Positions 1-63,613 are shown, counted from the first letter of the whole stretch. The stretch: DNA of 63,613 bases, filler included, from Sphacelaria rigidula (GCA_964200075.2; 8 parts of 8 records of this genome joined end to end with filler, not necessarily neighbours in it); one strand, 5' to 3'. A program made the numbers and translations. Notes: generated from the letters alone by a model not told the origin.

Positions 1-643
1 ATACGACCTATTGCCCATATCACGCACATCGAGAACGCCTTCTATTTATGCGACTAATATCCGCCGTTTCAGATGTGCCCAGCGCCGATCGCTCCTGACA
101 GCGTGCCCAGTGTGTTCATGTGGTTGTCATGTCACCTGCTCCTTGCTGCATGGCACCCACCTTTATCACCCGTCGCACCCGCAGCGTCTCATGACCCGCC
201 TGGCGGAAATCGCGCAGGAGCTCGGCGAAGACAGAGCCCCAGGTGTCTTTGGGGAAACCTGTGACGGTGAATGAACGACCAATCCTCACAACCGGCGCCG
301 CGCCTGCGTTGCTCCCGTTGTTTTCTTGGCCCCCTGTGTCCGCATTATACCCTGGGAATCCTCCCTGTACGGCGGGAGAACACGAAGGAACGAGTGAGAG
401 TACCATTGTCCAAACCGTAGCCTCCCCCCCGCCCCCGATCAAAATCTTGTAATCCCGACACCGTTGGGTGGGGAAAGTGGGGCCAGCGCTGTGTGAAAGG
501 GAACGCACGTTTGAGATTGAATGAGGTTGCGTATTCGAGTCATTACTATAGCGCTTGCAAACCATACCGTAATGACATCATGACATCATCTACTGTTGCT
601 GTCCGTCTCCTCCGAGCGGGTATCCGATAGGCGATCCTCATCG

Positions 644-1312
644 TCACAAAAGTAATCGCTGAAATCGCACCAACTGTGTTCGCACCCCCTTTTCACCAAA
701 GTGCAACACCAACTTACTTAGATTGAACACCCTCAGCGGACCTCCTAGGAGAGTGGCCATGATGGGGAATGCGAACTGCTGCGTGAAAACCCCCGGCGTA
801 GATATATGCCACAGCTGCCGCACGAACATCAACCGTGTGGTGTCCGTCGAGTCGAGAGACAACCCGTCGTCCACTCCGGGAGACACGGTCCACCCGGAGG
901 TTGCCAGATCTTCTCTGACTTCCGTGCTGTAGCAGGGTCAGGCTCCATAAAAATCATATTGATCACCGAGGAACAACTCCATGTACTTGATCCCCGTAAT
1001 CACGATGGCCAGTCTCAGCTTCTTGGCCGGCCGCAATATGGCCTTCCGACGGTCGCCCCTCCTACCTTTCGCGATGATCAGCGTCGTGACGGCATTCATG
1101 AAACAGTCCCCGTTCCCAATGCACTGGAAAGCGATGCCAACCCCACCACCATCTTCGGGGTTTGTCCCTTTCAAAAGGGCCTCCGTTACTCTGTCGACGT
1201 CGACTCCCTTCTTCAGGAGGTCCTCCTTGACCTTGACGACATGCATCCGAGGAGGCACGCGACGGAGGGCCGAAGGGTGAGACTGTGTGTGTCTCTGAAA
1301 ACATATCTTCAA
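644..1312 (-). pseudogene. OTU/vertnin-like cysteine protease relic (one frame, internal TGA at 938-940)
   Basis: ORFs 938..1312 and 644..886 share a frame. Motifs VDRVTEALL...CIGNGDCFMNAV...LRLAIV...ISTPGVFTQQFAFPIMATLLGGPLRVF follow the order of OTU/vertnin motifs (GDGNCL..A; LR; G.Y....ALA.VL..PI). Candidate Cys at 1103-1105. Confidence 0.5.
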
Positions 1313-1870
1313 CGCAAACGGAGTTCCGCGACTTGTACGTCACACCTCTTGATGGCGTGTCGGGTGGACCTCGATATCGATGACCTTGTTCCTTATCCGC
1401 TTCAAACAAAGTACAGTTTGTAGAGTAGGTCACCTCCAGTACACGTACGAGCAGGTTCATGATGATATGCAAGTGGAATAATCTGCTGTAGGCGTTTTCT
1501 ATTGGTTGACGGACTTGCGGATCTGATCGGTAGACTATGTGGATTTGAACATCACATGCTTCACCCATGTGGTTACATCCGACAACGAAGGCTGTGTGTT
1601 TATGAATAACAACTGTCTTGCAGTCTCCAGGCCCTGGTGAGGAAGGAAGCCCTTGGAGCAATCTTGTGAACTTGCTCTGAGTCCAGGAGGGCCCTATAAT
1701 ATACGTTTATTAAGGGGAACCCGCTGGTTTCTGGAAGAGGTTTTTCAGCTGTGGACAGCTGCGGAGAAATTGTATCAAAATTTGAACACAGTAGTGTGCA
1801 CTCTGTAATGTGAGGGAGCTCGCTGGCAACGGAGAGACGGCTAGGTTGGCTGGAACTGTTGCGTGCAGCT

Positions 1871-4724
1871 ATGGCAACGCGCAAGAAAGTGGGTGATGGC
1901 GATGCAGGCGAAGAGGTGAAGTTTAAGTTTACTGAGCCCATGCCTGCAGGATCGCTGAAAGCCCCAGAGTACGGACGGCATTTTAGCGAAAATGCGTCCC
2001 GACGTTTTTATCAGAAATACGTCGAGTATGAAGAGACGGTCAAAATAAACAACGAAGGACGTAGTATGTAGGCCGTCTTACTGACTGTTACTGAAAAGGT
2101 GCCGAAGCACATCCGTGCGTGTTTGTCACGCACGATTTTTGACGGATCCGTGCTTGACGAAGACGATCTCAAGGAGGCACTAGGCCGACATGCGAAATGT
2201 TGGCAGGATGAAGAGATTGATCCTTCAGTTTCTGCTGCTGGTGTGCGAAAAGCGTTGCCGGCCCCCGCAACGAGCAAACTGCAATGGGAAGAGTAGAAGG
2301 GCAGTGGGGTGCCCCGCAGGAATGTTTTGCGGAGAATACTAGCGCTGAGCGTGCGTTCCGCGATGATGCAGATTTCAAACCAGGACCCGCTCAAAGCATA
2401 ACTCGGGAAATGTTGAATGGGCTGACCCCCCCCCCGAACTGAAAACTAAAGTCCTCAACATGTTGAACATGAAGGGGGGGTGGGAGGAGGACCCTCGGCT
2501 TGTGTTTAACACGGCTCGGGAAGCAGCGGAGGCATGGAAGACGGTGGAAGCGACGGATAAGCAGCGCCGTCAGCAGCCGCAGCTGAAACAAAGGAGTGGC
2601 AGCGGGACCTCCGGATCCAAGCGCGAACCGAATGGTGGGAAAACGGCGACCGCTGGCAGTGAGACTGCCAATTCCAGGAAATCTCGGAAACCGGGCCAAA
2701 GCTATGCAGGTTATTTCTCATGTGGAGACAAGGGCCACTTCGTGCAGGATCGTAAGCAGCAAAGCCAAGCTGATGCTCCACAACATACTATAGGTGGGCA
2801 GTCGAAGGCCGGCGACAAGCAGCAGCAACAACAGCAGCTGTCGCAGGGCCCTGGACAGGTGCCTCGCGGAGGGGGCACGAGTCCCGCCCCTACAAGGGCT
2901 GTCTTTTCAGCCGATGGACAAAGTGCTCCCAGCGGGGGGGCGACGTTGCCACCAGAACCGGTCGCTTCTACTGGTGGCGTGCAGCAGACAATCTCATCGC
3001 ACTCGTTCACGGTTTCGACCTCTGCGGCGGTGCCAGAATGGAGATCGCTCAAAGCGGGTGAGGTGTCAGGTTTTCAATCTGAGGGTCTGCAAGTAGATCA
3101 CAAGGAAAGGTGGTCTCTTGCCGACTTGTCTGTCCCGAGTGCAGGGGCAAAGGGTGTTTGCCCGGTCACGGCTATTTTAGATTCAGGATCTGGACTTACC
3201 ACCATGTCAGCTGGTATGGCGGCGAAATTGCAAGCCATGGTTCCAGATGTCCAAGTGGTGAGATGGATGGCTGGTGAATAGTTGGTGAAATTGGCAAATA
3301 GCAATGCTGAGCGCGTGAAGCAGAAAACTTGCCCGGTCTGCATCACTTTACACACCAGCTGGGGACCGGTTGTGCTGGACCCATGTTCATATGCGGTCAT
3401 ACCGGGTACAGATGATGTGATCATCATGGGGAGCCCTACGCTGGAGGCGCTGGGCATTGACGTGTACAGTAGCTCAGGTGCCTGTGCACGTGTAAGAAAC
3501 ACTTCGGTGCGAGGTGTAAACACGCCTGATTTTACGGACTGTCGGCGTGTCAGTGCCGCGGTTGACGCTTTACAGCAACCAGGAGGTCGGGCGGAGCCCG
3601 TTTATTCCTCAGTCGAGCGGTTGTTGTCGAGAAGCCCGGCGGTGAGCATATCCCCGGAACAAGAGCTTGCTGAGCTTGATTTTGCGCCGTAGGAGGCAGT
3701 ACAAGTCGCCGCGGGTAACGGCATATCGGATAGCGACGTGAGCAAAATTCGTGAGCCTGTACGGAACAGAGCGAGCATGTTTAGGCGAGTGCTGCATGCT
3801 TATCCGCCTGATCGCGTCGAGCCCTTGAAGGTGGAATTCAAACCTGCTGCTGAGGAGGCAAAGGCTCGGCTTAGGGCGTACTTTCCGGTCAGGATGGCGT
3901 GGTTGGCACGCTGCATCGCAACAATGGTGGCGCTCGAGCTCGTGTACTGCAGTTTGCAGGTAGAGTGGGCGAGAGCGACGATTGCAACGCCCGAGAAGTC
4001 CTGTTTTCGCTGGATGAATGCATACAAGGCGGGGGAGGGAGTTTCCCGTCACCACAAGGAGGTGGTGCATGGTGTTCGCCCAGGGAAGGTTTTTCATTTC
4101 AATTTTCTCAGTGTTGGCGAGGGTGGTCCGCTGGGAGATAATGGCTTGGACAAAGGAGATCGATTCAAGTACATATTGGTAAGGATGGATGACCCGGGCG
4201 ACTTCGTGCGGTTGGAGCCCGCGGAGTCTTGTACGGCGGCAACGACGGTGAAGCATCTGTTGACATGGTGCAAACAGCTGGGGCCGCAGGAGGGGTGGGT
4301 CAGCGATACGGTATCGCAATATGAGAATCGTGTGGTGAGAGTGCTCAAGAAGGCGCTGATGGATCGCAGATTCGTGGTGGCCAACTCGCGGTTGTCACAT
4401 TGCGAATGTGAGCGAATGGTGCCTGACATTGTTCGTACCTTGAAGGTCATAATGCAGAGAGGAAGCCGCGATGCCAACGCCTGGGTGGGTTTGGTACCTG
4501 CCGTGCAGTGGGCATTGTACACTGGTTTTCGGGACAGCTGTGAGAGCTGTAGCTGCATCTATGATGCGAGGAGCGACGGTTGGAGTGGAAATGCTACTCT
4601 ACGGTGTGGACGAGATTGTAGCCGGAGCCACACTATACGGCCGGCGACAATGATATGGCGGAGCACGTGGAAATCGCGTCGCCACATGTGGAAGCGACCC
4701 AGATGCAATTCACGTTCAGCTTGA
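1871..4724 (+). mobile_element. Degenerate, internally deleted Ty3/Gypsy LTR retrotransposon (gag, protease, RT N-terminus fused to integrase core)
   Basis: Gag-like region from ATG 1871 with stops; decayed zinc knuckle YFSCGDKGHFVQDR; protease AILDSGS (~3170-3192) and IIMGSPTL; RT start (EWARATIATPEKSCFRW) runs straight into integrase core (FHFNFL..KYILVRMDD..WVSD..ECERM). No LTR recognised. Confidence 0.85.
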
Positions 4725-5914
4725 AGAGGTGGCTGAGTAGCACGGCCAGGACGCTGCCATCCAGGCGTCTCGCTGAAAAAGCTTCAAGAGTGGTTGAGGC
4801 AGCCTATTGACCCGGCGCACACCGCCCCCCCCCGCTCGCTTGCCAAACGTCAACACAGTAACCGCGGCAAGTGAAAACGCTGTGCGAGGCACGCAGAATC
4901 ATATAGGAGACACCAGGCGGACGTGATTGCAAGCGTCCAGACAGGCGATATTTTAGCAAAACGGTCGACGACCGACCGGGACAGCCTTTCGCAACCAGCC
5001 TAACCCAACTACAACTGCAGTCAGCAACTACACTTCACTACAGTGCAGTATAACTGAATAACGATGTAACGGTCTTCCATGCCAGAAGACAGAAGGTATG
5101 CAATATCATTGCATGAAACCCCAAGGCCGCCCACTAGGACAGACGGTCCAAACGCGATAGCGCCAGCCGGAGTAATACACCTCTCGCAGCACAAAGTACG
5201 GGTGTGCAACGTTCAGGCATGACCAACCCCCAGTATAGAGGTGGTGTCGTGGAAACGTACAGCACAAAGCGCAGGGTGATATGTGCCGTAAGAGCACAGC
5301 CTACAAAGTGACAGCGTGTATCGGACATGCCAAAGTAACGGCCCCCGCCTACGGTGCACCAGGAGTATGTATAACGGCGGGGTACATGACATCCTCGTCG
5401 CCGTCATGGAAAAAATCGAACCGCAGTATGGTACCGCATAAACACGTACGACAGAGTACAGTAGCGTGCAGGACATGAATTACCATTGACATAAGTTGAG
5501 AATATCATGATCACACGCAGTACAGATAAGCAGGTGAACACATCCCCACAGGGCCTGACGGTGACTGTCCGCGAATACAGACGGTAGACGGGGGCATATG
5601 TGAGGTAAATGTGCCGTCGGTGTCGCCTTTGTTATTGAAACTTAGGCGCAGGCTTGCTTTTGATGCGGTGCAAAGCATCTACTGGAGGTGCGGCGTGAAG
5701 ATTGCTACACGAGCAGTCAGCCGTGCACTCTGGCCGGGGTTACAAAACGCCGACGGGTCGAACAATTCGCCATGCCCGTAAAATAGAGAACTTTCAAAAC
5801 TTCTTTGCTTCCACGTTTCATTCGCACGGGTCTGAAAAACACGCTTTGGGCGAGTCGTTTGCTCGAAGTCTGTAGAAAAACAAGCATTTCTTGCTCGAAA
5901 AAACGTCAAATAAT

Positions 5915-5955
5915 GTAAATCGTCAATTTTCCATCAACGGTTCCAAAAGGGTTAA
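5915..5955 (-). mobile_element. piggyBac-type terminus (family F)
   Basis: Minus strand reads TTAA|CCCTTTTGGAACCGTTGATGGAAAATTGACGATT; near-identical to 63396-63433, and the first 17 nt match 16064-16080. Confidence 0.65.
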
Positions 5956-6420
5956 GGGCTCTAAAGGCCTGAGGAAGGGTGGCTTCCCCGTCTCCCCACA
6001 AGGTATTTAGGAACGACGACATACTTTTTGCAAGCGCATGTAACACTGACGAGGGAACAGAGAGTTTATCTTCTATGAAAATCCACGTTTTCCCACCTGC
6101 AAACCGTTTTATGCGCATTGTTTTCTAACAAGAACGTTAAAACTGTCCATTTCTGTTCAGTTCTGTACTAATTGCTGTATGTCAATCCCAACAAAGTTTG
6201 GTATTGCTGTTCGACAGTATCTTCGCACGGTTGGCCGGACCCGAAGCGGCTACTTACCCTCAGGTCTTAAGAATCCTATAAATTGTGTGGATGTACTTGA
6301 GAAAATCGTAATGTTCAGTTGTTACAGCTGCTCCAAAATTCGGTGCATGTTGTTACGGTGAGTGACCTCTGTGCAGACGGCAGTCAGTACAGTAGAGCAA
6401 CGAAAGCTAGCTATGAAGAA

Positions 6421-6860
6421 CACGGGATCTTACAAATTGGGGATGGATCTTTTATTGGGGATGGGAAACCCGGAGAATTAAAATCTTAGTATCCACACCA
6501 AATCTTTGAAGTATGGTTGCGTTTCTTCACCTGCTGATAGCTATTGACAACTGCTACACGCCATAGAAATTTGGATTTCGATCACCAAAATGTTGGGGTC
6601 CTAGGTGAAAAGCCAATTCCGGAACCACTTTGGCGCCCGTTCGGACACCCGGAATTCCCCAAAATTGATTCTTCACCTGGGACCCCAACATTTCGGTGAT
6701 TGAGATCCAAGTTCCCATGGCGTGTAGCCGTTGTCAATAGCTATCAGTAGGTGAAGAAATGGAACCATACTTCGAAGATTTGGTGTGGATACTAAGATTT
6801 TAATTCTCCAGGTTTCTCATCCCCGATAAAAGATCCACCCCCAACTTATAAGATCTCGTG
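6421..6860. mobile_element. Foldback MITE family A (440-bp palindrome), copy 1
   Basis: CACGGGATCTTACAAATTGGGGATGGATCTTTTATT...ATAAAAGATCCACCCCCAACTTATAAGATCTCGTG with ~200-bp arms; homologous copies at 43987-44408 and 45262-45698. Confidence 0.9.
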
Positions 6861-7865
6861 TTGAATGGGTTTGCCTGCCGTACTGCCACCAGCGTTGCTT
6901 GAAAGCCACAAGACCTTTGCGGTCGGCGGTTAAGGGTGTGGATGTCAAATGCAACGACAAGTAATTGATCATAGAGCAATCTTGTTCCTCGTGAGGTCAT
7001 TCTCGCCCCAGCTTGTATTGATTCTGGAAAGCTGCTGTACCGCGGGGTTCCCGCAGCGGAGGTGTGCTCCAGATTGCAGCATGAAGGCACCCCTCTGCAC
7101 CACGCTAGCAACAGTGAGGGCACCACTATAGGTATCATTTTACACTCCGCATATCAAGAGGGTCTCCACAAGTTTTGATCTCTCTCTAACACACACCCCA
7201 ACTGGCCTGTGGCAGGCTCTTGTGGTCGGGCGCCATGATGGTCACATGTCGGTTAACATCAACGATGAATAACACCCCCCAAGTTCAAACTGGATCTGTC
7301 ATTGCCGCAGCACCCTCCTTGCTGGCATGTGTGTGACAAAGAAGAGTAGCGGTGACGGAAACATTGCCCTGTTTTTCAACGACGTGTCCTGCAGCGCACA
7401 AAGGCACGTCCTGTCCCAAAAATGAGGCAGAGAGAAATCGATCTTCGATTTTTCGGTGAGCTCCACAGACAAGGAGAGACCGCATCCAGCGCACCTCGAT
7501 ATTCTTTGGGGGGCTGTGCTATAGCCTCTGCCTACGGCTCGGTATCATGTGGCTACAGTGCGCAGCAATATTACACGCCTACCAGGACATGAGAAATTGG
7601 CTACATGCTGGTAACATGCCTAATGTCAGTCTCTCGAGTGATTGGTAATCGCCGAGTGAGGACACGTCCTTGACACGGGTGAGGAGCTTCTTCCCTGCCG
7701 TTGCTTCTCTCTCTGGTGATATCGTCATCGACATACGTGTACACCGCATTCGTTCAGTGCACCTAGCCACAACTACTTAACTGCCGCAGATTTGGGGGGG
7801 GGGGGGGGGGAAGATGGTTTGCGTCTGACTAAGGGTTGCGCGCTACCCCGGAAAAAAAAATAGGC

Positions 7866-7965
7866 NNNNNNNNNNNNNNNNNNNNNNNNNNNNNNNNNNN
7901 NNNNNNNNNTTAATTAATTAANNNNNNNNNNNNNNNNNNNNNNNNNNNNNNNNNNNNNNNNNNNN
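7866..7965. other. Artificial contig linker
   Basis: N44-TTAATTAATTAA-N44, with stops in all six frames. Confidence 0.99.
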
Positions 7966-8149
7966 TAGTGTGACACTGTGTAACATTTAATGTCCGAAGT
8001 TGGTGGGCGCACCGCTTGAATCACTAGGGTTCGGGTCTCTTTCGTGAACTCCGGCGATCCATCTGCTCGCCTTGCAACTAGTGGCTTTGGACTATCCTTT
8101 TTGATACGGTATCGCGGGGGGAGGGGGGGGGGATTTCTAGTGTAGACCT

Positions 8150-9423
8150 AATGTGCCTTCATTGTTGCCGTGCGCAAGCGTGGTTTGTCGGAATTTTGTA
8201 AAACAACAGCTTGACAGACGTGAGCTGGTCCTGATTCCATATATTTTGTACGCAAACGCCGTGTCGCTTTATTCTCGAGTGCCGGTATCCACCAGGAGAG
8301 ACGTTCATAGCAATTTCGGCATGCCGCTTCTTTTTTGCTTTCCAATCTCCCCTAACTGAACTCGGTATAATGTTAACATCATGTGGCGATGTGTGAGAAC
8401 CTCCTAGCGGCAGGGCAAAGGCAGGTGTGATGGCCCGTGGCCACCGTTGAGTCAGCTGTTTTGTGTAATCACAAATCAGGCAAGGGTTTTCCTTCTCTGA
8501 TCCCCCTTATTTTCGCTGAAATACAGAAGAAAGTCGTTCATTTTCCACAGCTGGAGGCACGGCGTCCACGACGCCAGCTGTCGATTCAGGTGGCTCAAAT
8601 ACAAGATTGTTCGCCGAATTTCCGAATAAGCGAGTTGCGGTATGTTTAGAGGTCTCAACATGATTGTGTTATCGGGGACGATCGACAGAAAAGTCGTCTG
8701 CGTGAAAGGAGAAGTTTGGCACGGGCAAAAGGGGCGACTTCCTTCCCTTGGTTGATGTTCGATTTGTCCTGAATAGACAACTGGTGTAGTGGCGTGTGAT
8801 TTGGGAACCCACCTACCTCATGGACACGCACTTTGGCGGAGATCGCTCGTCAAGGTTGTTATGGGAAGGGATATCTTCATTGCGCATCATGTTTTTCGTG
8901 AGGTGCATTTTGTAGCTTTTGTAAGAAATTCGTATTGCCTAGCAATATTCGCATTCGGCGGAGTAATCGTGTTGTCTGTAAGGTCGACGGGCACAACACG
9001 TGAATGGAGCTTAGGAGTGGCATGTATGTGTACCAAGAAGCTGGCGCCATTTTCCCCTCTTTTGTTGTGCGGTTGCCTGCGGAGCATCGGTGGATGTAAA
9101 TTATGTTGCCTGAGATGGTAACCTAACGGTGCTGTCTCCGTGTGCTTGAGGAGGTGTGTGAACAAACAGTATGTAGGTTGGTGTAAGATGGCTTTTCCGT
9201 CTCTCTCCTTTGATGAATAACGGGTAGGTAGTGTGCCCATGGCTTGGTAAAAATTGATGAGAAACATACGTAGCGCGAGTGATCGGCCCACTTTATATTG
9301 AAACTGAACCGATACGAGAGGTGAAGCAGTGAGAGGGTTTATCATTGCGGGTATGTTTTCTGTGGGTAGTGCAACAGCAGTAGGGTTGAGCAGTGGTAGC
9401 AGCAATATATTTGCATTAAACAC
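8150..9423 (-). pseudogene. Highly decayed coding relic, possibly the region upstream of a Penelope-like reverse transcriptase
   Basis: Fragments across frames (VQFQYKVGRSLALRMF..NF; YLSHLNRQL; CPAARRFSHIAT*C; TKYMESG...LQNSD) occur in the order expected for PLE pre-RT motifs, but with many stops and frameshifts. Confidence 0.25.
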
Positions 9424-9696
9424 ACCATCACTCGATTAAATCAATGGACGTAGTTTGCGGTATATGGAGGTTAACCCGGCCGATGCGGTCCTGATATCCG
9501 TGAAACGGGACGATCGCGATTCTGAGTATTTTTCTGGTCTTTCCTGGGGATGGGGGGTATTCTTTTTCGGAGATAACAATGAAATGCGGCTTTGCAGAGC
9601 TCTCGCTACAAGAGAGGGCACAGCGGCATGTTGTTTTGTATGGCGTAGACTTTGAATGCAAAAATAACGACGTACTTCTATCAAAGTTATGTTTTC

Positions 9697-9952
9697 GCCA
9701 CTATCTACGATAGCTCCCTCCCAAAAGTGGATGGTTTGGAGAGGCAACATCTACACCTTCGTAGAAATGATGAAGCCGAGTACGACGAGCAGCTGGAAAT
9801 TCTCCCGCTTGGATTCGCTTTCGTAAATGTCGCCCATACCAGGTGTTTCATGCAGCCTGAACGCAAACATCAGGCGCTGTATGACTGTTGTCTTCGTGAC
9901 TGTTCTGGGCTGTTCTTGTTTTTTTTTGGGGGGGGGGGTTATCGTAGATTAT
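9697..9952. mobile_element. Sola2-like MITE (family C body)
   Basis: GCCACTATCTACGATAGCTCCC...GGGGTTATCGTAGA; body (CATGCAGCCTGA..CATCAGGCGCTGTATG) homologous to 15933-16057, 43724-44541, 49467-49752 and 52287-52529. Confidence 0.75.
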
Positions 9953-11846
9953 TTTCCCCCCGTCCTTGCTTTTCGAATATCTATCGGGTAAAGGAGGGGG
10001 TAACCTGTGACCTGTACGCGTGTGTTGGTCACGCGAGATGACACTCGCGCAATTATTATCGCCATAGATGGCCGATCATTTAAAATGGCAACCATCGGTT
10101 ACTGTTATCATGCAGTACAGCATCGTGTTAATGAGAGCGAGTGACATTTATATGTCTTGGGGGAGCCGGAGAAGTACATCCGCCGAGATGCTGAAGTGGT
10201 GTCGGATTACTGAGGATCCCTCAGAGGCCTGTGTTCCCCAGTTTCTTGTGGTAGTCCCAGTTCCGAGATATCACGTCAACCTTTCGATGAGAAATTCAGT
10301 CCGGGTCCGAACCGTGATTCTCGGACTCACGAAGTAATAATCGTTTGACAGTTTTGGAAACATGTGCGCTTTTGTGTAGCTTTTCTCGGTGCAAAGATCC
10401 CACGAATTAGTTGCTTCGAAGGTTCATTCAACTTTCACATATTGCCTTCTGTCGGAAATCCTCAATAGCGCCGACAGAACAAAAACGGATTTTCGAAGCT
10501 GATCAATTGTTTAGACCAATTCTTAAGGGCCAGTTTTTTGTTTACTCGACCGTTTGTTATCGAAATGCACGTTTGGCCAAGAATAAAAACTGCGGCCAGC
10601 GGGAAACGGAGCGTTGCCCTGGAACGGTTTCAACGACTAGAGCAAGTCATTTTGAGGTGTCAACATCCACCTAGCCCTCATTTCGGGCGTAAAACGACGG
10701 AGAAGGGCCCAAAAGGTAGTTTTTAACAGGACTTTTTTCTCCAAACCCACAAGAAATGGCTTTAAAATGCACAAAAGAAATGTAGAGGCTGTGCAGGAGT
10801 GGTTCGGACGCCAACTCCCGGAGAGGGAAAATGAGGTGACATGCGTTCATGTCATGGGATATGACCGCGTGCGAGAATTAAATTAGTACAGTGGGATATC
10901 ACGATCGTTACACAACGATCGGCGGGTATGAGGAGATCCTAGTCAAAAGTGTGCTTGAGTAAAGTAGAAATTGAACTGTTTGCTTGGCTGATTTGGCGTT
11001 TTCATGAGTTTGTGTTCGGACATAGCCTGTGCCGGATTAGCCATATGGGGGACGCGCGTGCCAACGCTTGATTGTTTGGAGGCACACGCCGGGATGACTT
11101 TGCAATATGACAGTGTTCTACGCGTGGTTAGAAGGTTTTGTGAAGAACCTCGTCCCCACCGAGTCTCACTTGCCCACAGACCGATCTACAGGCACGTTTT
11201 GGATGTAAGAAGAGCTTTCAATCGTCACCTACCCCATCGATCTCTCCTGTTCTACTCGGTCTCAAGTCCACAGCCAACCGATGTGAGTCTGTCAAGCTGC
11301 GTTGTAATGTAACCCTCCCCCCTTCACCTTATCCACCGATTTCAACTATCGTCAGGCTTGGACTGTGTTTTCCCCCAAACAGCTGGCATTGTTGTGTTGA
11401 GATTGTAAAGCTGCAGCTTGATATCACAAGTCGAACACAGGACTGGCTCGTCACATCCTCCCCTTGGGGTGCGGCTTGCTCCACTATTGCATATACTACT
11501 ACATTCAACCCATGTACGGTAGCCCTATATAAAACTACCGGGGTACAGGAAGGGTCCATCCATCTGTTGAATCGACATTGTTCTCACTTGAAGAAAGAGC
11601 AGAAGGCCCACCAGACCCACCCACCTAGCGCCGGTCAAACGTTTTCAGACAATCGGTATCAACAGATCGAAAACAGAGGGGGCCAATACGGTCAATCCTT
11701 CTCGTGAAAAAATGATCTTCCTGTTCACCTCTTTGTTGTCTTGCTTTATGGCCTATGACAGCACGACAAAAAGTAACACATTACTGTACATTTTCGTTCC
11801 TATTTTCAGTTCGTTTCGTTCCCGGCGGTAGTAGCGGGGATACAGA

Positions 11847-11874
11847 AATAATAGTAATAATAATAATAATAATA

Positions 11875-11910
<36 letters not shown>
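11847..11910. repeat. (TAA)n microsatellite
   Basis: Directly visible. Confidence 0.97.
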
Positions 11911-12673
11911 TTATTATTATCATCATTATTTTATCCGTCACATTAGCTCGATCTCTCGAACCCGTAGTCACAGAGTGCAAGGAGCATACCGCCCATACCC
12001 ATAACCCGAACAGCCCGCAGAAGAAGGCAAAAAACAAAACATCTACACGAACAAAGGGCACCGACACTACGAAAGATCCGCATAAGATCTAACAGAAGTA
12101 TGGTCCATGATTATCGACACGAATGTTTGGGCAAGATACAAAAAAGGGTACACCCTGGCGCTTTTGGAACAAAAAAGGGTAACGCTTTTTTTGCTCTGGG
12201 GCGCGGCGCTGCACGCGGGCTGAACACCTCGGAAACACCTTCCAGCACCTCAGCCCCACGCCCAAGGTGTCTGGGCAGCATACCCGTCCATTTGTGTTCA
12301 TTTTCACAAGTGTTACTGGGCTGAACTACGTCGCCGAAAATGAGAGCCTGTGAGAGCACCCTTTTTTGTAAGCAAACCAGGAGGGTACACCCTGCCCTCT
12401 GCTAAAAAATGATCTTCAGCCTTTTTTGCTTTCTTGTTGACCCTCTTTTGTGAAGTGGCGACCCTTTTTTGTGAAGTGGTGACCGTACCGCCGTCTCAGC
12501 ACAGGTTACGCCGAGCAGTCACAACCATAGCCATTTTCGGTAAAATTATTCCCCACCAAAAAAGGCCGAAGCCCAGCGACCAGAAGAGTGTAGCCCCCCT
12601 TTTGGTTGGTCCGAAGACCCGGAAGATCCAACAATGACTACAGGTCGCTTGTGTGCCGGAGCCCACAAAGATC

Positions 12674-13706
12674 CAACGAACATGGTTGAACATCTTGCCG
12701 ACACACCAGCCCGAACGGCATCATGCGACAACAACATCGGACCGTTGCTGGATCTGCAATTTGCGGCTCGGAAACGGAGATGGACACCGACCGGATTCCG
12801 GATTGGAGCAAAAACGCTTGAAGCGAACGGCGCAGACTGTACAATCGGGTGTCTTCGTCCGATCGTTTCCGTTGCATCCATGAGACCATTACTCGGAATA
12901 CTCAAAGCTGCGAGACCGGCGCACCGCGCCCAATATGTCCACATGCTGTTGAAAAAGGGCGTTTTGTGCTGTGATGGAACGACTGTTCTGAAACCCAGAT
13001 GTGGCATCGTTCATCTGACCCCATGCGAGGGCGGGCGTCTGTGTTGTAAGAGTCAAACTTGCCCCTACGGCACATTCACTAGACTTGGTCCTGCACAACT
13101 GCATCTAGAATGCACACAGCGTGAACCGGGTTCGAAAATACAAAATACATGAACGACGGTATAGTCGACGTTTGACTATGTACACGACGCGCCACAGCGT
13201 GCGATCACTTTTCCCCCCGACCCGACTTTCATTCTGTTCCACGTCTATGACCCTTCCATAATGCATCATCACTCAGTGCCCGTGAATCTCCTTTTCTCCG
13301 GGAGTGGGCCGAGGTGAACAATTTTCTGTTTGGTGAATGATCGGCGCCAGCTTGCAGCATCAGCATAGCACCATTTGTGGGGGGCATTGTCATTGTTCCG
13401 CGGCGGTGTAGCGTGTTCATCGTTACTGCTGTGGATAAGCACTCAGTTGTCTGTACGTGTTTCTTGGGTTATAGTCCGTCGGTCACGGCGATCAAGCGCT
13501 GGTCTGAAAGGGACATAGATGCAACGGTAACGATCGGAAGAAGACACCCGATTGTACAGTCTGCGCCGTTCGCTTCAAACGTTTTTGCTCCAATCCGGAT
13601 TCCGGTCGTTTTCCATCTCCGTTTCCGAGCCGCAACGGTCTGATGTTGTCGCCGCATGATGCCGTTCGGGCTGGTGTGTCGGCAAGATGTTCACCCACGT
13701 TCGTTG
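12674..13706. mobile_element. ~1.03-kb element with ~200-bp inverted repeats
   Basis: Arms 12674-12882 and 13514-13706 are reverse complements (e.g. GAACATCTTGCCGACACACCAGCCCGAACGGCATCATGCG). ~630-bp interior without a recognisable ORF; no TSD found. Confidence 0.8.
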
Positions 13707-13898
13707 TCGGAGTTTCTTGCCCGCAAGTGGCATCTTTGATACCATATTTTGTGTATACTCTTAGGGCAGTGCGTCTGCTCGCTTGGCTTCACCGCCACGA
13801 GCGCTCGCCTTTGCCACCACCACACTGAAAGTACCCAACGCATTTTAGTACGGCGCACACGATTAGTCTCCCCGGGAGGAACTTCGGGGCTTGGAGTA

Positions 13899-14165
13899 TA
13901 TGACGCCAGCCAGAAGAAAGCTGCTGGATCACTGCTATTTGAGGGACTCCCCAATCGCACTGCCCTCAGTTCCAGTTGTCAGCCTTTACATCACTTCATC
14001 ATCCGGAGTGCCCTTGCAAGCACAGCCTCATAGACCCGTAGGGTATCATCCCCGTGTTCCCCGTCAATATCCAGAATCCTCCCCGACTTCTCCAGAATCA
14101 CCGTGCCCTCGGTCACTATCAAGATCATCGCTACCAACCCAACGCACCGGTGTAACTTCGTCACA
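13899..14165 (-). mobile_element. Putative 3' LTR (~267 bp) of the adjacent chromovirus-like element
   Basis: Minus strand starts TGTGACG after purine-rich GAGGGTGC, just downstream of the pol end, and ends CGTCATA (one transition from CGTCACA). Confidence 0.55.
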
Positions 14166-14244
14166 GCACCCTCAAAGTGCATTGGACAAAAATCGATCAA
14201 CAAGCTTGACACATAGAAAACGCCAAAACGATGAGCAAGTCACA

Positions 14245-15546
14245 ACTAAATATCAAACTCACGCGTAATGCAAGCAGCAACGGTACGAGTCACGCGCAAT
14301 TTACGCAACTCCTTCGTGAGAAATTCCGGAGGGGTCTCAAAAATATCCTAGAAAGGCTCCCACGTACGCTCCTCAACTTCGAAACCAACCCATTCGACCA
14401 ACACGATCAACGAACGGTCGTTTGCTTCTGCCACTCGGACAATGCCAGCCATCAGAAATTACCCCTGATTGAAAGTGTGTTGGAACACGTCCCTAACGTC
14501 AGCCGTAACAGTAAGCTGCGAGTCCGCATAAAAACGCAAACAAGCCACATGGGCAGTCTGAACACGACCCGAAACAATGTTCTGGATCTCAAACACGTGC
14601 GGGTGGTGAGCACCAACCACTTTCCACGGACCAGTTCACGTCGACATCAACTTGGGCGTAACACCCGGACGGCGCAGGCTTGTATAAAAGACATAGTCGC
14701 CTACAAAAATTCGGCACTTCCAGCCCCGACGAGGACCCCTCACGTCTACGCGCACGTTCAGCGGCAACACGCTCCTGCACTTGAACGTGGAAACGTTCTT
14801 GCAAGTCCAAGACTCCTTGCGATGCACGCTTAATTTGACCATAATCCAAGACATCACAATTCCGTTCCCACGCCGACGAGGACGCCAACACCGAGAAAGA
14901 CGTCCGAGGAGCGCGACCAAGCATCACGTGGTACGGCGTACTATCGTAACGACGACGATACGCTGTTTCGAACGCCCATTGCACCGCAGGCAACACGTCC
15001 ACCCACTCGAAAACTCTTTACGCTGCTCGAGAAGAATAGAGCGAAGAGCACGAACTGCTTTCTAGACCATGCTTTCGCACGTGCGGTTAGACCACGGAGA
15101 ATGTGCCACCGCAAACTGGTGTTCAACGTGCAAAGCCTGTCGTAGTCGAACCAAGATCGTATTCTTGAAATGCGTGGCAATATCACTCACCCACACACGC
15201 GGCACCCCCAAAGTTTTGCACCAATTTAGCAAAGATGCAGCAGTTGATTCAGCAGTACACATTACTACTGGTTCCAGAGACATGAAGTTGCTCAGATCAC
15301 CCATGATACCCAAAATGTATCGAAACCCAGCATCCCCCGACGAACCTTGGGAAGCTACCGGGCCACTCACTCTCGCTCACGTACAAGAAGTCAAAATGAA
15401 CGACTTCATTCGGTATGGTCCTTTAGGCCGTTTCACCGAGCAGTTGGTGAACAACATCGCCCGCCCTCGAATCAGCACAGTAAAGACACTGGCGGACAAA
15501 GTCGCGTACATGAGTTTCCATCCCATGCCAAACACAAAACTCTTGC
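14245..15546 (-). pseudogene. Ty3/Gypsy integrase with GPY/F-type motif and chromodomain (decayed)
   Basis: VRQCLYCAD (Zn finger end); VVHFDFLYV..RYILGIMGD..RVWVSD..SPWSNRTCE core; TGPWKVV; chromodomain VLVEWVGFEVEERTWEP (~14355-14405). Same lineage as the integrase at 4030-4530. Confidence 0.88.
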
Positions 15547-15790
15547 GAGTCATCCTACGATAGGGGGGGGGGGTATTTTGGGCCACTTCTTGCACGAAAT
15601 TCCAAGTCAAATCATCCTTGAAAGGAGAAACGGTTGCTTGAACGAGCTTGTTATAGATATATAACGCTCGTTCATACTGATTGACACCGTTTTGAACTAA
15701 ATACAAGCGCACTGCGAGTGTGGCAGGTCGTTTGACACACTTTTTAGCCTCTTTTTTTCGTGCAATCAACCCCCCCCCCCCCTATCGACT
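15547..15790. mobile_element. Sola2-like MITE (G-type terminus) truncating the integrase
   Basis: GAGTCATCCTACGATAGGGGG at 15547; partial inverted copy CCCCCCTATCG at ~15777-15787. Confidence 0.55.
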
Positions 15791-15829
15791 TTGTAGGGGC
15801 GAACCCCCGACGGGGTTGGCGTGGGGGGG

Positions 15830-15929
15830 NNNNNNNNNNNNNNNNNNNNNNNNNNNNNNNNNNNNNNNNNNNNTTAATTAATTAANNNNNNNNNNNNNNN
15901 NNNNNNNNNNNNNNNNNNNNNNNNNNNNN
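15830..15929. other. Artificial contig linker
   Basis: N44-TTAATTAATTAA-N44. Confidence 0.99.
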
Positions 15930-15932
15930 CTA

Positions 15933-16057
15933 GCCAATGTCGCCAATATGAGGTGCTTCATGCAGCCTGAACCCGAACATCAGGCGCTGTATGGCCATTT
16001 TTTTTCGTGACACTTTTTTTAGCTGATTTTGGGGGTGGGGCTATCGTAGAAAGTGTC
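15933..16057. mobile_element. Sola2-like MITE family C, partial (contig start)
   Basis: Body homologous to 9826-9947; ends GGGGCTATCGTAGAAAGTGTC. Confidence 0.75.
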
Positions 16058-16063
16058 CTAACA

Positions 16064-16830
16064 TTAACCCTTTTGGAACCCACGGACGATTCTTGTTTTT
16101 GTGAATCGGCAACATTTTGACTTGAAAATGACTGAAAATGGTGCAGATTCACAACAACAGAAATCCCCAATAATATGGGTTTCAAAATGGTTGAAAAAAT
16201 CGGCTTGTAGTTTTTTTTTCGTTTTTTTCACGAGTTTTTAGGAGAGTTTGAAGGAAAAATGGACAATGTTCTCGGGCCTCATCTCAGTTTTCCAACTAAA
16301 TATTCGTAGAATTGTGATTTGAAACTTAGCATGGAGAATCGCAAAGGCATGCTGATTTTTTTTGTTTTTTTATTTGGAGAAATATGGGCGATGTCGTGAA
16401 AATATGATATTTACTCTATGCTAAAAGGTATTACAACACAAATGAAAAAATCAACCTGTCCTACTTATTTTTGTTCATTAAGGCCTAGCGAAGTCCCACA
16501 CATTTCTTTTAAACACAAGTATCAAACCTGGGCCGGTAAATGGCCTGCAAAATACTATTCCGAATTTCGCCCGACCGGATTTCTAAAACGCCCCGTCAAG
16601 CCTTAATTTTGAGAGTTGGACTTTCAAATTTGGTAGGAAGAATAAAAATGAGTAGGACATAATAATAGCAAGAAAGAAAAAAAAATCGCGACCCAAATGT
16701 GTTTATTTCCTCCCTACCAATTTTGAAAGTCCAACAACTCTCAAAAGTTGAGCCTAGACCGGATCTACAAACCACAAAAAAATCGCGTCTTGGCCGGCCC
16801 AGCTCGTAAATAATACAGTTGACCACCAGC
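16064..16830 (+). mobile_element. piggyBac-type terminal region (family F)
   Basis: TTAA|CCCTTTTGGAACC start; body homologous to 31858-32530 (TGGGCCGGTAAATGGCCTGCAAA.TACT.TTCCGAATTTC in both). Confidence 0.65.
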
Positions 16831-17135
16831 CGATGTGAGTTAATGCCAACTTCACAAAAAAATACTGTCATATATATCATGCCTATTTGCAGCTACGCTG
16901 TTGCTTTGGCAACGACACCCACGATCCAAGCAGCAAGAAGATGCGATGGATGCAAATACCGGCGGGAACTACTATACTTAAACATGTCAAAAGTGACCGT
17001 GAAAAATGAACGATCCTACGGTGGGAGCTGTGTCGTTTCGGAATAGTTGTTTATATCCTCTCTCATCGAGCAAGCTCAGGCGCCAACCTCACTGCTAACC
17101 GGCACCAGCCCAAAGTAGAACGAATCTCTATAGAC

Positions 17136-17669
17136 ATGGAGGAAACATCTCGGCGTGCCCCGGGCCGCCGCAGCACCGAAGAAAGCAGTGGAAGTAGATG
17201 GTGGATGCGAGTCGGACGCTCACTGCTGGGCGCCCCTTTATCATTCATCTCGCCTAGACAACACTCCGACAGAAGCAGCCTCCCTCAAGCGAGCCGATCA
17301 GGGGAGGTGGTTAAACCTACGAGCAGTACTACCGCAGAGAAGGAAGAGGACAGACAAGACATTATGGACCGTGGTTCTGGAGCCGCACTCGCAAGGCAGC
17401 GACCCGAAACGTCCGCTATCACTAGTCGTGGCTATGTCGTTGGAGAAAGAAGGGAGCCCTTGAACAACGAGCAGTGTGCTGCTAGATGGCAAGGCGGTGC
17501 GGTCGAGCGAGCTGCGCTGGAGCGGCAGTTACACAGCGAGTTACCTCTAGTCTGGATGTTTCTGCGTGAGCGGGAGGGTTGGAGCTTCGTGAACCAAAAG
17601 AGCTGGGACGTATGCCGACCGCGGCGCGGGAATGAGACGGATGTTATGAATCCTCTACCGCAGTCTCAG
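17136..17669 (+). CDS. Putative first exon / ORF of unknown function
   Basis: ATG-initiated open frame with candidate donor CAG|GTCAGT at 17669/17670; motif VWMFLREREGWSF. No in-frame downstream exon found. Confidence 0.3.
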
Positions 17670-20600
17670 GTCAGTTCCTCGTCAGCTTGGTTATCTTGGC
17701 TAGAGGTGTGCTTCTTGAACCACCCAAAACACAACACAACAAACGCGTCAAGTACCGGCAACAGGAACAAACGCATATATGTACAGACTGGACAGTCCTT
17801 GGCCAAAATAACTTGAAAAAAGCAACACATTTTGGGGAACGGAATCTGGTCTATCTTCATCCGTTCGCGCGCTGTGTTGACTGTTGTTTCAGCGCCCAAC
17901 CCCAGATACAGACACACGAGCTTATGGACTCTAGTTTACATGAAACGTGACCGAAGGCATCTCCGCAGGGGATAACTGGATGACTCTTGTACAGATTCTC
18001 ATTATACCAGTACAGATCTATGCTTGCTATTAATAGCTCTGCCTCCTCTCAGGTGCTCATGATGTAGAAGCGATTGCACCACCACCGTGTCCAGCCATGT
18101 ATTCAATCCACGGGTGCACGAATTCTGGGCTGCGAGATAGCCGTTTTGAGGGCGTATCGACGGTATTTCCCAAAATCGGTATTGGCCTTAATTAATATTC
18201 TCGCAGGCCGATAGGAGCCGCCGACCGGTGTACATACCACGCTGTCTTTGTTGTGCCCGACTAGTGCACCAAGTTTGACGTGGTGGCTTCAGCCGCGGTC
18301 GAGAAATTTTCTTCACATTTCACAAGTAAAATTGTTGTAAAAGAACCCGAGGAGGCACAAGTCAACCATCGAAATATACATCAGCTGCGATTACGCCGCG
18401 TACCCCACCTACCCAAAGATGTCGGCGTAACCTCTGCACCTCTGAAGCAGCATGGCAGAGATGGGGACAAGCGCCCAAGCGTATATCACAGCGCTGCGCT
18501 TCAGGGTTCTGTACATTGCCCCCCCCATGCCTTATGCTTCAAAATGTGTCGACAGCTTAGTTCGTTGCAGTCAGAGGTATGCCGCAGATGCTATATGGCG
18601 CGCGAGTGTCACTGTGTCACTGCCTTCATGCCGTCGATCTTGTCGGTACAGGACCCATACATGGAGATGATTTTATAGTTAATTAAATTATTTGCGCGAA
18701 GCGCGATTATGGCCGAGCGTTCAAGATCGGCCCCCGGCAAACACTAAGGACCCTTTTAACTTCAGCCGAAGAACTAATCGTAAAGCACCGGGACATGTCC
18801 CGTTTCATTGCACTGCAGCACAAACACACTCGCGTCCGCTCTCGTGTGTTGTAGCTATCACTGTTCTGTGGTGTGTTCAGACCTTGCAAAGAAGTTCTGG
18901 TCTCCGCTGAGATTGCCTGAGCTGCTGTAATGTTGTGTTCGTTTCTCTGCAAAATATTGTAGTGTCAGTCGGGACGCAGTGCGGCCTATACACACTTGAC
19001 TGTCGAATACTTCATGTTACCCGGACCTATCACTTGCGCGATACCGAACATCGCTGGGTAAAGACACACAACCAGCACCGGTATACACCGCTCGATCGGC
19101 TGGGTCAGACCCCGTGCTCCGATGAAAGGAGCAACTCACTGCACAGTACAGATATACTGCACCGCTAGGGTACTGCTTCCACTCGTCAGCATGGCGGCTG
19201 CTGCCGCTGGCATCGGCGACAGCACTCGCGGCCACGGAAAGACACAACCAGCCATACGATGGAGATATACCGATACACGAGCATGGTAATGACCGACTGC
19301 GGCGGCAATGTACCACTCGCTGTCTGCTTGTCTTCTTGCAGCTTCGTTTCTCTGCTGCTGTTCTATCCGTCCCGGCGCTACTGTTCACTCCTGCACTGTA
19401 ATACGTATACTACAGGTGTGACTCGAGTCTGCGAGCCAATCACGAGCATTTTTCACTGCATGATTAACTACGAGGGTCGCATTTTATTGGTGCTAGATTC
19501 CGCCGATTCCTCACGGAAAGGCCTCTGATTGATTGAATTTTTGTCCCCATGTGTGGACGTTGTACCATCTTGGGCTAACTACCCCGAGCTAGAAAAATTA
19601 TAGAAAACAAATCGTACCCAGAAACATTTCACACAGACAGGACAGTGTAGAAACATCCTGTCTGTGAAGTACAGTAGAGTACAGTACATACCGACACATT
19701 TCAGTACACAACAGTACGCCGCTCTGGACGGGGCACGGCAGTGTACACTATATTTCAATACCCGGCAGTACAGCATAGTGCACAGTACAGCATGCCACGC
19801 AACATCACATGGTGGTAACGGTATCTTGTGTATTTTCATGTCATCGTACGCCCGACTGTACCATGCGCGAGATTGTACTATACAAAAAACTACACGAGAG
19901 TACAGAGGAGTTCAGTAGAGTACCTAGGACCGAAGCTTGTAAGAGCACGGCGGCAGGCGCAGTGCGCCAAGTTGATGGGGGTTTTAGTGGGAGATACCCC
20001 TACACTGCCTTGAGCAAAGCTTGTGAAGGCTCGAGGCCTACTCCACGTGACTGCCGCGAGGCAGTCTGGCCGAGCCTCCGGATAATTGGCACACGGACCT
20101 GCTTGCGGGGACAGTGTTGGGTCAGGTTGACTCCTTCCGTCAAGGAAAAAAAAAAAAAACAGCACCCAACAATACACCGCTCTGGACCGTGCACGGCAGT
20201 TTACACTACAAGTAGGTACCGGAGATAACAACAGCATACAACAGCAGCTGGCAGTAAACAGTGTGTCTTGCGTTGTCATCCCATTGCGCGCCGCACTGCA
20301 CTGTGAGCGACGGTATACAGGCAGAACTGTACAGTAGAGTACAGTCATATAACAGCGCAGGGAGTACAATACATTACATACTTCAAAATTTGAAAAAATT
20401 GTGCGGTTTTTCAGGTTTGAAGACAGCCCGAATTGGCTACCAGGCATGCATGCACACAATCGTGTCGTGATATTTGCCCTCAAAAGCGAATGGCATGTTT
20501 TTTTTCCCACGTGGACTCCATGCTTTATGGGCTAGCCCGTACGTATCCTTTCAGTCCGGTGCTTCCACCTTGGCCGCCACCTATCGGCGTTGGATTGTGC

Positions 20601-22155
20601 ACACAGTGCACCAGTGGAGAGCAACACTATGCAAACTACCTCTACTTGTATCCGATACACCTATTATTGTTGCATGCTCAAGAGGCTGCCCATCTTCGAT
20701 CGTTGTCATTGTCCATTCATGTCCGTCTTTTCTCCACAGTACGTAACGTGTAAGCGGGACAGTATGCCCCACCGCTGTCAGTCCCTTACACGCATCACTT
20801 CTGCTTTTTACCAAGACCCGTCCAACTCCTATGCAAGAAACGTTTCACTCGTCCCGCGAGCCCCCACCAAGTAAAAAGCTGGTGGCCCAACACCCACAGT
20901 ACTGGGCAAGGTGGAGTGAGCCTGCTGATCGTGGGGGCACCTCATACATATACATGCTACAGTAGACATGCGCAGAGGCAACCAAAGAGGGAAGGAAGGT
21001 TGACGAGGAAGCAGTCATTTCAAAGCTGCATATTGATTCGATCAATTGGTTGTCGCACATTTTAACTAATCCCCGAAGGATGCAACCGCGATCATAACAT
21101 GAACGTCCGTACCTAAGGTGAACACAACGGAAATGTGTGCTGCAAAGAAACAAGAGGTGGACAACAAAACGAACCAAAAAAATAGAATCGACAGAAGGAG
21201 TAAAGCGAGGAGCAAAAAAAACCTCATGCAGGGGAAAAAAAAAAGGAAATGGATGCATAGAAGAACCGAAAACAACTGAAAGTGTAATGAACTTGGAAAT
21301 GAATCTTGAAATGGCCGGCCTGTGCAGCATGGTGTCACGTGAACAAGAAATACAGGCTGTGCCCGTAAAGCACATGCACCCGTGAACAAGAGCAAAACAA
21401 AAGGGTCGTGGGAGTAGATCGCGACTCGGCTATTTCGCACTATGCTGTTTGGGCATGAGCCCTGACTCACTCACGAGCCCCACCGAAGCAAGGTACCAAG
21501 TTGCCACTATATCAACATCAAGAGTCCAGAAATAGCGAGAGAGAGGGAAGGAGGGGGGGAGGGAAAGGAGACAGAAACGAAGAAAACTAAGGAAACGACG
21601 AAATTCAAGAACACAGTTGAGTACAACCGGGGAAGACCGCGAGAGCACACGCCGAGGCAAAAGTCAAGGACAAACAAGAGAGCACGGCGGTGGATCAGCT
21701 CCCGTGTTAACCTAGGTGGAAGCACATGTGGTATTCACCAATTCTCACATTTCCAAAACATAGGGTGACTGCACTTCCTCGCCAAATTCGTGAGCTAATT
21801 GATAGGACTGCACTTCCCACGAGTTTGTAGAAACAAGAGGGGACACACATGATTTACGGCCATCGAAAGGGGGTGTCGCATCTTGAGAGAGTGACACAAC
21901 TTTCTCCTCCCCGCCACACTGCAATTAAAACGTTGAGCTTGTCCAAAACATGTTTTTTCTCGCGTTGGGCGTGGCACCAAATTCCGAAGAGGGCTTTGAA
22001 AGGTGGAACTCTAGGGTTATTGCGCAGTTTTTGAGATTTGCGAGTTGCTACGGACACTCTGACCGCCCTACCAACCCCCCCCGCCCCCCGCCGACCCGTC
22101 CTACCCCTCCTTCCTCGTCAACCCCTCGTTTCCAATCCAGCTGCCTAGCTATATT

Positions 22156-23793
22156 ATGGCCCACCCCAGACTTCTCTGCAGATACCAACACTGGCGACGC
22201 GAAAAATCTATTCGCATCGCGCGAGCCGTTAGCGACGACAGCGACTCTGATGTGGGCACAGTCCCATCAGAAGCAGACCCGAGTTCCCCCACTCGACCGC
22301 AGCACGACCGCCAGCCACAGCCAGAACATGGTGAATCTTCCCTTCCGGTGGGTGCAACAGCTTCTGCTGCGTCGCCGCCGCAGTCGGCTTCTACGAAGTC
22401 GCCCGTGTCCCACCGCAATCGAAACAGTTCTTCCCCCACGCCCTCACCGCCTCGACCGGCAAGCAAAGCGCCTCGAAGCAAGCAGCCCGGTGTGCTGAGC
22501 GTGCACGAGCTCGCGAGCTCACCCGCCGCCGCAGCTGCTACCGAAACTAGCGAAGTGCTCCCCTTCGCGGCCACGGGTGTGACGACGAACGCTGCCCCGG
22601 AATTCACAGGGGGGCGCTCGGCGGTGGCCGCATATGTTGCCGGCTTTGCATCAGCCGAAACTATTCCGTCGACTAGTGGTACGGCGTCAACGGCGACTCC
22701 TGCCGCCACCGCTGATATGGATGTAGATCTCAACGCCGAGAATAATCCGGAGGTGCAGCAACCCAGCACAATACAGGAGAATCCTGCGGCCGCCGGTGCA
22801 GGACTGGCACCCCCCCCCGGCGAAGCGTCGATAAGTCCCCCGACAGCGACGATGGACATAGATGACGACTTAAACACCAAGAGCGTTTGGGGGGAACGGA
22901 TCAAAGACGGCTCTATAAATCCCGCGTCTTCAACTGACATGGATCAACGAGCAGCTGAAGTGGTGTCCCCAGGTGAAACAAGTGGAGATATCGTTGCCAG
23001 CGACAACTCGGGGCTACTCTCTCGGGGAAAACGGCGGCAACACGAATTATCGACGATTTCCTCGACCGTCTCAGACACGGATCCCGATCACGAAAATCCG
23101 AAGCGGCGGTGGCGGTTCGGCGGAGAAGATCCCGTTGACGTCGCACCCACCGCCGATTCAGCTCGTGAGGCGGACCCTGTCCCCGACCACGAGAGTTCGG
23201 GGCAGCGGGGTGCCGCCCACGTCGTAGAAGCCTCGCCGCCCGCGTGTCGTACGCGCAGCCGATTCTCCCCGAGGCCGTCTTTACCACTTGACGCCATCGA
23301 CGCGTTGAGGTGGAGGGCGGGCATAGACACAGGGCGGGAGGATGAGGAAGGAGAAGCCACGAGTAATGCTGGTAGCAGTAGCCATAGCAGTGCCAGTCGC
23401 GTATCATCTGGGGTCTCTAGTGTCGGTGAAGCAAGTGTTGCAGACGGTGAGACGGGACACAGCGATCGTAATGGTGGACCGAGGACAGCAAAAATGACGT
23501 CGAGATCCGCGACACAGCGGCGACGCGGCGCGTCCGATACGAGAGGGAGAACCCCGAGCAGGAAGGCGGCGGGCAGCAGGCGCGCGGGAGAGTCTAGTGA
23601 GGTGGCAGCGAGGACCCCGAACAGGAAGGCGGCGGGCAGCAGGCGCGCGGAAGATGCTGGTGAGGTGGCAGCGAGGACCCCGAACAGGAAGGCGGCGGGC
23701 AGCAGGCGCGCGGGAGAGTCTAGTGAGGTGGCAGCGAGGACCCCGAACAGGAAGGCGGCGGGCAGCAGGCGCGCGGAAGAGGCTGGAGAGGTG
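22156..23793 (+). CDS. Long intronless low-complexity (S/A/P/R-rich) ORF, open to contig end, with 21-aa C-terminal repeats
   Basis: 546 codons without a stop in GC-rich DNA; no recognisable domain. Confidence 0.5.
23548..23793 (+). repeat. 63-bp minisatellite with alternating variants (126-bp higher-order unit)
   Basis: Units start at 23548, 23611, 23674 and 23737 and encode RTP(S/N)RKAAGSRRA-GESSEVAA / -E(D/E)AGEVAA alternately; truncated by the contig end. Confidence 0.95.
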
Positions 23794-23893
23794 NNNNNNN
23801 NNNNNNNNNNNNNNNNNNNNNNNNNNNNNNNNNNNNNTTAATTAATTAANNNNNNNNNNNNNNNNNNNNNNNNNNNNNNNNNNNNNNNNNNNN
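23794..23893. other. Artificial contig linker
   Basis: N44-TTAATTAATTAA-N44. Confidence 0.99.
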
Positions 23894-24157
23894 TCAACAC
23901 AGGAGCTTTTTTCTTTTCTATTCGTTTTTAGTACCCCACCTTCCTTCTGCGGCGCTTACCTTTATTTTTTATCGCGAGAGGGGTTCAGCAGTCCATTTCC
24001 CTCATCGACCGATAAGTCGAACTTTGTGTACCCACGACACAGTCGCTCTCCATTGTTGGGCATGAGAAAAAACTCGAAGATCACTCCGAGATTTGAACCC
24101 ACGACCCAACCGTAGGAAGGTTTCGTGGTTACCAACTGAGCCACCGGGGCGACCGGC
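23894..24157 (-). mobile_element. tRNA-derived SINE, 5' part with Pol III A and B boxes
   Basis: A box TGGCTCAGTTGG (24143-24132) and B box GGTTCAAATC (24099-24090); body matches 59659-59799 and partly 25122-25190. Confidence 0.85.
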
Positions 24158-24166
24158 GTTGAATAA

Positions 24167-24644
24167 CTAAACTCAATATATCACGAGGCACTGAATGCCC
24201 CAAATAACAGCCAATATCAAGAGCGGCCTCTCGAGCATGGAGTTGAAATATATATATATGAGGACCAACCCAAAAGCCGTGCTTTCCCTGACCTAAATTC
24301 ATGACAAATTACTTTCATACGGGCGATCTCATCCCTCCCGACCTCCCTGAAACTATGTCGGGGGATTCCTGGCCTTCCGTTCCCCCGAAGGGTATGTGCG
24401 AAAGCACACTCGTGCCTCCATATCGGGGTGAAAACAGGACGTTTATGGCCCAAACGTCGTGCTTTCGCACATACCCTGTGAGGAAACGAAAGGCCAAAAT
24501 TCCCCCGACATGGTGTCAGGGAGGTCGGGAGGGATGGAATCGTCCGTATGGAAGTAATTTGTCATGAATTTAGGTCAGGGAAAACACGGTTTTCGGGTTG
24601 AACCTCATCTTTTTGTTTCAACCCTCATTTTCGAGAATCCACTG
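24167..24644. repeat. Hairpin module B (24229-24636) with leader; first copy of a ~480-bp direct duplication
   Basis: Arms TCTCGAGCATGGAGTTGAAA..CCCTGACCTAAATTCATGACAAATTAC.. / ..GTAATTTGTCATGAATTTAGGTCAGGG..TTTCAACCCTCATTTTCGAGA; repeated at 25285-25776. Confidence 0.9.
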
Positions 24645-25087
24645 CTCAGTCATCGATATTGAGGATGGGGCTTTTCATTGAGGATGAGAACCCGGAGGAT
24701 TCAAGTATCCGCGCCCACACCAAACCTTCGAAACATTGCTCCATTCTTTCATCTACTGGTAGCTATTGACAACTGCTACACGCCCTAAAAAATTAGATTT
24801 CGATAACGGAAATGTTGGGATCCTAGAAGATGGAGAAAAAATTCGAGGAATTTCGGTGATCCGATCGGATCGCCGAAATTCCTCGAAATTGGTTCTTCAC
24901 GTGGGACTCCGACATTTCGGTCATCGAAACCAAAATTTGTACGACGTGAAGGACTTGTCAATAGCTACCAGTAGGTGAAAGATTGAGGCAATGTTTCAAA
25001 CATTTGGTGTGGATAGAAAGATTGTATTCCCCCGGGTTCTCATCCTCAATGAAAAGCTCCATCCTCAATTTCGATGATTGAACCGTG
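24640..25087. repeat. Hairpin module A' (diverged relative of foldback family A)
   Basis: Palindrome centred on GAGGAATTTCGGTGATCCGATCGGATCGCCGAAATTCCTC (~24864); shares TAGCTATTGACAACTGCTACACGCC with family A. Confidence 0.88.
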
Positions 25088-25121
25088 GATTCTCGAACAT
25101 GGGCTTGAAAAAATGATGAGC

Positions 25122-25283
25122 GCTGAACCCCTCTCACCATGAAAAATAAACGTGGGGTATGGAAAACAAACGAAAAAGACGAAACTCCTGTGCTGACTGA
25201 CCTTCCTCCTGTGTGACCCCGGCTAGTGCGCCCACACATCCCAAAAGGCGTAGTCCGGCGTCCAGAATAGATGAGGCGATAAT
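25122..25283 (+). mobile_element. SINE 3' fragment
   Basis: GCTGAACCCCTCTC..TGACCTTCCTCCTGTGTGACCCCGGCT..GCGCCCACA..CCAGAATA matches the reverse complement of 59578-59752. Confidence 0.75.
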
Positions 25284-25284
25284 C

Positions 25285-25776
25285 CTAAACTCAATATATC
25301 ACGAGGCACTGAATGCACCAAATAACAGCCAATATCAAGAGTGGCTTCTCGAGCATGGAGTTGAAATATATATATATATATATATATATATGAGGTCCAA
25401 CCCAAAAGCCGTGCTTTCCCTGACCTAAATTCAAGACAAATGACTTTCATACGGGCGATCTCATCCCTCCCGACCTCCCTGAAACTATGTCGGGGGATTC
25501 CTGGCCTTCTGTTCCCCCGAAGGGCATGTGCGAAAGCACACTCGTGCCTCGATATCGGGGTGAAAACAGGACGTTTATGGCCCAAACGTCGTGCTTTCAC
25601 ACATACCCTGTGGGGGAATGAAAGGTTAGAAATCTCCTGACATGGTTTCAGGGAGGTCGGGAGGGATAAGATCGTCCGTATGGAAGTAATTTGTCATGAA
25701 TTTAGGTCAAGGAAAGCACGGTTTTCGGGTTGAACCTCACCTTTTTGTTTCAACCCTCATTTTCGAGAATCCACTG
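25285..25776. repeat. Second copy of leader + hairpin module B
   Basis: Near-identical to 24167-24644 with a longer (TA)n tract. Confidence 0.92.
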
Positions 25777-26242
25777 TGAACAACGTTTCCGTGAGATTGA
25801 GGGTAGAGGATACGATTGAGAATGAAAAGCGGTCATGTTTTAGTGTTGAGTGGGATGCACCCTCTTGGTGCCGCCAATCGGGCCAGAGGTCAGATACGTC
25901 CAAGGCCAACGCTGGCAGTTCTGTCCTCACATGGGATCGGGCTACAGACGTGTCCAAATAAGCCAACACCACAATAACTTCACGCAGTAAGCTATACCCA
26001 CTTGATACAAAAGACTCTTGTTCATTCGTATTCGTTATCTCTCCTTTCAATGCTCTCTCAGCTGCTCTCTGGCTATAGCAATCGTCCAACAGTCAGCTCC
26101 ACCCAAGCGAGTACCGCAAGAGGGCTGAAGGACCCATGCCTGCACCTTTTTATCAGTCTCACATCCGGACTAGTCAAGCTCAATCAGACCCGCAACTGTA
26201 GAATCCCAGGTTTGATCATAGACGTCTCCTAGCTTCATGACA
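25775..26242 (-). mobile_element. Putative 3' LTR of the Gypsy element
   Basis: Minus-strand purine tract AGATAGGCGAG, then TGTCATG at 26242. The end is either CATGACC (25831) or TTCACA (25775, where the duplicated repeat is cut off). Confidence 0.35.
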
Positions 26243-27039
26243 CTCGCCTATCTAGAGGAACCTCTATTACAGTTGCGATGAGAAATCTCGAAAAGCAACG
26301 AAAATCGAGGTTTTTTCCCACGTCAAGTCATGAGCAACAAGGAAGGCGAGGCCAATGCTATAAAATCACTCAGCCGTATTGGCTGAGAAAAGAAGGTACA
26401 GCCCAGACGACGAGGGCAACTTCCACTCCGTTGCCCGATCCCCCCACACCTCAAACAAGGTAAGCGAAATCTGCTACCGAAAAGCGCAAGTGCGCTTGGA
26501 GACGCAGGAGCACACAATGCTGCTGCGGGCTAGCGAACAAAACAGACGAACACAAAATGCTTCGACGTGCTAGCCAAAATAAAGAGGCAAAAGGGAAAAC
26601 ACACGAGGGGCACAACGTCTACGTGTACCAAAGTCAACCGCCGAAAAGTCAAGCACATCCGGCGAGCGCATGGTAGCCGAGGAAGCAAGGGATTAAGCAA
26701 CTCAAAGACTGCAAGGGGTCCAGTGCCAGTCGTATAAAATAAAAATAAAAGCGAGAATACGAAAAGCTCCAGTAGTGGAGGATGAAGGTGCTCCAAGTAA
26801 GTTCCATTCGTTGTCCGTGTGTGCGACGAAGGAGCTCCGGTTGTAGGCTGTGGAAGAAGGCGGTGGGTGGCACTGGTGTGTCCTGGATGATAGAAGCAGG
26901 GGAAAATATCTAAAAGGGGAAGAACAAAATAAAAGAGAAAGGAAAAAATGTCAGGATCGGAAAGCAGAAGGTCTGTGGGAGGTTAAAGCGGTGCATTAAC
27001 ATCATGTGTGCGATCGATATTATGTTGGATTCCGCGGCG

Positions 27040-30000
27040 GAGGCCTTTGGACTTGTGTCGCTGAAGACATCAAGATCCTCGTGGTGCGGATGGATTGGTG
27101 GTATAGAGCTCTGGGCGGAGCTTGAGCTGCACGGGTCCGGGGTCATCGATGAAGCGCACGATATATGTGTCAGGCGCGATGGGGTCTGTCGAGTAGGTCT
27201 GGCCTAGCCACCAGAGGTTGTCGCTGCCTTTGTACCAGAGGTAGGCGCCTTTGGGGAGGATTTCCTGTTTTGCGCGGATCTTTTCTTTCCAATGCTGGGT
27301 GGCTACCAAGTCATAGCCATCGGCGACAAAGTGCAAACCTTTGTCACGGTGAAGTTCGTGTGCTGCTGTGCCGCGGCGCATGTTGCGATATTTCTTGTTG
27401 TTAGCAAGATGTTGCTGCTGAGGTTGTGTCCAGTACAGGAGAATAGCTCGGCGATGGAGCTGAAGGTCAGATTCGCGTTTCCAAGACGCTCTCCGAAGGC
27501 CTTGCCAGTGAGTATTGTACATGACAGCAATCTTACCGCCTCGACCGCGGGTGATCTGGTGACCAGAAATTCGGGACACGGCGAGACGAAGGGGTTTTTC
27601 CGTCACATCGTCGGTAGTAACGTGATAAGGCGGTGATTTGGTCGAATAGCTGTTAAGTACGTACTGCGTAAGACCGGCAGGGAGATATTTGGGCATGTCT
27701 CTGGTGTCATGCGGATTGATGCAAGGTTTACAATGGTGCACAGAGACGCGAATTTCGGCGTCATGTCCTTGAAGGTCGCGAGGAAGATCGAGATAAAGGA
27801 GTTTGTCACCAACAGGTTTGCCATCAGGTGATGATGGCGAGGGTCCTACGGTCAGAATCTTGAACGGTCCTGTCCAGTTGAGGGGTAGTTTAGTCTTCAA
27901 GACTGTCTCGTTAGCAGATCTGTCGGCGCCTTGGCGAATGGTTGACAAACTGTTGTAAACCCAGACCCAATCGCCATCTTCCAAGTAGATTATTTGTGCA
28001 TCAGGTTGTAGAGAGCATTACTAGATCTCTCACGCGCGAGGCGTTGATAGCGTGTTGTTCACGCACGAGAGTGAAAGCTTTGCGCTGGCGTGCACGCGCC
28101 AGGTCATGGTAGGATATCTGATCCTGATCCAAGCCTTGGTGGCCATCAAAGGTGTGTCTCTCAAACACTGTGATGGGCAGGCGGGGGTAGCGGCCGAGAT
28201 GTAACTCGTTCCGAGAAAGACCGGTAGCAGCGTTGACGGAGTTGTTATAAGACAGCATGACATGTGAGAGATGGAGATCCCAATCGTTTTGTCGATCGTT
28301 GACTACCATAGACAGCATCTGGGCCATGGTGTGGTTAACTCTTTCAGTACCACCGTTACCATTAGGGTGGTGAGCGCTTGTGGCTATCTTTCGAATGCCC
28401 AGGAGCGTATACAGTTCGTCCGAGAAATCGGAGCAAAATTTCATGACCATTGTCGGAGAGAAGCCGTTTCGGGCAACCATAGCCCGCTGCTGTGAAGTCT
28501 CCAGCGGTGACTGCGTACATGGCTGCGTGACGGCTGAAGCGGTCGGTAAAGAGTAAGGTGTAGGTGTTGCCACGGTCGGTGGGCGGTACAGTACCAAAAT
28601 AATCGAAAGACACGAGGTGACCAGGAGCGTTGGGAAGTGCCATCGAAATATCTGGCCAGCGTATAGTCTGTCGTGAAGTTTTGCGAGCTTGACACTTGAA
28701 GCAGCGCCGACTCCAGAAGCGGGTGGACACTTCCGTACCGATCCACCAGTAGAAACGTTCGAGTAACGCTAATGTGCGCGTGACACCAAGGTGGCACGAC
28801 AGGTCAGTGTGGAAGCCATTCATTACCCACGGTCGCATCAAAAATGGGACATATATCCGAGTGGGTTCATCGTCGAGTAGGCGTGCATGGCGTCCAGTGG
28901 GCGCGGGTGAAGTTACACCCTGCTGGGGCGTAGGACGGCGGACAAGCAATTCGATTCCGTCATCACTTGTGAAGATAGTACCTTTACGTGCGAGTTCGTA
29001 CACCTCAGCGGTGTTTGGTGGTTGCAGTGTGCCAATCGGGGCCAATACATTGGCCGGGATAGGAGCACGGCAGCCAGCACGGAGGTACCGCATGGTTGCG
29101 CGGCATAATGGTTCTGCTTGTTGTTCCCGAGCCCAATCACGATGGGAGTAAATGGCGAGGAATCCGCGCAGTTGGCCTTTCGCCGGAGAGCCGACCAGAC
29201 ATGGTGGCTCAGGAAGCGGTGGAACAGGCGACGGGGGGGAGATGTCAACGTCGATGTGAACATCGGAAGCATCAGAAGGGGTGGGCACTGACGGGACCGC
29301 GGCGGGCGGCGATGTCGCAATAGTGCACACCGGAAATTGCGGTCGGCGCTTGTTGTTAGAACTACGCGTGGCGGGGGTTGTCAAGGCTCGTGGTGCGGTG
29401 TTGCGGGGAGCCGGCGCTACGTTGCTCGCAGGAGCATTAGGTGTTGTCGGTGGCGGCGGGGCGCGGGGAGGGTTAGCGCGGGCGGCAGACCGAGAGCGCG
29501 TGTTGTCGAAAACGAGATGGACAACTGGAGGGGGCGAAACTACAATTTTGGCGCGAGGACCGATACTACGGAAATCGGCGAAATCGGCGTCGGTGGGTTG
29601 TAGCCCACTCAAGACTGCATTATACGGTAGGGGACGGGGGCCGCCCATGTGCATACCCGTCCCTGGGCAATGAAGGTCAAGGGCGTAGATGGGCGTTGAG
29701 AAACGCCGGATAGGATACACGCCGGGTTCATCGGGTTCAGTTAGTCGGCAAGCGGGGCTGAAATCCACAGCCGTTGGAGGGAGGGGCAACCGAGAGAGAA
29801 GGTCAACATTCTCGTTGGTTTTGGTTTCGTGAGAGACACAACACTTTACAAGTAAAGTACTGTAACCTTGAGGTAGCCGTACCTCTGATGCGCTCTGGCT
29901 GACCCGACTTGGGACGGATTCGATAGTAGTTTAAAAAGCTTTTCCCTCACAGTGTTACCAGGCAGCTGAAGCCTTTCTAAGCAAGTTCGTAATGGGGCGA

Positions 30001-31757
30001 ATCCGTTTGGACAGGTTAGGCAAAACAATTGCGATAGTAGGACAGTCCACCCAACAATGAGCGTAGCTGAGGATGTTCGTGGGCATCGGCAATCCAGTTA
30101 TTGCTCTGACTTTGTTGGTTTCGGGGTGTAGACCCGCCGGTGAAATTGAGTGTCCCAGAAAATCCAGCTCAGTCGCGCCAAGGCGAGCTTTGGATGGAGA
30201 CAGTTTCAAATCGTGCTTCCGCAGGCGAGAAATTAACTCTCGCAAGGTGCGCACATGCGCAAGAGGGGAGGCATCGAATGCGATAGCGTCGTCCAAGTAC
30301 ATGATGACGTGTTCGAGATTCTCTGTAACGCGTTGCATTAAGCGTTGAAAATAACCTGGTGCAGTGGCGGCACCTTGTGGCGTACGGAGCCATTCGTAGA
30401 GCCCAGAAGATGTACAGAACGCTGTCAGTGGGACTGTATCAGGGTGGATGACGTTCTGGAAAAATCCAGAAGCGAGGTCGAAGCTGCTGAATATTTTTCC
30501 TCCGCCGATAGAGTTGAAGACTTCATCTATGCGGGGAATGGGACGTTTTCCCACTACAGTAACGCGATTTAACCGTTGATAATTCACGGTGATGCGTATG
30601 TTTCCATCCTTTTTTTGGGACTACCACTAGCGGTGAAGCCCACGGAGAAGAGGAGTGTCGGATTAATCCGGCACCTAAGTACGCATCTAAAATGGCGTTA
30701 ACCAATCTGGTAAGGATGGAGTTCGTCCGATACGGTCGAGAAGAATTGGCGAAACGCCAGGTTGAAGGGTGATTTCAAAGGGCAGCGTTTTGCAATGCCC
30801 CAGATCCGTTTTGGATTAGAAAACCTGTCTTGGTACTCCAACAAAACATCGCTCACTTCTTTGATTACAGCGGGTTCCCAACCGGGTCCATATAGGTCAA
30901 AATTGATGTCACGTAAATGGGTTAGAAGTTGATCCCACATGTGCAAGGAACTTGTCCGAGATTTTGGTGATAGGCGTTGCAGCGCTTCAGCAGGAGGTAC
31001 GGACGTTGACGGTGCAGGGTCCACGGTGTGAATACGTGATGGAGACGAAGAGGTTACGTCGAAGTAAGGCTCATCGATGGAATTGACAGAGCCGTCTGTC
31101 GGCGACGCAGGGCTGGGCGTAGAGGGTTCAGTGACACATGTTTCAAGTGGAGTGTGTATGAGGGGAGCAGCAGCAATACCCAAAACATCTCCGGGTTCCA
31201 AGTTAGCGTGACCCGTGAGTGGCAAACGTTGTTTCCCCGCGGAGACGAAGCGTTCTGTGCCTGCAGGCGCACTAACCCGAGGAAGCATTTTAGCGAGGTA
31301 ATGTCTCGTAAGGGCAGGCATGCCATTTCGGCGAACTAAGGCAACTTCTAACAGTTGAGGATCATCGGAGAGGGTAACACCAGTACTACCATCGTATCGA
31401 AGGTGGTAAGTAGCTCCGGTAGCTTGTTCAATGTTTTGGTAGGCCAAGGCCCCGTGAAGAGTACCGAAATGTTCAAGGATGGGTTCTCCACGAGGCGCAG
31501 ACTGTGGCGATAATGCTGGTGGCGTGCGGTAGGTGCGTTGATCAAACCGCATGTAACTATCTCGGCCCATGAGTAAGGCGTGAGCCATGGTGCTGTCGGG
31601 GACGACATATGCCCAGACTGCAAGGCTGGCAGAACGAGTTGTGTTGTGAAAGAATTGCACACTGAGACGAACTGATATTCGTGTGGTCAAAGGTGCGGTG
31701 GAGTCACCAAAACCGCCCCATACTCGAGGTTTGGTGGTGATTTCGCAAGCTGCTGAA
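27040..31757 (-). mobile_element. Ty3/Gypsy pol pseudogene: protease C-terminus, RT, deleted RNase H, integrase, chromo-like and Tudor-like C-terminal domains
   Basis: LLMGRD; SSSPWASPLVVVPKK; NYQRLN; FDLASGFFQ; YLDD at 30299-30288; DFLGH; ENVDLLSRLP; HTDLSCH..CFKC; SFDYFG..FTDRFS..LSDNG..GTERVN; WTGPFKI. Several frameshifts and deletions. Confidence 0.95.
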
Positions 31758-31857
31758 NNNNNNNNNNNNNNNNNNNNNNNNNNNNNNNNNNNNNNNNNNN
31801 NTTAATTAATTAANNNNNNNNNNNNNNNNNNNNNNNNNNNNNNNNNNNNNNNNNNNN
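31758..31857. other. Artificial contig linker
   Basis: N44-TTAATTAATTAA-N44. Confidence 0.99.
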
Positions 31858-32530
31858 AATAGCGCCAATACTAAAATCTCTATGAAACTCCCGATCGATG
31901 CATTTAGCGGATGGCGACGAATTTTGGTGTGGAGAACCACAAAAGAGTGCCGAATAAAAAAAAATGGGCCTTCCATTTTTTTTTTCATAGAGGTTGGGGC
32001 GTTCTCGTGAAATATGGTCTTTACCATAGTAGAACGCCCTAAACCAGTGGGAAAAATTAAAAGAAATTAACCTGACCCACTTTCGTTTGTTAATTATGCC
32101 GTAGAGAGCGCCCACACAAGATTTCAAAACACAAACACCAAACGTGGGCCGGTAAATGGCCTGCAAAGTACTGTTCCGAATTTCTTCTGACCCTGTCACA
32201 AAACAGCCCATTATACGTCCAATACTTGGAGCTGGACCCTGAAATTTGGTATGGACAATGAGTAGGGCATAATAAAAAATATTACTGGCGTACACAAGGG
32301 ATTTTTTTTTCATGAGTTAAGGGCAATAATCAGTTTTCAGATATCGGTAAGATGATCCCCCTAACTCATGAAGAAACAAACATCCCTTGTGTACGCCAGT
32401 AATTTTTATTATTATGCCCTACTCATTGTCCATACCAAATTTCAGGGTCCAACTCCAAGTATTGGCCGTATAATGGGCCTGCAAACTGCAGAATCGCTTC
32501 TCGGCTGGCCAAGCTCGTAGAGGGACACGA
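31858..32530 (+). mobile_element. Family F body with internal hairpin (32206-32478, ~115-bp arms)
   Basis: Homology to 16300-16810; arms GGACCCTGAAATTTGGTATGGACAATGAGTAGGGCATAATAA / TTATTATGCCCTACTCATTGTCCATACCAAATTTCAGGGTCC. Confidence 0.8.
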
Positions 32531-34498
32531 AATGGCGAGACAACCACTACTATACGTACAGTAGTCCGCATGCAAACTGGGCGAATTTTAATTGGTTATT
32601 TCTTGGCGATTTATTGCGAGCCACCGCGCATGATAATGAACGTTTGATCTCAAAGTTTGGCGATCGGGAGATACTAGCATTCGCTTCACACTCCGAAAAA
32701 AATCATTTCTGCATTCGATACCGAAAGGCTTACCGGGTGACCGATTCTCGGGGGTCCTGCAACTACACAGCTCCAGGTTTTGACTACTCGGTATTTTTGC
32801 TCGATTGAACCAATCCCTGTCGTTCTCGTGTACGAATGAAGAGAATTTTCCGCCTGAAATTCGACCAATTCATCGCGCTAGAGCGGAAAAGCTCCGTTTT
32901 CTGGTTCAACGACGGTCAACAATACTTTTCTGATGACTGGTCTTTACTTCGTATTACCCCAACAAAACCAACTTGGGTATTGTGTCCTGAGCCGGACCTC
33001 TTCATTATCATCACTTTCGAGTGCTGAGGAAAAATAATTTTCGAGAAGACGAAAAAAACACTCACAGACAAAATTCGTCCACTTTGCATGCGAAATGCTA
33101 TATTACTGACACCCGTGACACGCGCCACATCAAGTCCATGGAAGGGGAAAATGACGAATAACATCACGTTCACTGGTTGAGTAAATAGCGGCGGACGTTG
33201 TGAGTGTGGAATTTTCTTCATCTGGGGCGGGGCTATGGCGTTAAAAGCAGGAGAAGGACATGGAACGCGAAGAGGGGCGGAACATCAATCACTTTCAACG
33301 GAAAATTGTATTTCCGCCTGCCGCGCCTTCTACTTCACTCCTGACAATAGTGCCTGGTGTCGAAGCTGCGGGAAATATCTATTATTTCGGTGGGACGGAT
33401 GATAACACGATGAACTGAGGCCGTGTTCTGATTAAAAAAAAAATCCGTTCGAAAACATGCGGTCGAATCGAATTGGTCGCTACGAGGCCGTATCGGATAC
33501 GCTCACGGCAATCATTTTCTCAAATGGATTCAAGTTTATTTTATAATTATTTGCGCACGACGAGTAGGTTCAAAAACAGAAAAGCTTAGCTTTTTCGAGC
33601 GAAACAAGCGGCGGAAATGAACGAAGGGTCACATGACTCCTAGGCAGACGACGACGCCAGATACCACCCTTTCACGGCACCGTGCAAAACCCACATGGTC
33701 CATTCGCAGTTACCAACTCAACGCTGCGGCATAGATTACGAGTTGAGCACAGGGATACATAAACTACAGTGAGAGGGAACTGACACCACAACCCTCTTGG
33801 CATTATGTGTTTTTTTTTGTTGGCGAAGACTTGGGCATCTCATTTTGTGGCAGGCTCCACTGATCGAGTTGCATGTTGAGGTGGGCGACCGAGTTGCGAA
33901 CAAGCTCATGGACAGCAGAGGGAGAGCAAAACTGCACTTGATTCAAATATTGTTCGCATCCTCCTGTATGCACAGTACAGGCAGCTCTGCTGTGTGTATT
34001 CTGTATGTCACGTTGCCCGCTTCTTTTCCACATCGCGCCTGCATGCTGTACGAAACAATATGCACAGGCAGCGTGTACCGTCTGTACTTTCTGTACTGCT
34101 GTCTGTATTGAATACAAGTAAACAAGTACCGCTTTACAAAGTTCGTTCAGCCTTTTCGATCCGAAGTATGCAAATCTGCTCTGACCCAAACACAGCAAAG
34201 CGAACTGAATCAATTCTGCCGCACGAACTCGTTCGAGTCGATTTTTTTTTCATGAGACACGGCCTGAACTGCAGTCTGATGTACAACCTGTCTGTCAAGG
34301 AATGTATTGAATACACGTCCTCGACGTGCCGCTCGAACTGTATTGAACTTCCCCCCAGCGTGAAAAACATCCCTCCACCGCCCGTGAGTAATCCAGTGGA
34401 ATTCTGTTCTTGAACCACCACTACGGTTTTTCAAAAACGATACACTCAAAGGATGGATATTGATGAAATTGCATTGCGGTGGTTTCATGCGAATATTT

Positions 34499-34671
34499 CA
34501 CACCCTGGACAATAAATGGTTAATAGTGGCAATAGACGAGAAGTTTACTGCATAAAGTATACTGTAGGCCTACTGCAACTATTGCCGGTCGACAATAGTC
34601 GCAATAGGCCTATACTTTATGCAGTACGTTTCTTGTCTATTGCATCTATTAACCATATTGTCCAAGGTGTG
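34499..34671. mobile_element. hAT MITE family D
   Basis: TIR CACACCCTGGACAATA / TATTGTCCAAGGTGTG; perfect 8-bp TSD GAATATTT (34491-34498, 34672-34679). Confidence 0.93.
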
Positions 34672-34929
34672 GAATATTTTAGTCATTTTCTGATAATTTC
34701 GCCGCGTTCCTTTTCGGTACATGGCTCACTATGACAATCGTTTAGGGGAGTCCCGATTAGTCCTGGTGGTATAAGTATACAATCCCCTGTGTAGTATTCT
34801 CAATGAGACTCGACAGTAACACAGCTTTACAACATTAACACGCGACATTTCACGAGATTCCTGGGAATCCCCGGTCTCTTTTGTACTGTACACTATCTCA
34901 TCAGCAGCACCCTCCGCACATACACGCAC

Positions 34930-35626
34930 CTTGTGAGTCTGGCTATGCCGATTTGCTCCCCTTCCGTGCCGGAGTCATACGAGCTTGACGATGAACAACG
35001 CCCATGCGCCTGGTGCCTATCCCCGACATATCTCTTTGAAGCTTGGCGAAAGTCATCACCACCATCAGGAGTAGAGTTTCTCTGACTGTCGTTTTCATCT
35101 TCCAGCCCCGCTGCCCCCGCCGCTGCCCCTCCACTTTCACGTTCGTTTGTAGCATACATTGACAAGCTGGCGTCGGTGCTGCCTTCACAGGTTAGTGCTG
35201 TCGTTGAGTCACGTGCTCTGGTGGGGGGCATGATGCTACTCCGGAACGCCATGATATCCGGGCTGCTGTCTCTGTCGGAGCATGATGATGTCGAGCCTGC
35301 CGAGGTCGGAGTTGTTGCGAACAACAAACCCGTGTTGTTGCTGTTGTCATTGTGGAGGTATTTAACCCGAGAACTCGTTCTACCTCGTTTCCTCGGGGGA
35401 GGCACTTCGGCGCTTCTTGGCATAGCGGTGATATTCAACGTATCGTCCCCAGTCTCTGTCGTCGGATTCATTGTCATTATTGGTTGACCAGTAGATGGTG
35501 TGGTCATAGTGCTAGTAGTGAGAAATGAAGTAGTATAGCATCCAGCTACTTTGATGGGTTCTTCTTCTGCTCCCGAAGAGTCACCAGGAGTGCTGCGGAG
35601 CTCCTGACGGTGTACGGTAGTCTTTA
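34930..35626 (-). CDS. Putative exon of a low-complexity S/T-rich protein with NLS-like PPPRKRGR
   Basis: Open frame within ORF 34893..35651; donor AAG|GTGCGT at 34930/34929; acceptor at 35626 (or 35603); phase-compatible with a candidate exon at 36145-36043. Confidence 0.5.
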
Positions 35627-36042
35627 CTTGTACAGGCATCAACCGCAACATTTATCGTGGGTCGTATTAGAAAATGACATTTCTTTCTAGAAACAGACAC
35701 GAATATATATGAGCCTAGGTCATTATCCATGAATTTGTTCACCTCAAGTCTACCACACCAGATACGCCAGATACACGTACACTCACAGGGTGTGTTGTTC
35801 TGCATTCAACTGTTGTAGTTTATCCTCGCTGTGTTTACTGTACGTCTACATATATGAAGGCTTCTAGGAGAAATCAAGACTATGGGGGAATAGGTGAGGT
35901 GATCATCACTGTAATTTACGATTTGTTGTCGCCATTTGATCTTACATGCTGTATTATGTCTTGCATGGTAGACACGGTACAACGTTCATCCCACGTGCTA
36001 AAATCGTCTTTTCGACAAAACAATGTAGAGCTCAGCGCTCAC

Positions 36043-36145
36043 CATAGTCCCCAACCCGATTCCCTACTGCACCGCATGTGTTTGGTGTTGCCAAAGTATT
36101 GCTTTGTTTCTTTGTGTTGTCTAAAAGCCTAACAGGTGAACCGTC
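36043..36145 (-). CDS. Candidate upstream exon of the same gene
   Basis: GTGCAG|GAC acceptor and TATG|GTGAGC donor; encodes DGSPVRLLDNTKKQSNTLATPNTCGAVGNRVGDY. Confidence 0.3.
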
Positions 36146-36262
36146 CTGCACAATGACCGAAAGATACAAGTGTCGTGACGGGACTGTCAACCGACGACAC
36201 TGACAGAAGGCCAAAAGTAAACCTTTGAAGAGCACTGGAGTCTGACGGGGATAACTTCATAG

Positions 36263-37137
36263 CAGTAACACCGTTTCTTGGACCGTCTTGGATGGCAACC
36301 AATCTATATTTGTACGAATATACGGATTTCAGCCCGTGTACATCCAATTTTCTCCCGTGGATTGATTTTTCGGACCCCCAGTCCGTTGGGCAATGTTTTT
36401 CGCCTACCTCTTAGGAAATCATATCAATTCTCCGATTCTCTGGACGCTGACTTTTGGTTCATCACCTTTCTGCTCAGATCGGGAGACTCCTGCATTTCCC
36501 CCGAATCTGGGGCCCAAATCGGGGGAGATGCGGGAGTCTCCCGATCTGAGGAGAAAGGTTATGAACCAAAAGTCAGCGTCCAGAGAATCGGAGAAATGAT
36601 CTGATTTCCTCAGAGCTAGGCGAAAAACATTGCCCAACGGACTGGTGGTCCGAAAAATCAATCCACGGGAGAAAATCGTACAAATACGGATTGGTTGCCA
36701 CAAAAAAATGGTCTTACGGTTGGTATTGTTGTGGGGCATATTTTCCGCTTCTGGTGCATTCGACACCGGTTTTGCCCCTAAAGCAAGGAATATCGTCATC
36801 AGATGTCTTTGACACTTGGCATTACCCCACCGAAAGGAGTCTAGCCCACTCGTCCGATTCGCTGGGCTCCGAGGTTTCAAAAATGGTCTCTGAACAAAAT
36901 ACGGCTGGACGAAAAAAATGCGGTGTTTTTTCAGACGCCATTCTGGAAGCCTCGGAGCCAAGTGAATCGGAAAAATGGGCTAGACTCTTCTCCGTGCGGT
37001 GATCCAACGCGTCCAGGACATGTGTTGGCGGTATTCTCTGGTTGAAGGGCAAAAGTCGTGTCGAATGTCCCAAGAGTGGAAGATACACCCCCACTAAATA
37101 CCAACCTTAAGATACGGTCGAACAGGACGGATCCCTG
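36263..37137. mobile_element. Double-hairpin element (modules 36293-36700 and 36712-37112) with degenerate CAG...CTG ends
   Basis: Hairpin 1 centred on ..CCCCCGAATCTGGGGCCCAAATCGGGGG..; hairpin 2 bounded by TCTTACGGTTGGTATT / AATACCAACCTTAAGA; outer GACCGT/ACGGTC inverted match. Confidence 0.8.
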
Positions 37138-37150
37138 TTGCGCAGTATTT

Positions 37151-37286
37151 CACACCCTGGACAATATAATGTATTGTAAAAAAATGTATTGTGTACAGTA
37201 TCGACTGTTGCGTTTATTCCAATAGACAATAGATTCCATACTGTAAGCATTGCACTTTTTGACGATGTGTTTTTCTCCAGGGTGTG
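37151..37286. mobile_element. hAT MITE family D
   Basis: CACACCCTGGA...TCCAGGGTGTG; TSD CAGTATTT/CGGTATTT (7/8). Confidence 0.9.
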
Positions 37287-37689
37287 CGGTATTTGCCACA
37301 GTGCATTCTCCATTCTCTACCCTTGCCCCCGCAGGTGGACCGAACGCGAACCACTGGGAATAATGAAGAACAAGAAACACGTAATTTCGGTGAACATCAT
37401 GACGTGAATCGAAGTTGGGTTATAGTGCCATGGAATAGAGGCGGGTGGATTATCCTGAGGGTTAGAAAATTATATTCCGTGCTATTCAGGTGTCGATTTC
37501 GACGAGTAGGAGCCATTGGGCTTTCGAGCTGGGGGTACGCCGCGTCTTATCGAGACGAAAAATTACATCCGCTGTGATTGACCGCGGCGACACAGTACCC
37601 TCCCCCATCAGTATCATTTGCGAACGTAATTTCTGGTGTCAGAAACATGATTTCTGGTGTCGGAAACGTGATCTCTGAGCGGCTGTCTC

Positions 37690-39340
37690 ACTGACAAAAA
37701 ATGCTGGCAAGAAAATGCTGCTAAACTGATTTTGCTCGTTGTCACTCGTTTTTGGTCCGGATAAATTTCGCAATGCGCTACAAGAAACTGAGATGGACAT
37801 TTTCGAACCACGGCAAATATCACCCCTCACCTCAGGGGTATTCAAATCTTGACAGCGAGTTTCACGGCGTGTGACACGAACCTTGATAACCCGGGTCTTA
37901 GCTCTCAGCCATATGGGGTGGTTGTATGCTTTGTTTTCAGTCGACCATGAACTGGAACAGTAGTGTTGTATACCGCACCACTAATCTGGTTGATGCAGCT
38001 TCGTCGAAATTTATCGACGAGCTGCAGGCGAGTAAAGGGGAGCGCAGCAAGCCGGGCAAGCTCACTGTGCTTGCAGGTGAAAAAATTACGACGTACGATG
38101 GCATGATGCTTGAAGAAGCGAAAATGATGCTTCAAACACCTGAAACCTCGACGGGATTATGGTTTGCTGTGGTGCCCGCGTTTGTTGTTTCACCGCGACC
38201 TCTGCCTCGACGTGGGCGTTCAAGACGATTATGGTGCAGAGGACTTGCGCCAGGCCAAGGTTGTCGCCCTCCACGGCCTTCACCGCTTCCTTGAACGGGT
38301 CAAGCATCCCCGCTATCATAACCGCGTTCCTCTAGTCATCCGACATGATCTCGAAAAACCAAAAACATTTCAGTACAGTATTCGGTTCGATCTACCACAC
38401 TTTGGATCAGCCTTGTCTGTTTTCGGACAAGAACTGGGTGAAACGGACGGTTTGGTGCGATATCAGAGCAGGAGACTTCCATGCATATTACTATTGCTCG
38501 CCCAATGTTACACAAACACTATCGAAGTTAATTGCCTCAAGCTGTGGTAGATTGGGTCTACCTTTGAAGGTGTCGCGCGTCTGACGTAATTGTCTTTGGA
38601 TGGCGGAACATGCCTTGAAATGTTGAGCACACGTTTCCAACGGTTGCGCATTCCAACTTTCTTCTAATTGGCAGGTGATTTTTTGCGCCGCATTTTCTAG
38701 CTAGCGAAAGTAAGAGTTTATATTTTTAGCCTAGTCCTTGCGCGCAAAGAAGTACGAAAAAAACCGACGAAGCCATCTAGGAGAAGAATTGACGTGGACC
38801 TATTATAGCGCGGGGGAGGTTGTCTCGCCGAAGTTTATCGCAGCCGTTTTTCCCTGTAATATAGCCTTTGAAATGTCTTTTGCGACTTTTCCCTCCTCGG
38901 AAAATATACTAGTGCAGCGTCATGGCTGTACTGCACTATGAACACCACCATCGCACGAACAGCATCATGCCACTTGAGCAAAAAAGTATATGTATAGCAC
39001 CTACATCACTTTCACTGATTGAGTAGGTAGCGGCTGGCGTGGTATTTCTGACATTTTGTTTCTGGGGCGAGGTCATCGCGGTAAAACAGGAGGGGGGCAT
39101 CACAGTCAACATTTAGGAAACATGCATTATTTTCAACGGATAGCTTTCGCGTGCCGCGCCTGCTGCTTCGCTCTTGCTGACAATTGCCGTTGCGTCGAAC
39201 ACCTGGTGGCAAGGCTCTAGGACGGGCCCATTCTTGCGGTGGGACGGGTTGTAGTGTTCTGTACTGTACCATAGTGATGTCGAACACATCAGTATCTGCT
39301 AGCCGTGCTATCGCGTTCCTATCCGGCACATGAAACATCG
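37690..39340 (-). pseudogene. hAT transposase relic
   Basis: In order across frames: NLPRAII..QFF..KYKL; CAQHFKACS..LRQ..LPQLE..VCVT/HWASNSNM (TRW.S-like); MLDPFKEAVKAVEGD; LPWFEN..RIAK / PKTSDNEQNQFSS (dimerisation-like). Confidence 0.6.
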
Positions 39341-39721
39341 TTCTAGATGATTTTTTCAGGCGGTTCTTGCTGTATGTCTGCGAGGTTGTCGATAAAACTC
39401 GAAGTGGTCGTTCGGGACTGAATCAGATCCATGCAGGTAACTCTTGGAACATGAATCGTCGGTCCCGATTAGACACGACGTTACCGGCGTCATTAAAGGT
39501 CAGCCCCTTAAACGCCCGATACTCTAGCTGGACCCCTAAGGGACAGTCTTTTAGGGAGATTCGGAACAGTTGTTTTCCGCGGAAAGACAACGCCTACGTA
39601 AAACAAACCGTCGCCGCGCGTGTGCCGTGCCTCATAGATATCTGTAGGTGAACAACGATCTGTAGCCAAAATACACCAAGGCGTAGTAGATGTAGCATGT
39701 GTAGGATCCTGGATGATGACC

Positions 39722-39821
39722 NNNNNNNNNNNNNNNNNNNNNNNNNNNNNNNNNNNNNNNNNNNNTTAATTAATTAANNNNNNNNNNNNNNNNNNNNNNN
39801 NNNNNNNNNNNNNNNNNNNNN
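39722..39821. other. Artificial contig linker
   Basis: N44-TTAATTAATTAA-N44. Confidence 0.99.
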
Positions 39822-39908
39822 CGGTTTTGTAGGGAAACGAGGTCAATGGTCTTATGACTATGGCATGCATGATCATGAGTGCACCCTCCCCCTATCGTAG
39901 CATGACTC
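39822..39908 (-). mobile_element. Sola2-like G-type element end (contig start)
   Basis: Reverse complement begins GAGTCATGCTACGATAGGGGG; homologous to 47577-47674 and 46434-46472. Confidence 0.75.
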
Positions 39909-42633
39909 TCGGACAAACAATCATTTGGACAAAAAATACTACAGACAAGATAAATTGGACAAATAGTGCGATGGGGGGAAAGACGAGAAACACGACGGAT
40001 GTATTTGGGAACGTGAATGGTACCAGTAGTATTGAATGTGGTGGCAAAGAGCACGTGACGCAAGTATTGTCGTTGGGAAAAAGAAGGCGTCACATGTAAG
40101 CGAGCCACGATTGGTTTGTTCGGAGTGACGTAAGTATACTGCGGGTGAGTTTAAACAGGTTATGTCTAGGGCCGCGGACAAACGTTACGCTTACAAGCGA
40201 CAAAAACAAAAAACGTTTCCGAAACTCACTAATAGTAGCGCTTTCCCGGTCAACTGACACTGCTGGTGATGCGTTGCTTGCTTGATTGATTGGCTAACTG
40301 ATTGGTTGATTCAGTCATCAATTCATTCATTCATTCATTCATTCATTTCAAAACACAATAAGGTGACGTACTGTTGTTGCTGCCGTGGCCCGGTGTTCCA
40401 AACTGAATTTTTACACCTGATACGATCAGGTCGGAAATATGTGGATTCGATTCCCGGCAGATGAAAATAAATAAACAAAAATACGTATGTTTTAATTCGT
40501 GAAAAGTATCTGATATCAGTCGCTCAAAAAAATGTGAGAACGTGAACAGCAAAAACGGACTGACGAGGTTCGACGCGGTGCGTGAGTGCTGATTCAATTC
40601 GCAACATGAAATTCCAACACGTGTTCCGGGACAGAGGTAGGCTGATACCTCCGGACCGCGGACGCGTCGCGAGGAAGGGGAGGTGCGGTATTACTGGTAT
40701 ATATAGAGAGTTTTGCCCTCAAATGAGGCTCGTAAGTACCTCAAAATAAAAAGTCTTGGTCACACACAAAAGCAGCGGCTTAAACCATTTTGTTCTTTCT
40801 TCGAAACTGGCCTCACAGTGCATGTATGCAGAGCCCAAGTTGATCTCAGGCCGTGGGAGAAACCAACTATTTTATTGTACAATACAAACGAGTAAGCCGT
40901 TACTCGCATACAGAGGCTCACCAGTAGGGATTCGGTTGGCCTATAGAAGCAAGCGAGTGTTGTCCAAAAGGTCGTTGCCTAAGTCGAAAACCAGAGTAAG
41001 TGAAGGTGCTAGCCTCAAGCCATCTCAGAAAGACTCATCTTACAGGCTAACTACGTTCGACGAACTGTTGGAAAACACTACAACACGCTAGAATACGTGC
41101 CCTTGCATTGCGTGTGTCAAATTTCTCGTGCTTGTGTCATTTTCCACGTTTGTTTCGAAACGGAAAAAGTCAGGTCCTTGCCCCTCTGCTCTTCTCCTTC
41201 GTACCGACCTCGGAGCATCATCAGCGGAGAGCGGGAAACTTGACAAGGACGAGGCGCTATTTGTATATCATCACTCCTACGACTGCGGTCACTGCTAGCT
41301 AACTAACTGGCTGCCGTGTACAGGCAAAGCAAACAGTGGAAAAGAAGAAGAGCGATGTACCACCAACATCAACGGTTTTCGCGCTTCTTTTGAAATCTTC
41401 TGAGGTGGAGGAGGGGAGAAGAAGTGCATACATACGTGTGAATATTCCCTGCGAAGAAGAACGCTTACAATTATTACGGATATGTCTTCTTTCTTCTCCG
41501 TTTCCTCCGAGTCATGTCGATATTCTTGGATTATGAAGCTACGTATCGTATTCCATGCAGACTGGCCAAGTGTATCCATCATGGATTATGACGCTGTTGT
41601 CGCAGACTCTATGCCGAATGTTCTAGAGATGCAGGCAAGAGTCAGTAATGCGGTCTCACTATCGCGACCCTTGTGGGGTCACACAGGACTGCGCGAGGCG
41701 GCAACGGGTGGAGGAGGGCCCGAGAGGAGAATGGGGAGTAGGGGGCGCGAGGGGGGGGGGGGGCTGTTGTTGTGTACCACATACCGGACAAACGCATTTC
41801 CGGCAAGCGCGCGTGCAGCTCCACTGAACTTTATACGTCAGGAAACACTCCTCAACCCATCACAAGCAATAAGCGTTTGTGGCTGTGTGGGGTGTATTTG
41901 TTCCTCTACTAAGGCACCTCCCCCTTACTGTCCTTCTGTAAGGGAGGTACATCACCACGCGCCTGCACGTTTCGGGTACACGAAAAAATACGTAGTGATG
42001 TAAAAAGTTGCGGGACAATATGTTACCCGGTCAAGAATAGCGGAAAGGCTGATTATACTTCTGTAAGCGACCCCCGCATCTCAATAGATATGTACAGTTG
42101 TCGTTTTTTATTTTGAATTTGATTTTCTTAGTGTACTCTGTCTGTTTTACCTTTCCTGCTTGTTTTTCTTCACTTTTCTTCTGCGAGAGTTTCAGTTTTG
42201 TCTTGCTTCGAGTACGTCTATCATGGTATCATCGCGGGATCTCTGGGAGGTCAGTTGGAGTGCGACAAGCGATCAATTAATGGAATCGAAACACCATTTA
42301 CCTGGTAATTCTGTTTTTTTATGCCCCTGCCCATATGAAGCCTACTGCACACGTCGTGAGTCGATGGCAGGAAGGGCTATACTCAGGTGAAAAAACGAGA
42401 GACGTGAATGACTGGCCGCTAAAATGACACTGGAACGGTATATCTCCCCTGAAAGAGGATTCTCTGAGGGTACAAAGCGTTCATGACCACTTTATCCTGC
42501 GGTCGGTCACCGCACGTACTTGCACAGAAGACGATGGTCGTTTTTTTCGGGGATATGGAAGAATACCCAGACGCTCTTTGCTTGCTCGCGATGGGGGATA
42601 CAGGTATAGCAGTGAACTATCCATGGAAAAACC

Positions 42634-42768
42634 AATGATGATGACGATGATGATTATTATTATCATCACCACCATCATCATCATCATCATCATCATCATC
42701 ACCATCATCACCATCATCACCATCATCACCATCATCATCGTCACCATCATCGTCATCATCATCGTCAC

Positions 42769-42803
<35 letters not shown>

Positions 42804-42961
42804 CCACCGTCATTATTATCATCATCACCATCACCATCATCATCATCGTCATCATCGTCATCATCGTCATCATCGTCATCATCATCATCATCATTATCAT
42901 CGTCATCATCATCATCATCATTATCATCGTCATCATCATCGTCGTCGCCGTCGTCGTCGTT
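42634..42961. repeat. Compound (GAT)n / (CAT,CAC,CGT)n microsatellite, ~330 bp
   Basis: Directly visible. Confidence 0.97.
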
Positions 42962-43723
42962 TTCATTGGGATCGGTTTTTGTTGTTTTTCTCCGTTCTTC
43001 TCATTCCCTGCGTTTACTGTGTGAGTTTCGCCATCAACGTCTCTTCCTCCCTGTTGGTCATACCGACCTCTCCATTCCTCTCTCTCGTGCCTTCTCCGTG
43101 GTCACCTCTATATCGCTACACCACTACCCAGCACGCTCCCTCTATTTGCCCACCTTTTACATCACTCACCACTACATTTTAGCTCAATATTAAGTATTTT
43201 CGCTCTCTTTCGGGCCCTGTGGTATGCAAGTACAGTATGAGATTTTCCTCCCTCCGAGGTCTGTCTACCATCTCGAGCACAAAAACACATATCCGAACCC
43301 TCGGTATAGACTTAACCAACTACACTCTTCAGCTACCCACAATCCCAACCTTGACAAGGGTAGATCATGAACATTCGGGCAACGGAGTGCTTGATGGCTC
43401 CGTAGTCAAAGGGGGCGTTGTCCAACGGCGCCAATGTGAGCAGAAACGCATTGCGGCATCGCGTGCCGCACCGTGGCACAAACGGACCCGTACATCCGCG
43501 GGGAGCCGGCTGTTGTGAAAACCAGGTAAGAGCTTGCAGGAAAATCCGGGTCTGGACTGCTGTTGGGAATTGATTATCAAGTGATCACTCAACACAACTA
43601 CGTCCTCAATTACTAATCCTGGCAAATACTACACTACTGGCTCAGCCGAGATCCCTCTCCCTGAGCGCTGTGGTACCTGGCGTATTAGTCTCGCATTGGT
43701 AAGTATCACCGCTGACCAATACA

Positions 43724-44541
43724 GAGTGATGCCCCGATAGCCCCCCCTCAAACTAGCCTCAAGGCCATCAGGATAGAGACGGCCATACAGCGCATGGCCG
43801 CTGATTTCAGACTGCATGAAACGCCTGCAGAACAGTTCCAGCAACGAAATTTTTCTCTCCGTAACACCAACGGCGGCACTTTACGACTCATGAAAGCATT
43901 CCCTCGTTCATCATTCCCAGAGACGTTCGAAAATAACCCGGAACAGTTGTTGATGACACCCGAAAGAAGGCAACGAATGATCTTGACACGGCATCTTACA
44001 AATTGGGGATGGATCTTTTATTGGGGATGAGAAACCCGGAGAATTAAAATCTTCGTATCCACACTGAATCTTCGGAATATGGTTCCATGTCTTCACCTAC
44101 TGATAGCTTTTGACAACTGCTACACGCCATACAAAAATGGATTTCGGTCACCAAAATGTTGGGGTCCTAGGTGAAAAAATAATTTCGGAACCATTTTGGC
44201 GTCCGGTCGGACACTCGAAATTCCCCCAAATTGGTTTTTCACCTAGGACCCCGACATTTCGGTGATCGAAATCCAAAGTTCTCTGGCGTGTAGCAATTCT
44301 GAATAGCTATCAGTAGGTGAAGAAATGGGACCATATTTCGAAGATTTGGTGTGGATACACAGATTTTAATTCTCCGGGTGTCTCATCCCCAATTTGTAAG
44401 ATCCCGTGTTTAGAACGAACCCAAGAGTGGGAATTCCCAGCTTCGCGTTGTGCTCGGCTTTTCCCACTTTGATTCACGTGAAAATTTTGCCTCCCAAAAC
44501 CATGCATTTGGGGGGGGGGGAGGGCTATCGTAGAAGGTGTC
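43724..44541. mobile_element. Split Sola2-like family C copy containing a family A insertion
   Basis: Left GAGTGATGCCCCGATAGCCCCCC + C body to ~43829; C body resumes at 44409 and ends GGGCTATCGTAGAAGGTGTC. Confidence 0.7.
43987..44408. mobile_element. Foldback MITE family A, copy 2
   Basis: CACGGCATCTTACAAATTGGGG...AATTTGTAAGATCCCGTG; right arm lacks ~18 bp between two CATCCCCAAT-like repeats. Confidence 0.9.
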
Positions 44542-44907
44542 CCTCTTTTTGACTAATTTCTGGAAAATTTGCGGGCAAAGTGAGGATCTATTTCGAGCAG
44601 CTTTCTCCTGTTCGAATCCCAAATCTGTCAGTGTGTATGGGATTTTTACAGCAGAAGCTGTTCGAAATAAACAATTCTACAGATTAATAGAAAAAATAGT
44701 TTGGAATTTTCAAATTGGGAGTGCCTCTCCACAGGGTTGCTTACAGGGTTGCTCACAGCGAAGAAAAACGCCATACAAAATGCTGGTGAAGGTACTAGGG
44801 TCTACAAATGCCGTTTTTTTTTTTTTTTTTTTATATTTTATTTATATAAAAAAACAAAAAAAAAATACTGACTAACAAAAAAAAAACGAAAAAAAAACAC
44901 ACCAAAT

Positions 44908-44917
44908 NNNNNNNNNN
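44908..44917. other. Internal 10-N scaffold gap in a poly-A/poly-T region
   Basis: Directly visible. Confidence 0.95.
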
Positions 44918-44941
44918 AAATTATTGTTAAATTAAATAAAA

Positions 44942-44972
<31 letters not shown>

Positions 44973-45261
44973 GTAGGCTGTCATCCATATGCAAGATAAC
45001 GGATATATGCTTCGGGCCGAACAATCATGGCAGGATACAACCCACACGTGCTCCGCAAAGCATCCCCGCTCTACTCACCCAAACACCCCCCAAGAATTAG
45101 CGCCTATTTTGTCGAAGATGTGCTCGCAATATTTGAACAATTGTGGCCCATGCAACGACATGACTGAAAAAGCCCGCCATGGGGAGGAGCATCAGAGCCA
45201 AGACAAAAAAACTACAAGTACGGCCTGATGGAAGTGGGCTTTGTGACCGTACAGAATCCAA

Positions 45262-45698
45262 TACGGGATCTTACAAATTGGTGATAGATCTTTTATTGGG
45301 GATGAGAAACCCGGAGTATTGAAATCTTCATATCCACGCCAAATCTTCGAAATGTGGTTCCATTTGTTCACCTACTGATAGCTGTTGACAACTGCCACAC
45401 GCCATAAAAAATGGATCTCGATCACCAAAATGTTGAGGTCCTAGGTGAAGAACCAACTTCGGAACTATTTTGGCGACCGTTCGGACACTCGGAATTCCCA
45501 AAATTGGTTTTTCACCTAAGACCCCAACATTGCGGTGATCGAAATACAAATTTCTATGGCGTGTAGCAGTTGTCAATAGCTGTCAGTAGGTGAACAAATG
45601 GAACCATATTTTGAAGATTTGGTGTGGATACGAAGATTTTATTTCTCCGGTTTTCTTCTCGAAAATAAATATCCATCCCCAATTTGTAAGATTCCGTG
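45262..45698. mobile_element. Foldback MITE family A, copy 3
   Basis: TACGGGATCTTACAAATTGG...AATTTGTAAGATTCCGTG. Confidence 0.9.
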
Positions 45699-46899
45699 TT
45701 AACTGCAGTTTTTCGCCGACTATCGAGACGCAGGTGATGACTCAAAATGACCGCATGAACAACAGAGACCGGACATGAATGTAAATATGAGTCATGCCAC
45801 GGCAGGGTCGAACAAAGTACTTTCCAGGTTTGTCGGAAGCCCTTCATCTCACCCAAAACACGACTCACGAAAATATGTAGGAGTACCCCACGATCAGCAT
45901 ACCCTTAGGCTAGCAATGTCTCGAACAAATTTTAAAACGGGGATGTCCTGACCCATTTTCTTGTGCAGCTCCTAACTTATTTAGGAGCCCCTAAACGAGA
46001 AGTATCTGAGCCCAAATGTGCAGCCCCTATATTGACACGACTCATAGAAAATATCAAGAACGTGTGCAATCGAGGAAGAAGTCGCGCTGGTCAAAAATTG
46101 GTTCAGGTTACCATGGATTACCATAGTAGTCCCAAAACATGCAACATGCGTGGAACCGGCGCGTATGAGCGAAGCATATGTGTCCATACAGCCGAACGAC
46201 ACAATTCGTGCCGCAGCATACACGGCGAATCTGCTTATCCGCCAGCGCGAACTTGGCGTACTTACTTATGCCAACACGTTCAGGAGATGATATGGAAATG
46301 AACCCCCCTACGCGCTACCCCCCCCCCCAAAGAGACCGGCTTGGGGGGACAAAATCTACGTGCTCCATCTCGAAAGGGATGCGTGGCCAATGGTCATACG
46401 ACTAAGGCAAGCAACAAATGAGCACGCCCCCCTCATGACTGTGGCATGCATGATCATGAGTACACCCCCCCTAAGCGCTGCCCAGGCATGCTGTCCGGGC
46501 GGAAGAATTTCCTATTATAGTGATAAGTCACCCTCTCATCGGCAACAACTACCCTCCTGCTATTTCGTCGCAGCAGTGAACGTGCAGTCATGAATCACTG
46601 CATATTTGTAGTCAAATGAATTCAAACGTCCTTCTTCGATGACGTGGTGCGTTCAACCGAGGTCATCTTCGATATTTCCGTTGCGCTCCCGCCTCCGCCC
46701 ATGCCTTCGTACGTGGGGCAACTTACGAACCTTCCGGTAGGACATGCTCTGGTTCCCAAGTCCTTAATGCGATACCTGTCAATACCAGCGAATAAGGAAA
46801 ACATGGAAACCAAATAAGAAATCACGGTCTGTTTCTCACAGTTTTTGGACAACTTCTACAATTGAAGATGTATTGCGAACCCCACTCAACCCGCAGCGT

Positions 46900-47450
46900 A
46901 CAGCTACCGTGAGCCCCTCTCAAACCCGGAACCGGGAAAGTTCAGGCTACGAAATAATAATATACAAACGAAACTAATCTCTGGGCCAAGCCAAAACTCC
47001 GTCTGCTTCCGCCTCAGTGGTGATTTTGCTGATGAAATATCAGTGTGGCTCGTTTTAAACCCTGCGCCGCAACGCCAGATGGTGTGGTGGAGCGCAATGC
47101 ATCGGCACGGCACGCAGTGATGTTCCAAACAGTCGACAAACCTTGGTTTCTTCAGCGACAGAGCTGTGCATTGCGAGCATGGTAGCCGTCGATATTCAAT
47201 GCTCAAAGCTACCATTTCGACGTAAACGACGCGTCATTCCGCCAGCGGGAGCGTGAGTATCTTAAATCTATTTTACTCAACTTCAGCATAGCGTTGGAGT
47301 TGATTGAATGCTCCATTGTTTGTCGCATAACCAATACCAACTGGAGTTGCCGGTCATATTTTTGTCTAACTTCCATCAAACAATGCCGAGACAGCGTGTC
47401 CAACAACCTTGGCTGAATTTTCGATCCGATTCGTGTCTCCGTCTCCTTAT
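46900..47450 (-). pseudogene. Possible second hAT transposase relic
   Basis: QLQLVL..(W)S.NSNAMLKL (TRW.S..ML-like), LKKPRF (LDPRF-like) and EFWLGP..LNFPGSGFERGSR (dimerisation-like), in the expected order. Confidence 0.35.
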
Positions 47451-47576
47451 GGCCATCACATGGGTACTGCACAAACATAGCCAGAGTACAACGCGTGAAT
47501 TTCCCACTTCGTGCAGCGTTTTCGGTCCACATTTCGGCGTTCCGGCCCCCTAGCACACAATCCTTTCACGGCAGAC

Positions 47577-47685
47577 GTGTAATGCTACGATGGAGGAGGG
47601 GGGGGGGGGGTACTCATGATCATGCCTGCCATAGTCATCATCAGACCATTGACCTCGCATCCCTACAAAGCCGGGACGGGATCGG
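47577..47685 (+). mobile_element. Sola2-like G-type element end (contig end)
   Basis: GTGTAATGCTACGATGGAGG..GTACTCATGATCATGC..ATAGTCAT..GACCATTGACCTCG; reverse complement of 39822-39908. Confidence 0.75.
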
Positions 47686-47785
47686 NNNNNNNNNNNNNNN
47701 NNNNNNNNNNNNNNNNNNNNNNNNNNNNNTTAATTAATTAANNNNNNNNNNNNNNNNNNNNNNNNNNNNNNNNNNNNNNNNNNNN
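47686..47785. other. Artificial contig linker
   Basis: N44-TTAATTAATTAA-N44. Confidence 0.99.
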
Positions 47786-48314
47786 TTTCGGGCACTCAGG
47801 CAGACGAAATCGTGAATTTGGTTATTTTGAGTCGTGATGATTTGTCCTAACCGTGAAATAATCCAACAAGGGAGGGAAAAAAACAAAAAACAAAAAAAGA
47901 AGAAAAAGCGTCATATGGGAGGGCACGTTCCCGTGTAGTTCCCGTGGTTCCATAAATCATGTCCCCTGGATGACATCACGAGGAGTCATGATCCAAAACG
48001 GACAGCTAAGCTAGGCGTCTGGTGTTCACAAGACGTTCACTACCCTCTGCGACTTTTACCTGATGTGTGCTCCACACTACATCCATGTAATAAAAAACCT
48101 ACGACTAGAGCAACTAGCGGAAGACGAGGCACCCGTGCCCGCCAGTGATCCGTGGAAGCAAATCGTTCATCTTCGACACGGAGCACACGAAAACGAAAGC
48201 TAATGAAAACAACACCACAACACAACAACTGACTATTATAAACGGTCGAGCAACCAACCAGCAAAAACGAAACAAAACGCTTTCACGGGCCGCGTCGCCG
48301 GTTCTAAACCTCAC

Positions 48315-48654
48315 CCGCACTGCACCATGCGATCCCTGCCGCAGGCTCTCCATCAGCCGAACTGCCCCGCATGCGCCGTCTGAATCGCCACCCTTCTGCC
48401 GCCCGGTGGCGTAGCAGTAAGCACAGCTCCACGGCCCCTGCGGCATCGTCCTCATGCGGGGCCGTAGGCAAGACAGATGGAACGAGGCCGGACAGGTGGT
48501 ACACAGCAGCAACGGTCCTAGGGTGACATCCGTGGCTTCAGTAAGGTGACCGAGACCGATGCTAGGATCGTTCTCCGAAATTGAAGGTTCGCCGGGAGAG
48601 TTCTCGGAAGCGCTGGGATTCTTGTTGGCGGCGGGGGTGTTAGAAACGAGCTTG
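48315..48654 (-). CDS. PHD-finger protein exon (C-terminal part of the PHD)
   Basis: GPLLLCTTCPASFHLSCLRP..PQGPWSCAYC; acceptor CCAACAG| at 48655/48654 (phase 2); donor CGG|GTGAGG at 48315/48314. Confidence 0.85.
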
Positions 48655-48732
48655 CTGTTGGTGGTGGCGGTGATGGGTCGTGTCGCCAGTCATGATTGTG
48701 TTGTGGGAGCATAGGGCCGCAACCAAAGCGTG

Positions 48733-48769
<37 letters not shown>

Positions 48770-49466
48770 AGCATCACTACGATCAGGAAGAGGGAACCAG
48801 TGCAAAAACTAATCTGTGAGCTGCGCGTGGTTGGGTTTGATTGATTGATTGATTGATTGATTGTCGCACTTTAACTGACCCCCCAGGGGTCCAGCCGTGG
48901 TCTCATGATGGACGTACGCAAGAAAAACGAAACTGAGTACCGCAATATAAGAGGTATATTCCTTGAGAATTTTCTCCATACCAGAAATTTAATTCTTCAC
49001 CTCCCTCGGGCCAAGTGCGTCGTCTCAAAGGAGTATCTCCTCCCGAGTACGGGTCTTGCATTGCATTTTGGTCTCGCGGATTGGATCAACATTCCCGCAC
49101 CGCATCCACACTCTCCTCTACAAACTTGAGTCAAACATTTTTTCTGTCGCTTTTAAAGCATGTAAATGGAGAAGCGATGTGTGTATTACCACCGACGACA
49201 ACTATCTACACTCTGAAAGTGTCCCGATTGCTGCCACCACCACCATCCCCACAACCCGTACAAAATATTCGTATCATTTCATATCATGTCACATCTCATC
49301 ATATCATCTATATGAACGCGGGAAACGTTGTTCGTGTAAGGGAATGGTAGAGAGATCCAACCTTTGACAGGCAACGTGGGCAGTTCATCTGTTCAATCAG
49401 CACCCTCATGAATTAGGAAATGGATGGAGTTTCCAGATGACCCACCCTAATGGTCAAACGGTCAAC

Positions 49467-49752
49467 GAGTCTTTTTACGATAGCCCCCCTCCCAAAACCC
49501 GGCCTGAAACTATCACGAAGAAAGTGGCCATACAGCGCCTCGTGTTTGGTTTCAGGCTGCATGAAGCGCCTCATATGGGCGACATTGGCAAACGAACCAA
49601 AGCGTAGGTATTCCCAGCTGCTCGTTGTGCTCGGGTCTTTTTTTCATTTTGATTCACGTGCAGGATTTACCTTCTCGAACCAGCCACTTTTTTTTCTTTT
49701 ATTTCTTTTTCTTTTTCTTTTTTTTTGGGGGGGGGGTATTGTAGAAAGTGCC
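49467..49752. mobile_element. Complete Sola2-like MITE (family C)
   Basis: GAGTCTTTTTACGATAGCCCCC...GGGGGTATTGTAGAAAGTGCC flanked by 4-bp direct repeat CAAC (49463-49466, 49753-49756); intronic in the PHD gene. Confidence 0.8.
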
Positions 49753-49903
49753 CAACGTGCAAATCAATAGTCGTGAAAGCATCACATCGCCAAAAATGTA
49801 CGCACAACGACTGAAGCTCCGTGTTCGTCATCTTTGGCTTCCTCTCAGCCCAGCATGATTCTGCCGCTGCTACGGCCACTGCCGTCACCACCAGGTTCGC
49901 ACA

Positions 49904-49906
<3 letters not shown>

Positions 49907-49968
<62 letters not shown>
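49907..49968. repeat. (AC)n microsatellite
   Basis: Directly visible, next to the splice donor at 49987. Confidence 0.97.
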
Positions 49969-49970
<2 letters not shown>

Positions 49971-49987
49971 GAATACGACGAACGCAC

Positions 49988-50205
49988 CTGGGACTGCCAC
50001 CCTTCTGGCACACGATGCACGCCGAGAAGTGAGGGCGGTATGGCTTCGCATCGCCGCCTTCCACGTCCATCGCCGCGCTGGAGTCCGCCGTCTCCATAAC
50101 TACCCCTTCCCCGTTGGGGACGTCCCCCTTGAGCGTCCACCATGGAACGGTGGTAGCAGTGACACCCACTTGTGGACTGCTGACGATGATGCCGGTCTCG
50201 CCACC
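49988..50205 (-). CDS. PHD-finger protein exon (N-terminal HFSACIVCQKGG of the PHD)
   Basis: TGGCAG|GGT acceptor, CCCAG|GTGCGT donor; 218 bp, phase 0 to phase 2, matching both neighbouring exons. Confidence 0.8.
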
Positions 50206-51201
50206 CTGCCATTGCCGGCCAGCAGCAGCATGAATAAAGCAGTCAGATTTCTCGGGAAATTGTTGCATCCCTTTGCATTGACCCTACTATCCCACTAGTC
50301 GACGTGAAATTGTAAAGACGGCCCTAGCTGCCTCAAGACAGACGATATCGGCCGCCTCAAGGGTCATATCGCTTTAGGTGATGGATCGGGTTGTACCACT
50401 CTTGGAGAGTGTTTATCTCACGAAGACCGCTGTGGACTAATGAGAGATCGATTTTCCTTTTGTAATAGACTAGCCGTCGAGGTTTCTACCCTGTATGTTG
50501 TGGGTTGCCGACTAAATAAGTTGACTGCATCCCTGCCAGATGGCCTGAGGCCAATTATACTGGGAGGGGGGGGGAAGCGTCAGACGCTAGCATGACACAG
50601 GTCATGCGGGATAAACAGGGGTCGGTGGGTGCTATTGTGGAACATGGGGGCACCTGGTATAATCACCATTTTATCATCAATCAAGGCATCTCTACTCTCG
50701 CTACCCTAGCGCGTAACGAAGACGTTTCAGCTAGAGCCTTGTTTGTTGAAGCACACTGGTGATATTTGCTTTTCAACTCCTTCATTAGATATCCTTGTCT
50801 TTTCAAACTCACTCACGATCCCTGAATCCACCCGAGTATACTCCAAATATGACCGTCTGAAATACGCACGAGCATCAATAAAAATACTACACGATCTACT
50901 CGCATATTATTTCCTCACACAAACGTACGACATATACTCCCGTCATCATCCGAACCCAATCAGTTTACCATGAAAAGAAGTAAGAGCAAGCAACCGTCAT
51001 ACGAACAATTGAATCAATCAGTCATCAACAAACCAACTGAGGGAGCGAAATAATCAATGCAATCAAATCAGCAATCGGCCATCGTTCGAGCAACCAGCTG
51101 CTCCGTACTCCAACCACCTGATGGACTCAATTCCTTACCCACCCATCCTCCAATTGAACTCATCAGAATAACCATGTACAATCTACCCAAAACCGCATCA
51201 C

Positions 51202-51232
51202 CTGCGTAGGCGCAGTAGCAGGAGGAGGAGGA

Positions 51233-51270
<38 letters not shown>

Positions 51271-51414
51271 GGTAGTAGTAGTAACGACCGTAGACACGGT
51301 TTCACTTGGGGGCAGAGTGAGCATGTGTTCCTCTGGCGCCAAGGTTTCCGGGGGAGCGGCGCAAACGTAGATAGCCTCTCGTCTGCGTAGCATCTTGCCC
51401 ACTTGCAGACCAAT
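51202..51414 (-). CDS. PHD-finger protein exon with poly-Thr/Ala/Pro tract
   Basis: AAACAG|ATT acceptor, ACGCAG|GTGATG donor; 213 bp, phase 0/0. Confidence 0.65.
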
Positions 51415-51615
51415 CTGTTTGTGCATGCGTGAGCGTGGGCAGCGGTGATGTATGAATAAGCGTTTCGCGTGTTTGCGGCGTGGAATCGAAACGTTTGGAG
51501 CATTCTCCATTCACGCACGAGCGTGCGTACGTTCGGGTGCTCGTGGGGAGGGGAGTGGAAGTGCGGCCCAAAATCGTGCCTCAAGCAACACATTTGTCCA
51601 TTGCTACTGTACAGA

Positions 51616-51686
51616 TGTATGTATGTATGTATGTATGTATGTATGTATGTATGTATGTATGTATGTATGTATGTATGTATGTATGT
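51616..51686. repeat. (ATGT)n microsatellite
   Basis: Directly visible. Confidence 0.97.
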
Positions 51687-52286
51687 GTGCTTGTCGAAGC
51701 ACGTGCGTCCAACGTTGTATCTCTAGATCTACATACAGCATGTTCTCTCCTGACTGAACATTGTAACTTCCACCTCAACCAACCCGCCGAGCGTCAGCTG
51801 CGGCAGAACGACCACTGGAAAATGACTGAAAATATGTATGTGGTTGATTCAGCAATGTACAATGGCCAAAAGGTAAGTACAAAGGAATACACGGTATGTT
51901 GTCACTTAGGGGGACGGGAGGGGGGGGGGGAAGTGCTCGCAAACATGGAAGAACTGCTCAGCTGAAGCGCCAGGATCACAAATGTTGAAGATCGGCCGAT
52001 GATGTTTTTCAGGATGGAGGTCTGCCGCGAGACGGGTTAAGTCGATAGATCTACCCTACGCTTCTTCGAAAGAAAAAAAAAAAGTAGTGTAGAGATCAAA
52101 CCAGAAGCCACGTCACCAACTCCACCAACCACGAAAAGGTACCAGACTCAAGGCTTGACTTTTGCACGTGACTTGATATTCTTCGCAAATGCATGTTGCC
52201 GTGAACACCATATCTCCTCTCCTCTCCTCCACTCATCGCGAGATAGAGATACTGGCTGGCGAGATCGAGAGCGCAGCTGTCAAGAC

Positions 52287-52529
52287 AATACCAGCCCCGA
52301 CAAACCAGCCCCAAGCCTGCCACGAAGAAAATGATTACACGGCGCATCACTGCTGGTATCAGACTGCATGAAGCGCCTCATATGGGCAACATTGGCGAAA
52401 ACGATCCCAAACGTGGGAGTTTCCAGCTTGTCGATGTGCCCTGCTCTCATCATCTTGATTCGCATGTAGAATTTGCCTCCTCAAACCACCACTTCCATCG
52501 GGGGGGGAGGGGTTATCGCGGCATCGCTC
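52287..52529. mobile_element. Sola2-like MITE family C, diverged
   Basis: CTGCATGAAGCGCCTCATATGGGC body; right end GGGGTTATCGCGGCATCGCTC. Confidence 0.7.
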
Positions 52530-54407
52530 AGACGTCAGCAGTAACCATTGCACCCACCCCCTTCCCCCCGCGCGCGAGCATTTCTCCCTGTTTTGAGATG
52601 TTTCTTCTAATGAAATCTCGCAAAAATCAAAGTCATTGATCCAACCAGACTCCCCTCACCAATAAGATCGTGTCGTTATCCTCAGCCCGTCACCAAAACG
52701 TCGGATTTTGGTCCTCATGAACACAAACACCGCGCAAACACATTATGTTTGAAATTGTGAAGATTCGGTCACTGCATGATCTCTGCATGCATCAACGTGC
52801 ATCATGTCATATTCCATCAATTCAGACGAGTTATGACGTATGTGATCCACAGCTATGGGTGCGCCTGGATCCCCAAAATGGGCAAAATAAAGTGTCACCG
52901 ACCAAAGTCACGAACGGGCACGAACAGACCGACTTTTGCGGTTTATCCGGGCACGTGGGGGTGAAATGCGACTTGCGTCATCGGAAGAGAACGACGTAAA
53001 CCCAAAATTCACTTCGAGAAAAAGTGGACTGCAATCGAAAATCAAAACTCCAACGTGGCTGTTACTGGCATTCTAGCGTATCGCAAGCGCGGAGGAAAAA
53101 TGACGCGGTGGCATGCAATACACGAGAAACAACAACGGGGATCATGGTTGAAGGGAAAACTGAATCGACCGGGGAACAAAAGCAAACGCAAGGCAGGGGG
53201 CACCTGGACGCTGTTAAGCCCGTCTTGCGTCGCAGCCTGTGTCTATTCGTCCCAGCAGTCGTAGTTGCGCACATAGCACGCGAAATACTCTACTTAGCTG
53301 TTGACGAGTGACGTCTATCGCTTTGGTCACACATAGGACATGTCAGACACACGCCGCTACCTTTGGCAGTCGCTCCCAAGGGGTCCGCAAAACCAGGACG
53401 CTGAACCAGCAGCAGCACCAAGTGCCCTTGCACCTGCCCCAGACGAGCCCACAGATGCCCATATATTTGTAGTACGTGAGGGTTGTATTTTGCACATACT
53501 GCACATTTCCATCACGAGCGGGTTGGAGAGCAGTTCTTTCATGGGGCCGCGCGGCAAGGACTCCTGGCGTGAGGGGGCCGACCAGTATGTTTTTGCCTTT
53601 CTTGGACAAGCTTAGACCGTAGCGAGTCGGATTTCATCAGACGGGACATCATCCCAAAGCGATCCCGAGGGGTGAGGGTCCAAGGGGTGCTTTTTCGGCG
53701 AGGGGTACGACGATGCAACCGTTCGTGGTATGTGCGTGCTATTTGCGTAGATTTTGGTTATGAAGGTAGCTCAATCATTTTGGGGGGGATGCGGATCGAA
53801 AGTGGGCCAATATCATGTGCTCAACATGCGACAGAGTTATATGTACTGATGAACTTCAACGAGGATGTTCCTTGCACAGACGAGTGGAGTACAAAACAGT
53901 CCCCGGGTGTGCGATGTGGGCTGGGCGAATGTTGGTCGACCACCTCGTCATGTTTTGAGGAGCTTGGTTTATCGTATGCCATCGTTCCGCAACTTTTGGC
54001 GGATGAATGGCTCCCCTTGTGCACGTGTATTTGTTGTTCCGTGGACATGGCTTTTCATTTCATGCAACATGATACTTGATCGGATTCCGAAGATAGTTGT
54101 GTTCCAAGAGGGAAATGAGAAACAAAACGTCGTCACGTTCGTCCCCCACCAGTGCCGATTACAACATTCGCGTGTCTTAAGACGGGTGGGTCCACCGGAA
54201 GACATAAGTAGGGCTTCGTGTGTCATGCGGCTTCAGCAAAAGTGGGTCGACGACTTTATGCTGTATTTTGTGCCGTCTTAATGACGCAGTATAGTTCACC
54301 ACTTGGGAGGTTGAGTTATTAGTCCACCTTGATTTTAGTGTTGACACCGAAATCTGGATATTTAGTGCGGGCTGTGCTAGCGTGCGCAGAACGCGTTTTT
54401 TTGCCTG

Positions 54408-54509
54408 AATCGGCGCCCGGGGCGCCGATTTGAGGTCTGGCAACGCACGCTTCGCCCGAGGGTTGTCGGAATGCATTCGTCGGGGTTAGGGTTTTAGGGT
54501 TAGGGTTAG
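54408..54509 (+). repeat. GC hairpin followed by an interstitial telomere-like (TTAGGG)n tract
   Basis: AATCGGCGCC-CGG-GGCGCCGATT (54408-54430); GGGTTAGGGTTTTAGGGTTAGGGTTAG (54483-54509). Confidence 0.8.
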
Positions 54510-54888
54510 TGTTATCGTTTGTTCGCTCCGCTGCTGCAAGATCGCCAAGGTTCTTGCTCTCGTTCGCGCGACTCATTATTGAGGGCTGTTGGAGTGCGTT
54601 GCCATTGCGTTCAATGTACTGCTCGTCTCTATTTCGCAGATGTTCCGTCTTGCCAGCTTGCCCTGTGGCTTTTTTTCTCCTTCAGTTTGCCCATACTTGC
54701 CGCCAGGTGAGGTTAGATACTAAGCTACGCTATTGATGGTGGCGTGGTGATTACACTGGATGCAGGAAACGAGCGCTACTCTTGCCACCGACACGAACGA
54801 TGCACAGATGGGGGTATATGTCTCGCAGATACAGCCTATGTATGGGGGGTCGGTCGAAGGTTCAGATTCTACACCTGCCGAACATTCC

Positions 54889-55028
54889 CACACCCTGGAC
54901 AAAAGATTGTACTGTCAAAAAATGTACTGCGTACAGTGTGTAACCTATTTTCTGTTGCAATAAAGGCGCAATAGTCGATACGGTACGCAGTACACTTTTT
55001 GACAAGGTAACGTCTTGTCCAGGGTATG
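54889..55028. mobile_element. hAT MITE family D
   Basis: CACACCCTGGACAA...TTGTCCAGGGTATG; perfect TSD AACATTCC (54881-54888, 55029-55036). Confidence 0.93.
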
Positions 55029-55649
55029 AACATTCCACACATCCGGTGTATCAACCATCTGCACCATCAAGAGTCATTCACGGATGTAATCTATTCTGAG
55101 GCCGTTGGACAGGGGTAAAGCTTTCGCGTATCGTGGAAACTGGCGAGGGTTGGAGGCACTTGCTTGCGCTGATAGCCCCAACCGTTTCCCAAAATACTCA
55201 TCGCCAGGGCCATCGATTGGAATACGACTTTTTTAATCATCTGCGCCAAAACGACAGCTACAACTTGACGGTAAATATTTAATCAAGTGGGGGGAAAACA
55301 CTTCTTTTTTTGCGATTTTTTCCATCACCATAACTTCATTGGCAACAAGATTGTGTCAGATTGCAGCTTGAACAAGTACACGCCGGTGAGTACCCGAGGC
55401 ACGCCATGGTTCGTAGTCTGGAACGAATAAAATGAGGAACCGTCAAGTGAAAACCCCACACGAATCACAAGTACTTTCGGTGATTTACGGCGAGCATCAC
55501 CAGGGGATGAAGAAGATCTGTGTTATCTCCGTGTTTTTGGTCGGTGGCACTTCCCCCCCCCCTCCCCCCCCCCCCCTTCATAGATGAAGACGCGGGGTAC
55601 AAGGCAAAAGTAAGAGATATGATCGAAATAAGGGAAAAAGGAGCGCTCA

Positions 55650-55749
55650 NNNNNNNNNNNNNNNNNNNNNNNNNNNNNNNNNNNNNNNNNNNNTTAATTA
55701 ATTAANNNNNNNNNNNNNNNNNNNNNNNNNNNNNNNNNNNNNNNNNNNN
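55650..55749. other. Artificial contig linker
   Basis: N44-TTAATTAATTAA-N44. Confidence 0.99.
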
Positions 55750-55984
55750 CGAATCCCACGGTAGGGGGGGCCCGGAAGAGAAAAAATGAGGTCCTTCGTC
55801 TCTACAGACCCAACCCCACCCAGCAGAAAAGGGAGGGGGGGGGGGGGGGTCAACGGTGTGATACACACATGCAAATACAAAAAAGTGATGCTATGACGTC
55901 GGATACCCCGTAGAACATACGGTATTGCATCCCTACACTTGTGTTGTTTTTCTCGTCTCTTGTTTTTTTGTCATATTCCGTCAG

Positions 55985-58900
55985 GTGGGTTCGTGTACCG
56001 AGGAACGTTCTTCAGCGAAGTGTTGGGTGGAGCCTACGTGTTCGGCGACACGGGCCCACAAAAGTGAGAGATCAATTTGCATTGCTATTGATTGCGTAAA
56101 AATGCGCATTATTTCGCCATATATGTTTTTTGGGACGGATGCTACTTGAATCTATCTCGGCCGTTGTTTTTTTGTTTTTTACGATTTCCATTCCTCTCCA
56201 CCTTTTCTATGCTTCCCGTTTCTTCAGTTTACTGTGTTCTCGTCTAAATCAAATGTTATCGCCTGCACGTTGAGTATTCTTATCTCATGACCGGCTGGGT
56301 TCCCCGGATATTACTCTAACCCTTTGTGGACCGGGCTCCCAGAAACATGGGGTTTTGCACCCAGGGGCCTCTTTGTGAATCGGCACCCTAAATCCAGTAA
56401 TTTCTAGACAAATGACTCATTCGTCCGACCCTTGGAAGTTTCCTTGCCTTCTTCTGTTCTCTGTCGTGTAGTTGATATGTCGTACGTGGTGTATGTCTAT
56501 CTCCCGGACACATCGCGGCATTCCCCACGTCGTTGAACGGCTTTGTGAGTTTGCGTATTCATTTTTATTTTTCCGCACGTTGTGCTGTTCGCGACTGCTG
56601 CCTGCAGCAAGCTGTACTACCTCAAGGAGATCGACGGAGAGTGGAGGCCCGGCACTATTTCACAAGGCGTGAACGTCATTGCTTTCGCCCAGGATAACCA
56701 GGTACATGGATACCGACTCGCCCCGGTGGCTGAATGGTTCCGTGAACGCTTGGTAAGGCGTATGTTTGAGGTGGTTCGGATGTCGACGGTATCATTAGCC
56801 TGCTTTTTTCTCCCATAACTTGGTTTCCGGTAGTGGCGTGCGCTGAGGTAGACAACGCAGCATTGTTCCCTGTCAACTTGTAGAGTTGTTCCCATGTTTT
56901 CTTATGTTGCCGTGGTCCTTGAACATACCCCCTCCCCCCCCCGCCCCCTCCCCTCCCTGCACGCGCTCCCACGCCTCCTCCTTCTGTTCTGCCCTCTCCC
57001 AGGGAGAACTGTACGTACTGACTCGGACGAACGCAGGCTCCGGTAACTTCGATTGGAGGATTTACGAGCTGCCCTGTGGAGATCTGTGCGAAACGACCTG
57101 TCTGGAGCAGTCTTTGGTTTTGCCTGAGTTCACGGTAAGAGCATGGACCGGCTGCATGCAGTATGACGAATACTTGTGTCGTTCTTTCCACCCCAAGGTA
57201 GGTGTATTGGGAAACACTAACCTCAAAGTGACCCGTATTGGGAAAATCGTGTGCTTTGACATCCGCCTCACACGTGCATGCAGTGCTTTGGCGCGGAAAC
57301 GGAAACGTTTTTCAAGGTTGTGATATGTTTGTCGTTGTTTCACTCGTGCATTTCAATGCATTCACGTCGTGGTGACATTTCAATACTCTCATCTATCATG
57401 CTTTACACTGCTGCACCCATGCGATGACTGTGAAACAGGACCTGCCCAGAGCACCATACAGCCCACACGGAAGATGCTTAATCGTCGTGTATCGATTTAT
57501 TTCATGAGTGCATGTACCGCATCCAAAGCTCCCGCCCCCGCCCGGTCTACTACTCCTTGTTTGCCATGCCTTATCTTCCATGTGCGCGTGTGTGCACGTT
57601 TTTCTCCCAGTCGCTTGGGTGTGTTGTGGACGTGGTTAGTGACCGTGCGCTCACTCTGGCAGGATCCACGTGCGCTGCAGGCGAGCAGGCGATGAGCCCG
57701 TCGGTGAGTACAGCACGGGGCAGCGTACGCCCTCCCCCCACCCCCACCCCCACCCCATCCCGCGCCCTCATCGGGACGCGAGTGCTCCAGCCATTCTTTT
57801 CGAACAAGTGCGAGCGCTCTTTTCTTGTACTATTACCTTACTCAAAGCGATTAGTCCTTCTTTTCCCACTCAAGTTCGCCGCCTCTTTCGAGGGCTTTCC
57901 CGAGCCGCTGTTCATGATCCAATCCGCGAGACCACCAAACTGCGAGGTATGTACGGTGGAGAAACCATGGACTTGTCCAGAGGAAGGGGAAGGGTTGGAA
58001 GTGTGACGAAAAAGAAGGATACTACTCGAACAATGCAGCACAAATCATGATTTCCTGGTGGTGTTCCTCGTAGGCGAATGCCGTCCCCCGGCCAAGCTCT
58101 GAATGAGTGCACCGCTAGCTGCCGTCATAGCGCTACTGTGTGTTGGGGTGGCGGGATTCCTTTTCAAACTCTTGTTAAACCCGATGGTTACGCGGAGTAC
58201 CTCTAGACCTTGAAGAGACCCTCTGCCACCCCCCTTTCTCCTCTGCTCCTCCAAGTGTCGACGCTTCAAAAGACTTTTTTCTAATCCTCTCTAACCGCCG
58301 CCATCTCGTCAACTCCTCAATTTTGCTGCGTGCTCGTTCCAGATCTGTGCCTCATGGTGCAATACGTTCGGCGCGAAGTACGCGGGAGTTCAGTTTGGCT
58401 TCGAGGTGCGTCTCTGCCAATAATAGATTTCGACGAAGCAAAGTAAAGGGGATAAAGTGGAGCCCGGTGGAAGTAGAGTCCAGCGGCCAAAACGTGCTCC
58501 TACAAACATGCCACAAAAGGGTATGGCAGTACAGTAGGCGGTTTTGGTTTGGAAACGCGGTAGTTTCTGCCCGTGTAGCTCTTGTCAGTGTCAGTATCTA
58601 ATTGACCAGACCGTTTCGGATACACCCGTTCCCGGTCTCTCAGTATGCATGATGACTTTCCCTGGTGTTACATCAAGAACACCCGGAGAACGATACTGTA
58701 TAATCAGAGCGTTTACGCCCACAGAAGCTACATGGAAAAGATAGTTCTCGAAATTGACCTTGAACATTGAAATAAGGTTCTATTTCGAAACAACAGTGCT
58801 TTCCGTGGCCTACAAGCATAACATTTGGCTTGCATATAGACGAACTCCTGCCCCCCGCGACGTCCCGGAAACTGTCCTTTTTAGGGTTTCTGGTCTTTGG

Positions 58901-59521
58901 CTTTCCTTAAATGTGTGACTGCTTTGTCTCGAAAGACAAGCGTGGTCAATGGTCAAACGACGAAGGCAAGCAACAAATGAGTACCCCCCCCCTCCCCTCC
59001 CCCTCCCCATCCCCCGAAGGGTATGAGCGACAACACCTCTTCACCTCGATTTGAGGGGTGGAATAAGGACGATTTCAGCCCCACACTGATGTTTTCGCAC
59101 GTACCCTTTCAGGGGAACGGAAGATGGGAAACCCCCAAAAATAGTGTCTGGGAGGTCGGGGGGCATGATGTCGTCCAGGTGAAAACTCGTTTCCTGACTT
59201 GAGGTCAGGAAAAGCAAAGTTTTGGAGTTGAAGTGCAACCTCATCTTCGAAGTTCATAATGAGGATAGATCACACTAGTTGCTGTTGTCGATATATTAAT
59301 CTCCATCCCCATCTGATGTCATCACTTTCCGCAATTCAAACTGATCAGTGCTTCTGCGGAACGGCCACGGATATATACGACAAGCATGGGGCCGGCACTG
59401 AATGCATCACGCTCTGCAAGGGTGTCCCTGACTTCCAATGCGGAGGCACCAGCTTCATGGAGGTGCGTTGAAACATAGTTGGAGCATTAATTGTCTAGAA
59501 AACTACCCCAACTACTTGGGG

Positions 59522-59572
<51 letters not shown>

Positions 59573-61478
59573 TGTGTTGTCGACCCATTTATTCTGGGCA
59601 CGAGTGTACACCTCTCGGTATATGTGGGCGCATCAGCCGGGGTCACCCAGGAGGAAGGTCAACACAGGAGCTTTTTCGTTCTTAATTTATTTTTAATACC
59701 CCACCTTCCTTCTGCGGTGCTTGCCTTTATTTTTCATCGAGAGGGGTTCAGCAGTCCCTTTCCCTCGTCAACCGTTAAATCGAACTTTGTGTACCCACGG
59801 TAGTAATGGGGATAATAGTCATGAGGAACGTAGTACGGAATTCAAACCATGATGCGATTATTTTCATGATGAAACGCAGTGATGAGGACAGGCTAATGAT
59901 ATGATGATGTAGTCGACTACTACTGATGATGAACGTGACAAACACAGCTAATATTGTTGAGCAATGCTACGGTAGGGGTGCACTTTTTTCGCGAAAAATT
60001 GTCTGATTCAGGAGCTTTGAACGATTCTAGATGCACAAGAAAGGGCATCCATCCTCGTTTGCAGATTCATTCGGGATATCCCCAGCACATCGGAATAGTA
60101 ATCCTGGCGTACTTTCGCATATTTCCATAAGTCGTTTTTTGGATGAGATAAAGGGTTCCTAACAATTCTAACCTCAGGAAAATTTTGTGTACCCCTACCG
60201 TAGCATCACTCTGCAGGGGTAGGCACTGCTACAGCCACGGTGGAGCGTGCTGTATCACCGCACACATCCAGTGTGTCATCCTCCGCAGAGAAGTACAGTA
60301 AGCAGTAGTTGGATGAAAAACAGTGGCATGGAAGGTGTTACAAGGGGGGAATGTTGTATTTCGAAGCCGAAATGACCGTTTTGATTTTCAGTGGCACCTG
60401 CAGTCGATGCAGATTTTGTGACCGCCTTTTGCGTATGTATGAATGTATATCCCGGCCCGCTGCAAAAACGTTTGTCGTGCCCATTTGTGGATTGAGAAGG
60501 TCTTCGAAATCCTGGAATCCGCTCCGACACCGGAACCCACTCCAGCACCTGGATCCACTCCGGCACCTGTCGCCCCGAGTGATTCGACTCCCCTCGGTTG
60601 CTACGCAGACGTGACATCAGCACGGATCATGGGCCAGATTTCTCTCAATGACGCAGGGATGACTACGGCGGTGAGGAAATGTAGGCGCGTTGCAAAAGTA
60701 GAGGAGTGTTGTCGTCTAACCTATCCCAGGTTTTGCTCTCCTGCTCTTGTCTATGTCGTTGCTTCGAGGTGATGTTGGCATACGTATCAGTCATGTTTCC
60801 ACGGGAATACTTGGAAAATATACGGGCAAACGATTACTGTAATGCGTGAGAGGACCGCATCCGAATTCAAACACCTCTATGGTTGTGGTTAGGGTGAGGT
60901 TTAGTGTTGGGGTCAGGGTCAGGAGCGTGGTCCCTGCGGAATCTGGCCCGATTGGTTTTGAAAAATGTCGATCCTCAGGTGTTTTGAACTACTAACGGGC
61001 TCCTAAGCACGCGGTCCTCTCACGCATTACAATTACCAGGGCGTCGTGAGTCATTTCTGTCCGCCAATACTGGTTGGGTATCGAGTAGAGGGAGTCGGGG
61101 TGACCAAATCGGGTTGATAATTCAATTTGTACACCACAACACTAGATATGAAGTTCCGAAACATATTTCGAAACAAGTCTCTGATGAAAATGCGTGGTGA
61201 ATGACGACAACTTTGTTCCACTTGCATGATCCGCGCGCACCAACACACGACGCACACCCACACGTGTTCTGTAATGCCATTTTGCCACGTACAATTTACG
61301 CTGGTCGACGACGATTCGAACAACTACTCCATGGCCAACCGAACCCAATCCATCCCGCTTCTTCCTTTCTTCACATGTCTTCCTTGGCAATGTGATCGCT
61401 TTCCTCTTGCCACAGTTATGCGAGACCCACTGTGCCGCGCTGGATGCCGCGCTCTTCGGGACTCAGTTCGGAACCGAG
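55985..61478 (+). CDS. Glucose/sorbosone dehydrogenase (HHIP/HIPL-like propeller) + WSC domain protein, partial; exons 55985-56063, 56608-56701, 57003-57134, 57611-57703, 58343-58405, 59349-59462, 60500-60670, 61416-61478
   Basis: All introns GT-AG with matching phases. Spliced product GGFVYRG..GAYVFGD..IAFAQDNQGELYVL..IYELPC..SLGCVVD..RAL..ICASWC..YAGVQFGFECFCG..CITLCKG..CGGTSFMEVFEI-PT linker-LGCYAD..RIM..MTTALCETHC..FGTQFGTE. Confidence 0.92.
59011..59250. repeat. Partial diverged hairpin module B (intronic)
   Basis: CCCCCGAAGGGTATG..TTTCGCAC.TACCCT..GGGAGGTCGGG..TCGTCC..AGGTCAGG matches 24382-24600. Confidence 0.7.
59524..59799 (-). mobile_element. 5'-truncated SINE with (CA)n tail (intronic)
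   Basis: 59659-59799 matches 23894-24036; the minus-strand 3' end runs into (CA)n at 59524-59577. Confidence 0.85.
59959..60211. mobile_element. Sola2-like G-type MITE (intronic)
   Basis: GAGCAATGCTACGGTAGGGGTGCAC...GTGTACCCCTACCGTAGCATCACTC; TSD not clean (TGTT/TGCA). Confidence 0.75.
60838..61031. mobile_element. 194-bp TGT...ACA MITE with 5-bp TSD (Ginger/TDD-like)
   Basis: Perfect 21-bp TIR TGTAATGCGTGAGAGGACCGC; TSD ATTAC (60833-60837, 61032-61036). Confidence 0.85.
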
Positions 61479-61641
61479 GTGAGAAAAACGCATTTCGTCC
61501 GCTCAGCGATACTGGGGTCTTGTGAATTTACCGACTTTGCGTGCCTCGAAGATAATGTCGTCGACATGTGTGCAAATATCTATATTAACAAACACGCGTA
61601 CTTCAAGGTTTAGACTGGCGTCCGGAATAGATGGGATGGTA

Positions 61642-61656
61642 GCGCGCGCGCGCGCG

Positions 61657-61715
<59 letters not shown>
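61642..61715. repeat. (GC)12(AC)25 alternating purine-pyrimidine tract
   Basis: Directly visible. Confidence 0.97.
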
Positions 61716-61716
<1 letters not shown>

Positions 61717-62250
61717 GCGGTCCTTGAAGACGTACTTCAACATGCGGCAGATACTGTCCCTCCGCCTGTACACTAAATGATGTTCAATGGTATGAAGTTG
61801 CGAAACGGATGCACCGTCATTTCGGATCATCGTCCACTCTTGTCACCGGATTGTCGCTCTAACTTTCAGGGGTCGAAGCCCCACCTACGATAGAACACAT
61901 GGACGTGCACTCTCTTCCTCCCTCGGCCATAGCAGACAGCTGCTGCAAACCGCTGTTGCCTCTGTTTTTATTCTTCCACCATGGCTCCTGCGAAGCTCGT
62001 CCTTGCAGCTTTCATCTACAAGGCCCTGAGAAAACATGCCCCGAAAAAACTCGCGGGACTGTCTTCCAGAGTACCCGCCAAATCTGTCAAACAGAAAGGA
62101 TGACTTCCGTTCAATGAGTCACATGAAGATGGTATTCCTCTTGCGTCCGACTTTTGATCAGAAACCTCGATGTTTGCTAGCTATGTTGCTAACCCCCCCC
62201 CCCCCCGCTACCCCACCCATCCAACCTCGAATCGATCACAACCACATCAG

Positions 62251-62836
62251 TCATCCTACCACCGGAATCGATCTTACACTACCGGCAACGGCAGCAGCAA
62301 CAACACCGGTGGGGGGGGCAACTCCTACTCCCGACGATGGTTCTGGACGGCCGCGGCTGTAACGGCCGTAACGGCGGCCGCCACCATGTCCACAGCCTCC
62401 GCCACACCGTGTAAAGCCGAAGGCGCGGCCCCATCGTTCACCGCGACTACCGCTGCTCCTGCGGCAGCAACAGCGGCGGCGGCTGCCGCCGTGGCTGCCG
62501 CCGTGGTTGACCGACGAATGAAGAGCAGCGACGGCACCGTTGGCGGCGAGGGGCAGATAGACTGGGAAAGGGGCGTTGTGCGTTCTGCCCCCTGGCGGGG
62601 CGAGAGTAGCGGGGGTGTCGGCGGTCGGAAGGTCGAGGTACGACAACAAGCCGACGAGGATGGCGAGGGCGATGCTGGGGTTGATGGCGGGTGTGGGAAT
62701 GATGGTAGAAATGCGGGAAGGGGTGGGGGTGGGGGGCGGGGTGGGTCACGGGGGTTGGCAAGGGGTACGCCGCCATCTGTGTTAGGACCGCTGTCATCTT
62801 CGCCGTCGCTTTCAGCGTCTCCGTTGGCGGCACAAG
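62251..62836 (+). CDS. Exon-like GC-rich Ala/Gly-rich open frame of uncertain gene membership
   Basis: Within ORF 62170..62937; ACATCAG|TCA acceptor; GGGGNSYSRRWFWTAAAVTAVTAAA..PCKAE resembles a targeting/membrane N-terminal segment; donor uncertain. Confidence 0.5.
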
Positions 62837-63184
62837 TCGGTCCTGTGTCATATTTTTCGTCAACGGAAGGTGTGCAAAATGTATTTTATGGGGAGGGGCG
62901 GGGGAGGGGGTGCAGGTCTCGTTTTACAGAAAAATAAGGGGAAAATACTGAGTTGCAACGCTGAAAACTCGAGCTCTATCTGCCGCAAAAAAATTACCAA
63001 GATGACGCTGTTCGGTTATTTGCTGTCTGGGCCTGGTCTGGACTTCGGTTCACTCCGTTAGCTTGCTACAGCACGGAACAGTAGCAGGAGTATTGTATAA
63101 CTAGAAAAAATGCATATGCGCCCAGTATGAATAATATTTTCGCAGGTAAGACGTCATTAAGCGAGTGTACTGTTGTGTACCTTC

Positions 63185-63332
63185 CATACCCTGGACAATA
63201 GATGGCATTGTTAAAAAACAGTACTGCTTACAGTGTCTACTACTATTACGTCTGTTGCAATATACTATGGATTCCATACTGTACGCAGTACACCTTCCGA
63301 CAATGTAATCTATTGTCATCATCCAGTGTGTG
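63185..63332. mobile_element. hAT MITE family D
   Basis: CATACCCTGGA...TCCAGTGTGTG; TSD GTACCTTC/ATACCTTC (7/8). Confidence 0.88.
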
Positions 63333-63395
63333 ATACCTTCCAATGGAAGCGATGCCCTGTCACAAGGGGGTCGTACACACGAGAGAGATGAACGC

Positions 63396-63433
63396 TTAAC
63401 CCTTTTGGAACCGTTGATGGAAAAATGACGATT
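63396..63433 (+). mobile_element. piggyBac-type terminus (family F)
   Basis: TTAA|CCCTTTTGGAACCGTTGATGGAAAAATGACGATT. Confidence 0.65.
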
Positions 63434-63459
63434 CTACAGTTGATGTTTTCTTGGGTAAG

Positions 63460-63491
<32 letters not shown>

Positions 63492-63613
63492 GGTTGTGTT
63501 TCTGCAAGTGTTGATGATGCAGCCCACCGAAACGGTGCACCATTCCAAGGGTCGGACAAATAATGATTCGTCTGGAAATTACTTGGTTTTAGTATAATTG
63601 ATTCGAATCGTAC

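Follow-up and report, generated by a model that had tools for sequence, protein, structure and literature searches.

A predicted chromo-like and Tudor-like tandem at the integrase end of a decayed Ty3/Gypsy element in the brown alga Sphacelaria rigidula

Fusions of chromodomains and of Tudor domains to Gypsy integrases are already known from Ectocarpus, where they are described in separate lineages. The text of the report concerned (PMC12477816, Genome Biol 2025) distinguishes four Ectocarpus Gypsy lineages, three of which have putative C-terminal chromodomains, one of these three (e.g., Gypsy-12_Ec32) having an N-terminal NADAR domain as well. Gypsy-10_Ec32, the fourth lineage, carries a Tudor domain at its C-terminus and is presented in that text as the first transposable element with a domain of this type. 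The chromodomain lineages are described there as unrelated to chromoviruses and are placed outside both chromoviruses and Chronos. The chromodomains classified as group II lack the first and third cage aromatics and keep the central W, and the relevant section of PMC3605345 gives them as found only in plants. In ECR-1, a further Gypsy element of Ectocarpus, all three aromatics of the cage are retained according to the section of PMC11541908 that deals with it. As for the host chromatin, Ectocarpus is described as being without H3K9me2 and H3K27me3 in the corresponding parts of PMC11541908 and PMC7784034, and H3K79me2 and H4K20me3 accompany repression across brown algae, where DNA methylation is also absent, in the account given in PMC13076208.

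The element described here was found in a stretch of DNA from Sphacelaria rigidula (GCA_964200075.2) with a total length of 63,613 nucleotides, which is referred to as the window and consists of 7,864-nt segments with N44-TTAATTAATTAA-N44 spacers between them. The reading frame of interest, ORF 27070..28017 on the minus strand, encodes 315 aa from stop to stop. Residue numbers throughout are those of P0001, the 304 residues translated from 27984 to 27073 on the minus strand, and A2 denotes the family alignment specified below. The features of the locus are as follows.

27001..31756, minus strand: decayed Ty3/Gypsy pol remnant, from the protease-side region to the pol end (tblastn, ORF list, spacers)
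30144..30617, minus strand: reverse transcriptase domain (Pfam RVT_1, E 1.3e-24, residues 2-159 of ORF 29955..30620)
28677..28841, minus strand: integrase H2C2 zinc-binding domain (Pfam PF17921, E 5e-10, residues 364-418 of ORF 28362..29930)
28500..28631, minus strand: integrase catalytic core, first part (Pfam rve, partial, E 0.013)
27715..27975, minus strand: integrase C-terminal domain with the GPF motif WTGPF (translation, A2 family consensus)
27427..27594, minus strand: predicted chromo-like domain, P0001 residues 131-186 (three strands and a helix, invariant RGRGG hairpin loop)
27262..27426, minus strand: linker with two predicted helices, P0001 residues 187-241 (AlphaFold2 helices, column counts)
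27112..27261, minus strand: predicted Tudor/SH3-like beta barrel, P0001 residues 242-291
27070..27072, minus strand: in-frame TGA, premature ORF end in the window copy (translation PRGS-stop-CLQRH, compared with ...GSWCLQ.H... in relatives)
26983..27069, minus strand: leftover of the ancestral frame, down to a TAA at 26983-26985 (translation; tblastn alignments continue to 27013/27001)

The Pfam matches on the minus strand occur in the order RVT_1, Integrase_H2C2 and partial rve, and relatives also have RT_RNaseH. Since these domains lie upstream on the same strand, ORF 27070..28017 represents the 3'-terminal part of pol in a Ty3/Gypsy element. In a PDB profile search, the profile of the family matched Ty3 Gag-Pol (7q5b) at an E value of 2.3e-36 and the PFV integrase at 4e-19. 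The three Pfam domains and the 7q5b match bear out the Gypsy integrase assignment made in the original prediction. The domain at 27715..27975, with the A2 consensus GGWVWVYN...LNWTGPFKIL...LLYLDLP...RVSV.RCKPC, is what we take to be the GPY/F module, the usual SH3-like module of Ty3/Gypsy integrases.

Although the domain order is that of a Ty3/Gypsy element, no intact translatable pol is present, owing to frame changes and an early stop. The rest of the rve core lies in another frame, ORF 28001..28768, with a frame change near 28407-28444 relative to P0167. P0167 (residues 90-1834) was aligned to the locus by tblastn in seven pieces and P0164 in five, over three reading frames, and the window copy shows at least three frame changes compared with full-length relatives. 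Furthermore, relatives continue for approximately 28 codons beyond the position of the TGA at 27070-27072, and the conserved CLQ.H tail retained in 26983..27069 is possibly the last strand of the barrel. Because of the frame changes and the early in-frame TGA, the window copy is regarded as a dead remnant and, as judged from its sequence, is inactive. The spacer cuts the element at 31757, and gag, the 5' LTR and the element borders therefore lie outside the segment. A repeat search over 20000-40000 found no LTR pair for the element, the segment itself ending at 31757, and tblastn over the whole stretch matched this locus only, with no further copies.

The peptide strings from which the tandem had originally been proposed are present in this frame, with WTGPF at residues 37-41 and LAVSRISGHQ...ILLYW, the proposed chromodomain, at residues 134-185 (27585-27430). 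The string proposed as Tudor-like, LPKGAYLWYKGSDNLWWLGQT...YIVRFIDDPG, starts at residue 243 (27258) as proposed, but it stops at 27136, which is 11 residues earlier than the proposed end at 27103. The residue numbers assigned to W250, W258/W259, Y274 and F278 are right for ORF 27070..28017.

A phmmer search with P0001 against 1.84 billion representatives yielded 975 proteins at E<=0.001, including 510 at <=1e-10 and 81 at <=1e-30, and the majority of the 975 were fragments. Relatives in this number among so many representatives indicate that the tail is real and not a chance motif. A search for longer proteins gave 48 Pol-type proteins, 33 of which align over 94% or more of the 304-aa query and, hence, include both tail domains, and a word-index search for near-length relatives gave 7 matches. 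Two proteins of Ectocarpus sp. CCAP 1310/34 and two Undaria gene models are named among the 48, and the family is evidently widespread in brown-algal genomes, its taxonomic range being based on these four named proteins. The alignment A2 consists of 45 rows, namely the window sequence, P0152, 26 of the 48 long proteins and 17 phmmer fragments; the 26 long proteins were picked by hand for tail coverage and a length below 950 aa, so that A2 leaves out ten tail-covering proteins of at least 1,026 aa.

In the family, a conserved extension of approximately 185-210 residues follows the integrase core and the GPF/SH3-like domain. The mean pairwise identity was 0.67 in the integrase core, 0.62 in the GPF domain, 0.58 in the chromo-like part, 0.40 in the linker and 0.45 in the barrel, and the tail has evidently been kept under selection, with the values for its two domains to be compared with that of the core. 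The best conserved chromo-like columns of A2 are W160 (39/40), W168 (41/41), E169 (40/41), L174 (42/42), Y184 and W185 (43/44 each) and R146 (38/38), and the RGRGG loop in the hairpin of this part is invariant in the family. The column counts also indicated conservation of R203, the R209 position, R213 and Y224 in the linker. In the barrel, the conserved columns are G246 (42/44), W250 (38/44), Y251 (33 Y and 7 F of 44), W258 (42/43), W259 (37/43), Y274 (33 Y and 5 F of 43), F278 (36/43) and D280 (38/43). Thus, the aromatics that had been singled out as a putative cage, W250, W258/W259, Y274 and F278, are kept in most rows of the alignment.

At the level of sequence profiles, the support for the chromo and Tudor assignments is weak but consistent. 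The best PDB matches of the profile of an alignment A1 were the PHF19 Tudor on the barrel (E 0.27) and the chromodomain proteins Swi6 (0.28) and MPP8 (0.6) on the first domain, and the profile of A2 matched the Swi6 chromodomain at an E value of 0.017. When the 45 members were scanned singly at E<=1, Chromo was matched by 11 (best 0.0036), Agenet by 8 (best 0.02) and an SH3 family by 3, and none of the 45 had a Chromo, Agenet or SH3 match at the Pfam curated threshold. The window tail itself matched no Pfam family at E<=1 in a scan of five ORFs, and precomputed Pfam Chromo (PF00385) or Tudor annotations are absent in all 48 long relatives. A phmmer search of the tail against PDB gave the srGAP2 SH3 as the sole match (E 0.44). 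The language-model neighbours of the barrel were mostly Tudor families (0.83-0.86), which serves as a lead only.

The fold of the tail was predicted by AlphaFold2, which gave a pLDDT of 32.1 from the single sequence; the model used is the one obtained with A2, which for P0001 residues 120-304 had a mean pLDDT of 91.4 and a pTM of 0.77, with all segments at 50 or above. In this model, residues 17-27, 33-41 and 48-51 are strands and residues 52-67 form a helix, giving the three-stranded antiparallel sheet packed on a C-terminal helix that characterizes chromodomains. Residues 78-95 and 110-120 are the linker helices, and the strands at residues 129-133, 139-147, 154-159 and 165-169 belong to a four- to five-stranded SH3-like barrel of approximately 50-60 residues, as in Tudor and Agenet domains. 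The model supports the presence of two separate Royal-family-like folds in tandem behind the GPF-type domain, the first predicted to be chromo-like and the second Tudor/SH3-like.

Comparison of the model by VIA with 48,161 chains was consistent with these assignments. Among the 50 matches listed, 42 were labelled chromo, chromoshadow, Tudor, PWWP, MBT or Spindlin, 7 were non-Royal (UBE2O, two designed SH3 barrels, a circularly permuted SH3, a relaxosome chain, Hpy99I, KOW and BAH) and 1 was unlabelled. All 21 of the listed matches on model residues 1-105 were chromodomains or chromoshadow domains, and model residues 106-185 mapped, among the matches listed, mainly to Tudor-type barrels. In a Foldseek search of the two-domain model against PDB, no match reached E<=0.001; the local matches included the PHF19 Tudor (prob 1.00, TMt 0.65, rmsd 1.8 over 45 columns), the PHF1 Tudor bound to H3K36me3 (prob 1.00), the Chp1 chromodomain (0.99) and the Swi6 chromodomain. 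No match at E<=0.001 was obtained against the BFVD viral models, and nothing informative was present among the 50 matches listed. The barrel for which the original prediction had looked to AlphaFold and Foldseek is thus predicted, with local PHF19 and PHF1 Tudor matches. Of the two patterns that had been read from the sequence, the chromodomain one is borne out by the fold and by W..E..L in the core, but not at the cage positions L134 and L163, which are non-aromatic, nor at the Pfam Chromo threshold. The Tudor/SH3-like fold is present in the model, with all Pfam Tudor families remaining below threshold.

The barrel might also have arisen by duplication of the GPF/SH3-like C-terminal domain within the integrase itself, and not by capture of a host reader. 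By eye, G-x-aromatic strands can be recognized in both domains, as can a W-x-G turn and a hydrophobic-D-x-P stretch. However, hhalign of the corresponding A2 sub-alignments gave a probability of 0.4% over 10 columns, which is at the level of the controls (0.16% for chromo vs barrel and 0.16% for linker vs barrel), and such a duplication was rejected as extremely improbable.

Taking the conservation and the predicted folds together, we consider that the chromo-like, helical and Tudor-like parts of the tail probably serve in tethering the integration complex to chromatin and thereby bias insertion. By contacting chromatin, the tail module would hold the integration complex there, and the landing sites of new copies would be biased as a result. 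W250, Y251, W258 and Y274 are candidates for this contact, as are the acidic residue D280 and the RGRGG loop, which is invariant. The chromodomains of chromoviruses, as reportedly described by Gao et al. in 2008, are a precedent for integration targeting. The Ectocarpus reader-integrase fusions, as far as the text of PMC12477816 describes them, are a second.

The nature of the contact depends on the aromatic cages. Alignment to Swi6 places the chromo cage positions at L134, W160 and L163, of which one of three, W160, is aromatic; the first position, L134, was placed partly from the residue before the aligned block, which we presume to be equivalent. In A2, the L134 column has L 22, I 9, V 2 and M 2 of 38, and the L163 column has L 29, I 8, F 1 and V 1 of 40, so that aromatics amount to at most 3 of 38 in the former (none among the four commonest residues listed) and at most 1 of 40 in the latter (one F among them). 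For the barrel, a gapless alignment with PHF19 places W259 and F278 at two positions of the cage, the remaining two being taken by G253 and P284, on our assumption as to the identity of the four cage residues of PHF19. The G253 column comprises S 15, A 11, G 8 and D 4 of 44, and P284 is kept in 36 of 40; two of the four cage positions of the PHF19 Tudor therefore face G/A/S and P in the family. As read from these columns, the methyl-lysine cages are incomplete, with aromatics at one of three positions in the chromo-like domain and at two of four in the barrel. W250, Y251, W258 and Y274, together with D280, could form a shifted pocket or could pack against the linker. Owing to the incomplete cages, a non-canonical contact is expected, and neither an HP1-type nor a 53BP1-type reading of one known mark.

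The cage counts bear directly on the dual methyl-lysine reader that had originally been proposed, in which a canonical chromo cage and a 53BP1-like Tudor would be tuned to H4K20me3/H3K79me2. We regard this as quite unlikely, as aromatics occupy, by alignment, one of three chromo and two of four barrel cage positions and as readers of H3K36me3, H3K4me, H3K9me3 and methyl-arginine matched the model with equal scores, within 1 Z unit. No feature of the sequence or the model points to a particular mark, and the proposed targeting of H4K20me3/H3K79me2 is not supported by either. The likeness to 53BP1 was not sustained: in 53BP1, two Tudor barrels lie next to each other, whereas the window family has one barrel and a chromo-like domain joined by two helices, and the partner of the barrel has chromo topology with a C-terminal helix. 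With a single barrel, it is not a tandem Tudor.

Another explanation is binding of the tail to nucleic acid or to the surface of the nucleosome, not to a modified histone tail. The barrel would then resemble PWWP or the C-terminal SH3-like domains with which retroviral integrases bind DNA, with the RGRGG loop as an arginine anchor or RGG-type contact and with the basic linker also being used. However, a GPF-type C-terminal domain of the element itself is already present upstream, and histone readers are both the top-scoring fold matches and the largest group among them. It is also unusual for a plain DNA-binding SH3 to keep six conserved aromatics within 50 barrel residues. Taking these points together, we consider nucleic-acid or nucleosome-surface binding somewhat unlikely.

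Chromodomain and chromoshadow matches were tied for the first domain, which means that it could be a dimerisation or peptide-docking unit and not a reader. Speculatively, a chromoshadow-like unit of this kind might recruit a host protein, with the barrel binding a methyl-arginine RG motif, possibly the RGRGG loop of the family itself, and bridging integrase subunits. The cage of SMN-type Tudors consists of four aromatics, and the two non-aromatic positions aligned to the cage in the family count against a methyl-arginine ligand. Such a docking and bridging role appears very unlikely. The position at the integrase end differs from that of the HP1 chromoshadow domain. Tethering of the integration complex to chromatin by the tail, through a non-canonical contact, is thus the reading that we prefer.

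A chromo-Tudor tandem on an integrase was not found described in full-text literature searches, the only relevant paper among their results being PMC12477816, with which the family was compared on the basis of its text. Gypsy-10_Ec32 resembles the window family in being a brown-algal Gypsy whose Pol ends in a Tudor-type domain; it differs, by description only, as a lineage apart from the chromodomain lineages for which that text mentions no chromodomain. The window family sits close to the NADAR lineage, since P0200 of Ectocarpus sp. CCAP 1310/34 has a NADAR domain (E 1.9e-40) and the same Tudor-like tail, with 45% identity over 143 residues. For that lineage (Gypsy-12_Ec32), however, the text of PMC12477816 mentions the chromodomain only and no second barrel. 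Pfam did not reveal NADAR in the window element within 27001..31756, nor in P0167 or P0173.

The group II chromodomains of Tekay, Reina and Galadriel, in the account of PMC3605345, share with the window family the C-terminal fusion to a Ty3/Gypsy integrase and the cage pattern seen at L134, W160 and L163. They belong to plant chromoviruses, whereas the window family is brown-algal and has a second, Tudor-like barrel, this comparison being one of domain composition and not of reverse transcriptase phylogeny. As ECR-1 keeps the full cage in the description given in PMC11541908, the loss of cage aromatics would be specific to the window family and not general to the host. The sequence similarity of the barrel to the Tudors of PHF1/PHF19/MTF2, Spindlin, SETDB1, TDRD3, SMN and RDM15 was not significant.

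With chromodomain and Tudor fusions already described separately in Ectocarpus, what is added here is modest, namely that both occur in tandem in one family, where they are missed by standard domain models and have incomplete canonical cages. The tandem and its degenerate cages would come as no surprise to a specialist familiar with PMC12477816, as far as its text goes. A bolder reading, which we consider unlikely, is that the tail is the first chromo and Tudor tandem known on a transposon integrase and works as a two-part reader, the chromo part having given up the HP1-type cage and the pair recognising a lineage-specific state (e.g., H3K79me2/H4K20me3 silent domains) or a nucleosome surface through RGRGG. 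If this were true, new copies would be sent into already silent, gene-poor regions.

Readers fused to integrases are among the few cases that tie the landing site of a transposon to a small, testable module. Repeats in brown algae are silenced without DNA methylation, H3K9me2 or H3K27me3, as described in the relevant parts of PMC11541908 and PMC13076208, and the conserved two-domain tail with its degenerate cages provides a handle on how the abundant brown-algal Gypsy elements find safe sites. The ligand of the tail would name the chromatin feature that marks DNA as 'safe' in these algae, and the module could be used as a probe for such a feature.

Identical 100-nt spacers (N44, TTAATTAATTAA, N44) recur every 7,964 nt in the window and separate segments of 7,864 nt, the side-by-side placement of which does not imply genomic contiguity. 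The spacers, an additional N10 run and a tandem array are located as follows.

Spacers, N run and tandem array in the window
7866-7965, 15830-15929, 23794-23893, 31758-31857, 39722-39821, 47686-47785 and 55650-55749: spacers
44908-44917: additional N10 run
23481-23793: tandem array of four overlapping 124-nt copies (60-96% identity; period 63 nt), extending to the spacer

A unit of approximately 430 nt is present twice in the window (about 24167-24600 and 25285-25730, spaced 1.12 kb), with 92% identity between the copies across 495 aligned columns. Long inverted ends and a variable (AT)n tract in the inner ~330 nt make this unit look like a MITE or a foldback-type element. The unit also accounts for the ORFs that mirror each other on the two strands, at 24217-24567 and at 25223-25693.

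Within the pol remnant, window 30698-31756 (-) encodes ~350 residues upstream of RT, with 42% identity to residues 90-416 of the full-length relative P0167, and a search of these residues returned zero Pfam families at E<=1. P0167 itself has only a faint aspartyl-protease match, at residues 61-93. The region at 30698-31756 is a conserved one between protease and RT. A Pro/Ala/Thr-rich low-complexity stretch (about 29150-29550, (-), within ORF 28362..29930), flanked by RNase H on one side and the integrase zinc finger on the other, gave no alignment to P0167 residues 924-1106, and looks like a variable polyprotein spacer.

Among the relatives, the Ectocarpus protein P0200 carries NADAR on the upstream side of RT, and its tail lacks residues 74-161. 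Kinase/cNMP-binding domains, or a DUF2064 domain, are fused with the tail in two Undaria gene models (P0192 and P0203), in which a TE fragment was most likely included in the gene prediction.

In P0001, the translation of the integrase tail, the chromo-like domain carries an RGRGG loop (residues 146-150; window 27535-27549, (-)) in its beta1-beta2 hairpin. RG/RGG motifs are known for nucleic-acid contacts and as arginine-methylation sites. Column counts (R146 in 38/38, G147 in 36/38, R148 in 28/38, G149 in 37/38 and G150 in 37/39) show that the loop is almost invariant across the family.
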